A stretch of DNA of 64,000 bases, from positions 124,001 to 188,000 of the IMG/VR virus record IMGVR_UViG_3300042317_001568; one strand, written 5' to 3'. This document shows positions 1 to 64,000 of this stretch, in pieces (within the stretch, counting starts at the first letter, position 1; each line of letters opens with the position of its first letter). Made by a program: the position numbers and the translations under genes. The notes beneath the pieces were generated by a model that worked only from the letters and a program-made list of their open reading frames with translations, was not told where the DNA came from and searched no databases.

Positions 1-290
1 ACCTGATTTTTCGGCATAAGGCAACGAAAAAGTGGGCTGAACGGGTAATGATTAGTTAAACCATACGGTTTGCCGTTAAGGTTTAGAACTAATGGGAGTA
101 TCGGTTCCAACGACGGAAACGCGCGATTCTTTGCCAGAGCCTGTAGAACAGCAGATCGCTCCAGCACTGATTTGCGGTCAGTGAGGTCGATTGACAGCAA
201 GTCTTGTAGCAGCGTCTGAACTCCAGCGTTTGGAATTTCAGCGGCTGCGTATTCCTGCGGGGATTGATCCCGCTTAATTTCTGGTGACAT

Positions 291-482
291 ATGCGCAATA
301 ATACTCGAAAAAGTTCGCCACGTCGCCGTTATCCAGCCAGCAGTCCCAAACCAGAACTGCAATGGCTTGAAGACGGAGTCCACACGTTCATGAAAACTGT
401 CGCCAACTGCTTGTACAACACAGGCATGGCGGCAGCGGACGCAGTGGATCGCTTTTCAAAGCAACGCCCGACGCGGCGATAG
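291..482 (+). CDS. hypothetical protein
   Basis: 63-aa ATG ORF on the coding strand at the head of the gene run; no motif recognised. Confidence 0.4.
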   Translation: MRNNTRKSSPRRRYPASSPKPELQWLEDGVHTFMKTVANCLYNTGMAAADAVDRFSKQRPTRR

Positions 483-538
483 GTATTATTCTTGCAAACA
501 AGTATACTGAGCAGTAGCTTGTTTACAAGGAGCGAGAT

Positions 539-772
539 ATGCCACAAATCGGCAAAAGCGGAAAATTGTATCAAGAGCGCCGCCAACCGCAGTTTCAATC
601 TACGCTGCGCGGTCCCGGCCCGCAAATTTACTTGGCAGACAACGCCGTGCACGATTTGCCGCTTGAGCCGCCGTATCCCTTTCCACAATACCAACGCCAG
701 CAAAACGGCGACCCAGTGCCTGACGCTGGTCGTACGCAAGCGTGGCCGCACGGAGATCAATACGCCCCCTGA
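539..772 (+). CDS. hypothetical Gln/Pro-rich protein
   Basis: AAGGAG SD upstream; its stop overlaps the next ATG (TGATG). Confidence 0.5.
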   Translation: MPQIGKSGKLYQERRQPQFQSTLRGPGPQIYLADNAVHDLPLEPPYPFPQYQRQQNGDPVPDAGRTQAWPHGDQYAP

Positions 773-942
773 TGGACAACGACGTCAACAAAACGTTCAC
801 CTTACTTGCCGGAGGTTTAATTGCGGCAAATTTGCTCTTGCCGGCTAGCGCCGGATTTGGCATCATAACCACAGGCTTTGCGCTTTATTTCATGCTGCGC
901 GCAACAAATGCAATTAGGCGCAGCGAACTGCGACGAGAATAA
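772..942 (+). CDS. small membrane protein
   Basis: ATG coupled to the upstream stop; two hydrophobic stretches (TFTLLAGGLIAANLLL; FGIITTGFALYFML). Confidence 0.55.
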   Translation: MDNDVNKTFTLLAGGLIAANLLLPASAGFGIITTGFALYFMLRATNAIRRSELRRE

Positions 943-944
943 GC

Positions 945-1292
945 ATGTGGTCTTGGCTCGACTTTCTCGCGGTAATCTTTGCCGCCGGCGCCATCATTGA
1001 AGTGTGGCACAAGGGCACCATCTTTGCCACTGCGCGTGCCTACGTGCAGGCTTGGCAAGATAGCGTCGACTCCGAAAGCTTTCGGGGAAGACTTTTCGAA
1101 CTACTGACGTGCCCGTTCTGCCAGAGCTATCACGTACCGTTTTACCTGTTTTTGCTGCTCTGGCTGAGCACAGGAGTCGGGTCGCTTGCGGAGAACTTGA
1201 TGCGAGCTATAGTGTACGGACTAGCGGCTACCAGAATTGGTAACGTGTTGAATAGCGTACTTCCACCCACAGCAAAGTATAAGGACATATGA
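945..1292 (+). CDS. DUF1360-like membrane protein
   Basis: ELLTCPFCQSYH (L-x-CPxC-x-S) motif between transmembrane segments. Confidence 0.6.
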   Translation: MWSWLDFLAVIFAAGAIIEVWHKGTIFATARAYVQAWQDSVDSESFRGRLFELLTCPFCQSYHVPFYLFLLLWLSTGVGSLAENLMRAIVYGLAATRIGNVLNSVLPPTAKYKDI

Positions 1293-1678
1293 CCACAGAA
1301 CCAGAAGAAAATCAGGCCGTTGCTGAACCAACACGCCTGCCATACGACGCAGAATTTGTTAAACACACTGAAGAGTTTATCGCAAAATCTATGCAGTCTA
1401 TTCCAGAGCTGCAAGGCGTTGCGATCGTTCCGCTATGGGCGCGACAGCCAGAAAATTTCCCGCCCGGATTTCTCAAGCTTCGGTCGCAGAACAGCCTGTA
1501 TGTCCAAGAACTATTAAAACTGATTAGTTTGTTCACCGCCTTCAGTGTCGAGGCGCACAAAGATTTTATGGGTCAAGTGCAGATACTTGACAACTATGTC
1601 CGAGAACGGCAGAACAAACTGAACGAAATACAGGGCGCCATCAATGCTGCAGGAAACACCGCCAGTTCACCGGAATAA
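1289..1678 (+). CDS. hypothetical protein with C-terminal coiled coil
   Basis: ATGA overlap with the upstream gene; 129 aa. Confidence 0.6.
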   Translation: MTTEPEENQAVAEPTRLPYDAEFVKHTEEFIAKSMQSIPELQGVAIVPLWARQPENFPPGFLKLRSQNSLYVQELLKLISLFTAFSVEAHKDFMGQVQILDNYVRERQNKLNEIQGAINAAGNTASSPE

Positions 1679-1964
1679 TTTTGTAGACGTCAAGCTCGAT
1701 TCAGGAGCTGACGCAAATGACGTACTTGTAAAAATACTAGAAGCGCAGTACGCCGAAAAAGAGCCTAACGACTTGCGTACGGCGCTCGAACGTTTCGGTA
1801 AGACGTGGGACAACGCCGAATTACTCGCCGATTTTGAGGTAGAGTTTTTTGACCCGCCGTACGTACGAGTAATTCAAACCAACACTGGTGTACGCGGCAC
1901 AGTGCTGTTCGTCAGTAATCCGCGCGTATATTTCTATTTTTGCGCAAATACTTCGGCGGCGTAA
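1644..1964 (+). CDS. conserved hypothetical protein (WDxxEL-DFEV-F-P...PRxYFxF family); start uncertain
   Basis: motif resembles small proteins recalled from Planctomycete mobile regions. Confidence 0.55.
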   Translation: MLQETPPVHRNNFVDVKLDSGADANDVLVKILEAQYAEKEPNDLRTALERFGKTWDNAELLADFEVEFFDPPYVRVIQTNTGVRGTVLFVSNPRVYFYFCANTSAA

Positions 1965-1966
1965 GC

Positions 1967-2428
1967 ATGGACAACAAAAAACACTACGACACTGGCGCCG
2001 TACGAAGCAGTGACTGCGAAGATACGCGATACGATTTGATATCGCCAATCGGTCTTGAGGCGTTGGCCCGAACATACGCGGAAGGCGCAAAAAAGTTCGG
2101 GCCATTCAATTGGGAAAACGGCATGCCGGTAACAGACCTACTCAATCACGCGATCGCGCACATCTACAAATTTCTCGGCGGCAACCGCGACGAGAATCAT
2201 CTGGGGCACGCCGCGTGGAATCTGTTAGGCGCTGTACACTCGCTTGAAAAATGGCCTGAGTTGAACGACCAGTGGCTGCGAGACGCAAACGGCAACATAC
2301 CGCCCGCAGCGCGTGAAAAGGCTGCAGAACAGCCGCCAGCCACGCCAGACGCATCAACTGCGGCATTGGCTGCGTTACGGCATTCAATTCTTGCCGTTGC
2401 GCCGGATTTGAACGTAAAAGAATTCTAA
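1967..2428 (+). CDS. dATP/dGTP diphosphohydrolase domain protein (DUF5664)
   Basis: TGAVR...RYDLI...EGAKKFG..NWENG...HAIAH...ENHLGHAAWN motifs. Confidence 0.85.
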   Translation: MDNKKHYDTGAVRSSDCEDTRYDLISPIGLEALARTYAEGAKKFGPFNWENGMPVTDLLNHAIAHIYKFLGGNRDENHLGHAAWNLLGAVHSLEKWPELNDQWLRDANGNIPPAAREKAAEQPPATPDASTAALAALRHSILAVAPDLNVKEF

Positions 2429-2470
2429 CCCGGGTATTGCCTTTAGCAAAATACCGGTTATTGTTGGATA

Positions 2471-2495
2471 GCCGCTACGGCGGCGTTTTCCTTTT
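2471..2495 (+). terminator. probable intrinsic terminator
   Basis: GCCGC-TACG-GCGGC stem-loop followed by GTTTTCCTTTT; a second hairpin lies at 2426-2460. Confidence 0.55.
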
Positions 2496-2513
2496 GTGTC
2501 GTTGGGAGGACAC

Positions 2514-3386
2514 ATGGCTATGAAAGACGGCGCGGGAACACCGTTGAATCCCGCAAACCTGTGGGGCAAACCAGACCCGCGGGCTAGCATCATCAAGGAG
2601 GAGAAAGTGTCACGGAAGACTGAAGACGAAGAGCATCTTGAAGAAGATGTTGATCTTGATGCGGAACTCGATACCGCAGAAGAAGAGTTTGCAGACGAAG
2701 ACGGCGATGGCGATTTTGCGCCAGAAGCCGGCGACGAAACTAGCGAACAAGACGAAAACGTTGAGGAAGAGATCGCTGCTGAAGCCGAAGACGCAGACGC
2801 AGAACTCGAACCCGGCGATGACGATGACGATGCGGCGGAGTCTGTGGATGACGACGCCGAAGATGATGAAAACCTCGCGGCCGACGACGAAGTTACCGAC
2901 TCGGTCGCTACAAATAGGAAACGTGACATGGCTGAAAAGAAGACCTCCCTGTCCGATCATGTTCGGGCAGAGATTCGTCGTCGGAAAGATTCCGGCGCGT
3001 CCTTACGCGGTAAGGATATCGTCGAGGCGCTGGCTCGCCGCAACGTCAAGGTAAGCGCGGCGCAGGTAAGTCAGCTCATGAAGAAAGAGGGCGTTCCGCC
3101 GGGCAAGCCCGGCCGGCGTGCGAAGGAGACGGCTGAACAGGAAACCCCGACCCGGTCGGCGTTCCAGCGAAAGCAGGCTGCTGCTCCTGTCAAAGCCCCC
3201 GCGAAGGCTCAGCCGACTCGGGCGGCGGGGCAGGCGCGGCAGGCTGACTCCTCGCGTGGTTTCCGCGTCCCGATGGCGCAGCTAGAAGCTGCCGAGGCTT
3301 TCGTAGAAGCTTGCGGCGGCACGTTTGAAGCGGCCGAGCGCATCCTGACGGCCGCAGCTCAGCTGTCGAAATCGTTTAACGGCTGA
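2514..3386 (+). CDS. protein with long Asp/Glu-rich N-terminal tract and basic, probably DNA-binding C-terminal domain
   Basis: GGAGGA SD; ~100-aa acidic tract, then KKTSLSDHVR..KDIVEAL..VKVSAAQVSQL...LEAAEAFVEACGG. Confidence 0.7.
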   Translation: MAMKDGAGTPLNPANLWGKPDPRASIIKEEKVSRKTEDEEHLEEDVDLDAELDTAEEEFADEDGDGDFAPEAGDETSEQDENVEEEIAAEAEDADAELEPGDDDDDAAESVDDDAEDDENLAADDEVTDSVATNRKRDMAEKKTSLSDHVRAEIRRRKDSGASLRGKDIVEALARRNVKVSAAQVSQLMKKEGVPPGKPGRRAKETAEQETPTRSAFQRKQAAAPVKAPAKAQPTRAAGQARQADSSRGFRVPMAQLEAAEAFVEACGGTFEAAERILTAAAQLSKSFNG

Positions 3387-3392
3387 TCGCTA

Positions 3393-3471
3393 ATCTACCC
3401 GCTTAGCCGCCCTTGACATGCGCCGGACCGATAAACCGGAAAGCAGACTCAAGGGCGGCGGCGGGCTAGAT
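3393..3471. other. long intergenic imperfect hairpin
   Basis: ATCTA-CCCGC..GCCGCCCTTGA pairs with TCAAGGGCGGC.GCGGG.TAGAT; inner CCGG/CCGG stem. Confidence 0.6.
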
Positions 3472-3568
3472 ATCTTTGCGTGTGCACTCGGCACGCGCCT
3501 CCCGGAACCGCATCATGGGCAGCACCCTGCAAGCGTGTCCGACGGAAATTACACGCGGCGGCCCCGCC

Positions 3569-3805
3569 ATGTTTCCTGCCGGCACAATAAAACGAATTCA
3601 CGTAAATCAGCACATCGTCCGGAACAACAAATCAACCGGCGCAGCAGAAAACGTTATCACGATTCAGTGGCGCGGAAAATCCTACCGCGTCAAAAACGCA
3701 CAAATCAAAGGCTCGTCAAAGGCTGTCTACAGCCCGGATAAACCGCTAAGTTGCGGCGCGCACGTATGGGTAGAAACCACCGCAGAAATCCTTCCTACTT
3801 ACTGA
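3569..3805 (+). CDS. conserved phage protein (IHVNQH...YSPDKPLSCGAxVWxET family)
   Basis: characteristic motif of a widespread small phage protein. Confidence 0.75.
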   Translation: MFPAGTIKRIHVNQHIVRNNKSTGAAENVITIQWRGKSYRVKNAQIKGSSKAVYSPDKPLSCGAHVWVETTAEILPTY

Positions 3806-3812
3806 GGACTCC

Positions 3813-4175
3813 ATGTCTCACATTGTTCAGATCAAAACCGAAGTTCGCGACGTCGAGGCGCTTATGGGCGCCTGCCGTCGACTCAAGCTGGCAGACCCAG
3901 TGAACGCCAATCATCACGTATTCGCCGTCCATCGGCAGGGCTGGGGCGTTAAGCTCCCCGGCTGGAATTACCCCGTCGTGTGCAACACGGATACGGGCGC
4001 GGTCGACTATGACAACTACAACGGCAGCTGGGGCAAGCAGGCCGAGCTCGACAAGTTCTTGCAGGCATATGCGGTTGAAAAGGCTGTGCTGGAAGCGCAG
4101 CGCAACGGGTACTCGATGTACGAAACCGAACTGCCCGATGGCTCGATTGAACTCAACATCACGATGGAGGCTTGA
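3813..4175 (+). CDS. DUF1257 family protein
   Basis: MSHIVQIKTEVRD...LPGWNYPVV...YDNYNGSWG...FLQAYAVEKA..EA...G....E..LPDGSI. Confidence 0.85.
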   Translation: MSHIVQIKTEVRDVEALMGACRRLKLADPVNANHHVFAVHRQGWGVKLPGWNYPVVCNTDTGAVDYDNYNGSWGKQAELDKFLQAYAVEKAVLEAQRNGYSMYETELPDGSIELNITMEA

Positions 4176-4178
4176 TTC

Positions 4179-4370
4179 ATGACTAAGATTCTCAAGGTGA
4201 CGGTCAGCCCGAAGGGCGAAACCAAGTTGGAAACGATCGGCTTCAGCGGCGGCTCATGTCAGGAAGCGTCGCGCAATTTTGAGCGAGCGCTGGGCGTCGC
4301 GACCGACGAGCAGTTCACGGGCGAGTACTACACCGCCGCGAACGAGCAGCAGGTCGAAGCGCAGAACTAA
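4179..4370 (+). CDS. DUF2997 family protein
   Basis: VSPKGETKLETIGFSGGSCQEAS..FERALG....TGEYY; directly after DUF1257. Confidence 0.85.
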   Translation: MTKILKVTVSPKGETKLETIGFSGGSCQEASRNFERALGVATDEQFTGEYYTAANEQQVEAQN

Positions 4371-4765
4371 TGCTTGAAAAAGCAGATTACGCGCCATTTA
4401 CCGGCACATACCAGCCGTTTATCTCAACGCAGCGATTTGACATATTTCATCATCGCGTTGTGCGCAACCCCAAATTAGGGCACCCCAAAGAAATGTTTAC
4501 GGCGTGGTTCCGGAACGAAGATGTTCCACGGCCCGTATGCGAAGTCATTCTGTTTCCAAACCCATATGGCATTTATGTCGAATGGGTGCACGTCTGCGAA
4601 GAATATCGCCGGCAAGGTATCGCCACAGAGATCGTGGCGGCGTTAGAAGAAAAGTTTGGGCCGCTTGATATGGGCGGCGCAACTGACGCAGGCGAGGCTT
4701 TTGTGGATGCGTACCGCGAAGCCTATCCGGAAAAAAAGAAACCGCGCAAGAAAAGCCGTAAATAA
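4370..4765 (+). CDS. GNAT-family acetyltransferase
   Basis: acetyl-CoA motif A VHVCEEYRRQGIAT, then TDAGEAF. Confidence 0.75.
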   Translation: MLEKADYAPFTGTYQPFISTQRFDIFHHRVVRNPKLGHPKEMFTAWFRNEDVPRPVCEVILFPNPYGIYVEWVHVCEEYRRQGIATEIVAALEEKFGPLDMGGATDAGEAFVDAYREAYPEKKKPRKKSRK

Positions 4766-4820
4766 ACATATGCGGTGCTGTGCAGCACACGCTTAAAACC
4801 AACCACCCTAGAACCATACA

Positions 4821-6311
4821 ATGAAACTCGCTCAAGAAATCAAAGAACTCGTCTGCGCCGGCTTTTCCGGCATTTGGGTCGAATCGTCCGAGTGCGACGA
4901 TGCCGTAAAGCTTATTCGCGAAATGGCCGCGGAAAAGAAATGGGATTGCGACGTCTGGGACATTGATCGGCAGCTGTACTCAGGTAGGTTCCAGACACGC
5001 GGTCCGGTCGAGGCCATCAAGCTCCCGCTCGACGCGCCGAAGACTGCCGATACGCAGATTCTTATTCTGAAGAACTTCCACCGGTTTCTGCCAAACCCCG
5101 AGGTTACGCAGACGCTGGCAAATCGTGTGCTGGTGGGCAAGGGCGAAAGTCGGCATGTGATCATCGTAGCGCCGACGCTGGCACTGCAGCCGGAGCTCGA
5201 AAAGCTGTTCACTGTTGTGCATCACGATCTGCCGGACACCGAGCAACTCAAGCAGGTGTGCGACAAAATCTTTGGCGACAACTCGTCGTTCGCCAAGCCG
5301 ACGCCAGAAGAGGTCGATGGCGTGGTTGACGCAGCGCGTGGTCTTACAAGCCTTGAGGCCGAGAACGCCTACGCGCTTTCTTTGGTGCGTTGCAACAAGC
5401 TGCAGCCGGACACGATCTGGAATATCAAAGCGCAGACGCTTGAGAAGTCTGGCACGTTGTCGCTGTATCGCGGCACTGCTGACTTCAGCCACCTTGGTGG
5501 TCTGGAGAGCTTGAAGCAGTTCTGTCTGCGCGCTATGCGCAAGCAGGGCTCCGATGACGCCGATTGCCGGCCCAAGGGCGTCCTGCTTCTTTCTCCTCCC
5601 GGCTGCGGCAAGTCTCAGTTCGCGAAGGCGCTAGGCAATGAAGTTGGGCGGCCGACCGTTATCCTCGATTTCGGCAGCCTGATGGGTAAGTTTGTCGGTG
5701 AGTCCGAGGCCAATATGCGGCGCGCACTGCGGCAAGTAGACGCCATGGCGCCGTGCGTCCTGTTCGTCGACGAGATCGAGAAGGCTCTTGCCGGTGTGCA
5801 AAACTCCGGCCAGACTGACTCCGGCGTAAGCTCGCGGCTGTTCGGTACGCTGCTGACGTGGCTTAATGACCACACCAGTGACGTGTTCTTTATCGGTACG
5901 TGTAATGACGCCAGTCAGCTGCCGGCACCGTTTACCCGTGCCGAGCGTTTCGACGGCATCTTTCTGGTCGACCTGCCCGGCGAAGACCAGCGCCAGCAGA
6001 TTTGGGATATTTATCTGGATCAGTTCAAGCTCGACAAGGGTCAGGAGCGTCCGGACGACACCAACTGGACCGGTGCCGAGATCAAGTCGTGCTGCCGCTT
6101 GGCGGCCCTGCTTGACGTGCCGCTGATCGAGGCGGCGCAGAACGTAGTCCCGGTTGCCGTAACGTCCGCTGAGCAGATCGAAAGTCTGCGTAACTGGGCC
6201 GAGGGGCGTTGTCTGTCCGCCGATGTAGGCGGCATCTACAGCCGTGTGGGAGTCCGCAAGGCCCCAAACGTCAAAGCCCGGCGGATCATGAATAAGCCGT
6301 CGGTGAATTGA
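4821..6311 (+). CDS. Ycf46-like AAA+ ATPase (degenerate N-terminal AAA plus active C-terminal AAA)
   Basis: Walker A SPPGCGKS, KFVGESE pore loop, Walker B LFVDEIEK, RAERFD arginine finger. Confidence 0.9.
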   Translation: MKLAQEIKELVCAGFSGIWVESSECDDAVKLIREMAAEKKWDCDVWDIDRQLYSGRFQTRGPVEAIKLPLDAPKTADTQILILKNFHRFLPNPEVTQTLANRVLVGKGESRHVIIVAPTLALQPELEKLFTVVHHDLPDTEQLKQVCDKIFGDNSSFAKPTPEEVDGVVDAARGLTSLEAENAYALSLVRCNKLQPDTIWNIKAQTLEKSGTLSLYRGTADFSHLGGLESLKQFCLRAMRKQGSDDADCRPKGVLLLSPPGCGKSQFAKALGNEVGRPTVILDFGSLMGKFVGESEANMRRALRQVDAMAPCVLFVDEIEKALAGVQNSGQTDSGVSSRLFGTLLTWLNDHTSDVFFIGTCNDASQLPAPFTRAERFDGIFLVDLPGEDQRQQIWDIYLDQFKLDKGQERPDDTNWTGAEIKSCCRLAALLDVPLIEAAQNVVPVAVTSAEQIESLRNWAEGRCLSADVGGIYSRVGVRKAPNVKARRIMNKPSVN

Positions 6312-6318
6312 TCTTTGT

Positions 6319-6338
6319 GCGTGACTGCGCAGTCACGC
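6319..6338. promoter_or_regulatory. perfect 20-bp palindrome (operator or hairpin)
   Basis: GCGTGACTGC|GCAGTCACGC, intergenic after the AAA gene. Confidence 0.45.
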
Positions 6339-6363
6339 CATCGTTACTTGCAGGAGGCACACT

Positions 6364-6591
6364 ATGCCAATTAACAATGTCAATGGGCGGGAGAATTTAC
6401 GCAAAAGCACGCTGGCGCACTGGGATCACGTCCGAGAGCAATTAGCTGACGTGACCAATAATGAAAAAAAAGCGGCTTTGTTGGAAATTATAGCGTTACG
6501 CGCTATCGCCGTTGAGTACGAAAACCGCGCGAACCAAGCAGACCGCGGCGTTTCGTCAGCCAAGCGACGAAACAAATCTTTTGTCCGTTAA
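6364..6591 (+). CDS. hypothetical protein
   Basis: AGGAGG SD; 75 aa. Confidence 0.55.
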   Translation: MPINNVNGRENLRKSTLAHWDHVREQLADVTNNEKKAALLEIIALRAIAVEYENRANQADRGVSSAKRRNKSFVR

Positions 6592-6609
6592 AGTTACAAA
6601 GGGAACACA

Positions 6610-7554
6610 GTGTCAACAGAAACAGAGAATTTAGCAGGCGCCAGCGTCGCCGAAGCGGCTCGCGAGCTGCAGCAGAGTATGGGCGCCGTCCGCGTCATGT
6701 TTTCGTGGCTCGGTACTCAACGGAAACTTTCGGACGCGCAGACAAAACAGGCTGCGGACACTTTTTCCGCAGACGACGGGCTGGTGACAGCATCGAAGCG
6801 ACTTATCGATACCAAGCATCCGTCATATAAGGCCGTGACAGCCATCAAGAGTCAGATATCAGCCTACTGGCGCGGCATCACGCTGCCGTATCCACAAGAA
6901 AGCATCAGGCTTATTCGGCAAAGCGACGTCGCAGGATTTGAAACAAAGATGCAGGAGTTTCGCACGATGCTGCACGCCGCGGCGTCTAATCTGCAGCTGG
7001 AGTACGAAACCATCAAAGCTGGCGCGCGTGAAAAGCTGGGTACGCTTTACAACGAGGCTGATTATCCTACCAGCCTTGAAAACGTATTTGACATCAAATG
7101 GGATTTTCCGTCGGTTGAGCCGCCGAACTATCTCATGAATTACAACCCAGAACTGTATGAGCAGGAAAGAAACAAAATCCAGCAGCGGTTTGAGGATGCC
7201 GTCGCGCTAGCAGAAAACGCTTTTGCGGAACAGCTGAAAGGACTTGTAGACCATCTTATTGAGCGCCTTACCGACAATCCGGATGGTACACGAAAAACCT
7301 TTCGATCGTCGGCAATCGCAAACTTCAAAGAATTTGCCGATAATTTTCGTCGTATGAATGTGCGTTCAAACGCGCAGTTAGAACAACTTGTTACGCAAGC
7401 TGAAAGCCTTGTCGGCGGTGTGGACGTCGATGACTTGAAGAAAAAGAAAGATTTGCGACAGGAACTCACGTCGCAGATGTCGACTATCCAAACAGCGCTA
7501 GACAGTCTTGTAACCAACGCCCCGAGTCGCCGCATTGTGCCAATGAACGATTAA
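6610..7554 (+). CDS. DUF3150-like helical protein
   Basis: SWLGTQRKL...ASKRLIDTKHP...TLPYP..IRLI...LYNEADYP...FPSVEPP; usual neighbour of the DUF1257/AAA cluster. Confidence 0.7.
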   Translation: MSTETENLAGASVAEAARELQQSMGAVRVMFSWLGTQRKLSDAQTKQAADTFSADDGLVTASKRLIDTKHPSYKAVTAIKSQISAYWRGITLPYPQESIRLIRQSDVAGFETKMQEFRTMLHAAASNLQLEYETIKAGAREKLGTLYNEADYPTSLENVFDIKWDFPSVEPPNYLMNYNPELYEQERNKIQQRFEDAVALAENAFAEQLKGLVDHLIERLTDNPDGTRKTFRSSAIANFKEFADNFRRMNVRSNAQLEQLVTQAESLVGGVDVDDLKKKKDLRQELTSQMSTIQTALDSLVTNAPSRRIVPMND

Positions 7555-8765
7555 TGAGTGAACCAACTAACATCACGACACCCTCACTAACAACCCCCGA
7601 GCCCACCCCCATTTATCTTGACCGCGCCGAAAACGGCGCAGTAGCAACTGCGGCAATCGTGTCGGGCACGTGGGTTAATGCCGCAGCTATAGCGGCCGCC
7701 GGCGCCGCTGGCGACACGCTGTCACCGAGGCTGGCCAGTGAATTTGGGCCACCAAAGACTATCCCCGCGCCCGTTAAACCAAAAATAAAGCGGGCGCCAA
7801 AACACGATTTCAAAGACGGCCGCGGCCGCGTATTTGCGCATAGGCACGCCAATGGCGGCGGGTGGGTCGAAGATACGGCCCATGTGGGAGCTGACGTGTA
7901 TGTCGGTTCCGGCGCGCAAATTATGAACAACGCCTCCGTATTTGGTCGCGAAATTCGCATTGAGGCAAAGGCTAAGGTTTCAGGTAACGCGTCGATAATG
8001 CGAGAAACGCGTGTCGCCGGCGAATGCGTAGTAAGCGGAAAGGCTGTTGTTATTGCCAGCTCGCTGTACGGCGAATGTCGTGTTACCGGTAACGCTGAAG
8101 TCTCGTATTGCAATATGGAACACGCGGTCACGGTATGCGGCTCAGCGCACGTCCGCGGCTCACGTTGCCGAGGGCGCGTACTCATTGATGACAACGCCGT
8201 CGCCGTGGCTACGTTTATGCGAGGCTTTATCAAATTAAGCGGCAATTCTGTCGCTGTTAGGTCGACGTTAGAGGGCCTTGTAGAGATACGAGACTTCGGG
8301 CAGATTCTGCGATCTTGCGCAGCTAACTATCAGTATTTCACGAATTATCTTGAGTGGCGTAAATACAGCACCCGCATGGTTCGCCCGGAATTTTTTATCT
8401 GTATCGCCGGCTCGTCGACAATTCAAAACGACACAAATTTGTCGGGCGCTTTGTTCGTCGGCGGTAAATCACTGATCGACAATTGTCGCGTGCACATTGA
8501 CTATCGGATTGCGGGGTCAGACATCTATCCAGTCCGCAACCAAGACGGGACCTATGATCTTGGTCCGCCGCGTATTGAACGTAGAAACGTCGCTGACAAA
8601 AAATGGTCCAGTTCTGACATTCGTAGTATGGAGGAGCTTGACCGGCTAATAAACGACACTACGACAAATGCTACCGGACAAATGCGCGTAGTGCGCCGAG
8701 AAGAACTGCAATCACCGTACAGCCTCGAACGGATGCCAAACGGCCGGAGGATCGTTCCCGTATGA
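7554..8765 (+). CDS. left-handed beta-helix (hexapeptide repeat) protein
   Basis: AHRHANGGGWVEDTAHV followed by V-x-G-x-A-x-V/I repeats. Confidence 0.75.
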   Translation: MSEPTNITTPSLTTPEPTPIYLDRAENGAVATAAIVSGTWVNAAAIAAAGAAGDTLSPRLASEFGPPKTIPAPVKPKIKRAPKHDFKDGRGRVFAHRHANGGGWVEDTAHVGADVYVGSGAQIMNNASVFGREIRIEAKAKVSGNASIMRETRVAGECVVSGKAVVIASSLYGECRVTGNAEVSYCNMEHAVTVCGSAHVRGSRCRGRVLIDDNAVAVATFMRGFIKLSGNSVAVRSTLEGLVEIRDFGQILRSCAANYQYFTNYLEWRKYSTRMVRPEFFICIAGSSTIQNDTNLSGALFVGGKSLIDNCRVHIDYRIAGSDIYPVRNQDGTYDLGPPRIERRNVADKKWSSSDIRSMEELDRLINDTTTNATGQMRVVRREELQSPYSLERMPNGRRIVPV

Positions 8766-9049
8766 GCGCTAGTATGAAACTATTCGTTCGACCTGACGGC
8801 ACTATGCAGTGTCTATATGGTGAAATTGTAGACCTTGGGCAATTTGGCGCGCTGGATATTCGGCGCGCGAGCCATGTTGAGCCAGACCCAGAAAACCCGG
8901 GTACGTGGTTCGTAGATTTGGCGCCGGTTGGCGGGCCGCGGATTACCGGGTATGCTACGCGAGCTCAGGCGCTAAACGCCGAAGAGCTGTGGCTGCACGG
9001 GAAAATGCGCCACACACATGTCGAGGCCCGCCAATGCCCTGTCAGCTAA
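8762..9049 (+). CDS. conserved hypothetical protein of DUF1257/AAA clusters
   Basis: PDGT..CLYGE..DL...G.L.IRRASHVEPD....W..DL.PVGGP...R..AL.AE..WL. Confidence 0.7.
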   Translation: MSASMKLFVRPDGTMQCLYGEIVDLGQFGALDIRRASHVEPDPENPGTWFVDLAPVGGPRITGYATRAQALNAEELWLHGKMRHTHVEARQCPVS

Positions 9050-9396
9050 CATGGGAACACAACGACACCGACGGCAACAATCCGCTCGCCCGGGCTGGTT
9101 GTTTTACGTTTGAAGTTGACTTCGACTTTGAACCCGGCGACAATGTGCCGGAATTTTTAATACACGATGCGGACAACAATAAACCGCAAGTGACGTTCCT
9201 TGACGTATTTTGCAACGAAGTAAATTTCTCGGACGACGAAAAAGGACCGCGGCTTCCAACTTTTGAAGAAAAATCAGAGCTGGAACGGTGGTTTGACAAT
9301 CAACTCCGCAATGACACCGAACTGCAAAATAGCATCAAGGAACAATGCGTCGACCTCGTAAATTTCGGGGCCGATGGTGACGATTGGGATGATTAA
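9034..9396 (+). CDS. acidic hypothetical protein
   Basis: in-frame ATG overlapping the upstream gene end. Confidence 0.55.
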   Translation: MPCQLTWEHNDTDGNNPLARAGCFTFEVDFDFEPGDNVPEFLIHDADNNKPQVTFLDVFCNEVNFSDDEKGPRLPTFEEKSELERWFDNQLRNDTELQNSIKEQCVDLVNFGADGDDWDD

Positions 9397-9436
9397 CCTG
9401 TGGGATACCCCCACTTAACAAGGAAGAGGTAGACAA

Positions 9437-9820
9437 ATGCGTTCTGCATTTTTTGGAATGATTCTGTGCGTCTGTGGTTCCGCGTTCGCCGGTGACGAGG
9501 GCAGCGTGCTCGTAAACGCCGCCCCGACGCCCGCAGCAGCTCCTGTAGCGGTTGTCAGCAGCAACGCCTGCTGCAACGAGTGCGCCTGCGCGTCAGCCGC
9601 TCCGGCCCGCGTGCGCGGTCGGTACCGCATCGTAACGGAAAGCTGCGACGCCTGCACCGGCAGCAAGTCGCGGAGCGTAACCCGCGGCGTTGTGCGCGGG
9701 ACGGGCGAGGTGGTCCGCGGGGTCGGCGCGGCGACGGTGAACGTCGTCACGCTGCCTGTGCGCGCCATCCGCGGTTGCCGTAGCGGCAGCTGCAGCGCCG
9801 CCGGTAGTTGCTGCAACTGA
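9437..9820 (+). CDS. secreted Cys-rich small protein
   Basis: SD GAGG; signal peptide ending SAFA-G; Cys clusters CCNECAC and CSAAGSCCN. Confidence 0.65.
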   Translation: MRSAFFGMILCVCGSAFAGDEGSVLVNAAPTPAAAPVAVVSSNACCNECACASAAPARVRGRYRIVTESCDACTGSKSRSVTRGVVRGTGEVVRGVGAATVNVVTLPVRAIRGCRSGSCSAAGSCCN

Positions 9821-9843
9821 TCGAAATCAGTTGTAACTCATAG

Positions 9844-9882
9844 AGGGGCGCCGGGTATGCACTCGGCGCCCCTTCTCTTTTT
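9844..9882 (+). terminator. intrinsic terminator
   Basis: AGGGGCGCCG / CGGCGCCCCT stem followed by TCTCTTTTT. Confidence 0.75.
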
Positions 9883-9894
9883 CAGGAGCAGACA

Positions 9895-10137
9895 ATGCCA
9901 TACTTTCGAATTCGAATTAGTCAAAGCAATTGCACGACTTATCACATCGACGCCTCCAGCGCCCAAGCCGCAAAACAATTTGTCCAAGAAGCGCACGCCG
10001 CTAAGGACACAAATATGGTCAGCGGCCTGTACCGTGTTGAAGACATTAGCGACGAAAACACAGAAGTGGTGCGCATGCCTGACGACGGAGAAATTTACCG
10101 GGCTGATCGTGTAAACGCTGGATTAAAGGACCTGTAA
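9895..10137 (+). CDS. hypothetical protein
   Basis: AGGAG SD; 80 aa. Confidence 0.6.
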   Translation: MPYFRIRISQSNCTTYHIDASSAQAAKQFVQEAHAAKDTNMVSGLYRVEDISDENTEVVRMPDDGEIYRADRVNAGLKDL

Positions 10138-10138
10138 C

Positions 10139-10660
10139 ATGGGAATTGACATCTATCTTGAGTGGGAAGGTATGACCGAAGATGACCGCAAAAACCAGAG
10201 CGCCGCTGCGTGGTCATTAGAAGGCGGCCGTGTCGGTTATCTGCGGGAAGCGTATCACGGAGAGCCGTACGCTACCCAAATCCTCGTACGAGAGGCTTTT
10301 GAGGCAGACTCATGTAAGGCTGAAATACCGGCGGCCACGCTTAGAGCCCGAATGACGCAGGTCACCGAACCAGTATACGGAAAAACTGGCGGGCACGACA
10401 CGGCCGTCGCCGTTGGCGAGATGCTACAAGAGCTAGCAAAAATCAGTTCTAACACGCATGTAAGTGGCACGTGTCGCGGTCGGGGGCAGACTTCGCCAAT
10501 GACCGTGGAGGAAGCGGTTACCGAACGCGCAATCAAACTCTACAACGCAAACAACTCCGAGGTTGCGGAAGTAAAACGTTCTTTTTGGGATTTTGTCAGG
10601 CTCGCCGAAAAAATGGAGTTGGCCACCGGCAAGCCGTGCACAATTTACGCCTCCTATTAG
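10139..10660 (+). CDS. hypothetical phage protein (MGIDIY...GYLREAYHG...IYASY)
   Basis: 173-aa ORF tightly packed with its neighbours. Confidence 0.65.
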   Translation: MGIDIYLEWEGMTEDDRKNQSAAAWSLEGGRVGYLREAYHGEPYATQILVREAFEADSCKAEIPAATLRARMTQVTEPVYGKTGGHDTAVAVGEMLQELAKISSNTHVSGTCRGRGQTSPMTVEEAVTERAIKLYNANNSEVAEVKRSFWDFVRLAEKMELATGKPCTIYASY

Positions 10661-10669
10661 AGAAACAGC

Positions 10670-11083
10670 ATGCCAAAAACCACAGCCATTGAAATCATTA
10701 AAGAGTTTTGTGCTTTTCTGCAAGATTACGGCGTCACCGAAGTAACAGCAACCTATGACGGTTCGGGCGACTCTGGCGACATGGATTTCTCTTTCAATAT
10801 GGTCGAGCATCGACCGCAGATTGGCAACGTCGAGCCGCAAACAAATTCTTCGTGGCGGAGTCAGGCGGCAATAAAAAATATCATTACTAACACTGTCGGC
10901 GGAACAATCTGTCCCGTTGCGTTTGACAATTTTATTGACGCGGTATGGGAGCTGTTACCCGGCGGCTGGGAAATTGACGACGGGGCATACGGTGAAATCC
11001 ATATAGACGTCCGCGAAAAAACTATAAACGTAGAACACAGCGAACGTTATACGGAAGTGACAACTACGGAACAAACGTACTGA
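10670..11083 (+). CDS. DUF6878-like protein
   Basis: YDGSGDSG and GWEIDDGAYG...HSERY motifs. Confidence 0.75.
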   Translation: MPKTTAIEIIKEFCAFLQDYGVTEVTATYDGSGDSGDMDFSFNMVEHRPQIGNVEPQTNSSWRSQAAIKNIITNTVGGTICPVAFDNFIDAVWELLPGGWEIDDGAYGEIHIDVREKTINVEHSERYTEVTTTEQTY

Positions 11084-11289
11084 TGACCATCGACGAAGCA
11101 ATTGCCAATTTGCAGCGCGCTAAAGCACGCGGTGTAAAAACCGTTATTTTGGCCTATTGGACCGCCGACACGTTTGACAGACCAGACGACGAAAACTGGC
11201 AAACAGACGCCGAAATTGTCGAAGACAAATTTGATTGGTCGGCTACCCACTCCGACCTGATGTCATGTCGAGATTTGTACGGAGGATAA
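11083..11289 (+). CDS. hypothetical protein
   Basis: translationally coupled 68-aa ORF. Confidence 0.55.
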   Translation: MTIDEAIANLQRAKARGVKTVILAYWTADTFDRPDDENWQTDAEIVEDKFDWSATHSDLMSCRDLYGG

Positions 11290-11655
11290 ATGGCCCACCC
11301 ATATCATCACGCCCTGTCTTCTGTGAAGAAATGGGGCGGCAAACCCGAGGACTACCAAGCCATTCACGACTGGTTTGACGAGTCCAAAGCGCATGTCGCG
11401 GACTTTCGCCATCGCGCCCTTCGGCACCACAGCGAAGGCATCTTTATGGCGGAAAAGATATTTGGAACGACGATCACAAACGCGGACGGGCGCGTTGTCC
11501 CCGTGCGCTATATCGGCGAGCAGCATGTCAAAGAAGACTTAGGAAAAATCCCTACGCTTGCTGACTGGTTGCTGAATATTCAACCGCAAGGATGGATGCT
11601 CGGCCGCGGAAAGAATCTGGAGGCAGAACTTGAAGCTAGTTCCGCAGCTGCCTGA
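11290..11655 (+). CDS. DUF6915-like protein
   Basis: MAHPYHHALSSVKKWGG...IHDWFDESK...RHRALRHH.EGI...EQHVKED. Confidence 0.85.
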   Translation: MAHPYHHALSSVKKWGGKPEDYQAIHDWFDESKAHVADFRHRALRHHSEGIFMAEKIFGTTITNADGRVVPVRYIGEQHVKEDLGKIPTLADWLLNIQPQGWMLGRGKNLEAELEASSAAA

Positions 11656-11833
11656 AGAAGAACAACTACACACGCTAGCAATCAAAAAAAGCGACGTCGC
11701 TATTGTCGCATCGGCGTTGGCGTTTTTTTACGCCAATCGAGACACGGCAAAAGTCTCGGGAACGGACGCCGAACAAATTAAGGGCCTATTTGAGTTTTTC
11801 AAAAATGTCTACAACTCTAAGGGAGCAATTTAA
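11630..11833 (+). CDS. hypothetical protein
   Basis: fills the gap between coupled genes; GGAGG upstream. Confidence 0.5.
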   Translation: MKLVPQLPEEEQLHTLAIKKSDVAIVASALAFFYANRDTAKVSGTDAEQIKGLFEFFKNVYNSKGAI

Positions 11834-12249
11834 TGGGAACCTGTGTATTTAACACCACCGAGCTTAAACGCTGCGTCCAGCACGCACTGAACGCCAGCCA
11901 GCACGAAATGCCATTTGCAGAAGACGAGACACCCACGCCGGCGTTGTTGTTTGTGCACGATGACGGCGTCTATTTAATGAGCAATGGCATTCCGCGGGAT
12001 TTTGCAGACGACACGGAATCTCAGTCGTATGTCGTGCACGCGGCCACCACCAATCCAAACGTAGACGAAGACTGGTGGCATAACGCCGCGGACCTCGTTG
12101 GCGGCGACGATTTTGTGGAAATAATACCGGTTACGCAGCAGTGGCTTGAAGACTGCGACACGTTCACAGAATGCTACGTCACGGTCAACGGCACCCGGTT
12201 AGAGGCTGGTTTTCACAAACGGCGGTCGCCTGAGCCGGTCGGCGTATGA
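11833..12249 (+). CDS. DUF3085-like protein
   Basis: LFVHDDGVYLMSNG...NP..DEDWW...GGDDFVE. Confidence 0.8.
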   Translation: MGTCVFNTTELKRCVQHALNASQHEMPFAEDETPTPALLFVHDDGVYLMSNGIPRDFADDTESQSYVVHAATTNPNVDEDWWHNAADLVGGDDFVEIIPVTQQWLEDCDTFTECYVTVNGTRLEAGFHKRRSPEPVGV

Positions 12250-12461
12250 GCCCTGTATCAGGAATCTCTATCTTTTTTACGCCAGACGAAATAGCGTGGC
12301 TGAACTGGGTTGTAACCGATGTGCTAAAAAACAGCGCGATGACACAGCACGCAGCAGTCAAAAAAATTACCGACGCTCAAAACCTTTTTACAGACGTGCA
12401 GGAAGTGCTTGAACAAACTGGCAAAGAAATCGAAGAAAAAGACGAAGCCAAAAGAAATTAA
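12246..12461 (+). CDS. hypothetical protein
   Basis: ATGA-coupled 71-aa ORF. Confidence 0.5.
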   Translation: MSPVSGISIFFTPDEIAWLNWVVTDVLKNSAMTQHAAVKKITDAQNLFTDVQEVLEQTGKEIEEKDEAKRN

Positions 12462-12855
12462 AACATGGCGGCAGGCAATGACGTTTGATTTACGTCGCAC
12501 GTCGCCCATAGCGTTTGAAGCGGAAACACTCGAAAGAGGCGTAAATTTCTTTGTGCTTATGCTGGAAAAGCTTGGAGCGTATACGTGCTTTAGTTGCGAA
12601 GGCCACCCAAACAGTTTTTATTTGACATTTGTAGCGCCGATTAATCTGGCCGTGCGTATTCGCAGTTGCGGGTTTTTCACCGTGGAACTAGAAGGCCACA
12701 ATTACTGGAGCATTCGAATAAACCGCGACGTTACGGAACAAACGCGAGTAAGCATTCTGACGTACGCTGCCGAAGCTTGGGCAAAAGAATTTGGACCTAT
12801 TACCTACGTAAAGGATGTGTATGTCAACCGTAGCAGAAATCAAAAAAGAAGTTGA
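12409..12855 (+). CDS. hypothetical protein with T-x-F-SCEGH motif
   Basis: LGAYTCFSCEGH motif seen in small phage proteins. Confidence 0.6.
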   Translation: MNKLAKKSKKKTKPKEIKTWRQAMTFDLRRTSPIAFEAETLERGVNFFVLMLEKLGAYTCFSCEGHPNSFYLTFVAPINLAVRIRSCGFFTVELEGHNYWSIRINRDVTEQTRVSILTYAAEAWAKEFGPITYVKDVYVNRSRNQKRS

Positions 12856-13111
12856 TGAGCTTGTAGGATTTCCTGTGCGCGTGGCTATTGTGCCCGATGG
12901 TTTTTCGCGAAATCATTTTGGCCCGCAGGTCGCCGTCGCAGGGGTTCTAGAGCGCAAAGAAGACAGCCGCGGCCAACCACATTACCGAGCAATGTGCGAC
13001 AGCGACAATTTTGCGTACTTTCAACTGGACAATGTAGTGCTCGTAAACACGTTAGCTACTGTGCCCACAATTACTCTAAACATACCGGTTGATACAGGCG
13101 AGGGTGATTAA
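12815..13111 (+). CDS. hypothetical protein
   Basis: 98 aa; stop coupled to the next ATG. Confidence 0.55.
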   Translation: MCMSTVAEIKKEVDELVGFPVRVAIVPDGFSRNHFGPQVAVAGVLERKEDSRGQPHYRAMCDSDNFAYFQLDNVVLVNTLATVPTITLNIPVDTGEGD

Positions 13112-14067
13112 TGCCTAATTGGTGTTCTAACTACATCATTTTGAAAAACAAGAATGAAGCGCTATTGCAGCGCTTTGTGGACGCGTATAACGCCGGCGAG
13201 GTCATGCAGGATTTTCGACCGTGCCCACAAGACCTGCGCGACACCACTGCTGGCTATCCGGCAAACGAAAACGAGCGGGCAGCAAACGAGCAGAAAAAAC
13301 GCAGCAATTTAACTCAGTACGGTCACGAGACATGGTACGACTGGAACGTGGCGAACTGGGGCAGCAAGTGGGATTTTGGAAAGCGCGAATATGAAGACCC
13401 GATAAAACTTGAAAGCACGCGCGACGGCGTCTGCGTCAAAGTAGGGTTTGATACCGCGTGGTCGCCGCCCGTCGAATTTTATACGTATTTGCGCCAAGAA
13501 TACGGTTTCGATGTCGTAGCTTATTATTTTGAGCCGGGTGTGGGATATTGCGGCACGATCAAAAATGAGCAAGACGACTACATCGATATCGAGGATTTCA
13601 CGCCTGAATGGCTAAAAACCCACGTGCCGGCCAAACTACTGACCGTGTTCAATATGCTAGAGCAGGCAGAAGAAATGCAAGAAACTGAAAAGGAGTGGGA
13701 GGCAATGCAGCAAGCACAAAACGCCGTCGAACTAAAATACAATAACGGCGATGACGACTATAGCGCGTCTGAAGGCGATATTATTATTGAAGGCCATCGC
13801 TTGATCTGCACCTGCTCCGCCTGTCCGGAGCAGTACGAAGTGTTTCATGATCAATCTCGGCAACACATTGGTTACCTGCGGTTACGACACGGGAAGTTTC
13901 GGGCGGATTACCCCGATTGTGGCGGCGAAACTGTATACGACGCAACGACTAAAGGCGACGGTAATTTTGAGGACGACGAACGAATGGAGCACCTAACCAA
14001 CGCGGTCAGGGCTTTATCCCGGCGGTATTTAACCGACACCGAGCTTGACGGAAAAACCGAAACATGA
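13111..14067 (+). CDS. YubB/DUF1281 ferredoxin-like domain fused to a C-terminal CxACPEQY domain
   Basis: MPNWCSN, WYDWNVANWGSKWD, FDTAWSPP, YFEPG motifs; then CSACPEQY..GYLRLRHG..KGDG.F..DER. Confidence 0.8.
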   Translation: MPNWCSNYIILKNKNEALLQRFVDAYNAGEVMQDFRPCPQDLRDTTAGYPANENERAANEQKKRSNLTQYGHETWYDWNVANWGSKWDFGKREYEDPIKLESTRDGVCVKVGFDTAWSPPVEFYTYLRQEYGFDVVAYYFEPGVGYCGTIKNEQDDYIDIEDFTPEWLKTHVPAKLLTVFNMLEQAEEMQETEKEWEAMQQAQNAVELKYNNGDDDYSASEGDIIIEGHRLICTCSACPEQYEVFHDQSRQHIGYLRLRHGKFRADYPDCGGETVYDATTKGDGNFEDDERMEHLTNAVRALSRRYLTDTELDGKTET

Positions 14068-14597
14068 CATCTCCAATTCAGCGCATCCAAGAAATACAAC
14101 AGAAAAAAATACAGGCAGAAGAACAACGGCGCCGACGTATCGACGCGCGGCGTAACCGCGAAATCAACGCGTTTGTGGCATCGCCTGTCTATCAACTGCT
14201 ATCAACTATGTGGCACATGCCACTACAGCAAAAATATCGCGCTGATATTGGACCGATCCTTGCTCACGCAATTCGCAATAATCGCGAGGACGTGCTTGCC
14301 GGCAAAACTTCTATCGTAGCTATGGCCCGCCACGGCAGCATGTCGGGCGTCATGTGGCGATGCGAAGAATTAGAGAGCGGCAATATTTGTTATAGCGTAG
14401 ACGGCGTTTATGGTTTTAAACACAACGCGGTTGGCGCCGAAGGCATCCAACTTTTTGAAGACAGCTTTGTGGAGTATGTCGCCGAAATACTTGATCCCGC
14501 CTGCGTAACGGAAACCGCCGGAACGTATGTCGCCCCCACTGAAACGACAAGCACGCGCGACAATACACCAAAACGAGTCATTCAGGCCATCACATGA
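14064..14597 (+). CDS. hypothetical protein
   Basis: 177 aa, coupled; ends TPKRVIQAIT. Confidence 0.65.
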   Translation: MTSPIQRIQEIQQKKIQAEEQRRRRIDARRNREINAFVASPVYQLLSTMWHMPLQQKYRADIGPILAHAIRNNREDVLAGKTSIVAMARHGSMSGVMWRCEELESGNICYSVDGVYGFKHNAVGAEGIQLFEDSFVEYVAEILDPACVTETAGTYVAPTETTSTRDNTPKRVIQAIT

Positions 14598-14872
14598 CCC
14601 CCGTAACAGTTCAATTTGACAATGGTTTTGACTGGGAGTTACTGCACGAACAAAAGCAGGAATTGCTCAAGCTTATCTTCAGCGAGTTTGGCGAGGTCCA
14701 AGACGTTCCGCACCCACTAGATTATATCGTGGCAATTATCGATGAAGTGCAATATCAGGCTGCCGACGCTGGCGAGCCCGTAGTTTTTGATGATGACGAA
14801 CTCAACGACGAGTTAACCGAAATCGATGCTTTGCTGGAAGGAGTAATCGAAAGTGACAAAGAAAAAGTCTGA
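14594..14872 (+). CDS. acidic hypothetical protein
   Basis: coupled 92-aa ORF. Confidence 0.55.
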   Translation: MTPVTVQFDNGFDWELLHEQKQELLKLIFSEFGEVQDVPHPLDYIVAIIDEVQYQAADAGEPVVFDDDELNDELTEIDALLEGVIESDKEKV

Positions 14873-15377
14873 ATACGACGTGTTACAGCTAATAGCCAAT
14901 GAGCAGCACGAACTGCAGCAAAAGAAGGGCAGCAACTTAGCCAAAAAGCTTGAGTTACTGTCTCGTAAAAAGGCTGCGTGGATACAGACCGGCATTCCGC
15001 AAATGTGGGAAGACGTCAAGCACATTGAAGTAAAAAATTTTGCGCGCCGCGACGTCGCCGGAGAAACACCGCCGTTGGTCGATTTTGTTAACCCCTTGGC
15101 AGAGTGCAACATATACGGCAACGGGTTAGCGCTGCACGACAGCAGATTTACGGAGGTTGTCTGGCAAGTTATCGCAGAGAACGACCGCAAAGTGGATTCA
15201 TCCTTGCAATATGTTACGTACGATAACGGATACGTAAATACGCCAGAAGAAATGCAGCAAAGTTTTATCAAATGGCTGGCGCGACGTATTGACCACCGCG
15301 TTGTCGTTGATCTGGGTTACACCCCCAAAGAAATCAAAAAAGCTGAGCGGCGCATTCTCTTAGAAGCAACAAATTAA
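14853..15377 (+). CDS. hypothetical protein
   Basis: AAGGAG SD with GTG start; ends ERRILLEATN. Confidence 0.65.
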   Translation: MTKKKSEYDVLQLIANEQHELQQKKGSNLAKKLELLSRKKAAWIQTGIPQMWEDVKHIEVKNFARRDVAGETPPLVDFVNPLAECNIYGNGLALHDSRFTEVVWQVIAENDRKVDSSLQYVTYDNGYVNTPEEMQQSFIKWLARRIDHRVVVDLGYTPKEIKKAERRILLEATN

Positions 15378-15387
15378 CAAATAACCT

Positions 15388-15657
15388 ATGGTAGATTTCA
15401 ACAAACCCGACGCGCTTGACAACCCAAGCCCCGAAGTTTTAGCGTGGTGTAGCAATACAATGCGCGTTATTTCTCATGGCGGTGTGTGGGGTATTCCCAG
15501 ATCAGGCACCGTTTTTCGGGTAGATCATGTAAACAAGCAACTTGTTTTAATCATGCCCGGCAATGACGACGATGATGATTTTGATGCCACCAAAAAAGTA
15601 TTCAAGCACATTGGCTGGGAGGTCGTAAAAGAACATGGACCTGACAGTGCTGAGTAA
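15388..15657 (+). CDS. hypothetical protein (GGVWGIPRSG motif)
   Basis: 89-aa ORF in the packed run. Confidence 0.6.
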   Translation: MVDFNKPDALDNPSPEVLAWCSNTMRVISHGGVWGIPRSGTVFRVDHVNKQLVLIMPGNDDDDDFDATKKVFKHIGWEVVKEHGPDSAE

Positions 15658-16234
15658 ACCGCTCCGCCCATTTCGGCGCAGCAGGTTTGACGACGAAACA
15701 ATTTGGACAAAACTCTGGGATGGCGTGTGCTGGGCGCCCAGCAAAGTTTATTACTTTTGCCGCAAATACGCGCAGCGCCTTAAACGCAGCTGGGCGTACG
15801 CAAAGTTTGGTTGGGAAAACTACGACTTTGACGGCGAGTACCTGACGCACCTGATAACGTTCAAACTCAAGCGGATGCAAAAAGCGTTACAGGGCGGTTG
15901 TTCGGTTCAGGACGACAAATACATGCAGGCGCTTCAGCTAGCGATTCGGCTAGGCGATAAGCTGGAGAGCCACGCGTATCACTGGTTTCTTGACCGACAT
16001 GACGCCAAATGGGGCGCGGCGCATTTAAATTTTGTTGATGGCGGCGAGCCGTTCAATGGCAAAAACCTGCGATCGATGGAAATTGAGCGCTCAGGAGTGA
16101 TAGACGCCGAAACCAAAGCGCAAGAACGCGATGAGTTTCGCGCGGCGTATGAAGCCGACGATGCAATTAGACTGCGCGACGCCCGCCTGTTTTTTAGAAT
16201 CATCGAAAAGTATTACCCCGGGTGGTGGGACTAA
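15635..16234 (+). CDS. hypothetical phage protein
   Basis: W.NYDFD..YL..LI.FKL.RM and C-terminal GWWD pattern common in phage ORFs. Confidence 0.65.
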   Translation: MDLTVLSKPLRPFRRSRFDDETIWTKLWDGVCWAPSKVYYFCRKYAQRLKRSWAYAKFGWENYDFDGEYLTHLITFKLKRMQKALQGGCSVQDDKYMQALQLAIRLGDKLESHAYHWFLDRHDAKWGAAHLNFVDGGEPFNGKNLRSMEIERSGVIDAETKAQERDEFRAAYEADDAIRLRDARLFFRIIEKYYPGWWD

Positions 16235-16485
16235 TGAAAAACGGGCGTATCAGCTTGGGCAAAAACAAGCATATTGAACTACTGCACCCAATCAATTTTG
16301 TGCTAATGCAGCGCCCTGAAATAGACGACCCAGACGTAGAGTGGCCAGAACAAGACGATCTGTACCTATACGGTTTCAGTTTTGATTTCACGACAGAACT
16401 GTACTGGTTCACATATGACTGGGGTCGCGGTTTCAATTTTCGAATTTTGGGTTTTGGTTTTAGCGTTACACACTACTCACTGTAA
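16234..16485 (+). CDS. hypothetical protein
   Basis: TAATG coupling with the upstream stop. Confidence 0.5.
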   Translation: MKNGRISLGKNKHIELLHPINFVLMQRPEIDDPDVEWPEQDDLYLYGFSFDFTTELYWFTYDWGRGFNFRILGFGFSVTHYSL

Positions 16486-16494
16486 GGGAAAACA

Positions 16495-16746
16495 ATGAAC
16501 AACAACAAGAACTTTTGGCCAGTTATGCTCAGCGCGCTGCTGGCTGGCGTGGTAATCCAGTCGATGTTTATCAGCTGCGCGCCTAGTTCAAACACCGGGA
16601 ACAACGCTGGTTTTGACGTAGATACCTCCAGCCTTGAGCATCGCTACGCCACGGAACGATTTAAGCAAGAAGGCTATAGCGCTAAAGATGCCCGAACAGC
16701 TGCTGACGCGGTAATGAAGTTCCACAACGCACAGAAAAACCGGTAA
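16495..16746 (+). CDS. small membrane-anchored or exported protein
   Basis: N-terminal hydrophobic helix. Confidence 0.6.
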   Translation: MNNNKNFWPVMLSALLAGVVIQSMFISCAPSSNTGNNAGFDVDTSSLEHRYATERFKQEGYSAKDARTAADAVMKFHNAQKNR

Positions 16747-16748
16747 CC

Positions 16749-17087
16749 ATGGCAGAGAAAAAATACAAAGTTTTTGACCGGCGGTTGTTGAGCCACATCA
16801 ACGAATCGTCGATTGGTTTTAAGTACAACAGAACACTAGACCCTGCGTTTATCGCGCGGCTCCCAGAAGACAAGATTTTTCCTGTAGTGTTTACGATGCT
16901 TCATGAGCACCGCGCAGGAAAAGCTTGTGAGCCCCATGTGCGGGTTATGATTGCTGTCCCCAGTGTTGGAGAAACAGCTGGATTGTCAGACCGACTTTTG
17001 CTTGACGTAAATATGGATTTATTTGATATCATTCCAGAAATCGGCGTTCCGGAAAATGATCCTGAAACAACGCCGGTTGCGGAATGA
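16749..17087 (+). CDS. hypothetical protein
   Basis: 112-aa ATG ORF. Confidence 0.6.
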   Translation: MAEKKYKVFDRRLLSHINESSIGFKYNRTLDPAFIARLPEDKIFPVVFTMLHEHRAGKACEPHVRVMIAVPSVGETAGLSDRLLLDVNMDLFDIIPEIGVPENDPETTPVAE

Positions 17088-17413
17088 TTTTAGGAGAATA
17101 TGCATTCTCCCTCTTTTTACCTATCGGTGGCTATGTTTACTTTAATCAGCCTGTCATGGCACATTGGGTTGTTCAGTCTTGTCGCAATGTCGTTTTTCAT
17201 GGTGTACATCAGCAAACGTTACGGTCGATGATAGGTATGTCTTTACTCTGTATTCTGAGTAATCAGATACGTAGTACGGTCAAACTGGACACTGCGATCT
17301 TCCGCGTGTCGCTTGACACGATTCCCGAGCCGAATATGATAGGCGATTCTTCGACATGGTCGCAGCATAGCGGACGCGACCAGCGCTGACAACTCGTTTT
17401 GCAAGGAAGCATC

Positions 17414-17926
17414 ATGACGCAAAAAGATTCTTCTCACGTCGCCGAAAAAGATGCGGCGCTCTTACGTCACCGCCCACGCCGCAATGAGCGGTGCGCTTGC
17501 GGTAGCGGCAAAAAATTTAAACATTGCCACGGCACCACGCCAAACAACATCAATTGGCGTAAGCCCGCCTACATCGACGGCGGCGAGTCTCCGGTGCGTT
17601 GGGTTATTGTTAATCGATCCGGCACTAGTTTCTTTTCGACAAAAGACGACAAGCTTATGGTGTTTAAGTCTCGTGCGGACGCCAACGCCATTGCCATGTT
17701 GGATTTTTTTGCGGATCAAGAACCCGGCGACATTAACGTTGGGGGCGTAGGGCCGACAAAATGGCAGCATTTGCAAGATACGCTGCCGTACATTGAAGTT
17801 GAAAACGCGGATCAGGGTTTTGTGTTTATTCAAGAACGCATCGACTTTGCCCGCGACACGTATCTAAACGCTGCCGGCGCTGACGCCGACATTCCTCCCA
17901 CCGAAACGGATTCGCAGGAGAACTAA
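17414..17926 (+). CDS. SEC-C zinc-binding motif protein
   Basis: RNERCACGSGKKFKHCHG; AAGGAAG SD. Confidence 0.85.
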   Translation: MTQKDSSHVAEKDAALLRHRPRRNERCACGSGKKFKHCHGTTPNNINWRKPAYIDGGESPVRWVIVNRSGTSFFSTKDDKLMVFKSRADANAIAMLDFFADQEPGDINVGGVGPTKWQHLQDTLPYIEVENADQGFVFIQERIDFARDTYLNAAGADADIPPTETDSQEN

Positions 17927-17931
17927 TTCGC

Positions 17932-18288
17932 ATGGCATCGCGGCCCACAGCACGCGCTACGGCGCATGGTTGGAACGACTCGTGGTGGGATTACGTCAAG
18001 CACGGGCAGCCAATGGACCCCGCAAAAAAAGCGGAGTTAGCGGCTAAAAAGAAAGCGCGTCAGCAGGAAACAGCAAACAAGGGTTTGCGGTTTATTATTT
18101 TGAAAAGCTCGCGGTATGTAGACGAAACCGATCTCTCGGTTACTGACGCGTACACCGGACCTACTTGTCGCCGCGCTAAAGTTGAGCCGGGGCAGGTCTA
18201 TACGTCGTTTGAGACGGCGCAAGCAGACGCTGACAAACTGTCAAAATTCAACTCTGCAGGATTTGAAGTGCACCCTCTTTCATCATGA
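17932..18288 (+). CDS. hypothetical protein
   Basis: AGGAG SD; 118 aa. Confidence 0.6.
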   Translation: MASRPTARATAHGWNDSWWDYVKHGQPMDPAKKAELAAKKKARQQETANKGLRFIILKSSRYVDETDLSVTDAYTGPTCRRAKVEPGQVYTSFETAQADADKLSKFNSAGFEVHPLSS

Positions 18289-18306
18289 TCTATAGCGACT
18301 ACACGG

Positions 18307-19416
18307 ATGTTTTACGCGGCAATCGAATCTCGCCTCCGCATGGCGAAAATGCGGCAAAATCGTATTGCCCGCGTGATGTCCCGGGCGCGACACATATTCG
18401 CGCTGGTGACGACATTCGGGTTAGCGCGCAATCGTGAGAAACGCGCGGTACGCCGACGATGGCGTAAGTTTCAAGGCTGGTGGTTGCATACGCTAGAGCA
18501 GCTTTGCACTCACGGATTATGGTCACCGGTTTCAGACCAGTGTTTTTCTAATCTCACTGCAAACGAAGCCAACCGATTTGATTTCGCGTTTGGCTTGTGC
18601 ACGCGGTGTCTGCCTTTATGTGTGAAGTGGGTAGAGTCTCGCGCGTCTTTTGTGCGGCGTCTTCGTCGCAAAATAAACGCGCAGATTATTCCCTGCCGTA
18701 AGACGCATTTCTGTCCATCTTGTTTTGCGTCTTTGTCGGCCAACCAGTATCGAAAATTTAAAGAGGTCGTAAACGATCTTATTCAGAGTCACGCCGTCGT
18801 TAGCGTTACGGCGCACGTCTCTGCTGTGTTTATTCCAGCGACCACACTGTACGATAAAAATCTGCAGCAGGACGAGTATTTACGGGAAAACATTGGAGCT
18901 CTTCGGCAGGCTATAACGCACGCAAAAAATTTGCGGCAAAAGCTGCACAAGCGGTTTCAGCGCAACACGCTTGGGTCGTTCTGGCGGATCATCGCTGTTC
19001 CAATGCCAGACGGCTGGCGTTTGGAAACTCGATGGGTGGTGCTGCATCGAAGCGATACGCCCCCACCGATTGAAGACACTGACGACAGTCACGTACGGTT
19101 TCACAAAACTGTGGCTTTAGAGTACTCAACGTGGGCCGAGCGGTTTTCTAGCGGCGACCTTGATGACACGCTGGCCGACGTGCTGGCTCGATTTGCTAAA
19201 TATCCAGTATCGCTCATTCGCGGCGATGTAGACCTTATTGCTGCGTGGTTAAACGCTAGCGCAAGAACAAAAGTTTTGCTCGGAACTGGTCTTTTAAAAC
19301 AAGCCGGCCCAAGCCTTATTGGTCACTACAAAAAACGCGACAAGCGCACACGCCGAGCTCGCGCGTACAGGAGAAGTCGTCTTGCCGGGCAAACGACGCA
19401 AACGCGCAACACGTAA
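18307..19416 (+). CDS. basic protein with C-x4-CPxC motif, possibly a degenerate Rep-like protein
   Basis: PCRKTHFCPSC; no intact HUH motif. Confidence 0.45.
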   Translation: MFYAAIESRLRMAKMRQNRIARVMSRARHIFALVTTFGLARNREKRAVRRRWRKFQGWWLHTLEQLCTHGLWSPVSDQCFSNLTANEANRFDFAFGLCTRCLPLCVKWVESRASFVRRLRRKINAQIIPCRKTHFCPSCFASLSANQYRKFKEVVNDLIQSHAVVSVTAHVSAVFIPATTLYDKNLQQDEYLRENIGALRQAITHAKNLRQKLHKRFQRNTLGSFWRIIAVPMPDGWRLETRWVVLHRSDTPPPIEDTDDSHVRFHKTVALEYSTWAERFSSGDLDDTLADVLARFAKYPVSLIRGDVDLIAAWLNASARTKVLLGTGLLKQAGPSLIGHYKKRDKRTRRARAYRRSRLAGQTTQTRNT

Positions 19417-20518
19417 TGGTGTTGCTCCGGGTATTGCGTTTGACCCTGCGCCTACCACGCAGCGGTTACGCTACTTGTGTGAGTTCTTGTTTGCCGGCGA
19501 CCCCTATGCCATGGCGCAGGCGCTTGGCGTTTGTTATAGGCACTTCTATACGGTTTACGACGGCCGGTGTAAATTGTCGATTCGCATGGCGGGGCAAGTT
19601 ATTGCCGCGCTGAACGTTCGGGCCGAGTGGCTGCTAAACGGAACAGGGCCAATGCTAGCGACAGACATTTCTGAAATTCGATTTCATCTTGCGCCGACTA
19701 TACGTAGTTCGTTTCCGTTAAAATCGGCTGATCGGTTTATCCGGCCGGAAACTGTTTGCGCGGCGCCGTCTGATAATGCTGCGCCAGAAGCTGTGGGTGA
19801 TTACTCGGAAGCCGCCACCGCGCTTTTTAAGGCGCGTGTGCAGAATGCTCCGGTACTCCTGTTGGTCGGCGGCACCGCGGCACCAGCTGGCCCGGCAATG
19901 GCTTCTTTTATCCGTAGTGGTTATGCCGGCGCTGCTGGCTTTACCCTGCAGGCGGCAAAACAAGATGCCTCGCCGGCACTAGCCGCAGGTGAATTAGACT
20001 TAAACAACATAGCTAGGTTTGCTGCCGCCGTTGGCCGAGGATACGGGGAGGCTATTGCGTCAAAGATTCATAGTCCCCGTTCTCCGTGGCCCAGAGAGCA
20101 CAGCGCCTTGGCTGCGGCATACGACAACTCGCTGCCGATAGCTGTACAGGTTGAGCTTGGTGAAATACCCGAGCATTTTGGCCCAGTGCACGCCGGCGCA
20201 GAGTTAGGCGCCGCTGTTGGTTCTGCAGCGTATGTGGACCAGCTTGTGTTGGCTGACTATTTGCAAAAAATTGACTGCCATGACGCGGCAGTCATTATTT
20301 GCGTTGGAGAAGCACATCGTTGGCTGACTGCCTTATCGCGGCAGTCAACCTTACTTCGGAAAATCATCTTGGCAGACGCTGACACATCGGCGGCGCAGTG
20401 TTTTTCGCAAAAAGCGGCGCAGGTGATCTACATTGACAATAGTGCTTGTGTGTTTTTTCGTGAATTGCTTGTGGCGGTTCAGGCGGCTCAAGCCGCCGGT
20501 GAAATGACTGGAGAATAG
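19319..20518 (+). CDS. XRE-type HTH fused to a degenerate deoxyhypusine-synthase-like domain; start uncertain
   Basis: RLRYL...AMAQALGV...LNVRAEWLLNGTGPM; then GYGEAI, SALAAAY...LPIAVQVELG, GAAVGSAAYVD. Confidence 0.55.
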   Translation: MVTTKNATSAHAELARTGEVVLPGKRRKRATRNGVAPGIAFDPAPTTQRLRYLCEFLFAGDPYAMAQALGVCYRHFYTVYDGRCKLSIRMAGQVIAALNVRAEWLLNGTGPMLATDISEIRFHLAPTIRSSFPLKSADRFIRPETVCAAPSDNAAPEAVGDYSEAATALFKARVQNAPVLLLVGGTAAPAGPAMASFIRSGYAGAAGFTLQAAKQDASPALAAGELDLNNIARFAAAVGRGYGEAIASKIHSPRSPWPREHSALAAAYDNSLPIAVQVELGEIPEHFGPVHAGAELGAAVGSAAYVDQLVLADYLQKIDCHDAAVIICVGEAHRWLTALSRQSTLLRKIILADADTSAAQCFSQKAAQVIYIDNSACVFFRELLVAVQAAQAAGEMTGE

Positions 20519-20519
20519 A

Positions 20520-21734
20520 GTGGCAGATAGTGTTTTTGAACAAGTCGATCAGTTTGTGCTGCACTCTTCCGCGCCGACAGTTCCGAAAGAGGACGTATTG
20601 TCGGCGCAAGAGCAGCTCACCTTTGTGACGTCGCTTATTGACTTCTGGAAGCAGGTACCTAAAGCCTGTCGCGCTCAGTTGCAACGCGTGTCTGAAAGTA
20701 TTTCGCAGCTTGATTTCCCACTAATTGGTGGAGATTTTTACTCGGCATTGTTTTCTAGCGAGCGGATTGCCAGCGCAGAGAAGAAATACGGTTTGTCGCA
20801 GGAAGAGGTTTTTGCTGCGTTGCTGTACGCGCTGCAGCTGTTTTTGATGCGGTCTGACCCAAAGACGGCGGTTATCGATGACTTGTGGAAACTGGTTGTA
20901 ATTGCGCTGGAGAAAGCGGCCAACAGAAACAAGCCGACCAACGAGCCCGAGCTGTACAACGAGCGCATGGTGTCTCGGGTATTTAAACACCGCAAACAAA
21001 CCATTGCGTCGTTGGGCGCCGTCAACGCCGAGTATGTGTATTTTGAAACCCCGGTAGCCGACGACAAACATGGGCCAGAGCTCCGCGGACTGGCATTTAT
21101 TTCTCGCACTGATTTGCCAAAAGCAAAGCAGCCTGCTTTCGCCAATAAGCTTTTTGTGTTGCTCGAAACCGGCGAGCACATTATTGTCGAGACAAATGCT
21201 TCAAACCTAAGCCGCCACGCCGATCCCGAAGCCTACGAGAAAATTCCGGCGAGCTTGTTGCTGCAGGCGGTAATTGCGGCGCCACTGATGGTTCGCATGG
21301 GCGTTATTACTCGGTCTCAGGCTGATACTATCGCAGAAACGTTTGGTGAGTTTATTGCGCCTGTAACAGCAGAGATTATTGCTGACACGGCGTCCATGCT
21401 GCCGATTGAACAGGTGTTTGTGCGGGCGCACGCCAACACGGCTTATGCCGGGCACGTTACTGGACCCAACGGAGCCGAGGTGCGGTTTCCCGCACTAAGC
21501 ATCGACGACACCAATCAGCTCGCTTTTGTGTTGCGCGCGCGGATTACGCCGAGCAGCTATTACTTGGTATCTAGTCTGGTGGCGGGCGGAGACGACTCTC
21601 CCGATGTACCCATCATGAAAAATGACTACCCAAGACAGCTGTCTCCATACGGCGTATACTTATTTCCAACGTCGCAGGATTTGTTCGTGTTGTCGGCTTT
21701 TCCGCACAACTTTATTCTTGGCCCCGAGGGATAG
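20520..21734 (+). CDS. hypothetical protein
   Basis: 404-aa ORF, GGAG SD with GTG start. Confidence 0.7.
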   Translation: MADSVFEQVDQFVLHSSAPTVPKEDVLSAQEQLTFVTSLIDFWKQVPKACRAQLQRVSESISQLDFPLIGGDFYSALFSSERIASAEKKYGLSQEEVFAALLYALQLFLMRSDPKTAVIDDLWKLVVIALEKAANRNKPTNEPELYNERMVSRVFKHRKQTIASLGAVNAEYVYFETPVADDKHGPELRGLAFISRTDLPKAKQPAFANKLFVLLETGEHIIVETNASNLSRHADPEAYEKIPASLLLQAVIAAPLMVRMGVITRSQADTIAETFGEFIAPVTAEIIADTASMLPIEQVFVRAHANTAYAGHVTGPNGAEVRFPALSIDDTNQLAFVLRARITPSSYYLVSSLVAGGDDSPDVPIMKNDYPRQLSPYGVYLFPTSQDLFVLSAFPHNFILGPEG

Positions 21735-21739
21735 GCGGC

Positions 21740-22354
21740 ATGTATTTGTTCATGGACACGGAAACCGGCGGGCTAACGCCAGACCGTAGTTTGCTTACGG
21801 CGTCGTTTATTCCGGTGGACAAGAATTTCGGCATTATGCCGCTTACGTATTTCGATCCGCTAATGCAGCGGACAGAGCACGCTGAGTGCGGCCTGTATCT
21901 GGCTATTAAGCCGGAGACGTACGTCATCGACCAAGAGGCGTTAGCCGTTAACAAAATCAACATCGCCGAGCACGAGCGCGACGCGGTACCGGTCGACATG
22001 GCTCGCCGGCTGATCAACAGTTTTGTAGAAGCCGCGCGCAAAGAATCCGGCAAAAAGTATCTGGTCCCCGCCGGTCACAATGTGGCGTTTGACGTGCAGT
22101 TTTTGAAAGCGCAAATCTTCACTGAAGAAGAGTGGGACCGGTTGTTCACGTACCCGTTTCTGGACACAGCGTCTGCTGCGCGGTTCCTCAACGCAGCTGG
22201 GGCTATTGACGGCGGGTACTCGCTGACCACGATGCGGTCCAAGTTTTTGAGCGCCGATTTTGGAGTTGCGCACAACGCAGAAGTGGATAATCTGACGACT
22301 ATCGCGTTGGCTCAAAAGCTCACTGAATTCGTTCAACGGCGCGCCAGCGCCTAA
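21740..22354 (+). CDS. DEDDh 3'-5' exonuclease (DnaQ-like)
   Basis: FMDTETGGL (ExoI), GHNVAFD (ExoII), HNAEVD (ExoIII). Confidence 0.9.
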   Translation: MYLFMDTETGGLTPDRSLLTASFIPVDKNFGIMPLTYFDPLMQRTEHAECGLYLAIKPETYVIDQEALAVNKINIAEHERDAVPVDMARRLINSFVEAARKESGKKYLVPAGHNVAFDVQFLKAQIFTEEEWDRLFTYPFLDTASAARFLNAAGAIDGGYSLTTMRSKFLSADFGVAHNAEVDNLTTIALAQKLTEFVQRRASA

Positions 22355-22458
22355 ATCGCGTCAAACTTCCGCGATCTGGCACCCTAGTCATGAGTGGGTC
22401 ATAACCGTGAAGCGTACAGCAAAGAAAGGTGATACTCCAATTTGTGTGTGCGAAGCCG

Positions 22459-22467
22459 TGGTATAAA
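22459..22467 (+). promoter_or_regulatory. extended -10 promoter element upstream of the tRNA
   Basis: TGGTATAAA about 20 nt before the tRNA 5' end. Confidence 0.4.
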
Positions 22468-22487
22468 AGGACGTTACCGCGCGAAGC

Positions 22488-22558
22488 TGCCCGATGGTGT
22501 AACGGTAGCACAAGAGATTTTGGCTCTCTTAGTCTAGGTTCGAATCCTAGTCGGGCAT
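22488..22558 (+). tRNA. tRNA-Gln (anticodon TTG), CCA not encoded
   Basis: acceptor TGCCCGA/TCGGGCA, anticodon stem AGAGA/TCTCT with loop TT-TTG-GC, T-arm CTAGG-TTCGAAT-CCTAG. Confidence 0.93.
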
Positions 22559-22571
22559 TCGGAGGTTTTAA

Positions 22572-23120
22572 ATGAGTACTAGCGTAAATCTTTGGGATCA
22601 GCTAGACGTACCGCACAAAGGTTGGATTTTTTTAGACGTTATAGATACGGAAACAGCAGAAGCAACCTGCGAGATGTGCGGAAACGAGCGTATTCGTTAT
22701 GTACATATGATGGCGCACGCAGATTACGCCGCACGACTCAGTGTTGGTTGTGTGTGCGCCGAAAAAATGGCAGATGATTATGTTAACCCGCGTCGTCGCG
22801 AACGTAAATTGCGCAATGCTGCTGCAAAACGCATTCGCGACAAAAAACGTGAACTTGAAAATAAAGAAACGCGGCGACAACAAATACTTGACGCGGTGTG
22901 GCAAGAATCAAAAAACGGCAATCCGTATTTGCGCATAAATCTATACTACAGCGACAGTAGCCACATCTGGACGCGAAAAATTCACGCTGTAGTAGTCAAA
23001 TCAAAATTTACAGCTTCTTGGGCATTCTCTGTCGATGGCGTGTTTTCATCGTATAAGCACGCCAGCATAAACGCGGCGATGGCGGCGGCAAAACAAGAAA
23101 TTTTGCGCAAATTTGTTTAG
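22572..23120 (+). CDS. zinc-binding hypothetical protein (VPHKGW...CEMC..IRYVH...VGCVCA)
   Basis: GGAGG SD; AT-richer than its surroundings; stop codon lies within the tRNA-end repeat. Confidence 0.75.
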   Translation: MSTSVNLWDQLDVPHKGWIFLDVIDTETAEATCEMCGNERIRYVHMMAHADYAARLSVGCVCAEKMADDYVNPRRRERKLRNAAAKRIRDKKRELENKETRRQQILDAVWQESKNGNPYLRINLYYSDSSHIWTRKIHAVVVKSKFTASWAFSVDGVFSSYKHASINAAMAAAKQEILRKFV

Positions 23121-23142
23121 GTTCGAATCCTAGTCGGGCATT
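23118..23142 (+). repeat. 25-bp perfect direct repeat of the tRNA-Gln 3' end (att-like)
   Basis: TAGGTTCGAATCCTAGTCGGGCATT at 22535-22559 and 23118-23142. Confidence 0.9.
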
Positions 23143-23157
23143 GGTTTAATTTTACTT

Positions 23158-23490
23158 TTGGAGAACAACATGATTAAAAACAATTTGGTGTACCAGTCTT
23201 ATCGTTCGGCTAAGCAAAAGACAGAGCGGCGTTTAGTTGGATTGCCGCTGCGTAAGCATTTAATCAAAAACATTTGTCGCGTCATGAAGGAGTATGCTCC
23301 GCTTGTTGGCGTAACTCAAAAAGAAATTGCTGCCGACATTAAGGCTATTCAGGCGTGGAAACTTGATGCGGTGACAGATTGGTACTTCCTATACGACGCG
23401 CTTGGGTCTTCTTCTCGCCTTGATATTGAACTGCTTGATTTTTGTTCTTATGCGCGGTCGCGCTGGTGGTACAACCAACTTTCGCGGTAG
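23158..23490 (+). CDS. hypothetical protein (probable start ATG 23170)
   Basis: GGAG SD before ATG 23170. Confidence 0.6.
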   Translation: MENNMIKNNLVYQSYRSAKQKTERRLVGLPLRKHLIKNICRVMKEYAPLVGVTQKEIAADIKAIQAWKLDAVTDWYFLYDALGSSSRLDIELLDFCSYARSRWWYNQLSR

Positions 23491-23506
23491 AGTATTTTTT
23501 GGTTTT

Positions 23507-23648
23507 TGATCGGCTCCTCAGTGACAGCGACTAAGGCGGCGCTTTGGTGCGCCGGTACCCAACAGCCACGTGCTTGACCTAACCCGACGGGGTGAACTAC
23601 ACAGCATGCCGGTGAGGTACATAGCGGGTGCAATTCCCGCCCGATCAA
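23507..23648 (+). ncRNA. tRNA-like structured RNA with enlarged variable arm
   Basis: TGATCGG/CCGATCA acceptor-like stem, GCGGG-TGCAATT-CCCGC T-arm, internal hairpins; intergenic. Confidence 0.55.
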
Positions 23649-23699
23649 TTCGGAGGCTGACGTTAGAGTTACAAAAATTTGTTTAATAAGGACGCAGTA

Positions 23700-24008
23700 A
23701 TGACATTCAACGAACTGGAAGAGAAGGTACTGCAGTGGGCGATAGACCGAAAGATCATCCCCAACAGCAATCCGACAGCGCAACTCATGAAGACGATGTC
23801 GGAGTTGGGCGAGTTAGCCGACGCCACGCTCAAGGACAATCGACACGGCATTGTGGACGGCGTTGGCGACGTGCTGGTGACACTGATTCTGTACTGCAAA
23901 TTACAAGAAATCAGCGTAGCGGCATGTTTAGGCCGTGCCTACGATGAGATTAAAGATAGAAAAGGCACTTTAACACCAGAAGGTATTTTTGTGAAGGAGA
24001 CAGCATGA
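23700..24008 (+). CDS. MazG-like NTP pyrophosphatase
   Basis: WAIDRKI...QLMKTMSELGELA...DGVGDVLVTL...AYDEIKDRKG. Confidence 0.88.
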   Translation: MTFNELEEKVLQWAIDRKIIPNSNPTAQLMKTMSELGELADATLKDNRHGIVDGVGDVLVTLILYCKLQEISVAACLGRAYDEIKDRKGTLTPEGIFVKETA

Positions 24009-24283
24009 TCGATCCAAATAAAGTAATAAATGACTGCGAGCAAGCCGATCATATTATGCAGGATCAACGGGCCGAAATTGATCGGCTCAAGGAAGCCATC
24101 CGCCGCCTCGCTGACCAAGACGCCACGCTCTCGGTGTGCAACGGCAACGTGATTGTGACGATGGACGCCACTCTCACCGACGAGGAGCGGGAGGCGGTGG
24201 AGTGGGCGGAAGAACTCGCTGGAAACTGCGAAGAGTTTGATCGCGTGAACACGCTGCGCAACCTACTAGAGAGAACGAAGTGA
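24005..24283 (+). CDS. LTDEERE-family protein (paralog 1)
   Basis: TLTDEEREAV...TLRNLLER. Confidence 0.7.
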   Translation: MIDPNKVINDCEQADHIMQDQRAEIDRLKEAIRRLADQDATLSVCNGNVIVTMDATLTDEEREAVEWAEELAGNCEEFDRVNTLRNLLERTK

Positions 24284-24543
24284 CTAAAACACAATGTCAA
24301 GTTCCGTCGCAAATAAACGTGACGCTCACAGACGAGCAGCGAGAGTCATTGCGGGCGTCCTTGTCAGGCGGTGCAGGAGGCCCGCTGGTTCATCCACCGC
24401 AGCCCGCGCTCACCGCCGATGAGTGGGAAGCCGTCTGGCTGGCAATCGGAATGTTCGCGGAAGGGCCGGAGCATATCAAGCGACATGAGGAAATGGCCGA
24501 CACGCTGCGCAACCTGCTGGAGCGGCTAGGAGGTGCAAAGTGA
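24280..24543 (+). CDS. LTDEERE-family protein (paralog 2)
   Basis: TLTDEQRE / LTADEWEA...TLRNLLERLGG. Confidence 0.7.
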   Translation: MTKTQCQVPSQINVTLTDEQRESLRASLSGGAGGPLVHPPQPALTADEWEAVWLAIGMFAEGPEHIKRHEEMADTLRNLLERLGGAK

Positions 24544-24848
24544 GCGACACAAACAAGCCTGTGGCATGGGCAGTGACGCCGAACGGCCGCGACGAGGAGA
24601 TTGACTGCGAGTTCATCTACCCTGACGCCGCGACTGCCGGAGACGTTGCGCTGGGTTGCGATGGCGTGGTGTTGCCGCTCTTTCGTCCGAAGCCACCGCC
24701 TGCCACCACGCTCACCGACGAGGAGCGGGAGGCGTTGAATCGCGGAATCGACGCGTTGTACGGCGTGGAGGACGTATCGGATGGTGCGTGCCGCAGAGAC
24801 GATGCCGCAGCGAGGACGCTCCTCGCGTTACTGGAACGACTGAAGTGA
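24540..24848 (+). CDS. LTDEERE-family protein (paralog 3)
   Basis: PVAWAV...PLF...TLTDEEREAL...TLLALLERLK; stop within attC-like site A. Confidence 0.7.
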   Translation: MSDTNKPVAWAVTPNGRDEEIDCEFIYPDAATAGDVALGCDGVVLPLFRPKPPPATTLTDEEREALNRGIDALYGVEDVSDGACRRDDAAARTLLALLERLK

Positions 24849-24895
24849 GAACGATGCGATCTGCGGCGCAGTCCCCTCAATCGCGTGGTTCTGGA
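24845..24895 (-). repeat. attC-like site A (inner stem degenerate)
   Basis: GTGAGAAC-gat-GCGAT-CTGCGG...ATCGC-gtg-GTTCTGGA. Confidence 0.6.
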
Positions 24896-24906
24896 GACAC
24901 ACACAC

Positions 24907-25074
24907 ATGACAATCACTCAAATAATCGGTGCTGCACTGATCGCATCCCCCTTTGCGGGCGTTGCGGTGTTGTGCCACATGCACGGCGGCTGGCCCGCCG
25001 TTGCTGTAGTGTTTGGGGCGAGCGGAGCCGTTGTTGCTGTTATCGCACTTGGGTGCCGACTTCTGGTTCCATAA
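24907..25074 (+). CDS. 55-aa two-helix membrane protein (cassette 1; below ORF-track cutoff)
   Basis: MTITQIIGAALIASPFAGVAVLCHMHGGWPAVAVVFGASGAVVAVIALGCRLLVP; GGAG SD; TAA inside the TAAC box of site B. Confidence 0.7.
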   Translation: MTITQIIGAALIASPFAGVAVLCHMHGGWPAVAVVFGASGAVVAVIALGCRLLVP

Positions 25075-25119
25075 CGCTTGCGATCTGCGGCTCGTCCGCA
25101 GCATCGCGTGGTTCTCTCA
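25068..25119 (-). repeat. attC-like site B
   Basis: TAAC-gctt-GCGAT-CTGCGG-ctcg-t-CCGCAG-c-ATCGC-gtg-GTT. Confidence 0.8.
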
Positions 25120-25137
25120 GGGAGTCTGGTGCGATCA

Positions 25138-25326
25138 ATGAGATGGTTCATCTGCAAAAACCACAGCGGCGAGAAGTTTGTGAAACGCTGGTACGCGATC
25201 TGGCCGGTGACGGTCAAGGGTGAGACGCGATGGTTGGAGTGGGTCGCCGTGGAATACCGGAGGGTGTTCTACGTCGGCAAGGATCACATTCAGCACGGGG
25301 AGCAGGCGGTTCGGTTTGTGAGTTGA
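25138..25326 (+). CDS. hypothetical protein (cassette 2)
   Basis: MRWFICK...WPVTVKGETRWLE; TGA within the left box of site C. Confidence 0.65.
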   Translation: MRWFICKNHSGEKFVKRWYAIWPVTVKGETRWLEWVAVEYRRVFYVGKDHIQHGEQAVRFVS

Positions 25327-25415
25327 GAGAACACGCAGGATCAGGAGCGGCGAACAATGAGCGATGACAACACGCAGGACGGTGCCGAGCCGTCTCCTGC
25401 ATCCGCTGGTTATCC
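25324..25415 (-). repeat. attC-like site C (loop contains the ATG of the next gene)
   Basis: GAAC-acgca-GGAT-CAGGAG-CGGC...GCCG-t-CTCCTG-c-ATCC-gctg-GTT. Confidence 0.8.
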
Positions 25416-25590
25416 GCAGCAAGTCGCCTGCGACGCTTGCGGTGGTTCTGGAAAGTTCTGCGTAGGGGAGACATTGGTCAGCCGCGACATGGCGATAGAC
25501 GCAGAGTGTCCGTCGCTTGAGGGCACGCACTACGAGTACGAGTTCGCGCGGTGCCCGGCTTGCGGCGGCGACGGTTGGGTTCTTGGATAA
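25357..25590 (+). CDS. DnaJ-type CxxCxGxG zinc-finger protein (cassette 3)
   Basis: CDACGGSG and CPACGGDG; starts inside site C; TAA within the TAAC of site D. Confidence 0.7.
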   Translation: MSDDNTQDGAEPSPASAGYPQQVACDACGGSGKFCVGETLVSRDMAIDAECPSLEGTHYEYEFARCPACGGDGWVLG

Positions 25591-25644
25591 CGACAAGGAT
25601 AAGCGGCGGCTTCGCCGTCCGCTTCATCCGCTGGTTCTGCGTCA
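25585..25644 (-). repeat. attC-like site D
   Basis: TAAC-gacaa-GGAT-AAGCGG-CGGC-ttc-GCCG-t-CCGCTT-c-ATCC-gctg-GTT. Confidence 0.85.
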
Positions 25645-25657
25645 AACGAGGTGAGAC

Positions 25658-25903
25658 ATGAGAACGCTTGAAGACGAAGAAGACCCCTTCATTCCGACTC
25701 CGTCAGAGGCTCGTCGCTTCGGGCGGCTGGACAAGATGCCGGAACATAAGCGACTGAAGGCGACAGTGCGGATGTTTTTGGATGCGATCAGGTGTGTGCC
25801 GATGCGGGCGATTGACTGCGATCAACTTCTGGTAAGTGAACTGTTGAACCGTCTGCACGATGAAACAAAACCAAACCGCAAGAAGAAGCGTCGCGCAAAG
25901 TGA
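25658..25903 (+). CDS. hypothetical protein (cassette 4)
   Basis: GAGGTG SD; TGA at the left edge of site E. Confidence 0.65.
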   Translation: MRTLEDEEDPFIPTPSEARRFGRLDKMPEHKRLKATVRMFLDAIRCVPMRAIDCDQLLVSELLNRLHDETKPNRKKKRRAK

Positions 25904-25994
25904 CGCAGAACGCCAGAGATGAATGGCTGCGAACACAGGAGCATGACACATGACAGACGAAAATGAGCAGTCCATTCCATCGCGTGGTTCTCAC
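25901..25994 (-). repeat. attC-like site E (loop contains SD and ATG of the next gene)
   Basis: GAAC-gccaga-GAT-GAATGG-CTGC...GCAG-t-CCATTC-c-ATC-gcgtg-GTT. Confidence 0.8.
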
Positions 25995-26261
25995 GGGGAG
26001 CCGTGCGCGTGGGCTGTGGTGCTTGCTGACGGCCAGCGAATCTACGATGTCTATGGCATCGAAGAAGAGGCCAAGGCGATTGACGAGGCAGTTACTGGGA
26101 ATCACGGCATCGTCCCGCTCTACCGCTCTCCCACGCTCACCGACGAGGAACGCGAGGCGCTTGCTGAAGCGATTGGAGCCTACAACGACAACGACGACGA
26201 CGAGGAATGTGCTAAGATTGCGGCCACGCTTCACGGCTTACTGAAGCGGCTGGGCGGTTAA
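25950..26261 (+). CDS. LTDEERE-family protein (paralog 4)
   Basis: EPCAWAV...VPLYR.PTLTDEEREAL...ATLHGLLKRLGG; starts inside site E. Confidence 0.7.
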   Translation: MTDENEQSIPSRGSHGEPCAWAVVLADGQRIYDVYGIEEEAKAIDEAVTGNHGIVPLYRSPTLTDEEREALAEAIGAYNDNDDDEECAKIAATLHGLLKRLGG

Positions 26262-26297
26262 TGTCAAGTTTTGTTGCAAAAAAACTAGGAGCAACTA

Positions 26298-26540
26298 ATG
26301 ACCGACAAAGAGAAAAACCGCAGTTACATAACAGCATGTGTTTCGTGCGGCGGGCGTATTCAGGTCACAAACGGCGTCAGTGGCAGGCACGAATGCTCTA
26401 AACGGCATGACGCCGCGCAAAAAGCTGCCGACACGCGGGCCTACGATGACGTGCCAACGCGGCGAAAACAATCCCTACTGACGCGGCTTTCAACCGGGTT
26501 TAAAATGCTGGCCGAAAAAGAAGACGACGACCCCGAGTGA
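26298..26540 (+). CDS. small zinc-ribbon-like protein
   Basis: AGGAG SD; CVSC...HEC. Confidence 0.6.
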   Translation: MTDKEKNRSYITACVSCGGRIQVTNGVSGRHECSKRHDAAQKAADTRAYDDVPTRRKQSLLTRLSTGFKMLAEKEDDDPE

Positions 26541-26612
26541 CCTGTCGCAAAAACGGAAAAATAGCGACAAGTTTTGGCAATATGTCGCCGGTAACAACAT
26601 CAGGAGGATAAC

Positions 26613-26813
26613 GTGACCGACAAAGAAATTGAGCAAAAGTTGAGTTTGTGGGGAGCCGGCCGGCCAAAGACCGCCGAGGGGCAGTTAGCCTTGCAAGCCG
26701 CAGACGTTATTTCCAAACTTCGTGCCGATCTGAAATATGAGCGCGCCCGCGCTGATTTGAATGACCACACTGAAGAATTAAGAGAACTGTACGCAAAAAA
26801 TAAGGCGCAATAA
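26613..26813 (+). CDS. hypothetical protein
   Basis: AGGAGG SD with GTG start. Confidence 0.55.
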   Translation: MTDKEIEQKLSLWGAGRPKTAEGQLALQAADVISKLRADLKYERARADLNDHTEELRELYAKNKAQ

Positions 26814-27211
26814 TGAGTCCAGAACTTGAACAACAACTGATCAAAAAATACCCTGCGCTATTTCAAGATACAGACAAACCGGCAACGGAAAGTCTGATGT
26901 GCTTTGGCTGCGAGTGCCGTGACGGCTGGTACAACATTATTGAGAGCGCGTGCGGAATCATTTCTCACTACATCGAGCAACGGCGAAAAACAAACGACCT
27001 TTCGTCATTTCGCTGGATGCAGATTAAAGAAAAATTCGGCACGCTGCGGCTGTATCACTCCGGCGACGCAGACGAATACATTTTGGGTGTAACTGACATG
27101 GCGGAAGACCTTTCCGGTTCTGTTTGTGAAGTGTGCGGAAATGTTGGCCAGCTGTGCGGTACTGGGTGGTATCAAACACTCTGCCCTGAGCACGAAAAGC
27201 TTCTTCCGTGA
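26813..27211 (+). CDS. conserved phage protein (GW..II...QIKEKFGTLR.Y...CEVCG...GW..TLC..H)
   Basis: widespread phage family motif. Confidence 0.8.
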   Translation: MSPELEQQLIKKYPALFQDTDKPATESLMCFGCECRDGWYNIIESACGIISHYIEQRRKTNDLSSFRWMQIKEKFGTLRLYHSGDADEYILGVTDMAEDLSGSVCEVCGNVGQLCGTGWYQTLCPEHEKLLP

Positions 27212-27259
27212 TGGCGGTTATCGGCAAAAGCTGGTAGAATATGCCCGAGGAATTTTGCC

Positions 27260-27841
27260 GTGTTTAGTGCCGCACACATGTCAAAAGCCGAGTTGGATTT
27301 TATTCGTTTGTACGTGCAGATCACGCACAAACGCTTTGCGGCATTGCAGGCCGTGTTGAGCTTGGCGCATCCAGACAATCTGGCGCTTTTGGACATGGTG
27401 CACGCTACAGAATTGGTAGCGCACATGGAGCGGCTACAAAACGATTTTGACGGGCAGATACAGCAACTCCAGTTAAAACACAATATTCCGTCTAAACGTT
27501 TGCCGCCTGCCCCGCCAACAAATGAGCAACTGGCCGACATTGTTGTCATGTCATTTTTCAAAGTTGTCGGCGTAATGAACGCGACAAACGGTTTGATGGC
27601 AAAGACAAAACAAAACGGGTGGTTTAGCGGTAAACCCAAAGAGTGGAATGATCTTTTCGACAAGCTGGCGACCGACTTACCCGAAAACCAAATGGATTCG
27701 GCGCTGTCGCCTTATCTAAAATCTGTCGCCAAGTTTTTTCCAAAATATTATCCCCCCGGGAACTGGTCAAAGTTGTTTCCGCCTCCGCAGCAAGAATTTT
27801 ACGAAGACGACGAATACGACGAAGAGTGGGACAACGAATAG
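27260..27841 (+). CDS. hypothetical protein
   Basis: 193-aa ORF with acidic tail. Confidence 0.6.
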   Translation: MFSAAHMSKAELDFIRLYVQITHKRFAALQAVLSLAHPDNLALLDMVHATELVAHMERLQNDFDGQIQQLQLKHNIPSKRLPPAPPTNEQLADIVVMSFFKVVGVMNATNGLMAKTKQNGWFSGKPKEWNDLFDKLATDLPENQMDSALSPYLKSVAKFFPKYYPPGNWSKLFPPPQQEFYEDDEYDEEWDNE

Positions 27842-29031
27842 GAGGGCCTATGCGGCCGTTGTTTGTTTTTTGTGCTGATTTGCATTTGGAAGATGGCGCT
27901 TGGACTTCTCGGATAAACATCTACGGCGACGCGTATTACAGTTTTAAGCAGATCGTAGACCACTGCATTGAGCACAAACTGCCGCTCATACTTGGCGGCG
28001 ACGTGCTGGAAAAGAAAAGCAATGCGGCGCGTCCAATTGCAAAACTGTGCGCCGAGCTGACCCGCATGCAGGACGCCAAACTCCCGGTGTACTACATTCA
28101 GGGTAATCACGAATATGATCGCTATGCGCCGTGGCTAAGCGTGCACCCGTGGCCGACGCACATGCATAACCTCACAGTGGTGTTCGACAACGTCAGCGTG
28201 CACGGCATCGATTGGTTACCAAAGGGAGAAATTCAAAAAGCGCTCAAAGATGTTCCGGCGACTACAGCCGTACTTGTCACGCATCAGGTGTGGCAAGATT
28301 TTATGGGCACCGTTGGGCGAACCGAATGCGATTTGTCGGAGGTGCACTACGCACACACAGTCCTCGCCGGTGACTTTCACGTTACAAAAGTAGCTGAAGG
28401 TACAAACGCGCAAGGAAAACCGATTCGCATGTTGTCTCCGGGTTCAACTGCTATGCAAGACATCGGCGAAGAACCCGAGAAGTTTTTCTTCGTTATTTGT
28501 GTTGACGAAGCGGGCAAAATTGTTTTCGCCCCGCATCGGCTGCAGACACGCAAATTTTTGAGTTATGTTGTTAAAACAGCGGAAGAGCTGGACGAACTGT
28601 GCGCCGGCAAACTGGCAAACGCTGTTGACCGGGTACTACAGGCGGCCCGGCTTTACGTTCCGCCAGAACTAGCAAAACCACTGGTTCGGGTGAAATTCAA
28701 CAAAAACCTTCCGGACGCTTATCTTCGAATCACGACGGCCGGCGCTGACATAGCGCATTTGTTTTGCGACGCCATTGCGGATCGTGACGATGAGAACAAA
28801 GACCGCCCCGCCCGCCCGCGAGATGAAACAAAAAACGACTTACTGCACGCAATCGCCGAGCTGCTTGGCGACGACACAGATGAATATCGCTTCGCGCAAG
28901 AAATACTTGCGGCTACAAATCCAAAGCGGCTCGTTGAGTCGCACCTACACGAATATGTGAAAGGGGCAGGCAATGCAGCTATTACGGCTGGAAGTTCAGA
29001 ACTGGGTGCACCACCGGAAACGGGTTTGTGA
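27826..29031 (+). CDS. sbcD: SbcD/Mre11-like metallophosphoesterase nuclease (probable start ATG 27850)
   Basis: ADLHL, GGD, QGNHE, THQ, GDFH, PGS motifs; adjacent to an SMC ATPase. Confidence 0.88.
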   Translation: MGQRIGGPMRPLFVFCADLHLEDGAWTSRINIYGDAYYSFKQIVDHCIEHKLPLILGGDVLEKKSNAARPIAKLCAELTRMQDAKLPVYYIQGNHEYDRYAPWLSVHPWPTHMHNLTVVFDNVSVHGIDWLPKGEIQKALKDVPATTAVLVTHQVWQDFMGTVGRTECDLSEVHYAHTVLAGDFHVTKVAEGTNAQGKPIRMLSPGSTAMQDIGEEPEKFFFVICVDEAGKIVFAPHRLQTRKFLSYVVKTAEELDELCAGKLANAVDRVLQAARLYVPPELAKPLVRVKFNKNLPDAYLRITTAGADIAHLFCDAIADRDDENKDRPARPRDETKNDLLHAIAELLGDDTDEYRFAQEILAATNPKRLVESHLHEYVKGAGNAAITAGSSELGAPPETGL

Positions 29032-31126
29032 GTTTACCCGCGGCCTTGTCGCCATCCTTGGCGAAAATGGTTCCGGCAAAAGCAGCTTGTTCGGCGCGGT
29101 CAGCTGGCTGCTTACTGGAGAAAACCCCAACTACGGCACTAAAGCCGAAAACATCTCTCAATACGCCGAAAACGACGAGCCGGCTTTTGCGCGACTTGAG
29201 TTTGAGCACAACGGCCATATCGCCGTAGTAACTCGCTGGCTTCGGCCCGAAAAAGAAACAGCCACGATGCTCGTCGACGACGTCGAGGTGGCCAGAGGCG
29301 ACAAAAGCGTCACCGCGGCTATTGAGCAGTTGCTTGGAATTGACGCCAAGTTTATTTCGCGGTTTATCATTGTTGGTCAGCTAGACATTTTTTCGTTTAT
29401 TGACCAACGGCAGAGCGAAGTCGACACTTTTTTTCAGCACCTCTTCGGCACAGCAAAAGCTCAAAAATGCGCCGCTGCCGTAGGCGACGTTCTTCTGACA
29501 GCAAAGCCACCCGAGATATTGCGCACGTCGGCGGAGCTGCAGTTGGTAAGAGACGCGTTGGCTACAAAAATAAAAGACGCTCAGGACCGCGTCGACGCTA
29601 TTCCGACAATTGACGCATTTTTGAAAATGCAGCAGGTAGATCAGGCTATTATCGAGCAATGGCGTTTACGTGAAAAACTTGGCGCAGAGCTTTCAGCACT
29701 TGAGCAGCGGGAAAAAGAGTACGCAAAAGAGCTGCAAATAGATGACGACCAGTTGACTCAGTACGCTGCTGATCTCGCCGCGCTTACCGAGTCCGCTGAC
29801 ACTCAAGACGCAGACTACACATCGGCGAAGGTTGCTTTAGCGCATTGGGGCAACTACAAGACTATTGCTAGCCAACGCCGACAGATTGAAACACAGCGCG
29901 CGGGAATCGCTACTGCTCGAAACGAGAATATACGCCCGGAACCAGTGACGCAGTCGGTGATTGACATGGCTGCGCAAAAGTATGCGCATTTGCATCAAGA
30001 GATCACGCGGCTGCGAAATTTTGTTAGCGCTTTTTCAAAGGCCGGCACAGCCGAATGTCCGACGTGTCATACGCCGACCGCGAACTTACAGGCGCAACTC
30101 GATGAGTCGAAAAAGTTGTTGCCGATTCTGCAAGCACAGGCCGTAGACGCGCAAGAAGCCTTGACAGAGCTGCGAAAAGCCGCAGACGGTTATGCAAAGT
30201 GGGAAAAGACAGATCACGAATTATCGGTACGGGAACAGGCGCTTCAAACATCACTAGCGCAACTTACAGCCGTCTCCCCCCCGACAGATGACGAAACGAT
30301 TCTGCAGCAAACTGTAATAGATTACGAGGAGTTGCAGGCGGCAAAAATCGGGCTTAATGAGCTGCTTCAAAAGCTTCGTGAGCACCGCGCCCAGCTTGCC
30401 GGAGTCGCTACCACAATCGCGGAACGGAAAAGCGAAATAGATCAATCTGTCGCGGTTATTTCTACGACTCAGGCTGACGCACATTTGGCTTCTTTACGGT
30501 TGGAAAAACTCAAAGAGCGGTGTGCTTTGCGGCAGTCACTAGAGCGCGAATTTGAAGAACTTCGTTTTTCTGATCGACAATTAGCCGAGCAGCAGGCAAA
30601 TAGTCAAAAACTGGAGGAGGAGGCAGCCCGGCTTAAAAACTGGACAGAGCAAGCGACGCGCGTTCGGGAGGCTTTCAAGAGTGCCCCGCGGCTTGTGGCT
30701 ACAAGAAATCTGCAGCGGCTGGAGACAGCCATTAACGAGCTGCTGCAAATTTTTAGCGTGAACTTTTTAGTCCGCGTCGCCACCGACGGTACCCCCACGT
30801 TTGTGGCCGAATTTTATGACGGGCGAAAACAAGTTGCGCAGCGGTTGTCCGTCGGGCAGAAAACAGTTTTGGCGCTTGCGTTTCGCGTAGCGTGTAATGC
30901 AATGTTTGCAGAAGAAATTGGTTTGCTTGCGCTCGACGAGCCTACCGCTGCTTTGGATTCTGTGCGTATTCAAGCGCTCGCTCCGGTTCTGGAAAAGCTA
31001 CGAGAACTATCGACGGCAAAAGGGTTACAATGTCTATTGGTGACGCACGCGTCTTCTTTGTCGCATTTGTTTGAGTCGACGATAGAACTCGAAGCACCGG
31101 AAACCCGCCATGTCAAAAAATTATGA
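28973..31126 (+). CDS. sbcC: SbcC/Rad50-like SMC ATPase
   Basis: GENGSGKS Walker A, coiled coils, CPTC zinc hook, LSVGQ signature, LDEPT Walker B, VTH. Confidence 0.92.
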   Translation: MQLLRLEVQNWVHHRKRVCEFTRGLVAILGENGSGKSSLFGAVSWLLTGENPNYGTKAENISQYAENDEPAFARLEFEHNGHIAVVTRWLRPEKETATMLVDDVEVARGDKSVTAAIEQLLGIDAKFISRFIIVGQLDIFSFIDQRQSEVDTFFQHLFGTAKAQKCAAAVGDVLLTAKPPEILRTSAELQLVRDALATKIKDAQDRVDAIPTIDAFLKMQQVDQAIIEQWRLREKLGAELSALEQREKEYAKELQIDDDQLTQYAADLAALTESADTQDADYTSAKVALAHWGNYKTIASQRRQIETQRAGIATARNENIRPEPVTQSVIDMAAQKYAHLHQEITRLRNFVSAFSKAGTAECPTCHTPTANLQAQLDESKKLLPILQAQAVDAQEALTELRKAADGYAKWEKTDHELSVREQALQTSLAQLTAVSPPTDDETILQQTVIDYEELQAAKIGLNELLQKLREHRAQLAGVATTIAERKSEIDQSVAVISTTQADAHLASLRLEKLKERCALRQSLEREFEELRFSDRQLAEQQANSQKLEEEAARLKNWTEQATRVREAFKSAPRLVATRNLQRLETAINELLQIFSVNFLVRVATDGTPTFVAEFYDGRKQVAQRLSVGQKTVLALAFRVACNAMFAEEIGLLALDEPTAALDSVRIQALAPVLEKLRELSTAKGLQCLLVTHASSLSHLFESTIELEAPETRHVKKL

Positions 31127-32054
31127 CGAGACTGTAATGCGGTTGCACACAGACCAAAACGGTATTGTGTGGTTTGCACGCGGCCTAGACGCGCCGACGT
31201 CTTCCGAAAAAAATACAGACACGTTTATGCTGACGCCGGTTTGTTCTGGCAAAAGCGCGGTATTTCGGTTAATTGGAGCTGCGCAAAACGCTGAACTAAT
31301 TTGCGGGCTTTTTTTACGGTTGCGTCAAAAAGAAGTCTTATCTGTTGAGTTGGGCGGACCGAATATTTTTGACGACAATTTGCGACAACTTGACGCGCAG
31401 CAGGTTGTTATGCGCATGAATGGTGTTCGTTTACCGGCATCCCGTGGCGGCTGGCACTCAGCAACCTACGCCGACTACAACATATACGGCTTGCTGGCGC
31501 GTTTAAACCGAAACGGTTTTATGCCGGATACGCCGGCTAAGATTCATTTTGGTTCGCACCCAATTGCAAAAATTCTTCAGTTTATTCCAACACTGTCAGA
31601 GTCAGACGCGGCGGTCTTTGCTGCTACCGTCATCGACCCGCGTTGGTTTTCTGATCGGCGCACAACTGATTGCACTAAAAACGTGTTTAACTTTTTGGGG
31701 CTTACGCCGGCGTCGCAGCGCCGCGTGAGCGATCCGACTGCAATTTTAACGCGTGTTCGTGACGTACGTTGCGCTAGAGTTTTGGCCGCGTGGAAAAGCA
31801 AAGAAATTTCTCCGGACAGCGTAGACCTGAAAAACCCGGCAAATTTTTTGTACCGTATTTGGCACGCTGCCGGCGGTGGGCCAAAGGGGGACTTGCGAGC
31901 TTCGCAGGCTTTTGTACAGTATGCGGTGTCGAACTGGCTGTCAGCGCTGGAGCAGCGCGCCGGAGTCAGGGACGGGCTATTTGCGCCTAACCTGTATTTC
32001 AAAACACCAGCCGAGCAAAAAGCTTACACGCAATACGCCGCGGCCGTTTCGTGA
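31110..32054 (+). CDS. divergent IS110-C-terminal/Nop-domain-like protein
   Basis: HPIAKILQFIPTL...AAVFAATVIDPRWF...VFNFLGLTP resembles the IS110 pattern L..IPGIG...AA....D..RF.....GL.P; closing helix RASQAFVQY..NW. Confidence 0.5.
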   Translation: MSKNYDETVMRLHTDQNGIVWFARGLDAPTSSEKNTDTFMLTPVCSGKSAVFRLIGAAQNAELICGLFLRLRQKEVLSVELGGPNIFDDNLRQLDAQQVVMRMNGVRLPASRGGWHSATYADYNIYGLLARLNRNGFMPDTPAKIHFGSHPIAKILQFIPTLSESDAAVFAATVIDPRWFSDRRTTDCTKNVFNFLGLTPASQRRVSDPTAILTRVRDVRCARVLAAWKSKEISPDSVDLKNPANFLYRIWHAAGGGPKGDLRASQAFVQYAVSNWLSALEQRAGVRDGLFAPNLYFKTPAEQKAYTQYAAAVS

Positions 32055-32057
32055 CCT

Positions 32058-32552
32058 ATGCAGGAAGTAGCAATCACTCTGCGGTTTAACCGTGTCTGTC
32101 TAGGCGCTGCCAGACGACGACGCAACGGGCAAACTATATTTTGCTTTGACCGTGATCCGGACGGCAGAGTGATGTTTATGCCCGCGGCGTGGCTGTCGTG
32201 TATGCGGTACGCTGCCAAGCTCTACAACCGATTCCATACAGACGTAAAAAACATCGATTGGTGTCCGCTTGTAATGGGTACGCCAAAACCAGACTGGCGG
32301 CGAACAATCATTTCAAACGCCAACAAAGAAGACACCCGGGCGCATTTTGCCGTGCATGAAGCCTTCAAGCCCGGCGACAAAATCACGTTGAGCGCTGTAT
32401 TGCCGCAAGAAATTGGCGTGGAAGATTTTACCTACATGTTGACAATTGTCGGCAAATACCGCGGCTTCTCGCCGTTTAACAACAATCAAGAAAAATATGG
32501 CACATTCGAAGTCATCTCAGTCGACCCAATCGCCGGACCCGGATCGGAATAG
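32058..32552 (+). CDS. RAMP/Cas7-like RRM-fold protein
   Basis: VAITLRFNRVCLG first strand, FDRDPDGR, HEAFKPG..I, terminal G-loop L..VGKYRGFSP...KYGTFEV. Confidence 0.55.
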   Translation: MQEVAITLRFNRVCLGAARRRRNGQTIFCFDRDPDGRVMFMPAAWLSCMRYAAKLYNRFHTDVKNIDWCPLVMGTPKPDWRRTIISNANKEDTRAHFAVHEAFKPGDKITLSAVLPQEIGVEDFTYMLTIVGKYRGFSPFNNNQEKYGTFEVISVDPIAGPGSE

Positions 32553-34089
32553 GTTTGCGGGTCTGCGTGTCGTTATCCATAAAACGGGTAACGTGTTGCG
32601 GCTGATGGGCGAGAACAATACGCCCCTGCCGCCTGAACTAATTAAAGCTGTTACGCGCGGCCTGCAGTATTCGCACGTCGAGCAGCTTCACGGAAAGTCG
32701 CACCGTAACCCAATTACGGGGCAGCGGCTGTTTTTCCAGACACGGGAATACAAACTATACCGCGTCGAGAACGGCCAGATTACTTTGCTTTTCGGCTACA
32801 CTGCCCGAGCGCTTAAACGCCTCCGGCGGCTCGGTTGCGAAATTGCGTTTTTTGACCTAAGCCCGGCACGTGCGCGACCAAACTGTTATGTCCCGCAATG
32901 GGAGGGTCTTGCCGGCCGCATCGAGTTCCGCGCCCGGCAGGACGAGTGTTTAAATACGATTGCCCGCGTACCTTGTGGCATCATCAAAGCAGTTACGGGC
33001 TTCGGCAAGACGACACTGATCGGAGCTGCCGCGCTGCTGTTTCCTGAGGCGCGTATTGATGTCGTCACAAAATCTGTCGACGTCGCTGAGCGTATTGTGC
33101 GCAGTCTGCGGCGGTTCGTGCCAAAGGTCGGACTCATTGGTGACGGCTCCCGCCGCCGTGAGCGCGTCACAGTAATCACCGCCGGCAGTTTGGCGCACGC
33201 CGACGGCGACGCGGATTTTTTGTTTGCAGACGAAGTGCATCAGTTGGCCACAATCAACTTCTCGACAACGATAGCGGATCGGTACCGCAACTCACGCAAC
33301 TTCGGTTTGAGCGCCACGCCGTATGCTCGGATGGACAACGCGCACGAAGTTTTGGAGCCGTTGTTCGGCCCGATGATTTTTGAGTTGACGTATCAGCAAG
33401 CGGTCGAGCTCGGGCTCGTCGTGCCTGTTCGCGTCAAATGGCTGCCTATCAGGCTCAGTCACAATCCTGCAGAACGGTTTCAGAATCGTATAGCGAGAAA
33501 ACGGTACGGCATCTGGACAAACCATGAGCGGAACCGTATGATCGCCGAAGCCGTTCGCGAGTATCCAGAAGAGTCTCAAATTCTGATACTCGTTGAGACC
33601 ATTGAGCACGCTGTTTATTTGGGGGCGCAATTACCGGAGTTTACGCTGGTGTATTCCAGCATGGATAACTATGACTGCTCTAAGTACAGAAAAATGGGTT
33701 TGCTGCCAAAAGACTACAGGCCCATCTCCGACATTCAAAAGCACAATTTCCGCGACCAGTTTGAACGTGGTGAATTACGGCGCGTAATAGCCACGGATGT
33801 GTGGTCTACGGGCGTTGACTTTGAGCAGTTGAATGTACTTGTGCGTGCCGATGATCGTGACAGCGACATTGTGGACGTTCAAGGTCCCGGTCGTGTCAGC
33901 CGTATTTACACGGCTCCTGACGGCACATCAAAAGAGGTCGGCGAAGTAATAGACTGCATGGACGTATTCGATCCCACTTTTTACAAGAAAAGCGCTGGTC
34001 GTCGTGATAGCTACAAACTACTTGGATGGGAGCAGAATTGGAATGATGCTCAAAGAAACTGGCGCAATATCCCCAACCATGAGCCGTGA
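32446..34089 (+). CDS. superfamily 2 DNA helicase (UvsW/ResIII-like); start uncertain
   Basis: Q motif RARQ, TGFGKT, DEVH, SAT, STGVD, QGPGRVSR. Confidence 0.9.
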   Translation: MSANTAASRRLTTIKKNMAHSKSSQSTQSPDPDRNRFAGLRVVIHKTGNVLRLMGENNTPLPPELIKAVTRGLQYSHVEQLHGKSHRNPITGQRLFFQTREYKLYRVENGQITLLFGYTARALKRLRRLGCEIAFFDLSPARARPNCYVPQWEGLAGRIEFRARQDECLNTIARVPCGIIKAVTGFGKTTLIGAAALLFPEARIDVVTKSVDVAERIVRSLRRFVPKVGLIGDGSRRRERVTVITAGSLAHADGDADFLFADEVHQLATINFSTTIADRYRNSRNFGLSATPYARMDNAHEVLEPLFGPMIFELTYQQAVELGLVVPVRVKWLPIRLSHNPAERFQNRIARKRYGIWTNHERNRMIAEAVREYPEESQILILVETIEHAVYLGAQLPEFTLVYSSMDNYDCSKYRKMGLLPKDYRPISDIQKHNFRDQFERGELRRVIATDVWSTGVDFEQLNVLVRADDRDSDIVDVQGPGRVSRIYTAPDGTSKEVGEVIDCMDVFDPTFYKKSAGRRDSYKLLGWEQNWNDAQRNWRNIPNHEP

Positions 34090-34804
34090 TGCTGAAATTC
34101 TAAAACCAGACTGGCACACCCGGCTTACTGACAAACAACTGATGGCGTACATTCGCTATCAGTTTATTCGTTTAAAAGAGCACGTTATTGATCTTGATTC
34201 CCCGGCACACACGCACCGGCGCCCGAACTGGGACGGCGGCGAAAATAGCGCGGGTGTCACCTACAAGGCTTTGTGGCCAAAAGCCATGAACGCCATTAAG
34301 GAACGAGAAGCGCATCCCGGCGTTTGGGTGACGGCGCGGTTCTCGCCAATTGCGCTATCGTTTGATTTGTCGAACCGCATGTCAGCCCCGCCGATTAAAC
34401 CGTCGTCGCTAGCCGACCACAATGCCGCGACAATTTACGCTGAATACTGCAAGCGGTTTACCGGGTCATTTACGTTTAATTTGAACATTGCGTTGAAGGT
34501 TGTGGCGTCGCGTTTGCGTGAGCTAGCGGCGCACCCAATGCCGGAAAACGCCCGGGTATTTTATGTTCTTTGTGACGAGGCGCATCTTTCAACGCCGGCA
34601 TTTTTCCGGCACGGCATGGCCTCCGCCGCCGAGTGCGATAAAGCGGCGCTCAAGTACCTGTGGCGCGCCGCAGTCGACTACGAGGCGCAGCAGCCGCTTT
34701 ACGACGCCGCCTGCGCCGCGCAATCTGTTTCAGATTTTATTACTCCCGAATTGCAGCAGTATGTGATTAATATCCGCAAACATTGGATGACTTACAATGA
34801 CTAA
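34004..34804 (+). CDS. hypothetical protein in the replication module (probable start near 34079)
   Basis: lies between the two helicases and overlaps both. Confidence 0.65.
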   Translation: MIATNYLDGSRIGMMLKETGAISPTMSRDAEILKPDWHTRLTDKQLMAYIRYQFIRLKEHVIDLDSPAHTHRRPNWDGGENSAGVTYKALWPKAMNAIKEREAHPGVWVTARFSPIALSFDLSNRMSAPPIKPSSLADHNAATIYAEYCKRFTGSFTFNLNIALKVVASRLRELAAHPMPENARVFYVLCDEAHLSTPAFFRHGMASAAECDKAALKYLWRAAVDYEAQQPLYDAACAAQSVSDFITPELQQYVINIRKHWMTYND

Positions 34805-36488
34805 GAATCAGTTAGAAGATGGCCCACTAAAGGCCCGTGACATCGACGTCGAGTACCCAATTACCGTTACTGACGTGCGGTTGTTGGTGAAAACGTTGCT
34901 GCGGTATCAGCAGATGCTGCAAAGCGCTATCTCTGCCGGATTGAATTTCAATCAGTTTAATGGCCCGGACGAAGCGCCTTACGGTTACGTTATGCACGCC
35001 GCCGGCGCGCTTGTTAAGGAACATAACGCCGTAACAGAGGAAATGCTGAAAGCCGAACTTCAGGCTTGGTATTCTGGCGGGGCTATGGCGATAGCGCCGC
35101 AGCAGTTTGAAGAGTTGCTTGGCACTGAAGGGAATCCCGGATTTCTGAGCGAGGCTTTTGCCGCACCCGAGACAGACAACAAGCGCGTTACCGCGGAGAA
35201 AGATTATGCGCAAAAGCTGCTGTACAAGTTTCTAAAAGCGCGCATGCTGACAGCAGACTTGTCGGAAATGCTTCAGGCGTCGTCGGCTGACACGTCGCCG
35301 CAACGGTTTGAAGAGCTGCTCGGTAAGTCGTATCGCAAAGCGCAGTCAATCCGATTCATCGGCACGGAACTTGACGATGAAAATGATTTCATGCCAGAGT
35401 TCGGCTCAGAAACGAATTACGCGCCCGTAGTCGCCGAGCCAACCGGTATACCGTGGATTGACCAGTACATCGGCGGATTTTGCGCCGGAGACGTAATCGG
35501 TCTTCTTGGCCCTACTGGCGGCGGCAAGAGCAACATGATGATCTCGGCTGCGGTAAGAATGGCGCAATATTATGCGGCAAACAACCTGAACAAGTTGTCT
35601 GTCTACGTGTGCTATGAAGACGGCAATTACCGCATGAAACCGTTGTTCTGGTCCGCCGCGACGCGCATTAGCCGCGAGACCTTTGCAAACGCTGATTTCA
35701 ACTGGGCAAATATGTCTACAAGCGAGATGCCCAACGACGCTGACCGCCGTCTCCCCGAAAATCAAAATGGTGAGTTTATTCTCGGCGAGCGGGAGCGATA
35801 TATTGCCGCGCAGTCTTGGATGAAGAAGCACTTCAAGTTTTTGGACTTTTCTTACAACGTTGCTACTGGCGGCCGCGGCCTTGGCGGGCTGCAGGAAATC
35901 GTATCAGTGGTTGAGCAGATTTGTGAGAAGCGTGGAATGTCGTTGGGTTTTATCGCCATTGATTATGCGGGCATACTTATTGAGCGTTACCTTGCAGCGA
36001 CGGGGCGTTTAAAATCTACAGGCCCTGACGGCGTATATCTTCCGCTAAAAACGTTTGGTGACGAAGTGCGGTATAGTCTGTCTGCTCCGTACGGGGCTGT
36101 AGCTATGGTCGCGCATCAGATTGCTGGCGCCGCCGCAAACGCAAAGCCCTTTTATCGGTATCTTACGCACTGGGACGTACAGCACTGCAAGTCGTTCGCT
36201 GAGAATATGCAGGCTTGCATTTGCATAAATTCTGCGGACCCTGACACGCAAGCGCGGCTTATTAATTACTCAAAAATTCGATACGGCGCGCCCGGGATGC
36301 AGCACGGCATTATCAAGATCAAGAGCGAGTACTGCAGTATTGACCTTGTGTCTGACTTTTATCAGGTCGATGAGTTTTCGAAGAAGATCGTTCCTAAAAA
36401 TGAGCTTTCTTCAGCCGCCGGTCGACCAGCACGAACCCGGCCGTCTTCTGGAATGGTTCCCGGAGATAACTTTAGCAACATGTTGTAG
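34797..36488 (+). CDS. DnaB-like replicative helicase
   Basis: PTGIPWID, GPTGGGKS, IAIDYAG, AHQ, KIRYG. Confidence 0.82.
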   Translation: MTKNQLEDGPLKARDIDVEYPITVTDVRLLVKTLLRYQQMLQSAISAGLNFNQFNGPDEAPYGYVMHAAGALVKEHNAVTEEMLKAELQAWYSGGAMAIAPQQFEELLGTEGNPGFLSEAFAAPETDNKRVTAEKDYAQKLLYKFLKARMLTADLSEMLQASSADTSPQRFEELLGKSYRKAQSIRFIGTELDDENDFMPEFGSETNYAPVVAEPTGIPWIDQYIGGFCAGDVIGLLGPTGGGKSNMMISAAVRMAQYYAANNLNKLSVYVCYEDGNYRMKPLFWSAATRISRETFANADFNWANMSTSEMPNDADRRLPENQNGEFILGERERYIAAQSWMKKHFKFLDFSYNVATGGRGLGGLQEIVSVVEQICEKRGMSLGFIAIDYAGILIERYLAATGRLKSTGPDGVYLPLKTFGDEVRYSLSAPYGAVAMVAHQIAGAAANAKPFYRYLTHWDVQHCKSFAENMQACICINSADPDTQARLINYSKIRYGAPGMQHGIIKIKSEYCSIDLVSDFYQVDEFSKKIVPKNELSSAAGRPARTRPSSGMVPGDNFSNML

Positions 36489-37573
36489 TGAGAGGAATGG
36501 GCGCAACAGTGGACGCGGGAATAAAACCCCTGAACCCAACACTTTACGCGCTGCTGGAACACAAATTCAGCGGGAGCGTAAAGATCGCAAATCCCGGCGT
36601 GGCGGCAGCCATCGAGCGTTATCGTGATCCAGTGCACCCCGGCAGGTACGTAACCCGTAGTTCACACTGGGGCGAGTACTACTGCGTATGCTGCCCGTTT
36701 TGCAACGACGTTGGACACAAGCTCTGGATCAATCATCGCTACGGTGCAGACGTCGACCCCGAAACGGGACGACGCTCGGACACGTTTTTGGCCGTGTGCT
36801 ATAAAAACAATTGTATCCGTACGCGGTATCAGCAGTTTGAAGATTTAGTTTTTGGTCCCGGCAAAAAACTACCAGTGCGTATGGGTATCGCCACCGGCAT
36901 CAAACCCGAAAACGCTGAATCTATTTCTCCGCCGGGCGAGATTGTTTCCTTGGTTGATCTTCCGGACTATCATCCGGCAAACGAGTATCTACGGTCCCGA
37001 AATTTTGATCCCGCTGTTCTCGCCGAAAAATTCGGCGTCGGCGTTTGCGTAAACCCCGTGCCGGCTTACGGCATCATGCGCGGCCGAATCTACATTCCTG
37101 TGTATTCCAGCGGGCAGCTTGTTGGTTGGCAGGGACGGATCGTGACACCCCCCGACGGCAAACCGAAGTATTACACGCAAGGCAGCAAAAGCCGCGCGCT
37201 TTACAACTATGCGCAAGCGGCTCGTCAGCCGTACGTCGTTGTTGTCGAAGGCGTGCCGAGCGTGTGGCGCATTGGCGACCCTGCCGTCGCCATTTTTGGA
37301 AAAACGTTGTCGCAATGGCAGCAAAACACGATCGGCACGGCGTGGACTGGAAAACCTGTTTTTGTCGTGATAGATTTCGGCGAAGACGAGGGGCGTGCGC
37401 TTGAGCAGATTGCCATGCAGCTGTACCGGTATCCCATCCAGTTGGTTCCAGTGCAGATGCCAGACGCCCGCGACCCGGCTGATTATTCTTTGCCGGATTT
37501 TTACGAGTTGCTCCACGAGGCGGCAGCAGACATAGGCGTAGATTCATCAGTATTAAACACGAGAAACCAATGA
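36488..37573 (+). CDS. DNA primase (zinc finger plus TOPRIM)
   Basis: CPFC.D..H, YLRSR, GRIYIP, GWQGR, KYY, VVVEG, DPAD. Confidence 0.88.
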   Translation: MRGMGATVDAGIKPLNPTLYALLEHKFSGSVKIANPGVAAAIERYRDPVHPGRYVTRSSHWGEYYCVCCPFCNDVGHKLWINHRYGADVDPETGRRSDTFLAVCYKNNCIRTRYQQFEDLVFGPGKKLPVRMGIATGIKPENAESISPPGEIVSLVDLPDYHPANEYLRSRNFDPAVLAEKFGVGVCVNPVPAYGIMRGRIYIPVYSSGQLVGWQGRIVTPPDGKPKYYTQGSKSRALYNYAQAARQPYVVVVEGVPSVWRIGDPAVAIFGKTLSQWQQNTIGTAWTGKPVFVVIDFGEDEGRALEQIAMQLYRYPIQLVPVQMPDARDPADYSLPDFYELLHEAAADIGVDSSVLNTRNQ

Positions 37574-40500
37574 GTGTAGTGTCTTTAAATCAGCGTCATA
37601 CACGCTCTCTTTATGACCCTAAAAGCGCTAAGCTAACAGCAGCGCTTTTTCCGTTTTTGCCGCTCGACGCTCCGGGCATGCCGTCCGCAGGCCCGAACTT
37701 TATCGCGCATGCCAATATCTTGGGCGACACGATCGATCCGGCAAAAACGAAAAAACAAATCCCGATCGGCGAGAAGCTGACAAACTTGTACAGAGACGCG
37801 CTGTACAACCCGCAGTTCTTTCTGCCTGTCGCTCACAAGAATGAGTTGACGGCGGTGCCGTTTCTTCCGGGACACATTCTCGGTCAAGTCGCGGACGAAA
37901 AGTTTAAATCGCTTCACGCGACTGATGACGAGTTTGGCCCTCGCCCCGCTCGCGTCATGATCGTAGGAAAGTCCCCCGGGCAGACAGAGATTCAATACCG
38001 CAACTCTTTTGGCGGTTCTGGCATGCGGCCTATGCAGCACGCTATGCAGGAGTGCGGCTTTTTGCCGGACGAGTATTTGTCGTGGTACGTAACCTTCGCC
38101 TGCAAATTTATGTCGCCGGACGCAGAGCTGACGGCTCTCCCGGCCGCGTGGCTGAAGGACTGCGCGCTGCTGCTAGAGCAAGAAATACGGCTTGTACAGC
38201 CAGACTATATTCTCTGCCTTGGCGCGGAGGCTACAAAGGCCGTGCTGCAGACAACCGGGAGCGTCACGAATCTTCTTGGCCGCGCTATAACGCGTAAGTC
38301 AAAAGATGCGGAAGGAAACGACCGCGAGATTCTTGTTGTCCCTGCCGTCAACCCGGGTTTTGTAGCGCGTAAGCCTGACGCTTACGAAGACTTTGTCGGC
38401 CAGATTCAGCGGTTTTACGACTTGGTTCACAACAAGCAGTCTGTTGAAGAAACAGTCGACCACGCCGAGATTTACACGGAAGAGACTTTACGTGAAATGG
38501 TCGATGAGATGATTGCCGACACGACGCTGAACGCGAACATCATCGCCATCGACTGCGAGTGGCACGGCGAGTTCCCCACGGAAGATGGCGCTTACTTGCG
38601 CACCATTCAGGTCTCTAACAAGGACAAGTGGGCGCGCACGATTGTCTTGCGGCATCAAGGCGGTGGAATTGCTTTTCAGCCAAATCTCGACGTAATTCGC
38701 GAACAGTTGAATCGGCTACTGAAGAGCACGCCTGATCGGCATGTCCGAGTTGGCGGGCATTTCTTTCGTGCTGACTTGCCGTGGCTTGTCCACTTCGGCG
38801 TCGATGTACGCGAGGAGTACGGTCCGGTTGATAACTCAGACGATAGAACTCGCGGGGGTTGGGACACGAGTCTGATGTATCACGCTGTAAACGAGACGGC
38901 GCGGTATGGGTTAGACGCGTGCTCCATGCGGTTTACTTCTGCGCCTATTTACTGGGAAGAATTGGACAACTGGAACAAGAAGCGAAAAAAGAATGGCGAC
39001 GCAGACGGCGGTTACGGTAATTGCCCGGGCCACATTTTGCATCCGTACGCCTCGTACGACGCCGACGTCACGCGACGGATTATGTTGCGTTTTTACGGCA
39101 CCAACGGCCGAGACGGCTTGTTAGCCAGCGACGCAAACGGCGTTGACTGCTGGTTACCGTACTGGACCGCGCATATCGCGTCGCTGGCGTTTCTGGAAAT
39201 GGAAATGACCGGTCTCGTAATTGACCGCGACCGCGCTGACGAGCTGACAACCGTGTTTATGAATACGCAAGACCAGCTTTTGGACGAAATTAGGGCGGAA
39301 CTGAACTGGCCTGAATTCAATCCAAAATCGCAGCCGCAACTATCTGTCGCGTTGTTCGGCGCCGACTTTGGCGCGCGGTATGTCAACCCACCCGAGCCGC
39401 CGGCAGACGCTTCGTTATTGAGCCTGACGCCAGTCAAGACAACCGGCAAACGCCCGACCTTGTGGGCGGAACTAGGCATGCGCGGCCTTGACGCAGCTAC
39501 TGCGGTGCCCAGCACCGATAAAGAAAGTCTGGGTATTCTTGGGCATCAAAACGCCACAGCTGCCAAGATTCGCGATTACAAGTTTGTGAGTCAGGTCCTG
39601 CAGTCTGTTTTACGTAAACCAGCAAAAGACGACACCGGAGAATACGAAGCCGATGAAAACGGAAATTTCGTCTATGAGAAGGGGCTGGTGGGCTGCGTTC
39701 ATTCCGACGGCCGTGTTCGCACACACTTTTTTCAGACGAAAGAAACCGGCCGCGCGTCAAGCTCTCGACCGCCTTTGCAAAACCTCAGCTCCCGCCGCGA
39801 GGACGACTATCGACGTATCCTCGGCGCATCTTATCACCACCCAGTCCGGTCAGTCCTGCGGGTGCCAGAAGGGTACGTCGGGCTTGAAACGGACCTCACT
39901 GGTGCGGAACTGGCGGTCCTCGCGTGGTTGTCGCAAGATAAAAACATGATCGAACATGTTCGGCGTAATCTTCTCCCAGAGAGTCACACCGACCATTACG
40001 ACATCCACTCGCGACAGGCGTGCAAGGCGTTTAATCTCCACAACATCGAACCTACAAAAACTGGCCTCGTAAAGGCCGGGAAAAAGGGTTTGCGTGTTGC
40101 CGCTAAAAACGTGAATTTCGGTATCCCATATGGCCGCGGGGCAGAAGCTATCGCGCGGCAATGCAAAGAAGAGGGTGTCGAGGTTACGCCAGCCGAGTGT
40201 CAGGCGATGATCGACGCGTACTTTGACTCGTATCCCGGCACAGCTGATTTTTTAGCGGAGTGCCGCGCACGGTCTCAAAACCCCGGTTGGCTCGTTGGCC
40301 CATACGGCCGCTTGCGGCGCTTTTCATCTGCCGAGTTCAATCGTTCTTCTAACAGCAAGGGTACAAAAGCATACGCCGTTGTTGGAGAACAGGAACGGCA
40401 AGCGCAGAACTTCCCGATTCAAGGCGGCGTGGCTGATGCGGTGTCAATGGCATTGGCGAACTTTTACGAGTATCGCACAAACCACTCTGACATTGATTAC

Positions 40501-40764
40501 AAGATCGCGCTCCAGATTCACGACGCGATTGTTTTGTTGGTTCCCATTGAACACTCTGAACGCGTGTATAAGGAGGTTATTCCTAAATGCATGATTGATG
40601 ATGTGCCGTTTTGGCCTCGCCGATTAGATGGCAGTTCCATCCTTGTTCCCGAGCCGTATCGGTTCGGCTGCTCCCGAGACGTCTTTGTGCACTGGGGCGA
40701 GAACATAACCCCCGAGCAAATCAGGGCTTACGGCATGGACTGGCTTTTTGATTGCAAGGACTAG
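37570..40764 (+). CDS. polA: family A DNA polymerase with N-terminal uracil-DNA-glycosylase-like domain and 3'-5' exonuclease
   Basis: UDG-like VMIVGKSPG / EIRLVQPDYILCLG; exonuclease IDCE, YASYD; TGRASS.PPLQN, DLTGAEL, KNVNFGIPYG, QIHD. Confidence 0.93.
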   Translation: MSVVSLNQRHTRSLYDPKSAKLTAALFPFLPLDAPGMPSAGPNFIAHANILGDTIDPAKTKKQIPIGEKLTNLYRDALYNPQFFLPVAHKNELTAVPFLPGHILGQVADEKFKSLHATDDEFGPRPARVMIVGKSPGQTEIQYRNSFGGSGMRPMQHAMQECGFLPDEYLSWYVTFACKFMSPDAELTALPAAWLKDCALLLEQEIRLVQPDYILCLGAEATKAVLQTTGSVTNLLGRAITRKSKDAEGNDREILVVPAVNPGFVARKPDAYEDFVGQIQRFYDLVHNKQSVEETVDHAEIYTEETLREMVDEMIADTTLNANIIAIDCEWHGEFPTEDGAYLRTIQVSNKDKWARTIVLRHQGGGIAFQPNLDVIREQLNRLLKSTPDRHVRVGGHFFRADLPWLVHFGVDVREEYGPVDNSDDRTRGGWDTSLMYHAVNETARYGLDACSMRFTSAPIYWEELDNWNKKRKKNGDADGGYGNCPGHILHPYASYDADVTRRIMLRFYGTNGRDGLLASDANGVDCWLPYWTAHIASLAFLEMEMTGLVIDRDRADELTTVFMNTQDQLLDEIRAELNWPEFNPKSQPQLSVALFGADFGARYVNPPEPPADASLLSLTPVKTTGKRPTLWAELGMRGLDAATAVPSTDKESLGILGHQNATAAKIRDYKFVSQVLQSVLRKPAKDDTGEYEADENGNFVYEKGLVGCVHSDGRVRTHFFQTKETGRASSSRPPLQNLSSRREDDYRRILGASYHHPVRSVLRVPEGYVGLETDLTGAELAVLAWLSQDKNMIEHVRRNLLPESHTDHYDIHSRQACKAFNLHNIEPTKTGLVKAGKKGLRVAAKNVNFGIPYGRGAEAIARQCKEEGVEVTPAECQAMIDAYFDSYPGTADFLAECRARSQNPGWLVGPYGRLRRFSSAEFNRSSNSKGTKAYAVVGEQERQAQNFPIQGGVADAVSMALANFYEYRTNHSDIDYKIALQIHDAIVLLVPIEHSERVYKEVIPKCMIDDVPFWPRRLDGSSILVPEPYRFGCSRDVFVHWGENITPEQIRAYGMDWLFDCKD

Positions 40765-40789
40765 ACATCTTCGGCGGCCGAGGTATAAT
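40762..40789 (+). promoter_or_regulatory. sigma70-like promoter
   Basis: TAGACA-16 nt-TATAAT upstream of the 40866 gene. Confidence 0.6.
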
Positions 40790-40865
40790 GCGGCTACCGT
40801 TGAAAGCAGGTACAACGCCCTGCACTTTTTGATTCCTAACTACTTAACAAAGAAAGAGCATAACA

Positions 40866-42242
40866 ATGCCTCGTTATCCCGGTCAGAATCTTGCTTCCGT
40901 TAACCCTGAATACCGAAAAGAACACAAGATTGATGACGGCTCAGGTAAGACAAGCCGCTACACTTTCGGTAAAAACGTAGTCATCGCCGCCGGTGACAAA
41001 ATTCTTTCTGGCGGTTTCTGCATGCGCCTGCTCCCACTTGTGGATCAGGCCGGCTCTGCGCGGGCAAACAAGCCCGAATTTATCTCGTTCCGCGAAGGTC
41101 GCGATCAGGCGGCCATCGGCGACTGGTGCCGGATTATGACGGTCGCGTACTGGGTTGGTAACCCGGGCGTGTGCTTCATTATTCATGACGGCAACCCGGA
41201 ATTGGACATCAAGCAGAGTCCGTATTTTCTGCTGCGTGACGCCGCCCGCGCTAACACAGAAACTCCGGGCATTGGCCGGCTGTTTGCTGAGTTGACGCAA
41301 AATCGCGTGATGAACTCGCATATCGGTTCGCTCTCGCAACCCGAGAAGATGCTGTTCGTTTCCGCGACGGCCGTGTATGTAGACGAGCGCGGGCAGGTAA
41401 CTCTGGGCGCTTTCAGCGAAGACCCAAAGCGCAATGCGCGGGTCATCGGTCTGAAGTACAGCGCTACTCAGAGTCTGTATTCTGTGCTCAACGCCCGCGA
41501 CCCGCAGACGGGTGAGTTTTACGTAAACGATATGTTGTCGTTTGGTCCGTCGCAACTTCTGTCGATTGTGCCTGAATCGTTTCAGGCAGGTCCGCAAAAG
41601 CAGATCGGCGTCGGCGAACACGGCCCGGATGTGTTTCACTGCCCGGCGTATGCCCGCAACAACGACCCGAACGCCAAGTTTGTGATCGGTCGTCCGGGAA
41701 AGCCGAGCTCGTATACGCACTACTGCATCGTGCACGACACGTTCCGCGGTCAGCCGATTTCGCTCGAAGCGTACGAAGATCGCATTACCAGCGAGAATCG
41801 TACGATGGACGACATGCTGTACGTGCCGAGCTACGAAGAGCAGGCCGAGCTGCTGTCGCGAGCGTTCCCGCAGGAAGTGCTTGAATTTGCGTGGCAGGAT
41901 TATCCTGAGTATCGCAAGCATCTCCGCGGACGGACGACGACTGTTGAGACATCGCCGCAGCGCACTCCGACTCCGGCAGCTGATTCTAGCTGGATGGATC
42001 GCGCTGCTCCGACCGCAGTTGCCAAGGCTGCTCCGAAGCCAGCGGCTAATTACGATGATGTCCCGTTCGACGGCGAGATTTCCGAAGAGGATACCGCCAG
42101 CGTCGTGGACATGTTCTCCGAAGCGCCGCTCCCAGCCGGCGCGTCCGTTCCGCCTCCTCCGCCGCCCCGCGCTACTCCGGCCCGCTCTACGCCGGCTGAA
42201 ATCATGAGTCGCGTGCGTAAGTCGTCGCGTAAGGACGGCTGA
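40866..42242 (+). CDS. putative single-stranded DNA-binding or recombination protein
   Basis: position between polA and recA; RLLP motif; low-complexity tail with YDDVPF. Confidence 0.45.
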   Translation: MPRYPGQNLASVNPEYRKEHKIDDGSGKTSRYTFGKNVVIAAGDKILSGGFCMRLLPLVDQAGSARANKPEFISFREGRDQAAIGDWCRIMTVAYWVGNPGVCFIIHDGNPELDIKQSPYFLLRDAARANTETPGIGRLFAELTQNRVMNSHIGSLSQPEKMLFVSATAVYVDERGQVTLGAFSEDPKRNARVIGLKYSATQSLYSVLNARDPQTGEFYVNDMLSFGPSQLLSIVPESFQAGPQKQIGVGEHGPDVFHCPAYARNNDPNAKFVIGRPGKPSSYTHYCIVHDTFRGQPISLEAYEDRITSENRTMDDMLYVPSYEEQAELLSRAFPQEVLEFAWQDYPEYRKHLRGRTTTVETSPQRTPTPAADSSWMDRAAPTAVAKAAPKPAANYDDVPFDGEISEEDTASVVDMFSEAPLPAGASVPPPPPPRATPARSTPAEIMSRVRKSSRKDG

Positions 42243-42251
42243 GTTCAACGG

Positions 42252-42310
42252 TAAAGTCCGCATTTGGCGTGACACATATGAATGTGCACGCCATTTGCGG
42301 TGCTTTATTT
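42252..42310 (+). terminator. intergenic hairpin, possible terminator or processing site
   Basis: CCGCA..TGGCGTG.CACAT / ATGTG.CACGCCA..TGCGG, then CTTTATTT. Confidence 0.45.
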
Positions 42311-42363
42311 CTGGAGGTTTTCATGTCTGCAGATCGCTTACAAATTAACAATAGGACACGCAC

Positions 42364-43740
42364 ATGGCCCGCAAGAAAAAAGTAGATGCTCGTGACGTCG
42401 GTCTGCCTCACAGCTACGACGGCGAGCATCCAGTAATCACAGAAATCCTGAAGGCCACCGCGGAGGATCAGGACCCGCTTATTGGGTTACCGCTCCCGAC
42501 GTTGGCCGCGCGGTACTTGTTGCAATCAAACATCTTCCCGCTGTCTCGGTTTACGCAACTCCGAGGCGAATTCAGCGCCGGCAAGTCTGCGCTGTTAACC
42601 GAGATCATGCGGTGGTTTCATGTTTATGGCGGCGGCGGAATCCTTATCGACACTGAGAACAAGGGTTCCCCGACAATGCTGGCCGGCATGTTCGGCCACA
42701 ATCAGCAGTACATGGCCCGCACGAAAGTCACGACCGCGGCCAGTGTCGAAGAGTGGCAGAGCAAGTACATGGGTTTCTGCAAAGCTGTGCATGCGCAAAT
42801 CGATGCCGCTGGAGCGCCAGAACGCGTAATCCCTATCTGCATTGGTGTTGACTCTATTTCTGCCGTCGAGGTCGACCGCCGTGTAGAGAAGGTTGCCGAG
42901 GAGGGACATGCTGCCGCCGGTCACCCGTATCTGGCCCGAAACCTCTCTGACTTTATGCGGACCGCTTTAGTGCCGACATTGCGGCACTATCCAATCGCGT
43001 TTGTGGCGACAAATCATCTCAAGGAGGAAATTAACTCTATGGGATTCGGCCCGCCAAAGAAGTATGCTCCCGGCGGCGCTAGCCTCGACTATTACCCGAC
43101 CCTGATTATCGACATGTCGCGCGTCAGTCGAAACAATATTCAAGTCGGCCGCGCAGAAGGGCAGGCGGTCCGATTGATAGCGACCAAGAATAACCTTGGT
43201 GCTCCCGGTCGCCGATTAGTTGTAAATCTTATGTGGTACAACGACATCGTAACCGGCAAAGACGCTAACGGAAACGAAACGTATCGCAATCAGCAGTATC
43301 ACTATTGGGACTGGCACACGGCCACGACGCGGTTACTCATCGAGTTGCAGGATGCCACTAAAAAGCTTCCGCCCGGCATGGACCCGAAACTTCCCGGGCT
43401 GATCAAGCAGGTCTGCGATATCGAGTATAAGCACGGCACGAAGAATGCCGATGTGCCGTTGGTGTTCTCTTCGGCTATGGGCATCACGAAGCAGGAAGCG
43501 GTGTCTGAAGTCGAGTTTTCAATGGCGCTTGAAGAAAACAAAAAGGTGCTGGGTGTTCTAAATGGTTTACTCGGGGTCAACGAGTACATCATCTGCGACC
43601 CGGCACGAAAGTATCGCGAACAGATTATGGAACAGCTGCGTGAAAAGCAGATGACGGACGTTCCTGAACTTATGGCCGCTTCTAGCATGGCCGCAAGCAT
43701 GTTACCCGAAGACTTTGATCCCCTAGGACAGGTGGAGTAA
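42364..43740 (+). CDS. recA: RecA/UvsX-like recombinase
   Basis: GEFSAGKS, IDTE, VDSISA, TNHLK, PGG.SL.YY, KNNLGAP. Confidence 0.85.
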   Translation: MARKKKVDARDVGLPHSYDGEHPVITEILKATAEDQDPLIGLPLPTLAARYLLQSNIFPLSRFTQLRGEFSAGKSALLTEIMRWFHVYGGGGILIDTENKGSPTMLAGMFGHNQQYMARTKVTTAASVEEWQSKYMGFCKAVHAQIDAAGAPERVIPICIGVDSISAVEVDRRVEKVAEEGHAAAGHPYLARNLSDFMRTALVPTLRHYPIAFVATNHLKEEINSMGFGPPKKYAPGGASLDYYPTLIIDMSRVSRNNIQVGRAEGQAVRLIATKNNLGAPGRRLVVNLMWYNDIVTGKDANGNETYRNQQYHYWDWHTATTRLLIELQDATKKLPPGMDPKLPGLIKQVCDIEYKHGTKNADVPLVFSSAMGITKQEAVSEVEFSMALEENKKVLGVLNGLLGVNEYIICDPARKYREQIMEQLREKQMTDVPELMAASSMAASMLPEDFDPLGQVE

Positions 43741-44052
43741 ATGGCTGTTTTACAAGTTGAATGTTTCGGTGGCCCGATCGATGGACAGACGATGCCGATT
43801 CCGGATGAAGCTGAGCTCGCGTGCGGTGTGGCGGTAGACAAAGAAACCGGCGAACCGCATTTCTATGTGCTGGCAAAAAAGTGGAGCTTCGAAAAGCTTG
43901 GTGAAAATTGCGTGTTTGAGTATTTTGGCAACAATCCCGAGCGGGTCGTTGCGCGGCTGCGGGACATGAACTCGCCGCTCGCCGACCAGATTGAAGCAGA
44001 TTTGTATGGCCGCAGCGATGACGGCCCGGAGTTTGAAAACGACGATGACTGA
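43741..44052 (+). CDS. hypothetical protein (FGGPxDG motif)
   Basis: GGAG SD; coupled to recA. Confidence 0.65.
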   Translation: MAVLQVECFGGPIDGQTMPIPDEAELACGVAVDKETGEPHFYVLAKKWSFEKLGENCVFEYFGNNPERVVARLRDMNSPLADQIEADLYGRSDDGPEFENDDD

Positions 44053-44659
44053 CGGCGACAATCGCGATAGTTTTTTCAACGAGCTATTCGACGACAATAG
44101 TCGACAAGCTGGCGCTAATCGGGAGCAGCGCCAAATATCGTATGAGTCTCGGTTGGTCCGCCGAGTGTTTAGCGAATGCCGCGTGCCGCGTGTGAGCATG
44201 GGGCAACTTGTTAATCACTGCAAAGGCGCTACCGGCAACCACGAGCTCACGTTTGAGTGGTTTAATTTTACGTTTCCTGAATTCCCAGCACGCCTTATGG
44301 GTCGGCGAATCGGATACTGCGCTCGGCGTAAACAAGCAGACGGAACGTCGGTACCGTTGTCGTTATATCAGTTACAGTTCGCCGATATTTTCCGACCAAA
44401 AAACAATCTTGTTCTGCGGTCAGTATCCCGGGCATTAGCTGATTACGAACAGGAACTCACCGACCCCTACGTGTTTATTTTTCCTATAGTGCGCAAAATG
44501 TTTTGTGCGCACAATTTGGAGTTGCCCGGCAATCCCGGTATTGACGAACCGCGAATTCAGTGGATAATGCAAGCCCAGTCGGGCGTACGGATGACCATTG
44601 AACCGACGACGTCATTGTTTGCCGCCGTTGGGCCGGATTGGTTTCAACCGCCAGAATAG
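44046..44659 (+). CDS. hypothetical protein
   Basis: in-frame ATG overlapping the upstream gene end. Confidence 0.6.
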
Positions 44660-44667
44660 CGGCACCA

Positions 44668-45806
44668 TGGATTCTATCGCGCAGCAGACGCGCAGCGTAT
44701 TTGCACCCGTTATTGCGCTGAATTTTAACTCAGCGCAATTCGACGAGTGCAAAACATTCTTAGAGTCACGAGTAGCCGACACAGAGCGGCTGCCCGTTGT
44801 CGACCCGCGCCAACTTGTTATGACGGCCGACGGCCGGTTGGCTGAAACTGGCTATCGGTTTAACGCTATTGGTTTTGCTGCCGTCGCGAACGCTTTAATG
44901 TCTGGGCTCGTCGGCGTGTTTAACGACCTGTCAGGCGAATCGAGAAACAGGTTCAACGCTAGTAGTGAAAGTGGTGAACTCGCCGCGGCTGTCAGCATTT
45001 ACAACACGGCTTTGCGGTCCCGGTTTGATGTCATGCGTGAGCGCACGTTATTGGCAGACCACCGATCCCGCACGATTGAGGGCTGCCTTGGCATTGAACA
45101 TAAGCTGCTCGACAACGCCGTGTTTTTTAACACCATTGCCGAAGAGCTAGAGGCCGCACAACCTAACGCCGAGTTCTACCGGGCCGAGGTCATAGGTCGT
45201 GAGTTGCGTGTGTATTACATGGATGTACGTTCTCGGCGAACAGACGTCTACCGTGATCCGCGCCACACGTTTGCTGCCGGTTGGTACTTCTCAAATCGCG
45301 AAGACGCCGGACTGGCAATGCGGGCGACGAACTGCTTATTCACCAAATTTGGTCCCGCTGTGGACGGTCGCAGCCGGCACACGAATCTTCGGCATGTCGG
45401 CGCAGATTTCTTTGGTCGAGCTACTTTGCTGATCCGTAAAGCCGCCGGCAATAGCCTCGACATGGCCACTGTAAGCAAAGCTATTTCGCGTCTGAACTCG
45501 GTACCCCTTAATTTTTCAGAAGATCGCGCGGTATTTAATTCTGCGCTGGCTCAATGGATGGGTTATCTTGGGCAGTTCAAAATCGGTCGCGAGTTCGCTA
45601 AGCACATCGCCCGTAACGCCGCGGTAATAGGCTCTGACATGTCACCGCGAAATCCCTTGGAGGCTTACAACGATGAAATACTGACAAATCGCAACATGTA
45701 CGACTTGTTTTGCGCTACGTTACGTTATTCAAAAAATCAGTACCATACTGTTCGTGATCTTTTACAGTCGGCCGCAATGCAGATGCTGCTTCCGACCAAA
45801 CAATAG
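44668..45806 (+). CDS. DUF932-like protein
   Basis: G.YFSNRE..G...A....LF....RHVG pattern. Confidence 0.45.
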
Positions 45807-45815
45807 GAGTTAATC

Positions 45816-46676
45816 ATGCCCGCAACGAATGCGATTGTTGAAAAGAATCCCGCCCCGGCTGAACTCGTGCCGGTTGTAAATGTGGATACCTGCACAGCTG
45901 AGTTGCAGGACGTTGTTATCGAAATTGATCAAATTTTTAGTGACGCTCAGGTCGCTGGCTTAACAGCTTTTTGGCGTATCGGGCAGCTGATTACTCGGGT
46001 CAAGAATGAACCCGAGGTGTACCTGACTCCCGAGCAACGCTCGGCTCATGTGGACGGAGCCTCGCTGCTTATTTCTATTTTTGCTCCGGTGTACACGGCC
46101 GACCAGCTTCGGAGCGCCGTAAACTTTTTTGAAAAGTACCCGACGGAGAGCGAAATTCACCGATTGCTCGCAATGCGTTGCCCGGAGCGCCCGCGGTGGC
46201 GTATGACGCTGTCGCACGTACAGCTTTTGGCGCAGGTCGCCGACGAGGACACGCGGAATACGCTTGAGAGCACTTGCGCCACGGAGGCGTATACTGCGCG
46301 CGCCTTGGCGATGGAGCTGCAAGAGATGCGCGGCAAGGGCGCTAACACCGGTCGGCCTCACGCCGCGCCAAAGGGCCTCAAGCAGCAGCTACAGGATTTG
46401 CTGCTTCATCAGAAGCGGTTTATCGCGCGATCTGAGCAAATCTGGCTGAACGACGACGTCGAGAATGTCTACGATACGCTAGCGAACACGGCGCCCGAAA
46501 AGGTTGACGAGAACATGCGGGCGTATTTCACAGAAATTTGCGGCAATTTTACGATCATGTCCGACATGCTCGGCGACCATATGGCGACCTGCAATCGGCT
46601 GGCCGAGTTGCTTCAAGGGACTGAGGGTGACGCGGAGACCGTGACACCTAAAACCGAATCAACGATTGTGCGGTGA
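45816..46676 (+). CDS. YhcG/DUF1016 N-terminal-like helical protein
   Basis: AFWRIGQLI...TLSHVQLL..V.D...R......YTAR.L; AGGAG SD. Confidence 0.55.
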   Translation: MPATNAIVEKNPAPAELVPVVNVDTCTAELQDVVIEIDQIFSDAQVAGLTAFWRIGQLITRVKNEPEVYLTPEQRSAHVDGASLLISIFAPVYTADQLRSAVNFFEKYPTESEIHRLLAMRCPERPRWRMTLSHVQLLAQVADEDTRNTLESTCATEAYTARALAMELQEMRGKGANTGRPHAAPKGLKQQLQDLLLHQKRFIARSEQIWLNDDVENVYDTLANTAPEKVDENMRAYFTEICGNFTIMSDMLGDHMATCNRLAELLQGTEGDAETVTPKTESTIVR

Positions 46677-47212
46677 CTATGACAAACGAAATGATCATTC
46701 GAAATGTACCAATTGTTGTTGAGCCCGGCGTAAACGTAATTGAAGCAACTGTAGAAGTTGCTGAGAATGCCGGCACTCGAGAATTTCCTGTACAGCTATT
46801 TCGGTTATTTGTCGACCGCAAGGTTCTAAAGCGTTTGCCGTTTGTGCCGTCCACCACGACGCCGCACGTGTTCTCGCCTGTATCCAGCATCCGTGACTCG
46901 CCCATACTTATCGTTTATGATCACACGGGCAGGCTCGCGATGTTATACAAACGAGCACGCCGCGACACGTGGGATCGGTATGATTTGTTTGACGAGGTTG
47001 TCGGCCGCTGCGTAATTAGTCCGTCGGTACGCTTTCGCTTTACTAACGAGAAAACGCGGGATAAGTTTTTGCGTTTAGCGGAACAGTTAATTGAGCAAAG
47101 TCGCGGTAGCGTTGTAAACTATGACGACGTGCAGGAGTTCGTCAAAATCATGGGGCGGATGCGCTCGCCGCCCGTGCTGGTTCCTGTCGCGGTTGTAAAT
47201 CCTGTAGTGTAG
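46673..47212 (+). CDS. hypothetical protein
   Basis: coupled 179-aa ORF. Confidence 0.65.
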   Translation: MTMTNEMIIRNVPIVVEPGVNVIEATVEVAENAGTREFPVQLFRLFVDRKVLKRLPFVPSTTTPHVFSPVSSIRDSPILIVYDHTGRLAMLYKRARRDTWDRYDLFDEVVGRCVISPSVRFRFTNEKTRDKFLRLAEQLIEQSRGSVVNYDDVQEFVKIMGRMRSPPVLVPVAVVNPVV

Positions 47213-47232
47213 CGCAAGGATGCGATAGCTAT

Positions 47233-47907
47233 ATGGCGGAAGGACCCGCAAGTACGTGCATATGTGTTTTCTTTCGGGACACGCCTGAATGCGTATCGGA
47301 CGTGGCTACAGCAGCCACGGGCCCGATTACCCGACTACTCTCGTTGGGTTGCCGTATTCGGTTTGTTTGCGCTGTCGCGCCCGAAAAAAGATCGGCTATT
47401 TTTAGTCGCGTAATGGCTGAACAACCGGCCATTCAATTTATCTTTTTACCGGATACGGCAAGCAAAGCCGACGCGATGTATTTTGCGCTTAACAGCCCCA
47501 CCCCAGAACAATACTTTGCGTGGTTCGATAATCCTACGACACTGCAGGCAAAAACAGATTCCCGCGGTTGGCTTTTTCGGGCTGTCCGGCAATTGCGTGT
47601 TTCTGAGCTTGTAGGCGCTGTGTACCGCGCGCCTGTAGAGTCTCGGCACTGTTCTTGGTTGCAGCGGCAACTGCTTGATTTCGAATTTCATTGCCCTAAG
47701 TACGTGAATTGTGTGACGAGCAATTGGTTGCTAGCGCAGCGCTCTGATCTGCTCAACTGGTCGTGGCCTAAACCGGACATGACAGAAACCGACATGGATG
47801 TTTTTCTCGGGCTGTGGCTGCACGCTAAAAAAATGCGCGTCAACCATTTCCGGGATGACGTTCAAACAACCGCAAACAATTGCGGCATAGAAAAAGCATT
47901 ATGTTGA
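47233..47907 (+). CDS. possible degenerate GT-A glycosyltransferase-like protein
   Basis: YFAWFD strand and WP......D..LG pattern; DxD not intact. Confidence 0.35.
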   Translation: MAEGPASTCICVFFRDTPECVSDVATAATGPITRLLSLGCRIRFVCAVAPEKRSAIFSRVMAEQPAIQFIFLPDTASKADAMYFALNSPTPEQYFAWFDNPTTLQAKTDSRGWLFRAVRQLRVSELVGAVYRAPVESRHCSWLQRQLLDFEFHCPKYVNCVTSNWLLAQRSDLLNWSWPKPDMTETDMDVFLGLWLHAKKMRVNHFRDDVQTTANNCGIEKALC

Positions 47908-48743
47908 AGACAAGATTCAGCTATGTTCAAACAATTAAACGCCGTAACGAACTATACGCAAATGTCTTCGGGCCGCGTATTGGTACGCTCATTGACGGCG
48001 ACGCGTTAATCGCGTTGACGCAGGCGGTAATGTTGTATTTGCCGCAGACAACGTCACGAAACGCCGTATACGAATCTTTGCGTGCTTACGCCGGTACGCA
48101 GATCAGTCAGAAAAACGCCGCTGAAATAGCGTGGCGTCTTGCCGGGAATGTTTTGCGGCTGATCGACGGGACACCTATTTTACCGTGGGTGCAGCAAACT
48201 CAGGACGAGATGCTGCCTGTCATGGTTGAGCGTGTTGTCTCCGGCGACCGAAAAGGTAAACCCGGATATTATTTCACATTGCGCTGCGTAGGCGGCTCGG
48301 CGTGTACCCTGCAATTTACGCATTTTATGTCTCGCGTGGCGATTAAAATTCTTGCGCGTGCAGTCGGGTTTTCTACAACTAAATGGGGTAAATATCCGTT
48401 TGCCGGCCGCGCCCAGCACTTTGTCGGGCTCCTATTTTTTGCTCACGTGGAAGCCGAGCGTAGCGGCGACCGGCCGTACTTCCACGAAATCAGCGCGTCT
48501 ACGAGCATGTTGAAACATAACAAAGCCTTGCTGGAGGTCCGTTGCCGTGCCGCACCGTGCCCTGAAAACTATCAACATCACTGTGTTGACTGCCCTGTAG
48601 GCACCGACCAGTGTCGTTACAGTACGCATCCGCACACATACGACGTTCGCTTTTGCGCGGCCTGTCAAAAAGAAGCCTTTTTCGATTCGCGAATGCCGGC
48701 TATGATGTGCTTGCGTTGCCAACGAGCGGCACGAAGTAATTAA
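47880..48743 (+). CDS. protein with Cys-rich C-terminal zinc-binding region (probable start ATG 47901)
   Basis: CP...HCVDCP.G..QC...H...CAAC...CLRC. Confidence 0.65.
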   Translation: MRHRKSIMLKTRFSYVQTIKRRNELYANVFGPRIGTLIDGDALIALTQAVMLYLPQTTSRNAVYESLRAYAGTQISQKNAAEIAWRLAGNVLRLIDGTPILPWVQQTQDEMLPVMVERVVSGDRKGKPGYYFTLRCVGGSACTLQFTHFMSRVAIKILARAVGFSTTKWGKYPFAGRAQHFVGLLFFAHVEAERSGDRPYFHEISASTSMLKHNKALLEVRCRAAPCPENYQHHCVDCPVGTDQCRYSTHPHTYDVRFCAACQKEAFFDSRMPAMMCLRCQRAARSN

Positions 48744-48754
48744 AGGATTAATGC

Positions 48755-49417
48755 ATGTCAGGCATAGGTTTTAAACCTCGCGGCGCCAACGGCCCGATGT
48801 ACAACCCAGAGCGGGATTATGCGTACATCACCCCGACGCTGATGAGTTACGCAATCGAGAACATGGTTCGCTACGAGCCTGAAGAGCTAAAGCGCTGGAA
48901 GGCGGCCAACGAAGTTACTGCGTTTGAGATTGAACGTGTCGCAGAGGCGCTTGCTAGGGCGCAACGTGATTTTGTAAATGCAAATGATCCGGTCGCTACG
49001 CTTGAGCAGGCGTTAAGTCGACACGAGTTTTACAATCATCGGCATTGCGTACGGCAACTGTTGTTCGCCAGCATCGGCGAGGTCTTTTGCGCGGCATGGT
49101 TCAAAGCCGTTCGCGAGGTATCCATTGTCGGCGAAGAGTCGCCGGCGCAGGCCGACATGGCGCGCTTTGTCGCGACCGTAAGAGATTTCGCTGTCGCGAG
49201 CGCCGTACCCACGTACAACCCAGACCATCGCGCCGAGCTCTTGCAGTTCCAAAATGATGTGCTACAAACGCGCATCAACGAGCTGGGGCAGAGCCTGCAA
49301 AAAATGCGTGCCGAGCTAGAGGCCGCACGAGCTACACCCGCCCCAGCCGAAATCCCCGAACCAAAAGCCTCTCGCGGCTGGCGGCATTTTTTTTCTTGGT
49401 GGAGTGACCATGCCTAA
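48755..49417 (+). CDS. hypothetical protein with coiled coil
   Basis: 220-aa ORF. Confidence 0.65.
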   Translation: MSGIGFKPRGANGPMYNPERDYAYITPTLMSYAIENMVRYEPEELKRWKAANEVTAFEIERVAEALARAQRDFVNANDPVATLEQALSRHEFYNHRHCVRQLLFASIGEVFCAAWFKAVREVSIVGEESPAQADMARFVATVRDFAVASAVPTYNPDHRAELLQFQNDVLQTRINELGQSLQKMRAELEAARATPAPAEIPEPKASRGWRHFFSWWSDHA

Positions 49418-50048
49418 GTACAGGATGTACAAGGACCCGCAAGAGTTCAAAAAGAAGATACCGAAAAAACCTTCTGACGCGCTGCGCCTGTTGGGATTGG
49501 ATTTGGGTAACAACTGCGGCGTCGCGATTTACGACTATTTGCCGAAAAAACAGATGTTCAAGGAAAACCTTCATCTGTTTCAATGGGACTTATCGCCGCA
49601 GGGGCTTGAATCTAGCGTAGCCCGGTACGTCCGCCTGCGCGAATTTTTAAATGTTACGTCTCCTGACGCTATCGCGTACGAAGACGTCAAGTACTCGCCG
49701 CCCAAAGAGTTTTTTGTAAACAAGAAGTTCGGTATTCCGGCGATCCTTTCGCGGGTATCTACTGCGGCTGAAGTTCTTGGCGGAATGAAAGTAACCGTGG
49801 CGACATGGGCTGAAGAGGCCGGATTGTTGAGCAACGGTTACGCCATCAGCACAATTAAAAAGTACGCTACTGGCAGCGGCAAAGCGAGTAAAGACGACAT
49901 GATTGCTGCGCTCAACAAACTGCTGGGCGCCTCCTTCGACCAAACCAAGTACAAGTCGACGGGAATCGATAACGTAGTAGACGCGGCTTACGTGTTGTTG
50001 CTCATGTCAATGCACGTGCAAGCGTCTGCAGAACACAGCAAACTCTAG
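49404..50048 (+). CDS. ruvC: RuvC-like Holliday junction resolvase
   Basis: LGLDLG..CGVA, IAYED, IKKYATGSGKASKDDM, DNVVDA. Confidence 0.85.
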   Translation: MTMPKYRMYKDPQEFKKKIPKKPSDALRLLGLDLGNNCGVAIYDYLPKKQMFKENLHLFQWDLSPQGLESSVARYVRLREFLNVTSPDAIAYEDVKYSPPKEFFVNKKFGIPAILSRVSTAAEVLGGMKVTVATWAEEAGLLSNGYAISTIKKYATGSGKASKDDMIAALNKLLGASFDQTKYKSTGIDNVVDAAYVLLLMSMHVQASAEHSKL

Positions 50049-50050
50049 CG

Positions 50051-50686
50051 ATGGCCAAAGCAATCCTTCATGAGCTGTTGCCAGTCACAGGCGCCGACGA
50101 TATTGTGACGCTGTCGTGCGCTGACATGCTCAGCAGGCGAGAACGCCCGGTCTCCCTTTTTACTCCGGGATTGCTGATCACGCACGGGCACCTCGACCGC
50201 GACCCCGTGCAAGAGTTTAACGCGTTGTACCCGGCACCGTCGGACGACTTGAAACCCTTCGCTTTTGATCTGCGAAAAGACAGTGAGCGGTTTTTCGAAG
50301 GTCTTGGCGCGGCGATGATTCCGGGGAAACCGCGGCCCATAAACTTCGACAAACGTCTTTACGCCATCGACAACGAGCGCGCTGACGAGTGTTTTGAGTT
50401 TTTATCGGGCATATCTTTCTCTGATCCGCGGACCGGTTTTTTTGCGCAGACATGTTCGTACGACCTGATTACGCCCGACCCGACATCTAAATTGCAGCAG
50501 ATGTTGACCGTCCGCGTTTTCGGGGTTGTTGCCAATGATTTTGTGGCGCTCTTGCAGGCGCGACCGTATCTGCCGGCAAAGGCTATCAAGATCGGCCTGA
50601 CCGGCGATAACAAATCGTTGTTTTTGCAGAGCCACGGAATTACGGGTATTTTTGACGGAATTGATCCTCTGCAGCATAGGGAGTAA
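50051..50686 (+). CDS. hypothetical protein
   Basis: 211-aa ORF. Confidence 0.65.
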   Translation: MAKAILHELLPVTGADDIVTLSCADMLSRRERPVSLFTPGLLITHGHLDRDPVQEFNALYPAPSDDLKPFAFDLRKDSERFFEGLGAAMIPGKPRPINFDKRLYAIDNERADECFEFLSGISFSDPRTGFFAQTCSYDLITPDPTSKLQQMLTVRVFGVVANDFVALLQARPYLPAKAIKIGLTGDNKSLFLQSHGITGIFDGIDPLQHRE

Positions 50687-50688
50687 TC

Positions 50689-51099
50689 ATGGCAGAGAAG
50701 AAAGAATCTGAGGCGTGCGGCGTTGTTATCCTGACGCCAGACGGAGAATTCAAAACTGAAGTATTCGCCACCCTCGACGAACTCACCGCCCGGCTCACCG
50801 AGCTTATTGACAAGGACGTATCAGTCTCTTGTTTTGCCGGAATACCCTTACCGATATCAAAACCGCCTTTTAGGCATTTGATGACGCCGCACGGCAACAA
50901 GCCTCTTTTTGCTGCACCCACCGCCGAACTGGAAGCCGACGAGACAGGCTATTTAGGCGTCGATCCGATCCACGTGTTTCCGCCGTCGTCTATACAGGCG
51001 CCGGTGAAAGCACGTCCGGCGGAAGACGAATTTTTCGATGACGAAGTCAGCGATACGATTGATGTTTTTAATCGCATGCTCCCTGACCCGGACAGCTAA
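50689..51099 (+). CDS. hypothetical protein
   Basis: GGGAG SD; 136 aa. Confidence 0.65.
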   Translation: MAEKKESEACGVVILTPDGEFKTEVFATLDELTARLTELIDKDVSVSCFAGIPLPISKPPFRHLMTPHGNKPLFAAPTAELEADETGYLGVDPIHVFPPSSIQAPVKARPAEDEFFDDEVSDTIDVFNRMLPDPDS

Positions 51100-51139
51100 A
51101 TTTGTTCGCATAACACGGCATATTATCTGCGTCTCTGTT

Positions 51140-51172
51140 GCGCGCTATTCAAAGTAGCGCGTATTTTTTTTA
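51140..51172 (+). terminator. intrinsic terminator ending the replication module
   Basis: GCGCGCTA-TTCAAAG-TAGCGCGT followed by a T run. Confidence 0.65.
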
Positions 51173-51206
51173 TCCACCAGCGAGAAAATTAAGATGAGTA
51201 GCACCA

Positions 51207-51395
51207 ATGCGCGTAGTCATGTTTCAGGGAAAAGCTGTAAAACGCCAGCGGAGGATCGGGGACGATAAGATCATGGTCACCTTCTACAATAATCACGCGT
51301 CGGTTGTCGTAAGTGCAGCCGCGTGGGAGAATGGAAGGACAGACAAGTACACGGATGGAACGGTTCCGCGAAAGATGGTTGTTAGAAGCCTCTAG
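51207..51395 (+). CDS. small hypothetical protein
   Basis: 62-aa ATG ORF. Confidence 0.5.
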   Translation: MRVVMFQGKAVKRQRRIGDDKIMVTFYNNHASVVVSAAAWENGRTDKYTDGTVPRKMVVRSL

Positions 51396-51408
51396 GAGTA
51401 AATAGGCT

Positions 51409-52434
51409 GTGATGCGTACTTCTGTAAAAACTCGCGCGCAAGTATCGACACTAATCACCGAGCACCGAAAACTGCTCCGGCGATTCAACCGTGTGTCGCA
51501 CTATATCTCCGGCATTTGTGCCGGACTGTATCTACCCGGTGTGCATCAGACGTTCGACGTTCCGATGCGCAAGATCACCGGCAAGCGGCCAGTATTTGTG
51601 ACGCTCGAAGCGTCAGGACCGAGCCTATCGTTTGTCGGCGCCATTAGCCGACTAAAGGCAGGAAAGCTGAATTGGCAGTCGATCTTCAATTACGACTTAG
51701 CTATTCCCATGACGCCCCGAGGTGGCGGCCGAGTGGTGAGTGCCAAGAACGTCGTGATAGCTCGGCGTGGTTTAGAGCTGCTTTCTGAGCTGGTGGAATA
51801 CGGTGAAGCCGCAGCCGCTAACGAGCACGCGCCGTTAGAGCCCGCGACGTTTCCAACCGTGGTTTACGGGTACGGCCGAATCACGGGTGAAGATTATTCC
51901 GCGGTGCTGGGTTTTGCAGTTCCTAACCCCGCAGATGGTCTTGAGTCTGTTACGGCGCGCAGGTACAGCGCGGCGGAAAAGGTTTTGTCTCGTCGTGGAC
52001 TAGAAAAGCTGGAGGACATCGCTGAGGAAATGTGGCCAGTACTGATGGCCGAATTCCGCGCCGAGTACCCCGACTTCCAAATCGCCGGCGAGGTGGTATT
52101 GGACGCGCTTAAAACGCGCGCTGATTTTGTGAATATTCCGCTCCCCGCCGATGAGGCGTTGGCGGTCGATCCCGACGCAGTCGTGCAGGCAATGCGCGAT
52201 AAGCTGTCTGGCCGGTTCCGTTACGAAGCGTCCTACAAGGATTTGCTTCTTGCGGCGGCTAATCCCGGCAAACCGCTGCGGATCAGTCGGCTTTCCGCGC
52301 TGCAACTGTTTCCTGTGGAAACAGCGCAGGACTTGCCGGAGTGCTACACGGGTTCGGTGTTGTCGCCGGTGAAGCTGTCGGAAGCCGCCGCCGCGGTTTC
52401 CCCCGGAGACCCGACACCGGTAGAGGGTAATTGA
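51409..52434 (+). CDS. hypothetical protein
   Basis: AGGAG SD; 341 aa. Confidence 0.7.
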   Translation: MMRTSVKTRAQVSTLITEHRKLLRRFNRVSHYISGICAGLYLPGVHQTFDVPMRKITGKRPVFVTLEASGPSLSFVGAISRLKAGKLNWQSIFNYDLAIPMTPRGGGRVVSAKNVVIARRGLELLSELVEYGEAAAANEHAPLEPATFPTVVYGYGRITGEDYSAVLGFAVPNPADGLESVTARRYSAAEKVLSRRGLEKLEDIAEEMWPVLMAEFRAEYPDFQIAGEVVLDALKTRADFVNIPLPADEALAVDPDAVVQAMRDKLSGRFRYEASYKDLLLAAANPGKPLRISRLSALQLFPVETAQDLPECYTGSVLSPVKLSEAAAAVSPGDPTPVEGN

Positions 52435-52716
52435 ATGTCGCGCTATTTTCTAAACCACGACTGTTCGTTGGACTGGTTATTGCGGCAAGATAGTCGACCT
52501 GACATTTTGCCGAAATTCCCGGACGACGATAGTTTTGGTTTGGTTGTAGCGTACCTTGCGTCAGGGCGCATGGTGTCTGAAGTTATTCCCACGCCGCAGC
52601 AGTTCCCCGAAATCTGCGGCGTCGGTCTTCCGTTGGGCAGGCTGTATTTCCATATTTCCAAAAATCGGTTATACAGTGTGTGCGAGGGATTAACTCCAGA
52701 AGCATTTAACAACTAA
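52435..52716 (+). CDS. hypothetical protein
   Basis: abuts the upstream stop. Confidence 0.6.
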   Translation: MSRYFLNHDCSLDWLLRQDSRPDILPKFPDDDSFGLVVAYLASGRMVSEVIPTPQQFPEICGVGLPLGRLYFHISKNRLYSVCEGLTPEAFNN

Positions 52717-52741
52717 ACGAGCGCTAGGCAGTGCGCGTTTT

Positions 52742-52804
52742 GAAGGAACCGGGCGGCAGATGAAAGCTAGTAATCTGCCGCCCGGCCTTCCCTTTCTTTT
52801 TTTT
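52742..52804 (+). terminator. intrinsic terminator
   Basis: CCGGGCGGCAGAT / ATCTGCCGCCCGG 13-bp stem and downstream T-rich tail. Confidence 0.7.
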
Positions 52805-52820
52805 AGCTATTGAGGGAAAC

Positions 52821-53726
52821 ATGGCGCAGCGATACGGCGACCCACGCTCCGAGCGGCTGTCTAACGGACGAAGTTTGGCCGATGTAATGCCGGGCCGCAC
52901 CAGAGGCATTCAAGGCGTTATTGTTGCCCCCTCAACTAAAGGCGGCGTACCTATTAACTACAACCCGCACGACATATCAAACATGTCAATTACCGTAGAC
53001 CCCGACGGAGAAGGTAAGACGGTATTAAACATTGGTCGGTGCAGCGCCGACGAGATACACACTGCAAATGACGAGGCTAGAAAAAAGTTTCCGGGGCAAG
53101 ACATAGAGTCACAGCGTGAACGCGCGTTATACGCTTTTCAGTTGCTGGCAAAACCGGCAGTAAAAACCGCTGTAGCCCCACAACCTGTTTTGTCGCGTGA
53201 GGACGTGCTAGCAGACGAGGAAAGTGAAGAAGCAGAATTAATCCGGCAGCTTGCAGACGACGCCGGCATTTCTCTGCCTGCTACTCCCCCCATCGAACAA
53301 ATTGATCGGAGCTACAGCCCGATGACGGCCTTTGGTTTAAAGAAAAAGGTAGGGCTTTCAGCGCCACCCACGGCTGCGCCCAGTAGCGCTAAAATCGGCC
53401 CACCGCAAAAACTGGTGTATTTTGAGAAAGAGGGTATAGGGACTGTCCCCGCTTTTTTTCATGACATTATTACGGCCGTGACATACGCCGACGATACGAG
53501 CACAGAAGAAAGCGGCTTCATGGTGTTAATATACGACATTCGTTTTGAGCAGAGCGCCGCGCGGTGGTTTCCTCCAGCTAACGACCCGTATAACCGACCG
53601 TGGGCTGTTCAAATTAACGGCGCCAACAAGCTGTATCTTGTGCATACAACTGGTTTCCAGTATGTTTATGACAGCCACGAATACTGTATTCTGTTGGTTG
53701 AGAAGGCTGTTACCGTGCAGGAATGA
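52821..53726 (+). CDS. hypothetical protein
   Basis: GAGGG SD; 301 aa; precedes the portal-like gene. Confidence 0.7.
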   Translation: MAQRYGDPRSERLSNGRSLADVMPGRTRGIQGVIVAPSTKGGVPINYNPHDISNMSITVDPDGEGKTVLNIGRCSADEIHTANDEARKKFPGQDIESQRERALYAFQLLAKPAVKTAVAPQPVLSREDVLADEESEEAELIRQLADDAGISLPATPPIEQIDRSYSPMTAFGLKKKVGLSAPPTAAPSSAKIGPPQKLVYFEKEGIGTVPAFFHDIITAVTYADDTSTEESGFMVLIYDIRFEQSAARWFPPANDPYNRPWAVQINGANKLYLVHTTGFQYVYDSHEYCILLVEKAVTVQE

Positions 53727-53730
53727 GAAA

Positions 53731-53886
53731 ATGGAAAAAATGGCCGTGATTCGCCCCGGGCTTACACCTCCCGAAAACGGCGTCGAATCTGGTAAAATTG
53801 AAGAGAAAACCGCCGCGGTAGAAAACCTCGACAGCGATTTTCGAAAAAAAGCTGCGGAAGCCGCGGCAAAAATTCCTCAAAAATAG
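53731..53886 (+). CDS. small hypothetical protein (MEKMAVIRPG...)
   Basis: in-frame ATG of ORF 53545-53886 just after the upstream stop. Confidence 0.5.
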   Translation: MEKMAVIRPGLTPPENGVESGKIEEKTAAVENLDSDFRKKAAEAAAKIPQK

Positions 53887-53898
53887 CGAGAAATTGCC

Positions 53899-55830
53899 GT
53901 GGTTTTAACGCCATCTGGGCAGGGCGGTTACGGCTCTATGGGCCGTGGCACAATGGCCGACGAACGGTTTCCCGACCCGTTCTGCGACATGGCCAGCCTA
54001 TCCATGCCGGAAAGCATTCAGACCGCCTTGCGGTGGACTGAATACATCATGAATGCCAACGGTGTATACCGGCAGGCTATTGATCGCGTTGTGTCTTATT
54101 TTATTACAGACGTAGAAATTTACGACATCGGCGAGAATACGACTGGCAGAGAAGAAAAAGAAAAGTATCAGGTTTTCCTTGAAGATACGCTGAAGATTCG
54201 CAACGTGCTGCATACGATTGCCATGGATTACATGACATATGGCAATTCGTTTACCAGTCTTCTGTTGCCATTTCGCCGCTATTTAATGTGCAAACGTTGC
54301 GGCTTTGAGATGCCGTTTGACAAAGTTTACAACTCACCGCAATGCGCGTTTAAATGGCAGAATTTCGAGTTCCACGCGACATGCCCTAAGTGCAAATACT
54401 CTGGCGTCTGGCGGCACATCGACCGGCGCTCGGGCGACTCAGAAAATATGCACGTTAAACGCTGGAGCCCACATGAGATCGACATTTTGTGGGACCCGTA
54501 CACCGATGAGTGCTCGTATGTTTGGAAGATTCCGCAAGACTATCGGACACTGATTAAAGAAGGGCATTTACATCATTTAGAGCGCGCTAGTTGGGAGATA
54601 ATTCAGGCTATCAAAAATGAGCAGAACCTCATGTTTGATAAGGGCATGATCTATCACTTGAAAGAAGACGCGCTCGCCGGCATGCGCAATCGTGGCTGGG
54701 GCATCTCGCGCATTTTGGCTAATTTCCGACAAGCGTGGTACGTGCAGATTCTCCACCGCTACAACGAGGCCATTGCGCTGGACTATGTCGTGCCATTCCG
54801 CGTCATTACTCCGGCACCCCGCGGCGGCGATGGGCAGTCATCTGACCCTGTGCATACAATTAACCTTTCAAATTTTGCGTCGCGTGTACAGTCTATGTTA
54901 CGCGCCAGACGAACAGACCCGGCCCGCTGGAACGTGCTGCCGTTTCCCGTGCAGTATCAAGCCCTCGGCGGCGACGCCACGCAGCTGGCGCCCAAAGACT
55001 TAATTGATCAGGGGCTAGATACGCTTTTAAAGTGTATCGGTATGCCCGTCGAACTGTTTAACGGCACGCTGCAGTTGCAGGCAGCACCGGCAGCTTTACG
55101 TTTATTTGAGGCGAACTGGAGCCATCTGCCGCTGAACCTCAATACGTTCATGGCCGAATTAGTAACGCAAATTGCGCGCTTTATGTCGTGGGAACCTGTC
55201 GGCGCCAAGCTTGTTCGCGTCACACACGCTGATGACCTGAATCGTCAGATGGCGAAACTGCAGCTTATGCAGGCGCAACAGATCAGCAAGGGTACTGGAC
55301 TTAAGAGCGTTGGGCTTGACTACGAAGAAGAAATCAAACGCATGCTCGACGAAGAAAAGATTTACGCTGAAGAGCAACAGCGCATGCAAAAGGAAATGGA
55401 GCAGTCGCAGCAGATGCAGGACCTGAGCCAGCAGGCCCAGATGATGGGCGGAGTTGGCAATGCGGGTGCTGGCGCAACCGGCATGCCGCAAGGCGGCGCT
55501 CCGGCGCCTGCTGGCGGTGGTGGCGCACCTCCTCCGGGAACGCTGCCCGGCGCGGCCCCATCGTCTGTCGACCAGTTCATTATGCAGCGACAGAACTCCC
55601 CAAATGTTCCGCGCACGCCGGAAGACTTACAGCAGCAAGCCCAGCTCATTGCGAACGACTTGCTGTCTAAGCCTGAGTCCATAAAGGATTCGGAGCTAAT
55701 TAAGTTGAAGCGCAGCGATCAAACGATGCACGCGCTTGTAACAAGCATTATGGACGATATTCGTCAGCAAGCCCGGTCGCAGGGCGGCGCTATGGTTATG
55801 CAACAACAGTTCGGCCAACCTGCGGGTTAA
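53899..55830 (+). CDS. probable portal protein with zinc-ribbon insertion
   Basis: size and layout: DYMTYGNSF, IYHLK....GWGIS, IGMPVELF, Gln/Gly/Pro-rich tail; CKRC and CPKC insert. Confidence 0.6.
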   Translation: MVLTPSGQGGYGSMGRGTMADERFPDPFCDMASLSMPESIQTALRWTEYIMNANGVYRQAIDRVVSYFITDVEIYDIGENTTGREEKEKYQVFLEDTLKIRNVLHTIAMDYMTYGNSFTSLLLPFRRYLMCKRCGFEMPFDKVYNSPQCAFKWQNFEFHATCPKCKYSGVWRHIDRRSGDSENMHVKRWSPHEIDILWDPYTDECSYVWKIPQDYRTLIKEGHLHHLERASWEIIQAIKNEQNLMFDKGMIYHLKEDALAGMRNRGWGISRILANFRQAWYVQILHRYNEAIALDYVVPFRVITPAPRGGDGQSSDPVHTINLSNFASRVQSMLRARRTDPARWNVLPFPVQYQALGGDATQLAPKDLIDQGLDTLLKCIGMPVELFNGTLQLQAAPAALRLFEANWSHLPLNLNTFMAELVTQIARFMSWEPVGAKLVRVTHADDLNRQMAKLQLMQAQQISKGTGLKSVGLDYEEEIKRMLDEEKIYAEEQQRMQKEMEQSQQMQDLSQQAQMMGGVGNAGAGATGMPQGGAPAPAGGGGAPPPGTLPGAAPSSVDQFIMQRQNSPNVPRTPEDLQQQAQLIANDLLSKPESIKDSELIKLKRSDQTMHALVTSIMDDIRQQARSQGGAMVMQQQFGQPAG

Positions 55831-55835
55831 ACTGC

Positions 55836-56879
55836 ATGCGCATCGGAATATGTACTCATTACGCACATTGCGATCAGGCGTACCTAGCGATTCGGCTCGC
55901 GGATTTTTTGCGTGAGCAGGGCGTCGAGGCGTCTCTGTATGCGCACGACAAACCCGGTAAACTCGGCGCTGCGTACGACAATAAAATAATTCATCGCGGT
56001 CGCGCCCGGTTTACGGCGTGGGCGAAAAGTTGTCGTTCGATTATCTGGACGCATGTTCCGTCTATTGAGCAGTTAAATTACGTAAAACGTCAAAACGTAC
56101 AAACCGTAATTGTGCCCATGTGGCAAGACCTGCGGACGCCGTTTCGCAAGACGATCCGCGCTGCTGACCATGTGGTCGCGATGTCCGCTGAATGTCGGGA
56201 ACTTTTTCACAGCGTCTACAAGTTTAAAAATACGACGCTTGTGCCTTTTGACACAGGGTTGCCTCCTACACGCAAAACGGTGAATGTGAACCAGCGTCGG
56301 ATACGGCTGTTGTTGCCGTGGTTTGACCGAAATGCGCGCTGCGCTCACCAGCTATTTTTGACAAATCTGCAACTGCTGCTTACCCGGATGCCGGAGGCAA
56401 ATTTAACGGTTGCAATTACGTCTAGTCAGTTTTCCCCGGCGATAGCGAAGTTTTTTACGCGGCTTGGCGAAAAACTCGACAAACGTGTAAATGTTATCCG
56501 GCGTGTGCGTTACGCCGACCGACCGAAGTTGTTCTTGAATCACGATTTAACGCTATACCCTGCAGAGTGTGACAACTACGGTTTTTGCGGTCTGACGTCT
56601 ATTGCTTGCGGCACGCCAATATTAACATTTGCCGTACCGCCGCAAATTGATTTTGCATATCCGGACACAAACGCAGTGGTAGTAAAAACAAAAGTGAATT
56701 ATGATGAGTACGGCGTCGCTCATGCTGACCCTGATTACGAGCGATACTTTTCGGCGCTGCAAACGCTGATTGCCGAACCTTGGCATATTGATGCCATGAA
56801 CAAACGAATCAACTACAACTTAAACTCTCGACGCAAATCTTTTGAAACGGGGTGGCAAGCTATTTTGCGTCTTGTGTAG
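55836..56879 (+). CDS. GT-B fold (GT4-like) glycosyltransferase
   Basis: ADHVVAMS, HDLTLYPAECDNYGFCGLTSIACGTPIL. Confidence 0.75.
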   Translation: MRIGICTHYAHCDQAYLAIRLADFLREQGVEASLYAHDKPGKLGAAYDNKIIHRGRARFTAWAKSCRSIIWTHVPSIEQLNYVKRQNVQTVIVPMWQDLRTPFRKTIRAADHVVAMSAECRELFHSVYKFKNTTLVPFDTGLPPTRKTVNVNQRRIRLLLPWFDRNARCAHQLFLTNLQLLLTRMPEANLTVAITSSQFSPAIAKFFTRLGEKLDKRVNVIRRVRYADRPKLFLNHDLTLYPAECDNYGFCGLTSIACGTPILTFAVPPQIDFAYPDTNAVVVKTKVNYDEYGVAHADPDYERYFSALQTLIAEPWHIDAMNKRINYNLNSRRKSFETGWQAILRLV

Positions 56880-57657
56880 CGCATGGAGGCGCCGCATGAA
56901 AAAAACTCACGAGCTATCGTTTGATAAAACAATCGAATTTTCGCGGCGGTATTACAAAGATCACACTACTTTGCTCGGAGAGTCGTTATCGGCGCACTGC
57001 CAACAAGTAGCGCGTCAAGCTGAAACGATTGCCGGTCGGTTGTACAAAGATGTGCGCCCAGACTATTTTCAAGACTCCAGCAAAGACGGCATTGCGGCGA
57101 TTATCCACGGCGCCCTACTCCACGACATTTTCAACGTCGGCGCCTGCCCGTTTGAGCACGTAGCTGAGGCCACGACCGTTCAGATTGCGGCCAGCGTCGC
57201 CGACATTAGCCGCGACTTTCGTTTAGTAGAGACAAAGCGCGATATGGAGTTCCGCGGCCGGCTAAGTCAAAGCCCTGTCTCGTCGCAAGTAATCGCCGCG
57301 GCAGACATTATTTGTACTGCCAACGACGCGCTTAAATTTCTAACCGCTTCCGGCCACTCAGCGATACCAAAGGTTAAGAAGATTCTTACCCAGCTTGACG
57401 GTGACTTGCTAGCAATACATGCAGCCAACAAGTACTACTCTCTGCGCCTGTACGTTCACGCCGCTAGAAACCTCTTGACAACTATTAGTCAAGAGATTAA
57501 AACCTGCAAGAATCGCGTCAAAATGGCTAGAATTGCAGCGGCGTCAACAGAGTCGCTGCGGGAAAAAATAGCCGCACGCGAAAAAGAAACAGCAGTTCCG
57601 GTAGAAACAAAAGGACGAAAAAATGCCGGCAAAAAATCTCGTACGTCAAATTCTTGA
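56842..57657 (+). CDS. HD-domain protein, SpoT/Mesh1-like and divergent (probable start ATG 56897)
   Basis: AHC..VA, GALLHDIF, IA..VA.IS.D, AADII. Confidence 0.7.
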   Translation: MKRGGKLFCVLCSAWRRRMKKTHELSFDKTIEFSRRYYKDHTTLLGESLSAHCQQVARQAETIAGRLYKDVRPDYFQDSSKDGIAAIIHGALLHDIFNVGACPFEHVAEATTVQIAASVADISRDFRLVETKRDMEFRGRLSQSPVSSQVIAAADIICTANDALKFLTASGHSAIPKVKKILTQLDGDLLAIHAANKYYSLRLYVHAARNLLTTISQEIKTCKNRVKMARIAAASTESLREKIAAREKETAVPVETKGRKNAGKKSRTSNS

Positions 57658-57958
57658 TCAGTACAAGACGGCTAATCCTAACCACACCGAACCAGAGACA
57701 AAGCTGCTCAACGGTTTCGGCGAGTTCGCTGAACAATGGTTGCGTACGATAAAGATTATCGGCGTGGGGTATACGGTTAACGGCATGGTGCTTCGTACGG
57801 CCGCGGGGGAAGAGTTGGTCTTGGATGACTCGTCCGCCACGCCCCCGACAAACATTCCGGGATACAACGCGGTCGGTATTACTGGCAACGCCGCCCCGAT
57901 GTCCGTGACCACACCGATGCGGCCATCGGACTTCTCTATTACCGGGGGGGCTGGCTAG
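57623..57958 (+). CDS. hypothetical protein
   Basis: AAGGA SD; 111 aa. Confidence 0.6.
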   Translation: MPAKNLVRQILDQYKTANPNHTEPETKLLNGFGEFAEQWLRTIKIIGVGYTVNGMVLRTAAGEELVLDDSSATPPTNIPGYNAVGITGNAAPMSVTTPMRPSDFSITGGAG

Positions 57959-57960
57959 GC

Positions 57961-58629
57961 GTGTTTATTTGTTTTGAGGGCATTGACGGCGCTGGTAAAA
58001 CAACTCAAGCGCGCATGCTGCATCAACGTCTGTGTGCCGAAGGACTATCGCCTGAACTAGTCCACGATCCCGGCACGACAAAAATCGGTACGGCTATTCG
58101 GCAGATTCTTCTGCACAACGACGCCCCGATCTCTGCGCACGCGCAAATGCTTCTTTTCTCGGCCGCGCGGGCTGAACTAGCAGTGCACATTCGCGCGGTG
58201 CTTGATGCCGGCGGCCACGCCATTTGTGACAGATGGTTGCTTTCCACGTTGGTTTATCAGGGCGAAATAAACGGCATCAGCGAAAAACTAATTACGACAA
58301 TTTTTCAGGAAACCTCGCGCGTTGAGCCTGACCTCTGCTTTCTTCTAGACCTCGACCCTGAAGATGCGGGGGCTCGGATGACAAAAAGGTCCGGCAGCCA
58401 AAAAATGGACCGATACGAGCGGCGTTGCGTCAGTGACCGAATCCGTATGCGCGATGCTTATCTCCGCTACGCCGACGAGCCGCCCCACAACAAAAACATG
58501 TATGTTGTCTCTGCCGCTGAAAGCCCAGAGGAAACACACGAGTTGGTGTACGATGCCGTCATGACTGTCTTTTCTAGAATGGAGTCTAAAAATGACAATG
58601 GCCGTAAGCGTTTGCTTGAAAAATCGTGA
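57961..58629 (+). CDS. tmk: thymidylate kinase
   Basis: FEGIDGAGKTTQ, LLFSAAR, CDRW..STLVYQG, PDL.FLLD. Confidence 0.93.
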   Translation: MFICFEGIDGAGKTTQARMLHQRLCAEGLSPELVHDPGTTKIGTAIRQILLHNDAPISAHAQMLLFSAARAELAVHIRAVLDAGGHAICDRWLLSTLVYQGEINGISEKLITTIFQETSRVEPDLCFLLDLDPEDAGARMTKRSGSQKMDRYERRCVSDRIRMRDAYLRYADEPPHNKNMYVVSAAESPEETHELVYDAVMTVFSRMESKNDNGRKRLLEKS

Positions 58630-59104
58630 ACGTTCCGCTGCCTTATTGCAAGCCCGGCAACAAGCGCAGCAGCTAGAAAAAAAGCTGTTGCTGTCGCCAC
58701 AAAACAGAACAGCTGTTGTGGCTATGCGTACGGTATGTTATTTGTTGATTCAGTTAGTGCAAAAATACGTTACACGGTCCCCGAAGGCTTATCAGGACTA
58801 CGAGCAGCTTATGCACTGCACTCGCATATTGCGCGAGCTTGGATTTAAACCACCAAGCGCTACAGAAACCACCGCTGACGAAACTACGTATAACGCGGAC
58901 GCTGTAATTAATTCGCAGGACTACCGGTATCTGCGTAACCGCGCGATTGCGTGTTTAGCCACTATTGCTGATCTCACTGAAAAACCTACGGCTGTCGGAA
59001 CACCCGAGTTTCAAAGCGGTATGCGTGAGGGTTACCGGCGCGCTAGCGATATTGCGGCGGCTTTTTTAACTGACTTTGGCGCAGGAGTTTCTGACGATGA
59101 ATAG
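58592..59104 (+). CDS. hypothetical protein
   Basis: GGAG SD; 170 aa. Confidence 0.6.
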   Translation: MTMAVSVCLKNRERSAALLQARQQAQQLEKKLLLSPQNRTAVVAMRTVCYLLIQLVQKYVTRSPKAYQDYEQLMHCTRILRELGFKPPSATETTADETTYNADAVINSQDYRYLRNRAIACLATIADLTEKPTAVGTPEFQSGMREGYRRASDIAAAFLTDFGAGVSDDE

Positions 59105-59357
59105 CACTTTGATCGAACTACGGGATTTGAATCCCGAGGCTCTTTTGTTAGATAATATGGACGAGGCGCTTGTTGGCGTCGGTCAGGTTGGCCTTGCTGA
59201 CCCGGTCGCTGTCTATAGCCAAGCTTTGATTTTTGCAAAATTGTCGCGCGATGGTTTTTCCCCAGAGGAAGCCGCCGCGTATTTTCAAGAAAAAATGACT
59301 GAGATGGCCAACGCAACCTATGCTCCGGTAATTTTACGGGACGTCATCGAGGAATAA
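59097..59357 (+). CDS. conserved phage protein (D..DEA.VG...VAVY...EEA..YF)
   Basis: widespread phage motif; AGGAG SD. Confidence 0.7.
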   Translation: MNSTLIELRDLNPEALLLDNMDEALVGVGQVGLADPVAVYSQALIFAKLSRDGFSPEEAAAYFQEKMTEMANATYAPVILRDVIEE

Positions 59358-59362
59358 TTTTC

Positions 59363-59677
59363 GTGGCCACCATAGTTCTTAATTCTGCAGACACGATTCA
59401 ATTTGTTAACATTAGTGTCCGTGATAAACAGTCTGCCCCAACAATGCTCATGCAGGCCGGTGATTGGCAAAACGAGTCTGGCGTAGAAACCGGTATAACG
59501 GTTGACGTCACCGGCGCCGAAGTGCCAATCTTAACTGCCGACAATGCCCGAAAGCTGGCCAAATGGTTACAACGCGCCGCCGACAGCTTAGACGGCGTAA
59601 AATCGCCCGCTAAAAAACGCCACAAATTTACGTACGAAGAAGACGACGATAACGACGATTTTTCGCGGCGGTATTGA
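59363..59677 (+). CDS. hypothetical protein
   Basis: GAGG SD with GTG start. Confidence 0.6.
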   Translation: MATIVLNSADTIQFVNISVRDKQSAPTMLMQAGDWQNESGVETGITVDVTGAEVPILTADNARKLAKWLQRAADSLDGVKSPAKKRHKFTYEEDDDNDDFSRRY

Positions 59678-59710
59678 CGTGTGCGTGTGTTGGGTCGGGC
59701 TGCGCGATAG

Positions 59711-61399
<1,689 letters not shown>

Positions 61400-61416
61400 T
61401 GGGGTGTTGTTGAGCC

Positions 61417-64000
61417 ATGACTCTCGCACCTCCAAAAATTCTTCAGATACGTATATTAAGCGTAACCGAGTTGCCGGATCGGCTATCCGGAAACTATTGG
61501 TCTAGCAGCGCTTATCGGTGGACAGCCACGTTAGCGGTTAATCCGCAAACTCACGGCGACCCGGCGTCTTCAACAGGCTTTTACTACACAGCCCGCGACA
61601 TCAAAATCGGCGACTATGTCGTAACCAGCGGCCGTGGTTTAATTCTTAAAGTAATTGCTGTAAATGCCGGTTCGGTTACAGACACGTCTATCCAGTGCAC
61701 GCTTGAAGACGAAAATCAATACAACGCGTTTCTAAGCGAAAACTCAGACGGTGACGGTTTAATTCCGTCAAACAATACAGAAGGCGTACTGTTTGAAACA
61801 AAAAACGGCTGGCCTATTTTGCATCCTTTACCGGACGCGTTGGCTGGTACGTTGCCGCCCTATTTTTCAGCTGACATTATTTCTCGGTTTATGTACACCC
61901 GGCCCGCCGACTCTGGCGGCAGTGGGTCTGCAGGCCCTACAGGTGCTGCTGGTCCTACTGGTGTTGCAGGCCCAACCGGCGTTGCTGGAGCTACTGGTCC
62001 AACTGGCGCTGCTGGGCTAAACGGAGCTACTGGTCCAACCGGTGTTGCTGGAGCTACTGGTGTTGCTGGTCCAACTGGCGTTGCTGGGTTAGATGGCGCT
62101 ACTGGTCCAACTGGGGCTGCGGGCGCTACTGGCGTCGCAGGCCCGACTGGCGTTGCTGGAGCTACCGGTGTTGCTGGGTTAGATGGCGCTACTGGTCCAA
62201 CTGGGGCTGCTGGCCCAACTGGCGCTGCGGGCGCTACTGGCGCCGCAGGCCCGACTGGCGTTGCTGGAGCTACCGGTGTTGCTGGGTTAGACGGAGCGAC
62301 GGGCCCAACCGGCGCTGCTGGGCTAAACGGAGCTACTGGTCCAACCGGTGTTGCTGGGCTAGATGGCGCTACTGGTCCAACTGGGGCTGCTGGTCCAACT
62401 GGCGTCGCGGGTGTTGTTGGGGCTACGGGCGTTATTGGCCCAATTGGCCCCGCTGGCGTCACCGGTCCAACTGGTCCTGTTGGAGCTACTGGTCCAACTG
62501 GGGCTGCTGGGTCGCAAGGTATAGACGGAGCGACGGGCCCAACCGGCGCTGCTGGGCTAAACGGAGCTACTGGTCCAACCGGTGTTGCTGGAGCTACTGG
62601 TGTTGCTGGTGTTGCTGGATTAGACGGAGCTACTGGTCCAACCGGTGTTGCTGGTCCAACTGGTGTTACAGGCCCTACAGGTCCTGCTGGTCAGCAAGGT
62701 GTTGCTGGTCCTACTGGTGTTACAGGTCCTACAGGTCCTGCTGGTGTTGCTGGGCCGCAAGGTATAGACGGAGCTACTGGACCTACAGGCCCCGCCGGGG
62801 TTGCTGGTCAGCAAGGTGTTGCTGGTCCAACTGGTGTCGCCGGGCCGCAAGGTATAGACGGAGCTACTGGACCTACAGGTCCTGCTGGTCAGCAAGGTGT
62901 TGCTGGTCCAACTGGTGTCGCCGGGCCACAAGGTATAGACGGAGCTACTGGACCTACAGGTCCTGCTGGTCAGCAAGGTGTTGCTGGTCCAACCGGTGTT
63001 GCTGGCGCTACAGGTGTTACAGGTCCTACAGGGCCTGCTGGTGTTGCCGGTGTTGCTGGTCCAACCGGTGTTGCTGGCGCTACGGGTGTTACAGGTCCTA
63101 CAGGGCCTGCTGGTCAGCAAGGTGTTGCTGGTCCAACTGGTGTTGCTGGGCCGCAAGGTATAAATGGCGCTACCGGGCCTACAGGGCCTGCTGGTCAGCA
63201 AGGTGTTGCTGGACCAACTGGTGTTGCTGGCGCTACAGGTGTTACAGGTCCGCAAGGCTCGTCTTTAAATATTCGCGGGCAGCTTGTAGAGTGGCCGCCG
63301 TCGTGGCTGCCCGAGTTTGGCGATATGTGGGTGGCCGTCGATCCCGTGCCGCTTGACACGCCAGTTTATTTGAGCGTGCAACCCGGCGACGGCATCGCGT
63401 GGGTCGAGTCGGGCGATGGCGGAGATTGGTTAAATGTCGGGCCTTTCAGAGGACCTATTGGTCCGCAAGGTTTATTGGGCCCTAGCGGCCCAACGGGCGC
63501 ACAGGGTATTCAAGGCATTCGCGGCGCGACCGGCGTACAGGGTCCGTCTGGCCTCGTCGGCGCAACAGGCCCGCAAGGACCGGCGGCAAGCAATATTGTG
63601 CTCAGCGTTAACTCTCAGACAGGGGTGGTTGTGTTGCAGTCTGACGACATCACGCTCGACACAGAATTTACGGTTTTAGCAGTCGACCAAGGCGACCTTG
63701 CAAATAATACAGTCATAGCAGCCGGTACGTCGTTGACGACGATTATCCGGCGCATGCTTCAAAAGCGCGTTCCGGCGACGTACTTAACGCCGACGCTCGT
63801 TATTGGTAGTACGACCGCCACGGCCACAATTGAATACGGCTCTACTATAAATACGACGTTGTCATTGACGTGGACAAAAAGGGACGGCGGCGACCCAACA
63901 CAGTTTAGATACCGGCAAAACAATCAAACTATAAACACAATTTCAGGGGCCACGGCCGCCGATTTTACGGTCCCGACATTTAATTTAACCAGCACAGCGA
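61417..64000 (+). CDS. collagen-like tail fibre protein (3' end outside window; absent from ORF track)
   Basis: ATG 61417; frame appears open to the window end; G-X-Y repeats ~61920-63255, then [11 protein letters not shown] motif. Confidence 0.85.

Follow-up and report, generated by a model that had tools for sequence, protein, structure and literature searches.

Gene cassettes headed by attC-like hairpins in uncultured phages

Five small early genes of an uncultured ~205-kb lake phage are each preceded by an imperfect palindrome, and the question raised by this locus is whether these palindromes act as integron-type recombination sites. We analyzed a 64,000-bp stretch of the phage (the window; positions 124,001 to 188,000 of IMG/VR record IMGVR_UViG_3300042317_001568). 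The full ~205-kb contigs include this record and NCBI JBFDSG010009547.1. The first-pass annotation had described five palindromes (A-E) of common layout with exactly one short ORF between neighbours, and had read them as an integron-like cassette array whose genes are inverted relative to attC-like sites. The observation holds: all five palindromes are present, four of them with the geometry of an attC bottom strand and the fifth in a decayed form. The interpretation is supported in part: hundreds of hairpin-plus-gene units are shared among unrelated phages, which points to an integron-like gene-exchange system, but no recombinase was shown to act on the sites.

An array of attC-like hairpins on the coding strand

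Sites B, C, D and E share one layout on the + strand: (A/T)(G/T)AAC, 6 nt, GAT, a 6-bp stem, an optional 4-bp stem, the loop, the optional 4 bp, an unpaired T, 6 bp, an unpaired C, ATC, 5 nt and GTT(C/A)T. Site A is degenerate (Table 1). The stop codons of the upstream genes overlap the AAC or lie 1-5 nt before it (TGAGAAC, TAAC, TGAGAGAAC, TAAC, TGACGCAGAAC). This arrangement exceeds chance: the right-arm pattern occurs 5 times in the window against 0.31 expected. A covariance model built mainly from sites of other phages (46 training sequences, site C among them) recovered all five sites on the + strand, scored about 8 bits on the - strand, and found nothing else significant in 64 kb.

To compare the sites with genuine attC, we formulated a strict bottom-strand grammar from the attC literature (AAC-N6-L box-6 bp-loop-T-6 bp-N-L box-N5-GTT; PMC5027507, PMC7439510). 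The grammar finds only B-E in the window, all on the + strand, and none in 100 shuffled windows. In 50 kb of plasmid R100 it finds only the bona fide aadA1 attC, there on the strand antisense to aadA1. A looser grammar with flexible spacers and G:T pairs allowed was unspecific, with 30-60 hits per 50-64 kb, and was discarded. The AAC and GTT triplets are present at all five sites. The 6-nt and 5-nt unpaired spacers of B-E are identical in length to those of the R100 aadA1 attC, whereas A has 5 nt on both arms. The extrahelical bases of B-E, C at position 16 and T at position 23, are separated by a 6-bp stem and fall as in attC_aadA7, with T distal. The geometry and the inverted gene polarity are therefore real: in R100 the bottom-strand grammar lies opposite to the gene, while in the window it lies on the coding strand, 5' of the gene.

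Other attC properties do not fit. The extended R-box consensus RYYYAAC/GTTRRRY (PMC5027507) is not matched: the boxes are GTGAGAAC (A), CCATAAC (B), AGAGAAC (C), GGATAAC (D) and GCAGAAC (E), paired with GTTCTGG, GTTCTCT, GTTATCC, GTTCTGC and GTTCTCA, while the R100 control has ATCTAAC/GTTAGAC. The proximal extrahelical base, usually G in attC, is C in B-E and A in site A. The sites were not scored with the IntegronFinder or HattCI attC models; the first-pass annotation had proposed a run of IntegronFinder or the attC covariance model. A search of positions 20000-30000 against Rfam brought only tRNA-Gln above threshold, the best hit over a site being 17.7 bits at E=9.3.

Two points of the first-pass annotation need correction. 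It had described structure conserved without sequence, but the right arm is also well conserved in sequence (CATCSSSTGGTTMT), so the conservation is not purely structural. In addition, in C and E the Shine-Dalgarno sequence and ATG lie within the hairpin, and the right arm is translated (S-x-x-S-x-G-S/Y).

Table 1. Features of the array and its surroundings (window coordinates; bits are covariance model scores)
Position	Strand	Feature	Description	Supporting observations
24005..26261	+	GC-rich island	Holds the paralogues and the array; 58.7% GC at 24-26 kb against about 49-53% in the flanks	Array-bearing phage contigs average 62.5% GC, so the block was probably imported
24005..24848	+	Three tandem paralogues	24005-24283, 24280-24543 and 24540-24848; same small-protein family as cassette 5; no hairpins between them	The third ends in ...AAGTGAGAAC, like cassette bodies in other phages
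24845..24895	+	Site A	Decayed; AAC 24850-24852, GTT 24888-24890; 5-nt left spacer, left half of the 6-bp stem missing, bulge A instead of C	17 bits, E=0.022
24907..25074	+	Cassette 1 ORF	55 aa, hydrophobic; stop codon TAA overlaps the AAC of site B	No Pfam hit; called as a gene in JGI/NCBI assemblies
25068..25119	+	Site B	Short loop; AAC 25073, GAT-CTGCGG-CTCG-T-CCGCAG-C-ATC, GTT 25111; wholly intergenic	38 bits; passes the strict grammar
25138..25326	+	Cassette 2 ORF	62 aa, function unknown	
25324..25415	+	Site C	Long loop; AAC 25330, stem CAGGAG/CTCCTG, 4-bp CGGC/GCCG, GTT 25409; GGAG Shine-Dalgarno sequence in the stem, ATG at 25357 in the loop, right arm coding	94 bits (in the training set); passes the strict grammar; near-identical cores in many other phage contigs
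25357..25590	+	Cassette 3 ORF	77 aa; weak DnaJ-type CxxCxGxG zinc-finger match; starts inside the loop of site C	PF00684, E=1e-5, below the curated cut-off
25585..25644	+	Site D	Medium loop; AAC 25589, AAGCGG/CCGCTT, CGGC-TTC-GCCG, GTT 25634	55 bits; passes the strict grammar; belongs to the cassette 99% identical to contig L255
25658..25903	+	Cassette 4 ORF	81 aa	Identical protein encoded in an unrelated phage contig, next to a DNA methyltransferase and a beta clamp
25901..25994	+	Site E	Long loop; AAC 25909, GAATGG/CCATTC, CTGC/GCAG, GTT 25987; Shine-Dalgarno sequence and ATG at 25950 in the loop, right arm encodes S-I-P-S-R-G-S	80 bits (not in the training set); passes the strict grammar
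25950..26261	+	Cassette 5 ORF	103 aa; TLTDEEREAL...LLxRL paralogue family; N-terminal extension encoded by site E	In other phages the same gene body follows a different hairpin type

A family of hairpin-gene units in phage contigs

The right-arm pattern was found in at least 120 stretches of viral contigs. In 100 of these loci we detected 252 full sites, all on one strand within a locus and on the coding strand, 5' of the gene, in arrays of up to 14 with one ORF per interval; IMGVR_UViG_3300045999_007667 is an example of an array-rich contig. Features of the left arm that were not part of the search pattern are conserved: among 136 hits with an exact 6-nt stem complement upstream, GAT precedes the stem in 131 and AAC lies exactly 6 nt before it in 122. 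The 4-bp stem extension is perfectly paired in 102 of 108. The base before the 6-bp stem is T in 234 of 242 sites, and the proximal extrahelical base is C in 253 of 256. The stems covary strongly: 96.7% of cells are paired, with 104 double-sided changes; 0 of 500 shuffles reach the observed values, and slid controls give 25-43% paired. The 6-bp stem has 20 G:T pairs against 2 A:C, which points to the + strand as the folding strand.

The family was seen only in uncultured phage contigs, including three contigs binned into MAGs (two Planctomycetota, one unclassified). Megablast and blastn of the region against 50,697 cultured-phage records found no match; the lineage is known only from metagenomes. 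A partial scan of bacterial genomes gave mostly single chance hits and no such family in bacterial chromosomes, so host integrons with this site type are not excluded. The cassettes form a large pool: 245 cassettes fall into 190 families, and single cassettes recur in otherwise different arrays. The cargo is typical accessory or anti-restriction content, with DUF551, 5-6 DNA methyltransferases and HNH endonucleases.

We then asked which neighbour the hairpin travels with. Automated calling of homology-block ends between cassettes was too noisy, and an initial comparison of sites with the same upstream gene was dominated by the conserved C-terminus of DUF551-type proteins. We therefore used classes of flank and core identity, with cassette families and stricter flanks. 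The core goes with the downstream gene in 30 of 52 pairs that share a downstream flank, but with the upstream gene in only 1 of 40 pairs that share an upstream flank, which is the 2.8% baseline. At higher resolution, window positions 25596-25911 are about 99% identical to an unrelated phage contig (L255), and the identity stops immediately after the AAC of the next site.

The same comparison bears on the possibility that the hairpins are selfish miniature palindromes (MITE-, REP- or BIME-like), inserted between genes by a transposase or a RAYT-type HUH enzyme. Their terminal inverted boxes AGAAC...GTTCT, many copies, intergenic or gene-start location and few sequence types would suit such elements. 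However, the replacement of a hairpin between otherwise identical flanks, which this reading would require, was looked for and found in 0 pairs. There is no target-site duplication, the core is linked to the downstream gene and often encodes its start, and no HUH enzyme or transposase gene recurred among the ten most recurrent neighbour families, the only ones annotated. We consider this reading very unlikely.

Homology breaks at AAC to within about 3 nt, but this junction coincides with the gene boundary, because the stop codon abuts the box, and selection for intact genes could therefore sharpen it. A second, less frequent class of junctions, at the GTT box, occurs in 10 independent groups, and the 6-nt left spacer differs in 10% of otherwise identical cassettes, including the window cassette with site D versus L255. 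The canonical bottom-strand-only IntI mechanism predicts neither. These observations leave undecided whether exchange takes place between A and C of the triplet.

Comparison of related phages for gain, loss or reordering of cassettes had been put forward in advance as a test of the recombination reading. Within this phage the array is identical in all contigs that could be compared, from 10 or more metagenomes, and gives no sign that the phage is shuffling now. Relatives found through the SbcD-like gene were either 100% identical to the window (three contigs) or too distant and without sites (two contigs), so that a direct comparison with close relatives at this locus was impossible. Across the family, on the other hand, hairpin-plus-ORF units reassort with junctions at the AAC box.

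Recombination sites, RNA leaders or patches of homology

The first-pass annotation had noted that the window encodes no IntI or tyrosine recombinase, and had suggested that the phage may use a host integron integrase, or one encoded elsewhere, to gain and shuffle early genes. A search for the enzyme beyond the window had been named there as a check. tblastn with the integrase family found beside other arrays gave nothing significant in the 64-kb window or in the 7.6 kb beyond it; about 133 kb of the ~205-kb genome was not examined. A box-II motif regex also found nothing in the window and the first 125 loci, but it is a weak test, since it missed the atypical integrases later identified by Pfam. 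These integrases lie near arrays in 17 temperate-type loci, in the usual lysogeny position. They match generic XerC/D/XerA models far below their cut-offs and match PDB XerA and lambda Int better than IntI4; they are generic Xer/lambda-type enzymes, not IntI, and no site-like motif lies beside them. No IntI or attI was found anywhere, and on the DNA examined the array does not qualify as a complete integron, which has an adjacent intI gene (a tyrosine recombinase with the IntI-specific insertion), an attI site and a Pc promoter. Use of a host integron integrase was not tested, nor was recombination of the sites as folded single strands assayed.

The explanation that we favour, with moderate confidence, is that the five elements belong to a large, phage-borne family of attC-like recombination sites, recognised when one strand (here the + strand) folds into a hairpin presenting an AAC/GTT R box, an unpaired spacer, a GAT/ATC L box and two flipped-out bases 6 bp apart. 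Each hairpin and its downstream ORF would form a mobile one-gene cassette. A tyrosine-type recombinase supplied in trans, either host-encoded or the Xer-like integrase of the temperate phages that carry most arrays, would cut in the AAC triplet, and replication would resolve the exchange, as in integrons. Cassettes would thus be swapped between arrays and between co-infecting phages. Because the genes are flipped relative to canonical cassettes, the hairpin sits at the 5' end of each gene, and in most family members its variable loop also carries the ribosome-binding site, start codon and first ~14 codons. In this jumbo phage the array looks like an imported, currently static block, probably acquired through homologous recombination in the flanking paralogous genes. 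The geometry, the strand, the covariation, the cassette-like linkage, the junction positions and the sharing between unrelated phages are established by our comparisons, whereas folding as single-stranded DNA, cleavage between A and C and the identity of the enzyme are inferred.

A role of the hairpins in the mRNA is not excluded, although we consider it unlikely. They could be 5'-leader structures controlling translation initiation or coupling, or processing sites at which RNase III or a phage endoribonuclease separates the cistrons of a polycistronic early transcript, as at the T7 early RNase III sites, and would travel with the downstream gene simply as its leader. In agreement with this, all sites are on the transcribed strand, the excess of G:T over A:C pairs is G:U-compatible, the hairpin is linked to the downstream ORF, and in most sites the Shine-Dalgarno sequence and ATG lie inside the hairpin. 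The upstream stop codon abutting the foot of the helix suits translational coupling, and conserved bulges and internal-loop bases are typical of protein-binding RNAs. However, there is no fixed relation between hairpin and ribosome-binding site: in short-loop sites the Shine-Dalgarno sequence and ATG lie outside and downstream, in E-type sites in the open loop, and in C-type sites in the stem, where GGAG is part of the 6 bp. Cleavage on the 3' side would cut the ATG away from the ORF in the roughly 75% of sites that are long-loop. No Rfam family matches, and G:U pairs are rare, about 0.08 per site. An RNA role explains neither the exact attC numbering shared with a real attC, nor why homology between phages breaks inside 5-7-nt boxes too short for homologous recombination. 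The T7-type hairpins likewise have an asymmetric internal loop and stand between consecutive early cistrons on the transcribed strand, but here the start codon often lies inside the hairpin, the upper stem carries two fixed bulges, and the elements mark recombination junctions between genomes.

A further possibility, which we regard as less likely still, is that the elements resemble the PeSLs (promoter-early stem-loops) of T4-type phages (Arbiol et al. 2010, PMC2839356; Comeau et al. 2014, PMC4122927), conserved intergenic regulatory modules that happen to be palindromic. They would promote shuffling only as short patches of homology for general or relaxed homologous recombination, without a dedicated recombinase or single-strand folding. 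The ecology matches: both are conserved short motifs (here ~40-90 bp) flanking small accessory ORFs in hyperplastic regions, and both are associated with insertion, deletion and replacement of single genes and with exchange between phages. In the temperate-type contigs the array occupies the nin-like region between the replication genes and RusA, the window array is flanked by paralogous genes that could have mediated its import, and the right arm, CATCGCGTGGTTCT, is nearly invariant. However, PeSLs, which are thought to act through homologous recombination, consist of a strong sigma-70 promoter plus a terminator stem-loop with a T run, and a scan of positions 22000-28000 found 4 promoter-like and 6 terminator-like matches, which is background, and none on the + strand at the sites, although the host may use other promoter types. 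If crossovers fell anywhere within the 40-80-nt conserved core, the left spacer and left stem would stay linked to the upstream gene, but they are at baseline. The junctions lie inside (G)AGAAC and TGGTTCT, and the compensatory covariation and invariant bulge positions show selection on a fold, not only on sequence homology.

Clusters of attC sites without integrase and a proposed mode of phage gene exchange

The closest known systems are integron attC sites and clusters of attC sites lacking an integrase (CALINs), which are known in phages and are recombined by IntI1 (Qi et al. 2023, PMC9892861). Beyond the folded-strand geometry, the phage sites share with them a variable terminal loop (5 to ~46 nt), one site per one-gene cassette, co-oriented arrays and, with the reservations given above, the break of homology at AAC. 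The cargo is rich in DNA methyltransferases, as in the published phage CALINs, and the sites are highly homogeneous, as in sedentary chromosomal integrons. What differs is the position of the site 5' of its gene, usually containing the Shine-Dalgarno sequence, ATG and first codons, the C at the proximal extrahelical position, the R-box flanks (G)AGAAC/GTTCT(S), the GAT/ATC L box and the common second junction class. Arrays reach 14 or more sites, against 2 or more in the published phage CALINs. Another parallel is found in the folded single-strand attP of CTX-type filamentous phages, a XerCD substrate, and in the Xer-dependent pdif modules of Acinetobacter plasmids. These also involve a hairpin mimicking a two-arm core site with an unpaired central region, one strand exchange resolved by replication, and small gene modules bounded by recombinase sites, and the only recombinase family seen near the arrays is Xer-like. 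However, our sites have no 11-6-11 dif-like sequence, the phage genomes are double-stranded DNA, and each gene has one hairpin rather than a pair of inverted dif sites per module.

A more far-reaching possibility, which we put forward only tentatively, is a phage-specific, IntI-independent 'integron'. A community of freshwater phages, both temperate lambda-portal types and ~205-kb jumbo phages and possibly infecting Planctomycetota, would share a pool of hundreds of one-gene cassettes. Each hairpin would act as a recombination site for a non-IntI recombinase, for example the phages' own Xer-like integrase, and as a portable translation-start module carrying the Shine-Dalgarno sequence, ATG and a leader peptide. 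This would let phages trade early and anti-defence genes during co-infection.

Integrons are the textbook bacterial system for capturing and reshuffling single genes, and so far phages have been shown to carry only sporadic fragments of them. Our analysis points to a large, homogeneous family of attC-geometry sites that appears confined to phages, organises up to 14 accessory genes per genome and is shared between unrelated phage types. If the sites are recombined as folded strands, this would give a concrete, testable mechanism for the long-standing puzzle of how the mosaic 'moron' or nin-type regions of phage genomes exchange single genes at exact boundaries. It would also extend structure-specific recombination beyond IntI, and provide a natural example of recombination sites embedded in coding sequence, so far an engineering goal for synthetic attC sites. 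If the hairpins instead act in RNA, they are a new and very abundant phage leader motif.

Geometry of the hairpins and comparison with attC sites

Inspection of positions 24400-26500 of the window shows five imperfect palindromes, A to E, where the first-pass annotation had placed them. On the + strand, sites B, C, D and E share one layout: (A/T)(G/T)AAC, 6 nt, GAT, a 6-bp stem, an optional 4-bp stem, a loop, the 4-bp partner, an unpaired T, the 6-bp partner, an unpaired C, ATC, 5 nt and GTT(C/A)T. DNA folding recovers these stems. Site A is decayed: its left spacer is 5 nt, the left half of the 6-bp stem is missing, and the bulge is A. The left arm of site A is identical to that of site B (TGCGATCTGCGGC), while its right arm resembles that of site E, so that it looks like a hybrid or a deletion scar at the edge of the array. 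The signal is far above chance. The right-arm pattern occurs 5 times against 0.31 expected. A covariance model built from 46 long-loop sites (45 from other phages plus site C) and run without filters on all 64 kb finds only the five sites, all of them on the + strand, while the - strand of the same places scores about 8 bits. One ORF lies between neighbouring sites, and each upstream stop codon overlaps or abuts the AAC. The observation made in the first-pass annotation holds, with two corrections. The right arm is conserved in sequence as well as in structure; and in sites C and E the Shine-Dalgarno sequence and ATG lie inside the loop, so the right arm is coding.

Features of the window and of the sequences compared with it
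Sequence	Position	Strand	Feature	Covariance model score
Window	22488-22558		tRNA-Gln (anticodon TTG)
Window	24005-24848 and 25950-26261		Four paralogues of a small protein family; three in tandem without hairpins, one fused to the leader of site E
Window	24293-24318 and 26260-26285		26-nt repeat, 85% identical, directly after the stop codons of the first and the last paralogue
Window	24845-24895	+	Site A	17 bits (E=0.02)
Window	25068-25119	+	Site B	38 bits
Window	25324-25415	+	Site C	94 bits
Window	25585-25644	+	Site D	55 bits
Window	25596-25911		Segment about 99% identical to contig L255
Window	25901-25994	+	Site E	80 bits
Window; L246	59753-61399 and 61417 onward; 11665-14754 and 15116-20635		Collagen-repeat tail-fibre gene followed by very large ORFs of 1029 and 1839 aa
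Plasmid R100	13479-13530	Opposite to aadA1	aadA1 attC

In the integron literature the folded bottom strand is defined by 5'-RYYYAAC-3' (R') paired with GTTRRRY (R''), a 5-6-nt unpaired central spacer, a degenerate L box, extrahelical bases at position 16 (usually G) and 23/24 (T) separated by a 6-bp stem, and a variable terminal structure (PMC5027507, PMC7439510). Counting from the 3' end of sites B-E gives 7 (R'') + 5 (spacer) + 3 (ATC), so that C falls at position 16 and T at position 23. As a direct control, we wrote this grammar as a strict pattern with free L-box and stem sequences and applied it to both strands of 50 kb of plasmid R100 and of the window. In R100 the pattern recovers exactly one site, the aadA1 attC, on the strand opposite to the gene. 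In the window it recovers exactly B, C, D and E, on the coding strand, and in 100 block-shuffled windows it recovers none. The geometry is thus the attC geometry, and the inference in the first-pass annotation that the genes are inverted relative to normal cassette polarity is correct. The differences are the R-box flanks ((G)AGAAC/GTTCT rather than RYYYAAC/GTTRRRY), the L box (GAT/ATC) and the proximal bulge (C rather than G).

A family of sites in viral contigs

The window has no relative among cultured phages and no Rfam match. The right-arm pattern hits at least 120 stretches of IMG/VR contigs, and a structural scanner finds 252 complete sites in 100 of those loci. Within a locus all sites are always on one strand, and arrays hold up to 14 sites spaced 150-700 bp apart. 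Loop lengths fall into three classes: 5-7, 11-12 and 43-47 nt. The long class makes up about 75% of sites and carries a Shine-Dalgarno sequence, an ATG and about 10 codons, after which the right arm encodes S-x-x-S-x-G-S.

Features that were not part of the search pattern are conserved. Of 136 hits with an exact stem complement upstream, 131 are preceded by GAT, and 122 of them have AAC exactly 6 nt before the GAT. The 4-bp stem extension is perfectly paired in 102 of 108. Covariation is strong: 96.7% of cells are paired and 104 cells show changes on both sides, 0 of 500 shuffles reach the observed values, and slid controls give 25-43% paired. The 6-bp stem has 20 G:T pairs against 2 A:C, which points to the + strand as the folding strand.

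In 185,579 representative genomes the pattern gave mostly single chance hits. In this search, which was not exhaustive, real arrays appeared only on three 3-30-kb contigs of metagenome-assembled genomes, two of them binned as Planctomycetota (L215 and L227, Planctomycetota and Pirellulales contigs) and one from an unclassified bacterial bin (L217). These are probably phage contigs, and they provide no more than a hint at the host phylum. Across the loci, the recognisable part of the mostly unknown cassette cargo comprises DUF551 (17 of 124 families), five or six DNA methyltransferases, HNH endonucleases, an HTH protein and zinc ribbons, which resembles the cargo of published phage CALINs, clusters of attC sites lacking an integrase (PMC9892861). 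Many cassettes upstream of sites (in loci L016, L023, L025, L029, L042, L052, L058, L077, L079, L085 and L100) encode DUF551-type proteins ending in ...HWMPLPGPA...K*, with a conserved 3' end (CACTGGATGCCGCTCCCGGCCCCGCC...AAGTAGCCACAGAAC) joined to very different N-terminal parts.

Linkage of hairpins to neighbouring ORFs

Across loci, 245 hairpin-bounded bodies fall into 190 families, and single families recur in otherwise different arrays, sometimes reordered. We classed pairs of sites from different contigs by the identity of the upstream flank, the hairpin core and the downstream flank, using strict thresholds. In 30 pairs (11 independent groups) the upstream flank differs while core and downstream flank are the same; the left spacer is shared in 90% of these pairs and the right spacer in 100%. 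In 39 pairs (18 groups) the upstream flank is the same while core and downstream flank differ, and the spacer is shared at the baseline rate. In 22 pairs (10 groups) upstream flank and core differ while the downstream flank is the same, and the right spacer is shared at the baseline rate. Only 1 pair has the same upstream flank and core with a different downstream flank, and 0 pairs have both flanks the same and a different core. An analysis by cassette family gives the same asymmetry, 7 of 13 against 1 of 22. From this we conclude that the hairpin travels with the downstream ORF, that the universal junction is at the AAC box, that a second junction lies at the GTT box, and that the hairpin does not move on its own. 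The absence of independent hairpin mobility contradicts a MITE- or REP-like element, a reading which we consider very unlikely.

Position-by-position identity profiles show homology falling to baseline immediately after AAC, although the junction at AAC coincides with the gene boundary. The best single case involves the window cassette of site D, which matches a 3.5-kb contig from another metagenome (L255) encoding a DNA methyltransferase and a beta clamp. The identity ends exactly after the AAC of the next site, while the left 6-nt spacer differs. Within one 62-kb contig (IMGVR_UViG_3300042140_000143; loci L010, L039 and L072), the same upstream gene end plus hairpin core occurs at two places and is followed by different sequence right after GTTCTCA, which reflects either an intragenomic duplication or recombination at the right box, or terminal redundancy of the assembly.

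Junctions confined to 5-7-nt boxes argue against ordinary homologous recombination within the 40-80-nt cores. A model resembling the PeSLs (promoter-early stem-loops) and based only on homology predicts junctions spread through the core, and also fails the promoter/terminator test; we regard it as unlikely. The second junction class and the exchanged spacers are not predicted by the canonical bottom-strand-only IntI mechanism. Recombination of the folded complementary strand, which is known at low frequency for integrons (PMC5027507), would place a junction at G|TT. The main rival explanation, an RNA leader or processing hairpin, explains the strand and the linkage to the downstream gene, but it does not explain the exact attC numbering, the variable placement of the ribosome-binding site, or the junctions inside short boxes, and appears unlikely to us.

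Genomic context and interpretation

The window belongs to a ~205-kb jumbo phage, carried by independent assemblies of 205,010 and 205,038 bp and present in 10 or more lake metagenomes. It encodes a DnaQ-like exonuclease, tRNA-Gln, a MazG-like protein, SbcCD-like proteins, helicases, a family-A DNA polymerase and collagen-like tail fibres; the collagen-like family also occurs in several of the array-bearing temperate contigs. All large genes are on one strand, and cumulative GC skew rises steadily. If the skew reflects replication, the parental + strand, which carries the hairpins, would be the lagging-strand template.

The array sits in a GC-rich island (58.7% against about 50% in the flanks), and array-bearing contigs average 62.5% GC. 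It is flanked by paralogues of a small protein family with the motif TLTDEEREAL ... LL(E/K)RL(G/K) and no Pfam match, which in other phages occurs as cassette bodies. This suggests that the block was imported by homologous recombination through those genes. The 26-nt repeat (AATGTCAAGTT...AAAC) may mark the original tandem junctions into which the cassette block was inserted.

Every contig of this phage that could be compared, from 10 or more metagenomes, has the same gene order, and there is therefore no sign of current shuffling in this phage. Two diverged relatives of the jumbo phage (contigs L107 and L089) carry sites at different positions and with different content; the tRNA-Gln is about 96% conserved in L107. 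More distant relatives (L004 and L005) have no sites at this locus.

Most other arrays lie in a different phage type, which has a lambda-type portal, RusA and a beta clamp. Its array occupies the nin-like region between the replication genes and RusA, and a divergently transcribed integrase lies 5-10 kb upstream. That integrase is a distant Xer/lambda-type tyrosine recombinase: it matches PF00589 at 1e-10 and the XerC/D/XerA models far below their cut-offs, and in a profile search PDB XerA and lambda Int match better than IntI4. No site-like motif lies beside it, and it has no homologue in the window or in the 7.6 kb beyond it (contig L246); about 133 kb of the ~205-kb genome was not examined.

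The best-supported reading, which we hold with moderate confidence, is that these are attC-like, structure-specific recombination sites that define one-gene cassettes in phages. The genes are flipped, so the site is a 5' module that often also carries the translation start. While the geometry, the strand, the covariation, the linkage to the downstream ORF, the positions of the junctions and the sharing between phages are seen in the sequences themselves, the folding of single strands, cleavage within the AAC triplet and the enzyme involved are inferred; in this view the recombinase acts in trans and is unidentified. The interpretation given in the first-pass annotation is supported in part.

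Both attC sites and CALINs in phages are already known. What is new is a large, homogeneous family of sites seen essentially only in phage contigs, inverted gene polarity with start codons embedded in the variable loop, a C16 bulge and different R-box flanks, and sharing between jumbo and temperate phages, while no IntI was found anywhere in the sequences examined. These arrays could become a new kind of system if a non-IntI recombinase proves responsible.

Follow-up and report, generated by a model that had tools for sequence, protein, structure and literature searches.

A likely array of integron-type attC sites with putative translation starts inside the long sites in the genome of a lake phage

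The window analyzed here is a stretch of 64,000 nucleotides, comprising bases 124001–188000 of a single virus record (IMGVR_UViG_3300042317_001568) of 205,010 bases, which is rated as complete by CheckV. All large ORFs of the window are located on the + strand. The family-A DNA polymerase of the phage shares only about 24% identity with known phage polymerases, so that no annotated relative could be used, and no DNA match to the region was found in a public phage collection using near and distant search modes. The stretch 24005–26261 of the window is G+C-rich throughout, with a G+C content of 0.587 in the interval 24001–26000 compared to 0.486 and 0.505 in the flanking intervals. This island includes three tandem paralogs of a gene termed gene E (24005–24283, 24280–24543, and 24540–24848, + strand), which have their own overlapping starts and no sites of the type described below between them.

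Downstream of these paralogs, five integron-type hairpin sites (A to E) were identified on the + strand within 1.15 kb (24846–25993), and none was present elsewhere in the 205-kb genome. They follow a common order, in which a left box that ends in AAC is succeeded by about five bases of spacer, an imperfect stem, a short spacer, and a right box beginning with GTT. Both the AAC and the GTT triplet are present in 5/5 sites, and the upstream ORF has its stop codon within the left box or directly ahead of it. The 3′ arm of the stem carries a bulged T and a bulged C, which are six bases apart.

Site A (24846–24894) is short and degenerate. Its left box TGAGAAC includes the stop codon of the ORF 24540–24848, its right box is GTTCTGG, and its stem has a bulge of 8 nt. 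The site folds poorly. The sequence GGAG (24893–24896) directly follows GTTCT and serves the ATG at 24907, which starts the cassette gene A′ (24907–25074, + strand). The hydrophobic product of 55 amino acids is likely to be a small membrane protein, which is inferred from sequence alone, and the stop codon TAA lies within the left box of site B. Site B (25069–25117) is also short and has the left box CCATAAC, one bulged C in the stem, and the right box GTTCTCT. It is followed by the cassette gene B (25129–25326, + strand), starting either with GTG at 25129 or with ATG at 25138 after the sequence GGGAG (25120–25124). The stop codon TGA of gene B (25324–25326) abuts site C and overlaps its left box AGAGAAC (25326–25332).

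The third short site, site D (25585–25640), is of a 40-nt type with the left box GGATAAC, a bulged T and C, and the right box GTTCTGC. Here, GAGG (25648–25651) serves the ATG at 25658 of the cassette gene D (25658–25903, + strand; 81 amino acids), for which no family match was found. In all three short sites (A, B, and D) the SD-like sequence and the ATG thus come after the GTT box. The original prediction, which had placed SD-like sequences at or just past the GTT of sites A and D, was correct in this point (GGAG and GAGG, respectively).

The two long sites belong to a leader type. Site C (25326–25415) has a bulged T and C on the 3′ arm, the right box GTTATCC, the sequence AGGAG (25343–25347) in the left arm of the stem, and an ATG at 25357 in the loop. 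The ORF 25357–25590 passes through the right arm of the site and its GTT box (25409–25411). This cassette gene C (+ strand) codes for 77 amino acids, of which the first 19 are encoded by the site, and its stop codon TAA lies inside the left box of site D. The remainder of the protein is a DnaJ-type zinc finger (CxxCxGxG), whose first cysteine pair is located a few codons past the GTT box. Site E (25905–25993) follows the stop codon TGA of the upstream gene (25901–25903) and consists of the left box GCAGAAC (25905–25911), a stem with a bulged T and C on the 3′ arm, and the right box GTTCTCA, with the GTT at 25987–25989. Its loop holds both AGGAG (25937–25941) and an ATG at 25950. The first 14 residues of gene E (25950–26261, + strand; 103 amino acids) are encoded by the site, and the body of the protein belongs to a TLTDEEREA...LLERL family. 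No further site or box follows gene E in the array. A comparison of the cassette proteins with Pfam and PHROGs gave no match, with the sole exception of the zinc finger of gene C, and a search of a protein atlas with gene E returned unnamed clusters only.

The ATG codons at 25357 and 25950 are the first ATG, GTG or TTG codons of their open frames, and no in-frame start is found between the GTT box and the conserved protein core in genes C and E. These cores are the CxxCxGxG zinc finger for gene C and, for gene E, a P-x-AWAV motif which is shared with the paralog 24540–24848. This paralog has its own GTG seven codons ahead of P-x-AWAV and no leader, whereas gene E has the site-encoded stretch at the same place. 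As sequence features, a ribosome-binding site, a start codon and the first residues (about 15) of the following gene are therefore supplied by sites C and E; that translation really starts there is inferred. The claim that the two long sites hold translation starts held to the base (AGGAG, ATG 25357, and ATG 25950).

A chance origin of the five-site pattern can be excluded. For a 14-nt motif of the right arm, 13 matches with ≤2 mismatches were found compared to 5.1 expected, and a full hairpin is present only at the five + strand matches between 24879 and 25991. When folded in isolation, the sites show the AAC/GTT pair, an internal loop, and a stem with two bulges, with RNA folding energies of -19 to -31 kcal/mol. 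The folding z-scores in wide windows are unremarkable for sites A, C, and E, and the structural signal is carried by covariation and not by folding energy.

A search with gene E yielded 61 viral loci, which carry site arrays of this type, and a pattern scan contributed further ones. At least 91 other viral DNA stretches show this design, and after removal of duplicates the detector reported 254 unique sites in 91 viral loci. Two or more sites are present in 59/91 loci, with the largest locus comprising 15 sites. The sites are divided into 188 long ones (75–85 nt from AAC to GTT) and 66 short ones. An alignment of 70 different long sites was used to examine 17 proposed base pairs. The AAC and the GTT are invariant in 70/70 sites and pair with each other in 100% of them, standard pairs occur in 96.2% of the cells of the 17 pairs, and compensatory changes were observed at 12/17 pairs (185 cells). 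If the partner is slid by one to three columns as a control, pairing falls to 27–44%. The bulged T and C hold fixed columns in this alignment; in the best-studied attC sites, the bulged bases are G and T. The commonest boxes are TGAGAAC/GTTCTCA and ACAGAAC/GTTCTGT, and the box consensus reads GTTCTNN rather than GTTRRRY. The core consensus RYYYAAC/GTTRRRY is fitted by some boxes only, such as GGCTAAC/GTTAGCC and GCATAAC/GTTATGC, and the same spread of box sequences is seen in the bacterial sites linked to intI. Rfam is not known to include a family for attC.

These bacterial sites were found with a 20-nt motif of the right arm, which occurs in arrays of Pirellulales, Planctomycetaceae, and related genomes. 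In four of the five motif-bearing Planctomycetota genomes an integron integrase was identified with scores of 429–466 bits, compared to a curated cut-off of 265, and in three of these (L120, L121, and L123) an array of 5–11 sites directly adjoins intI. The bacterial sites share the boxes, spacers, arm sequence, and bulges with the phage sites, which are thus homologous to the attC sites of chromosomal integrons of Planctomycetota. This group is also the likely host group, an assumption that rests only on the similarity of the sites.

The bacterial arrays also allow the orientation of the phage array to be determined. The ORFs of the bacterial cassettes lie on the strand opposite to the one reading ..GGTTCT-3′ and are co-directional with intI, and Pfam matches were obtained only for ORFs on that opposite strand (DUF6883 with 86 bits and DUF4345 with 40 bits). 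The ..GGTTCT strand is therefore the bottom strand of these integrons. According to reviews, recombination of the bottom strand is about a thousand times more efficient than that of the top strand, and this choice is set by bulges, spacer, and loop (PMC8946536). Since the genes of the phage and its relatives are encoded on the equivalent of this bottom strand, the inverted design is real, and the original prediction of such a design was confirmed by this comparison with intI-linked Planctomycetota arrays. None of the phage cassette proteins was found in the few bacterial loci sampled, which is weak negative evidence, and an exchange of cassettes between phage and host integrons is not demonstrated by these arrays. 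Strict box complementarity, as described below for the viral cassettes, was found in only 5/20 bacterial pairs; the detector skipped many of these sites, so that the pairs are not truly adjacent.

The boundaries of the viral cassettes could be derived from the boxes. In 125/157 cassettes, the right 7-mer of a site and the left 7-mer of the following one are exact reverse complements, compared to a mean of 32 and a maximum of 50 after shuffling, and the two boxes of one and the same site are complementary in 47/254 cases. Within the window, the boxes of the pairs B/C, C/D, and D/E match exactly, whereas A/B shows one mismatch (3/4 cassettes). This complementarity of the boxes flanking a gene is the signature of a circularizing unit whose two ends make one site. 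The cassettes have a median length of 289 nt between the boxes and code for proteins of about 100 residues, and a stop codon is located 1–10 nt ahead of the AAC in nearly all of them.

In addition, the point of exchange was determined by linkage between pairs of sites from different loci; the counts are modest and not fully independent. Among sites with the same 30 nt upstream (57 pairs in 25 clusters), the 4-mer of the left box is the same in 91%, whereas the 5 nt after the AAC are the same in only 9% (background 11%) and the hairpin in 7% (background 5%). For sites with the same 30 nt downstream (68 pairs in 30 clusters), the 4-mer of the right box is also the same in 91%, the adjacent spacer in 62% (background 23%), and the hairpin in 50% (background 5%). 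The hairpin is thus linked to the downstream gene and unlinked from the upstream gene, and the mobile unit is therefore formed by the hairpin and the gene downstream of it. This confirms that the site sits at the 5′ end of its gene, as had been predicted (50% downstream vs 7% upstream). The separation of the hairpin from the upstream gene takes place within the AAC triplet, and the canonical integron reaction cuts the bottom strand at that AAC point. In 3/4 runs, contigs from lake metagenomes break at 25073–25075 in site B. From these contigs only the break positions were used, as many of the apparent joints stem from paralogs and other phages.

The assumption that a site travels with its gene had to be corrected in part, since hairpins are also exchanged at the GTT box. 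About half of the pairs with the same gene have a different hairpin, with a sharp break within GGTT. The body of gene E is found behind four different leader hairpins (in L009, L011, L013, and the window), and the hairpin of site E precedes unrelated gene bodies in four other loci (L046, L053, L057, and L064). This exchange is read as recombination of the other strand, which is an inference and the least explained part of the analysis. Canonical recombination of one strand does not account for the exchange of hairpins at the GTT box.

The long sites of the survey were also analyzed for translation signals. An ATG inside the site and in the frame that reads GGT-TCT across the box is present in 154/188 long sites. 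This frame stays open for ≥40 codons in 144 of the 154 (94%), compared to 47% and 25% for the other two frames. An SD-like motif lies ≤18 nt from the ATG in 129/144 of these leader sites with a median spacing of 8 nt; 52 of the 129 motifs lie in the left arm and 77 in the loop. If a long site precedes the cassette, the first ATG of its ORF is found inside the site in 85/115 cases, whereas this applies to 0/41 cassettes behind short sites, in which the ATG has a median position of 33 nt past the GTT. The leaders have a median length of 17 residues and end in ..ASAGS, ..ASRGS or ..PSRGS. Because all leaders use one frame, a swap of leaders at the box keeps the gene in frame.

An enrichment of SD and ATG in homologous sites had been suggested as a check of the original prediction that the site doubles as an expression signal. 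This check was run and supports the claim, as an open ATG is present in 144/188 long sites and an SD-like motif in 129 of these 144. It is therefore likely that a long site works as an expression signal for the gene behind it, which is based on a survey of sequences without RNA or protein data. The notion that the N-terminus is part of the gene was not upheld. It belongs to the site, as homologs of gene E bear several different site-encoded leaders. In bacterial integrons, the expression of downstream cassettes was found to depend on upstream translation (PMC11511950). A gating of initiation by the hairpin through coupling to the upstream stop, which had also been proposed, is plausible because this stop lies a few bases from the stem and the RNA folds are stable; it remains a possibility and an inference only, since no RNA or protein data on expression are available.

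The search for a recombinase in the 205-kb phage genome, which covered three families, revealed no tyrosine, Y1 or serine recombinase. Among about 180 viral loci (about 1.6 Mb), a homolog of IntI was identified in one (L166, 39% identity). Neither intI nor attI is found beside the phage array, so that the criterion for a complete integron is not met. As five attC-type sites stand in a row without an integrase in the phage, the array is classed as a CALIN, a term for clusters of at least two attC sites that have no integrase nearby. Most simply, the integrase would be provided in trans by the host in the course of infection, which is inferred, as no recombination data are available.

Taken together, the explanation favored here, with an estimated probability of about 0.75, is that the five sites are integron-type attC sites which form a CALIN in a lake phage of 205 kb; recombination and translation are inferred in this explanation. 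The physical cassette would be the same as in bacteria, namely C, hairpin, GTTxxxx, gene, and xxxxAA, and the crossover would take place in the left box at AA|C. Its gene points the other way, which puts the hairpin at the 5′ end of the gene and the stop codon in the next left box. The coding strand of the phage corresponds to the bottom strand, which is the recombinogenic one and has the bulged bases in the 3′ arm. Behind short sites, SD and ATG are carried by the cassette itself. In long sites, they lie in the arm or loop and are followed by a predicted leader of about 17 residues, which is always in the frame GGT-TCT, has ..AS(A/R)GS at its end, and is fused to a gene body without a start of its own. 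The data presented above show the anatomy and the covariation of the sites, their homology to sites linked to intI, their inverted orientation, the boundaries of the cassettes, and the frame rule, whereas the action of a host integrase in trans, the true translation start in the sites, and a modulation of initiation by a hairpin in the mRNA are inferred.

Of the rival explanations, the one that survives best holds that the sites are recombined by an unrecognized enzyme encoded by phages and not by the integron integrase of the host. It is supported by the arrays in many viral contigs without an integrase, by the inverted orientation and the leader type, which are specific to phages, and by the exchange at both boxes, which is unlike the canonical one-strand reaction. 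On the other hand, no candidate gene was found, with the restriction that the search of the phage genome covered only three recombinase families, and the arms and boxes match the integron sites of the host, which fits a recognition by IntI. This rival is considered unlikely.

A second rival, which is judged very unlikely, regards the sites as regulatory hairpins that are shuffled by homologous recombination through their arms, as in the promoter-stem-loop model of T4-type phages. In its favor, the usual families of site-specific recombinases are absent from the phage genome, the right arm is conserved over 14–20 nt in most sites, and hairpins are exchanged on both sides. However, the breaks are sharp, as the identity drops from 91% in the 4-mer before the AAC to 9% in the next 5 nt (background 11%), and the sequence shared at the AAC break comprises only 3–4 nt. 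Furthermore, homologous recombination gives no reason for complementary flanking boxes in 125/157 cassettes, and the same sites adjoin intI in bacteria.

According to a third rival, the elements between the small early genes act only in RNA, for example in processing, as terminators or as translational operators, and their likeness to attC is convergent. All sites are indeed transcribed in sense and have stable RNA stems (-19 to -31 kcal/mol), and in 52 of the 129 leader sites with an SD this SD is located in the stem, a classic layout of translational control. This explanation is nevertheless very improbable. The arms, the positions of the bulges, and the AAC and GTT boxes are identical to those in the arrays linked to intI, where they lie antisense to the genes, and the complementarity of the boxes across a gene is, like the modular reshuffling of cassettes, a property of DNA. 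An additional role of the sites in RNA is possible and cannot be excluded.

A fourth rival assumes that the leader peptide (..EPSPASAGS or ..EQSIPSRGS) is selected as a signal for targeting, processing or packaging, and that the hairpin in the DNA is secondary. The recurrent composition of the leaders, with an acidic start and an end in ..AS(A/R)GS, on many unrelated proteins and the fixed frame in 144 sites would agree with this. However, the nucleotides of the right arm are equally conserved in the short sites, which leave them untranslated, and in the bacterial sites, which lie antisense, so that the constraint acts on the nucleic acid and not on the peptide. The covariation of the stem at the nucleotide level and the paralog of gene E with its own start and no leader also speak against this rival, for which very little likelihood remains. 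Three other candidates were rejected: a transposon or MITE, as terminal inverted repeats and target duplications are missing, REP elements with a Y1 transposase, as no such transposase is present, and hairpin promoters of the N4 type, as the sites are far larger and common to bacterial integrons.

The favored reading, a CALIN of inverted attC sites, can be compared to several known systems. The phage sites resemble the attC sites of sedentary chromosomal integrons of Planctomycetota in their AAC and GTT boxes, an unpaired spacer, two bulges on one arm, and a variable loop, and the cassettes resemble those of the same integrons in having one small ORF each, complementary boxes flanking the gene, and a shared arm sequence. 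A further shared trait is that the crossover lies at the AAC box of the strand that has the bulges on its 3′ arm. In contrast to the Planctomycetota integrons, the genes of the phage are located on the other strand with the site at the 5′ end, most of the long sites contain SD and ATG together with a leader whose frame is fixed, integrase and attI are missing, and a second point of exchange exists at the GTT box. The criterion for an integron cassette, a site at the 3′ end of a promoterless ORF on the top strand, is thus not met by the phage genes.

CALINs in phages have been described by Qi et al. (2023; PMC9892861), who showed that such phage sites are substrates of a bacterial integrase. 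The array of the window agrees with them in being an attC array without intI in a phage genome of the virulent type. Those arrays were few (17 CALINs), compared to 254 sites in 91 viral loci for the present design. Moreover, for two of the virulent phages of that study all cassettes are described as having one direction, which is typical of bacterial arrays, and in contrast to the present sites no translation signals inside the sites were reported (PMC9892861).

Translation signals from outside the gene proper are known from integrons as well. ORF-11 of attI1 lends its translation signals to integron cassettes. Fused integron cassettes also receive such signals from outside the gene proper (PMC4670013). 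As in these cases, a gene without a start or with weak initiation would be translated in the phage through a sequence outside of it. However, these cases are a single attI site and rare accidents of attC loss, respectively, whereas the phage attC is a standard module with a fixed frame, which is used by dozens of gene families. The promoter-stem-loop elements (PeSLs) of T4-type phages carry promoters and are thought to act through homologous recombination. Like the present sites, they are repeated expression signals with a hairpin, and in both cases such signals flank small genes of variable content in a plastic part of a large phage genome. Unlike in PeSLs, the breaks of the present sites are confined to 3–7 nt at the two boxes (AAC and GTT), and the boxes on either side of a gene are complementary. 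The spread of breakpoints over an extended repeat, which is characteristic of PeSLs, is not observed, as the linkage drops from 91% to background across the AAC and also drops across the GTT. No report of inverted cassettes with translation starts inside attC was found in the literature searched. Phage CALINs and attC sites as such are thus already known, while the inverted attC with a translation start inside the site is probably new.

A bolder reading, which is judged less likely than not, is that lake phages run their own version of the integron, in which the site is a plug-in start module and both strands are recombined. The GTT box would serve for swaps of leaders and of gene bodies without starts, and the AAC box for swaps of whole cassettes. 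The inversion would put the recombinogenic strand on the non-template strand, which according to the G+C skew would be the lagging-template strand, and this would favor its folding. The phage region of the exposed strand would be one that is heavily transcribed. If this reading were true, a phage cassette in a host integron would be antisense and silent, and vice versa.

Integron cassettes are defined as a promoterless gene followed by attC, and attC has been viewed as a recombination signal that at most hinders expression. A site of the attC type which is located ahead of a gene and provides it with a ribosome-binding site, a start codon, and a leader of constant frame would be a new role of attC, and any gene body placed behind it would be translated, as far as can be inferred. 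The exchange of integron-type cassettes appears to contribute in a major way to the diversity of small genes in freshwater phages, and these phages are linked to the integrons of Planctomycetota, for which few phages are known. This raises questions on the choice of the strand, on a mixing of the cassette pools of phage and host, and on a function of the small genes in host takeover or counter-defense. All of the 24 sequencing runs found to contain the region, in a search across all kinds of runs, look like DNA metagenomes of lakes, and the site motifs occur at very high depth in lake metagenomes.

The array of attC-like hairpin sites and three tandem gene E paralogs together make up a G+C-rich island at positions 24005-26261 of the window, the G+C content being 0.587 in the interval 24001-26000 as against 0.486 and 0.505 in the intervals on either side. 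The stop and start codons of the paralogs overlap, and no sites lie between them. Members of the gene E family have in common a TLTDEEREA motif and a C-terminus ending in LLERL. Within positions 24155-26263, the summed contig depth in lake metagenomes climbs from about 5 in the flanking phage DNA to values in the hundreds or thousands wherever a site motif or the TLTDEEREA motif occurs. Therefore, many phages that are abundant in these lakes have the sites and the gene family in common.

Site A (24846-24894) is degenerate, with an 8-nt bulge in its 3′ arm, and was picked up by the site detector on the opposite strand only. The right box of site A and the complement of site B's left box disagree at a single base. 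At its downstream end (26255-26275), the array has no left box, the AAC-ending part of a site. The gene E homologs in relatives terminate with GGC TGAGAAC followed by a hairpin, and the frame of gene E in the window extends by one codon into GGTTAAT and phage DNA of low G+C content. This end may represent a degraded end of the array or an old insertion point.

Long sites that lack an ATG in the fixed GGT-TCT frame (e.g., L052:5425-5520) form a third class, which resembles the loop of bacterial attC sites. In some of these sites an ATG in another frame opens a short ORF that ends with TGATG and overlaps the real start codon. Judged from sequence alone, this ORF resembles a coupled leader ORF.

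An IntI-like gene was found in a single viral locus, L166 (positions 1926-2909), located 1.5 kb from a site at 4440-4530. Its product shows 39% identity to a Planctomycetota IntI over 332 residues. The locus might derive from a prophage, from a fragment of bacterial DNA or from a phage that carries its own integron integrase. Phage-type arrays with leader sites were also present on seven MAG-binned contigs (L071, L075, L080, L085, L091, L092, and L096), whose assigned taxa are unrelated (Cyanobium, Beijerinckiaceae, Methylocystis, Pirellulales and an unclassified bacterium). As these are probably phage contigs caught in binning, they provide poor evidence for a host.

Regarding the neighboring genes, a tRNA-Gln gene (anticodon TTG, 22488-22558) precedes the island by 1.5 kb. 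A pair of genes encoding SbcD-like and SbcC-like nucleases (27826-31126) follows shortly after the array region; the only relatives of the SbcD-like protein are distant ones (30-31% identity) encoded on two other viral contigs.

What the first reader, a model, noticed from the sequence alone, without database searches (positions are those of the whole stretch)
31110..34089. IS110/Nop-like gene, RAMP/Cas7-like gene and SF2 helicase coupled inside the replication module
Seen: 31110-32054 carries HPI..L.FIP.L...AA.F....IDPRWF...FLGLTP and a closing R..Q.F....NW helix. 32058-32552 has a first strand ending in LG, FDRD..GR, HE...PG and a terminal Gly loop G.Y.G.SP...YG.FEV. The genes overlap or abut sbcC upstream and the helicase downstream. 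Known: the IS110 C-terminal region is Nop-related and binds RNA in IS110 bridge-RNA and TIGR-Tas systems, and the terminal G-loop RRM is the RAMP (Cas5/6/7) hallmark. Inference: two folds that each derive from RNA-guided systems sit together without cas genes, transposon ends or an array. This could be an undescribed RNA-binding or RNA-guided module domesticated for phage replication or recombination, or an anti-CRISPR-like function. Fold assignments are by eye only.
Basis: partly seen in the sequence, partly recalled or inferred. Interest (0 to 1): 0.75.

Follow-up and report, generated by a model that had tools for sequence, protein, structure and literature searches.

The report
Array-less RAMP and Tas-like phage pair
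Two small genes in the DNA-replication operon of an uncultured 205-kb freshwater phage have the folds of RNA-guided-system proteins (a Vipr/Cas7-like RAMP and a TasR/IS110-like protein), but the genome has no guide-RNA array, so they look like guide-system parts fixed as partners of a replication helicase.

Summary
ORF-B (32058-32552, 164 aa) models confidently as a one-RRM RAMP. Its best AlphaFold DB matches are three of the five founding Vipr proteins of the 2026 VIPR preprint, and its best solved matches are Cas7 subunits (Cmr4 Z 11.6, Csm3 Z 11.4). ORF-A (31110-32054, 314 aa) models as a RuvC-like domain plus a Nop/Tnp-type domain. Its top solved matches are TIGR-TasR (Z 11.0), TasH and IS110-family bridge recombinases (Z 8.0-8.4).

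Both genes are co-oriented and tightly packed in sbcD-sbcC-A-B-SF2 helicase-orf266-DnaB-primase-PolA, an order kept in 42 IMG/VR loci.

- ORF-B and the XPB-like helicase are the slowest-evolving genes of the module.
- They stay adjacent in distant phages that lack ORF-A.
- The genome (CheckV estimate 100% complete) and 53 related loci contain no VIPR, TIGR or CRISPR-like array. My scanner did find arrays at five of six true Vipr loci.
- Vipr's GGY-reading residues are not kept in ORF-B.

Most likely this is a domesticated, array-less RAMP acting with the helicase in replication or recombination, with the Tas-like protein as a lineage-specific accessory. The function is inferred, not shown. A hidden non-canonical guide RNA is not excluded.

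The parts
27826..29031 (+). sbcD/Mre11-like phosphoesterase, first gene of the conserved block
   Evidence: Pfam Metallophos 2.5e-07 and phrog_100. Kept upstream in 40 related loci.
28973..31126 (+). sbcC/Rad50-like ATPase. Its stop overlaps the ORF-A start by 17 nt.
   Evidence: Pfam AAA_23 and SMC_N, phrog_77 5.9e-33. Sequence read.
31110..32054 (+). ORF-A, 314 aa: TasR/IS110-like protein
   Evidence: AlphaFold2 model pLDDT 90.6, pTM 0.88. VIA-align: TasR 9mty_B Z 11.0, TasH Z 8.4-8.5, IS621 Z 8.2-8.3, ISCro4 Z 8.0. AFDB hits to IS110-family transposases. ESM Atlas TM 0.66 to a cluster in which 80% of members carry PF02371. No Pfam, PHROG, PADLOC or NCBIfam sequence hit.
31110..31445 (+). 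ORF-A residues 1-112: RuvC/YqgF-like RNase H-fold domain, probably catalytically inactive
   Evidence: Strand-helix order b1-b2-b3-a-b4-a-b5. Domain-only matches to RuvX, YqgF, RuvC, pox resolvase, TnpB and Cas12 RuvC at Z 5-6.6. Candidate acidic residues E62 and D122 are not kept in the distant homologue L012.
31476..32042 (+). ORF-A residues 123-311: all-helical Nop/Tnp-type domain, the conserved core of the family
   Evidence: TasH Nop-domain match covers model residues 120-313. The motifs HP, DPxW, LGL[TS]P..VS, LRAxQ and DxLFxP are kept at 23% identity. Invariant columns listed.
32058..32552 (+). ORF-B, 164 aa: minimal single-RRM RAMP, Vipr/Cas7-like
   Evidence: Model pLDDT 86.2, pTM 0.80. 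Foldseek against PDB: 58 hits at E <= 0.001, and every listed one is a CRISPR effector complex. AFDB top 3 are Vipr seeds A0A1F4YLN4 (1.4e-8), A0A2D6XG06 and X1U2U4. VIA-align: Cmr4 Z 11.6, Csm3 Z 11.4. Family profile against SUSP1 Vipr E 0.034; hhalign against a Vipr alignment gives probability 89%.
32286..32366 (+). ORF-B residues 77-103: long beta-hairpin, the likely 'thumb'
   Evidence: Strands 77-86 and 94-103, with lower pLDDT (71-76) at the tip. Calling it the thumb is an inference from RAMP architecture.
32451..32510 (+). ORF-B residues 132-151: Gly-rich loop and last strand (GKYRGFSPFNNNQEKYGTFE), the RAMP hallmark
   Evidence: G132, G136, S138, P139, G148 and F150 are invariant or nearly invariant across 106 diverse family members. 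This is the segment that aligns to the Vipr G-loop.
32497..34089 (+). XPB-like SF2 helicase. The start codon is uncertain (mechanical ORF starts at 32446). It is the invariant downstream partner of ORF-B.
   Evidence: Pfam ResIII and Helicase_C, phrog_16 2.2e-32. Nearest solved relative is archaeal XPBII, E 6.9e-12. It follows ORF-B wherever the contig reaches past it (the 41 IMG/VR loci that extend that far, plus L001-L003, L012, L014, L058, L059) and is the most conserved gene of the module, median 74% identity.
34004..34804 (+). orf266, unknown function. A gene of 175-266 aa is always found between the SF2 helicase and DnaB.
   Evidence: No family hit. Position kept.
34797..36488 (+). DnaB-like replicative helicase
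   Evidence: phrog_19 8.5e-18.
36488..37573 (+). DnaG-type primase
   Evidence: phrog_47 5.8e-37.
37570..40764 (+). Family A DNA polymerase with a UDG-like N-terminal domain
   Evidence: The orthologues in L001 and L002 carry PF03167 and PF00476. tblastn matches phage PolA genes.
42364..43740 (+). UvsX/RecA-like recombinase, which marks the block as a recombination-dependent replication toolkit
   Evidence: phrog_97 1.3e-27, Pfam RecA 2.3e-05.

Best explanation
**What is shown.** ORF-B is a minimal RAMP: one RRM, a thumb-like hairpin and a Gly-rich loop. It is nearest to the virus-borne Vipr proteins and next nearest to Cas7. ORF-A is a TasR/IS110-type protein with a RuvC-like domain and a Nop/Tnp-type domain. 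Both lie in one tightly packed, co-oriented operon, sbcD-sbcC-A-B-XPB-like helicase-orf266-DnaB-primase-PolA. The genome and its relatives carry no VIPR, TIGR or CRISPR-like array.

**What is inferred.** The RAMP has been fixed as a core partner of the XPB-like DNA-opening helicase. It probably polymerises on, or clamps, single-stranded nucleic acid exposed when the helicase opens duplex DNA or when SbcCD resects ends. That nucleic acid could be a transcript or primer RNA in an R-loop, or ssDNA in a D-loop. This would stabilise the opened intermediate so that DnaB and primase can be loaded for recombination- or R-loop-dependent replication.

In the 200-kb clade and some relatives, the Tas-like ORF-A was added as an accessory. 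It would use its conserved Nop-type domain to hold structured or branched nucleic acid. Its RuvC part is probably a dead scaffold.

The module is therefore a guide-system-derived (or guide-system-ancestral) nucleic-acid-handling unit, not a programmable interference system.
For: **Folds.** ORF-B: plus the sequence-profile link to Vipr. ORF-A.

**Operon packing.**

**Synteny.** The gene order is kept in all 42 IMG/VR loci as far as each contig reaches. It is also kept in relatives with only 28-33% ORF-B identity.

**Conservation.** Median identity to the window is 74% for the SF2 helicase and 68% for ORF-B. The values for the other genes are sbcD 59%, sbcC 54%, primase 53%, ORF-A 48% and DnaB 38%. 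This is core-gene behaviour.

**Invariant pair.** ORF-B plus helicase persists without ORF-A in L058 and L059.

**Mobile insertions.** Several relatives have an intein or similar insertion in the helicase, which is typical of essential phage genes.

**No arrays.** None was found in the genome, which CheckV estimates as 100% complete, or in 53 related loci totalling 603 kb. The same scanner scores 8-9 of 9 units at five of six true Vipr loci.

**Vipr reading residues.** The GGY-reading residues D177, W178 and R179 align to S138, P139 and F140 of ORF-B.

**Genomic setting.** A UvsX-like recombinase lies nearby. Pfam finds no SSB, gp32, RuvC or RusA in the genome, and only a spurious sub-threshold Endonuclease_7 match. 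Several replication and recombination roles are therefore unassigned.
Against: - No experiment shows nucleic-acid binding, oligomerisation or contact with the helicase. The mechanism is inferred from fold, synteny and conservation alone.
- Every characterised relative of both proteins (Vipr, Cas7, Tas, IS110) uses a guide RNA. A single, non-repetitive guide or a degenerate array would escape my scans.
- Roughly 37 gaps of 120 nt or more in my crude gene map were not examined for structured RNAs.
- The absence of SSB and resolvase rests on a few Pfam models only.
- ORF-A's closest relatives include active nucleases and recombinases. Its inactivity is judged from one distant homologue, not from a residue-level structural alignment.
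Confidence: 0.5

Rival explanations
1. It is a working RNA-guided system, a VIPR/TIGR-like hybrid effector. The RAMP filament and the Nop-domain protein would share a non-canonical guide, such as a single structured RNA, a degenerate array or a processed mRNA fragment. They would recruit the helicase to target DNA, as Cascade recruits Cas3 or type IV Csf recruits DinG, for inter-phage conflict or host takeover.
For: Every characterised relative is RNA-guided: Vipr, Cas7, and TasR, TasH and IS621. The VIPR preprint reports types with helicase or nuclease accessory genes, and degenerate repeats (NNNGG, YNNNG, NNNNG) found only with a language model. RAMP-plus-helicase is the logic of type I and type IV CRISPR effectors (my knowledge).
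Against: No period-5, about-18/36-nt or CRISPR-like array exceeds shuffled controls anywhere in 205 kb or in 53 related loci, and the positive controls work. The genes have no flanking intergenic space. The GGY-reading residues are lost. Core-gene-like conservation and fixed synteny inside the replication operon are unlike conflict genes. ORF-A is dispensable in distant lineages.
Confidence: 0.2
2. ORF-A is the phage's Holliday-junction or branch resolvase, an active RuvC-fold nuclease with a DNA-binding helical domain. It would work with SbcCD, UvsX and the branch-migrating SF2 helicase, and ORF-B would be an ssDNA-binding accessory.
For: Residues 1-112 have a RuvC/YqgF fold and match RuvC, RuvX, pox and chloroplast resolvases at Z 5-6.6. 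Pfam finds no RuvC or RusA, and no credible EndoVII, elsewhere in the genome. The neighbours are SbcCD and UvsX.
Against: No Asp sits on strand 1, where RuvC-type enzymes carry one. E62, D122 and D140 are replaced in the L012 homologue, whose N-terminal 50 residues do not even align. The conserved core is the Nop-type domain, not the RuvC part. ORF-A is absent from distant phages that keep the rest of the module. Only three resolvase families were searched, and a DUF1016-like protein at 45816-46676 could be a PD-(D/E)XK nuclease.
Confidence: 0.15
3. ORF-B is an anti-CRISPR decoy. As a Cas7 mimic it would poison host Cascade, Csm or Cmr assembly or soak up crRNA.
For: It has the Cas7 fold and is encoded by a phage.
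Against: Across the clade ORF-B keeps 62-72% identity and always sits in the replication operon next to the helicase, and it is among the slowest-evolving genes there. Anti-CRISPRs are typically patchy and fast-evolving and lie in accessory regions (my knowledge). ORF-B is nearer to Vipr than to any host Cas7.
Confidence: 0.03

Closest known systems
Vipr protein of VIPR systems (Viral Interference Programmable Repeat; bioRxiv 10.64898/2026.04.26.720920 and 10.64898/2026.04.26.720927; PDB 36pp)
   Same: Both are phage-encoded, small (about 160-200 aa), single-RRM RAMPs with a G-loop, found outside CRISPR loci. Three of the five founding Vipr AFDB clusters are ORF-B's top three structural matches, and the other two rank 12 and 17. 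A sequence-profile link covers strand 3, helix 2, the G-loop and strand 4. At least one true vipr gene (Gordonia phage Trine) also sits between PolA and the primase/helicase.
   Different: There is no YNNGG vrRNA array next to the gene or anywhere in the genome, and no flanking intergenic DNA. The G-loop reads G[FI]SPF instead of GxGDWRP, so the GGY-binding D177, W178 and R179 are lost. Only the C-terminal 42 columns align by sequence. ORF-B is fixed beside an XPB-like helicase in the replication operon.
Cas7-family RAMPs of class 1 CRISPR effectors (Csm3, Cmr4, type VII Cas7, gRAMP/Cas7-11, type IV Csf2)
   Same: The fold matches over the whole protein: Z 9-11.6, TM 0.58-0.65 and 126-159 aligned residues. 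The pairing of a RAMP with an SF2 helicase recalls Cascade-Cas3 and type IV Csf-DinG.
   Different: Sequence identity is 6-15%. There are no cas genes or CRISPR array. ORF-B is smaller than most Cas7 proteins and lacks their insertions. The helicase is XPB-like, not Cas3 or DinG.
TasR of TIGR-Tas systems (Faure et al., Science 2025, PMC12045711; PDB 9mty)
   Same: This is ORF-A's best solved match: Z 11.0 with 229 residues aligned over model residues 8-311, and the same two-domain order, RuvC then Nop. The TIGR-Tas paper describes TasR clades with inactive RuvC, including in CPR bacteria. ORF-A's best ESM Atlas match is a CPR (Minisyncoccota) cluster.
   Different: There is no TIGR array (alternating 8-12-nt repeats with 9-nt spacers) beside the gene or in the genome. 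Identity is 9% and no Nop or Tas sequence model matches. ORF-A is embedded between sbcC and a RAMP gene.
IS110-family bridge-RNA recombinases (IS621, PDB 8wt6 and 8wt9; ISCro4, PDB 9t56)
   Same: ORF-A shares the two-domain RuvC-like plus Tnp/Nop architecture: Z 8.0-8.3 over about 230-240 residues. Many AFDB IS110-family hits appear, and Atlas clusters carry PF01548 and PF02371. By my memory of the family, ORF-A's FIPxL...AA...IDPRWF...LGLTP stretch resembles the Transposase_20 helix-hairpin-helix motif.
   Different: Pfam PF01548 and PF02371 do not match. There is no flanking non-coding DNA for a bridge RNA or element ends. The gene sits at one fixed place in more than 40 genomes, so it is not mobile. 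The DEDD acidic residues are not conserved. Whether conserved S207 corresponds to the catalytic serine was not tested.
Archaeal XPB (XPBII)-Bax1 and the phage T4 recombination-dependent replication set (gp46/47, UvsW, UvsX, gp41/61)
   Same: The helicase's nearest solved relative is XPBII. The block holds SbcCD, an SF2 helicase, DnaB, a primase, PolA and UvsX, like the T4 toolkit (the comparison with T4 is from my knowledge).
   Different: To my knowledge, no known XPB or UvsW partner is a RAMP or a Nop-domain protein. The SSB, mediator, loader and resolvase roles are unassigned here.

Membership tests
VIPR system (Vipr + vrRNA) | Vipr-type minimal RAMP fold with RRM, G-loop and thumb | tested here: met
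   The AFDB top 3 hits are founding Vipr clusters (E 1.4e-8 to 5.9e-6, TM 0.58-0.67), and all five founders fall in the top 17. hhalign against a Vipr alignment gives probability 89%, E 2e-6, but over 42 columns only.
VIPR system (Vipr + vrRNA) | vrRNA of 9-16 tandem YNNGG (or NNNGG, YNNNG, NNNNG) units near the vipr gene | tested here: not met
   The whole genome and 53 related loci score at most 5 of 9 units, which is the level of shuffled sequence. Five of six true Vipr loci score 8-9 of 9 with the same script. Very degenerate or non-repetitive guides would be missed.
VIPR system (Vipr + vrRNA) | Long intergenic regions flanking vipr, in a minimal two-gene locus | tested here: not met
   ORF-B is 3 nt from ORF-A and is overlapped by the helicase gene. 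It lies inside an operon of at least nine genes.
VIPR system (Vipr + vrRNA) | GGY-reading residues (H17, R138, D177, W178, R179 of SUSP1 Vipr) | tested here: not met
   D177, W178 and R179 align to S138, P139 and F140. H17 and R138 lie outside the alignable part and could not be placed.
Class 1 CRISPR Cas7 | Cas7 RAMP fold | tested here: met
   Foldseek gives 58 PDB hits at E <= 0.001, and every listed one is a CRISPR effector complex. VIA-align gives Z 9-11.6.
Class 1 CRISPR Cas7 | Encoded with other cas genes and a CRISPR array | tested here: not met
   No repeat-spacer array in 205 kb. PADLOC finds no Cas match for ORF-A or ORF-B, and only weak chance-level Cas3/DinG hits for the helicase.
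TIGR-Tas (TasR) | Nop domain, with an N-terminal RuvC domain in TasR | tested here: met
   At fold level only: TasR Z 11.0 over residues 8-311, and the TasH Nop part Z 8.4-8.5 over residues 120-313. No sequence-model match.
TIGR-Tas (TasR) | Adjacent TIGR array of alternating 8-12-nt repeats and 9-nt spacers | tested here: not met
   An autocorrelation scan at periods 18-89 finds only periods that are multiples of 3. All but one of these regions lie inside long ORFs (collagen-like, Gly- or acid-rich); the exception, 118114-118456, is an Asp/Glu-rich stretch that I take to be coding. There is no intergenic DNA next to ORF-A.
TIGR-Tas (TasR) | Active RuvC catalytic residues (in the active TasR clades) | tested here: inconclusive
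   The candidate acidic residues E62 and D122 are lost in the distant homologue L012, and the first 50 residues do not align. No residue-level superposition was available.
IS110-family transposase | DEDD RuvC-like domain plus Transposase_20 domain recognisable by PF01548 and PF02371 | tested here: not met
   There is no Pfam hit at E <= 0.1, and PF02371 does not match in six frames of the genome at E <= 10. Fold-level similarity does exist.
IS110-family transposase | Mobile element with ends and a bridge-RNA-encoding non-coding flank | tested here: not met
   The gene holds the same position between sbcC and ORF-B in more than 40 genomes, and there is no non-coding flank.
IS110-family transposase | Catalytic serine in the Tnp domain | not tested
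   S207, after LGLTP, is conserved even in L012. Its equivalence to the IS621 serine needs a residue-level superposition, which the tools do not return.
RuvC-type Holliday junction resolvase | RNase H fold with four conserved acidic residues | tested here: inconclusive
   The fold is present (Z 5-6.6). Pfam RuvC does not match, and the acidic residues are not conserved across the family.

The most novel reading that the evidence does not exclude
One reading is that the RAMP, with or without the Tas-like protein, loads onto a phage transcript and directs the XPB-like helicase to open DNA at origins or recombination intermediates. That would be RNA-guided initiation of replication. The other reading is that this array-less RAMP-helicase pair preserves the pre-CRISPR, pre-VIPR ancestral job of RAMPs as replication proteins. 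That would place the root of RNA-guided immunity in viral replication machinery.
Probability: 0.15. Interest if true: 0.95.

Novelty: new variant of a known kind. Interest (0 to 1): 0.74.

Why it matters
RAMPs and Nop-domain proteins are the RNA-holding cores of three families of programmable systems: CRISPR class 1 and VIPR on one side, and TIGR-Tas and IS110 on the other. The VIPR preprint argues that RAMPs arose in viruses before CRISPR.

Here a Vipr-like RAMP is a slow-evolving, array-less core gene welded to an XPB-like helicase in the replication operon of a widespread clade of about 200-kb freshwater phages. In part of that clade it sits beside a Tas-like protein. This matters in either of two ways:

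- If the pair works without a guide, it shows what RAMPs can do outside guided targeting, and perhaps what they did before it.
- If it uses a hidden guide, it is a new compact effector that combines two guide-binding folds with a motor.

Either result bears on the origin of RNA-guided immunity and can be tested with three recombinant proteins.

Tried and rejected
**Direct sequence searches**
- Pfam, PHROGs, PADLOC, NCBIfam and PDB sequence searches of ORF-A and ORF-B gave nothing.
- megablast and tblastn against 50,697 phage records gave nothing for ORF-A, ORF-B or two distant ORF-B relatives. No cultured phage carries the family.
- A second profile search for ORF-A listed only close relatives.
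- A Pfam scan of 106 diverse ORF-B relatives found only scattered chance hits.

**Fold searches**
- Foldseek against the PDB missed ORF-A's relatives entirely (best E 0.44). VIA-align and AFDB were needed.
- The ESM Atlas feature search was uninformative for ORF-A.

**Hypotheses rejected**
- A Cas1-Cas2-like pair, a flap endonuclease or T4 RNase H, and a gp59-type loader were considered from size and secondary structure. The fold searches rejected them.
- vap1 of SUSP1 is unrelated to ORF-A.

**Repeat signals that turned out to be coding or artefact**
- A 6-of-9 GG-period signal at genome positions 304-353 lies in a Gly/Trp-rich coding repeat at the contig end, next to a poly-G assembly artefact.
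- A weak Endonuclease_7 match lies on the wrong strand inside the primase gene.

**Other dead ends**
- No RNA run holds this genome. A freshwater metatranscriptome gave only three short contigs from close relatives, which is too little to show transcripts or small RNAs.

**Not done**
- The intergenic gaps of the genome were not screened for structured RNAs.

Full report
**1. Observation**

The window is part of a 205,010-bp IMG/VR virus record. CheckV estimates it as 100% complete, and the window covers positions 124001-188000. Almost all genes are on the + strand.

The sbcC stop overlaps the ORF-A start by 17 nt. ORF-A and ORF-B are 3 nt apart. The SF2 helicase frame overlaps ORF-B by 56-107 nt, depending on the start codon.

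Each protein has more than 240 metagenomic homologues, many on contigs of about 200 kb. Alignments show 41 invariant columns among 69 ORF-A sequences and 43 among 72 ORF-B sequences.

**2. What the proteins are**

Neither protein matches any Pfam, PHROG, PADLOC, NCBIfam or PDB sequence model. Structure prediction was confident for both: pLDDT 90.6 for ORF-A and 86.2 for ORF-B.

*ORF-B.* Its topology is b1, hairpin, a1, b2, long hairpin, b3, a2, Gly loop, b4.
- Foldseek against the PDB gives 58 hits at E <= 0.001. Every listed hit is a CRISPR effector complex, led by Csm and Cmr subunits, type VII Cas7 and gRAMP.
- VIA-align gives Cmr4 Z 11.6, Csm3 Z 11.4 and gRAMP Z 10.
- Among 2.3 million AlphaFold DB clusters, the top three hits are A0A1F4YLN4 (E 1.4e-8), A0A2D6XG06 and X1U2U4. 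A0A0F9A1L0 ranks 12 and A0A661D0E2 ranks 17. These are exactly the five clusters from which the VIPR preprint defined Vipr proteins.
- A profile of 106 diverse ORF-B relatives hits the solved SUSP1 Vipr chain 36pp_D at E 0.034.
- The same profile aligns to six phage Viprs with hhalign probability 89% over strand 3, helix 2, the G-loop and strand 4.

ORF-B is therefore a Vipr-like minimal RAMP.

*ORF-A.* Residues 9-82 form a b1-b2-b3-a-b4-a-b5 RNase H-type fold, and the rest is helical.
- Foldseek against the PDB found nothing. AFDB returned many IS110-family transposases.
- VIA-align gave a clear top group: TIGR-TasR 9mty_B at Z 11.0 (229 residues, model 8-311), TasH at Z 8.4-8.5 (Nop part only), IS621 at Z 8.2-8.3 and ISCro4 at Z 8.0. 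Scores then drop to 6.2 or less for RuvC/YqgF-only matches.
- The best ESM Atlas match has TM 0.66 with 254 residues aligned. It is a cluster of CPR-bacterial proteins, 80% of which carry PF02371.
- The TIGR-Tas paper describes TasR as RuvC plus Nop, structurally close to IS110, with clades whose RuvC is inactive.

In a 23%-identical ORF-A homologue the helical-domain motifs are kept: HP, DPxW, LGL[TS]P..VS, LRAxQ and DxLFxP. The candidate acidic residues E62, D122 and D140 are replaced, and the first 50 residues do not align. I therefore take the Nop-type domain as the functional core and the RuvC part as probably inactive. This is an inference.

**3. Context and evolution**

The block reads, in order:
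- sbcD, sbcC
- ORF-A, ORF-B
- XPB-like SF2 helicase, orf266
- DnaB-like helicase, primase
- PolA with a UDG-like N-terminus
- an unknown 458-aa gene, then UvsX

The order from sbcD to primase is kept in all 42 IMG/VR loci fetched, as far as each contig extends. Many of these contigs are 198-205 kb long.

Median identity to the window, by gene:

| Gene | Median identity |
|---|---|
| SF2 helicase | 74% |
| ORF-B | 68% |
| sbcD | 59% |
| sbcC | 54% |
| primase | 53% |
| ORF-A | 48% |
| DnaB | 38% |
| orf266 | 38% |

The RAMP and the helicase are thus the most constrained genes. Several relatives carry insertions of 1.5-1.9 kb in the helicase gene, one of them a LAGLIDADG intein. This is usual for essential phage genes.

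More distant ORF-B relatives (28-33% identity) still have the helicase immediately downstream wherever the contig reaches it:
- L012 has sbcC-A-B-helicase.
- L014 has A-B-helicase.
- L058 and L059 have sbcC (or a 632-aa gene)-B-helicase-about 200 aa-DnaB with no ORF-A at all.

The invariant pair is therefore RAMP plus helicase, and ORF-A is a later addition. In two loci, small protein-coding genes separate ORF-A and ORF-B.

**4. Is there a guide?**

The VIPR preprints define vrRNAs as 9-16 YNNGG units beside vipr, with some degenerate variants. TIGR arrays alternate 8-12-nt repeats with 9-nt spacers. I scanned the whole genome in several ways:
- Exact and tolerant YNNGG, NNNGG, YNNNG and NNNNG runs.
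- A general column-conservation scan at periods 4-14.
- Autocorrelation at periods 18-89.
- A CRISPR-like seed scan.

Nothing exceeded Markov shuffles except a poly-G assembly artefact at the contig start and coding repeats whose periods are multiples of three.

As a positive control, the same script scored 8-9 of 9 units right next to vipr in five of six true Vipr loci. All 53 ORF-B loci (603 kb) scored 5 or less.

The residues with which SUSP1 Vipr reads GGY (D177, W178, R179) align to S138, P139 and F140 of ORF-B. Rfam finds only a tRNA-Gln in the window.

A single non-repetitive RNA cannot be excluded. About 37 gaps of 120 nt or more in my rough gene map were not analysed.

**5. Mechanism**

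Two things are shown: the folds, and the fixed, tightly packed, slow-evolving RAMP-helicase pair in a recombination-dependent replication toolkit that lacks arrays.

The rest is inferred. The RAMP binds single-stranded nucleic acid, either RNA of an R-loop or ssDNA of a D-loop, exposed by the XPB-like DNA-opening motor and by SbcCD resection. It stabilises the intermediate for DnaB and primase loading. The Tas-like protein adds a second nucleic-acid-holding surface in some lineages.

Consistent with vacant roles, Pfam finds no SSB, gp32, RuvC or RusA and no credible EndoVII in the genome. These negatives are weak.

The rival explanations are:
- a true guided effector with a hidden guide (0.2);
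- ORF-A as an active resolvase (0.15);
- ORF-B as an anti-CRISPR decoy (0.03).

**6. Comparison and novelty**

ORF-B meets the fold criterion of Vipr and Cas7. It fails the array, locus-architecture and GGY-residue criteria of VIPR and the cas-and-array criterion of CRISPR.

ORF-A meets the fold criterion of TasR and IS110. It fails the TIGR-array criterion, the Pfam criterion for IS110, and the mobility and bridge-RNA-flank criteria.

I found no paper describing a Nop-domain protein together with a RAMP, or a RAMP in a replication operon. The VIPR preprint mentions helicase-type accessory genes in some types without detail I could read. I therefore cannot exclude that a described VIPR type overlaps this family.

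I rate it a new variant of known kinds: an array-less, replication-embedded RAMP-helicase pair, with a Tas-like companion in part of the family.

**7. Limits**

All fold evidence rests on predicted models. There are no residue-level superpositions. No cultured phage carries the family. Expression data are limited to three short metatranscriptome contigs from close relatives.

Noticed in passing
L008:2110-2154 (Gordonia phage Trine, MH271318.1): A 9-of-9 YNNGG vrRNA-like array lies just downstream of the vipr homologue (gene 41) and inside the annotated 'hypothetical protein' CDS of gene 40. The vipr gene sits between DNA polymerase I and the primase/helicase, so at least one true VIPR locus also sits in a replication module. 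Gene 40 may be mis-annotated non-coding DNA.
   Followed up: partly
L014:1129-3666; L023, L026, L029, L042, L046 (helicase match shifted by about 1.5-1.9 kb): The SF2 helicase gene of several relatives carries large insertions. In L014 the product has a LAGLIDADG_3 domain, which is intein-like. In the other five loci the best helicase match starts 1.5-1.9 kb further downstream than usual.
   Followed up: partly
L046:4258-5995 and L052:4908-6013: Two or three extra small protein-coding genes (147-189 aa, 270 aa, 119-120 aa) are inserted between ORF-A and ORF-B in two relatives. Their function is unknown.
   Followed up: no
window 59753-61399 and 61414-64000 (runs past the window end); also genome 103218-109208 and 199961-202093: These are long collagen-like (Gly-X-Y) repeat genes, which account for nearly all tandem-repeat signal in the window and genome. 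The minus-strand ORFs listed at 61860-62462 and 62620-63255 are probably shadows of a + strand gene of about 1030 aa.
   Followed up: partly
genome 1-60 and 204886-205010 (outside the window): The contig begins with a poly-G run, a likely sequencing or assembly artefact. Both contig ends lie in a Gly/Trp/Tyr-rich repeat gene, so the assembly probably broke inside a repeat of a circularly permuted genome.
   Followed up: partly
window 22488-22558: A single tRNA-Gln (anticodon TTG) is the only Rfam or ARAGORN hit in the window.
   Followed up: no
window 37570-40764: The family A DNA polymerase has a uracil-DNA-glycosylase-like N-terminal domain (PF03167 in the orthologues) and no recognisable 5'-3' exonuclease domain. 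No separate flap endonuclease or RNase H was identified.
   Followed up: no
window 40866-42242 and 42364-43740: Two adjacent ORFs are each 458 aa long. The second is UvsX/RecA-like and the first has no family hit. Whether they are paralogues was not tested.
   Followed up: no
window 45816-46676: There is a weak, sub-threshold DUF1016_N match (4.2e-05). This protein could be a YhcG-type PD-(D/E)XK nuclease and so a candidate for the missing resolvase or nuclease role.
   Followed up: no
genome 4000-18000 (outside the window): This region holds many gaps of 300-1350 nt in my crude codon-usage gene map. They may be small early genes with atypical codon usage or non-coding RNA. It is the place to look first for any hidden guide RNA.
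   Followed up: no
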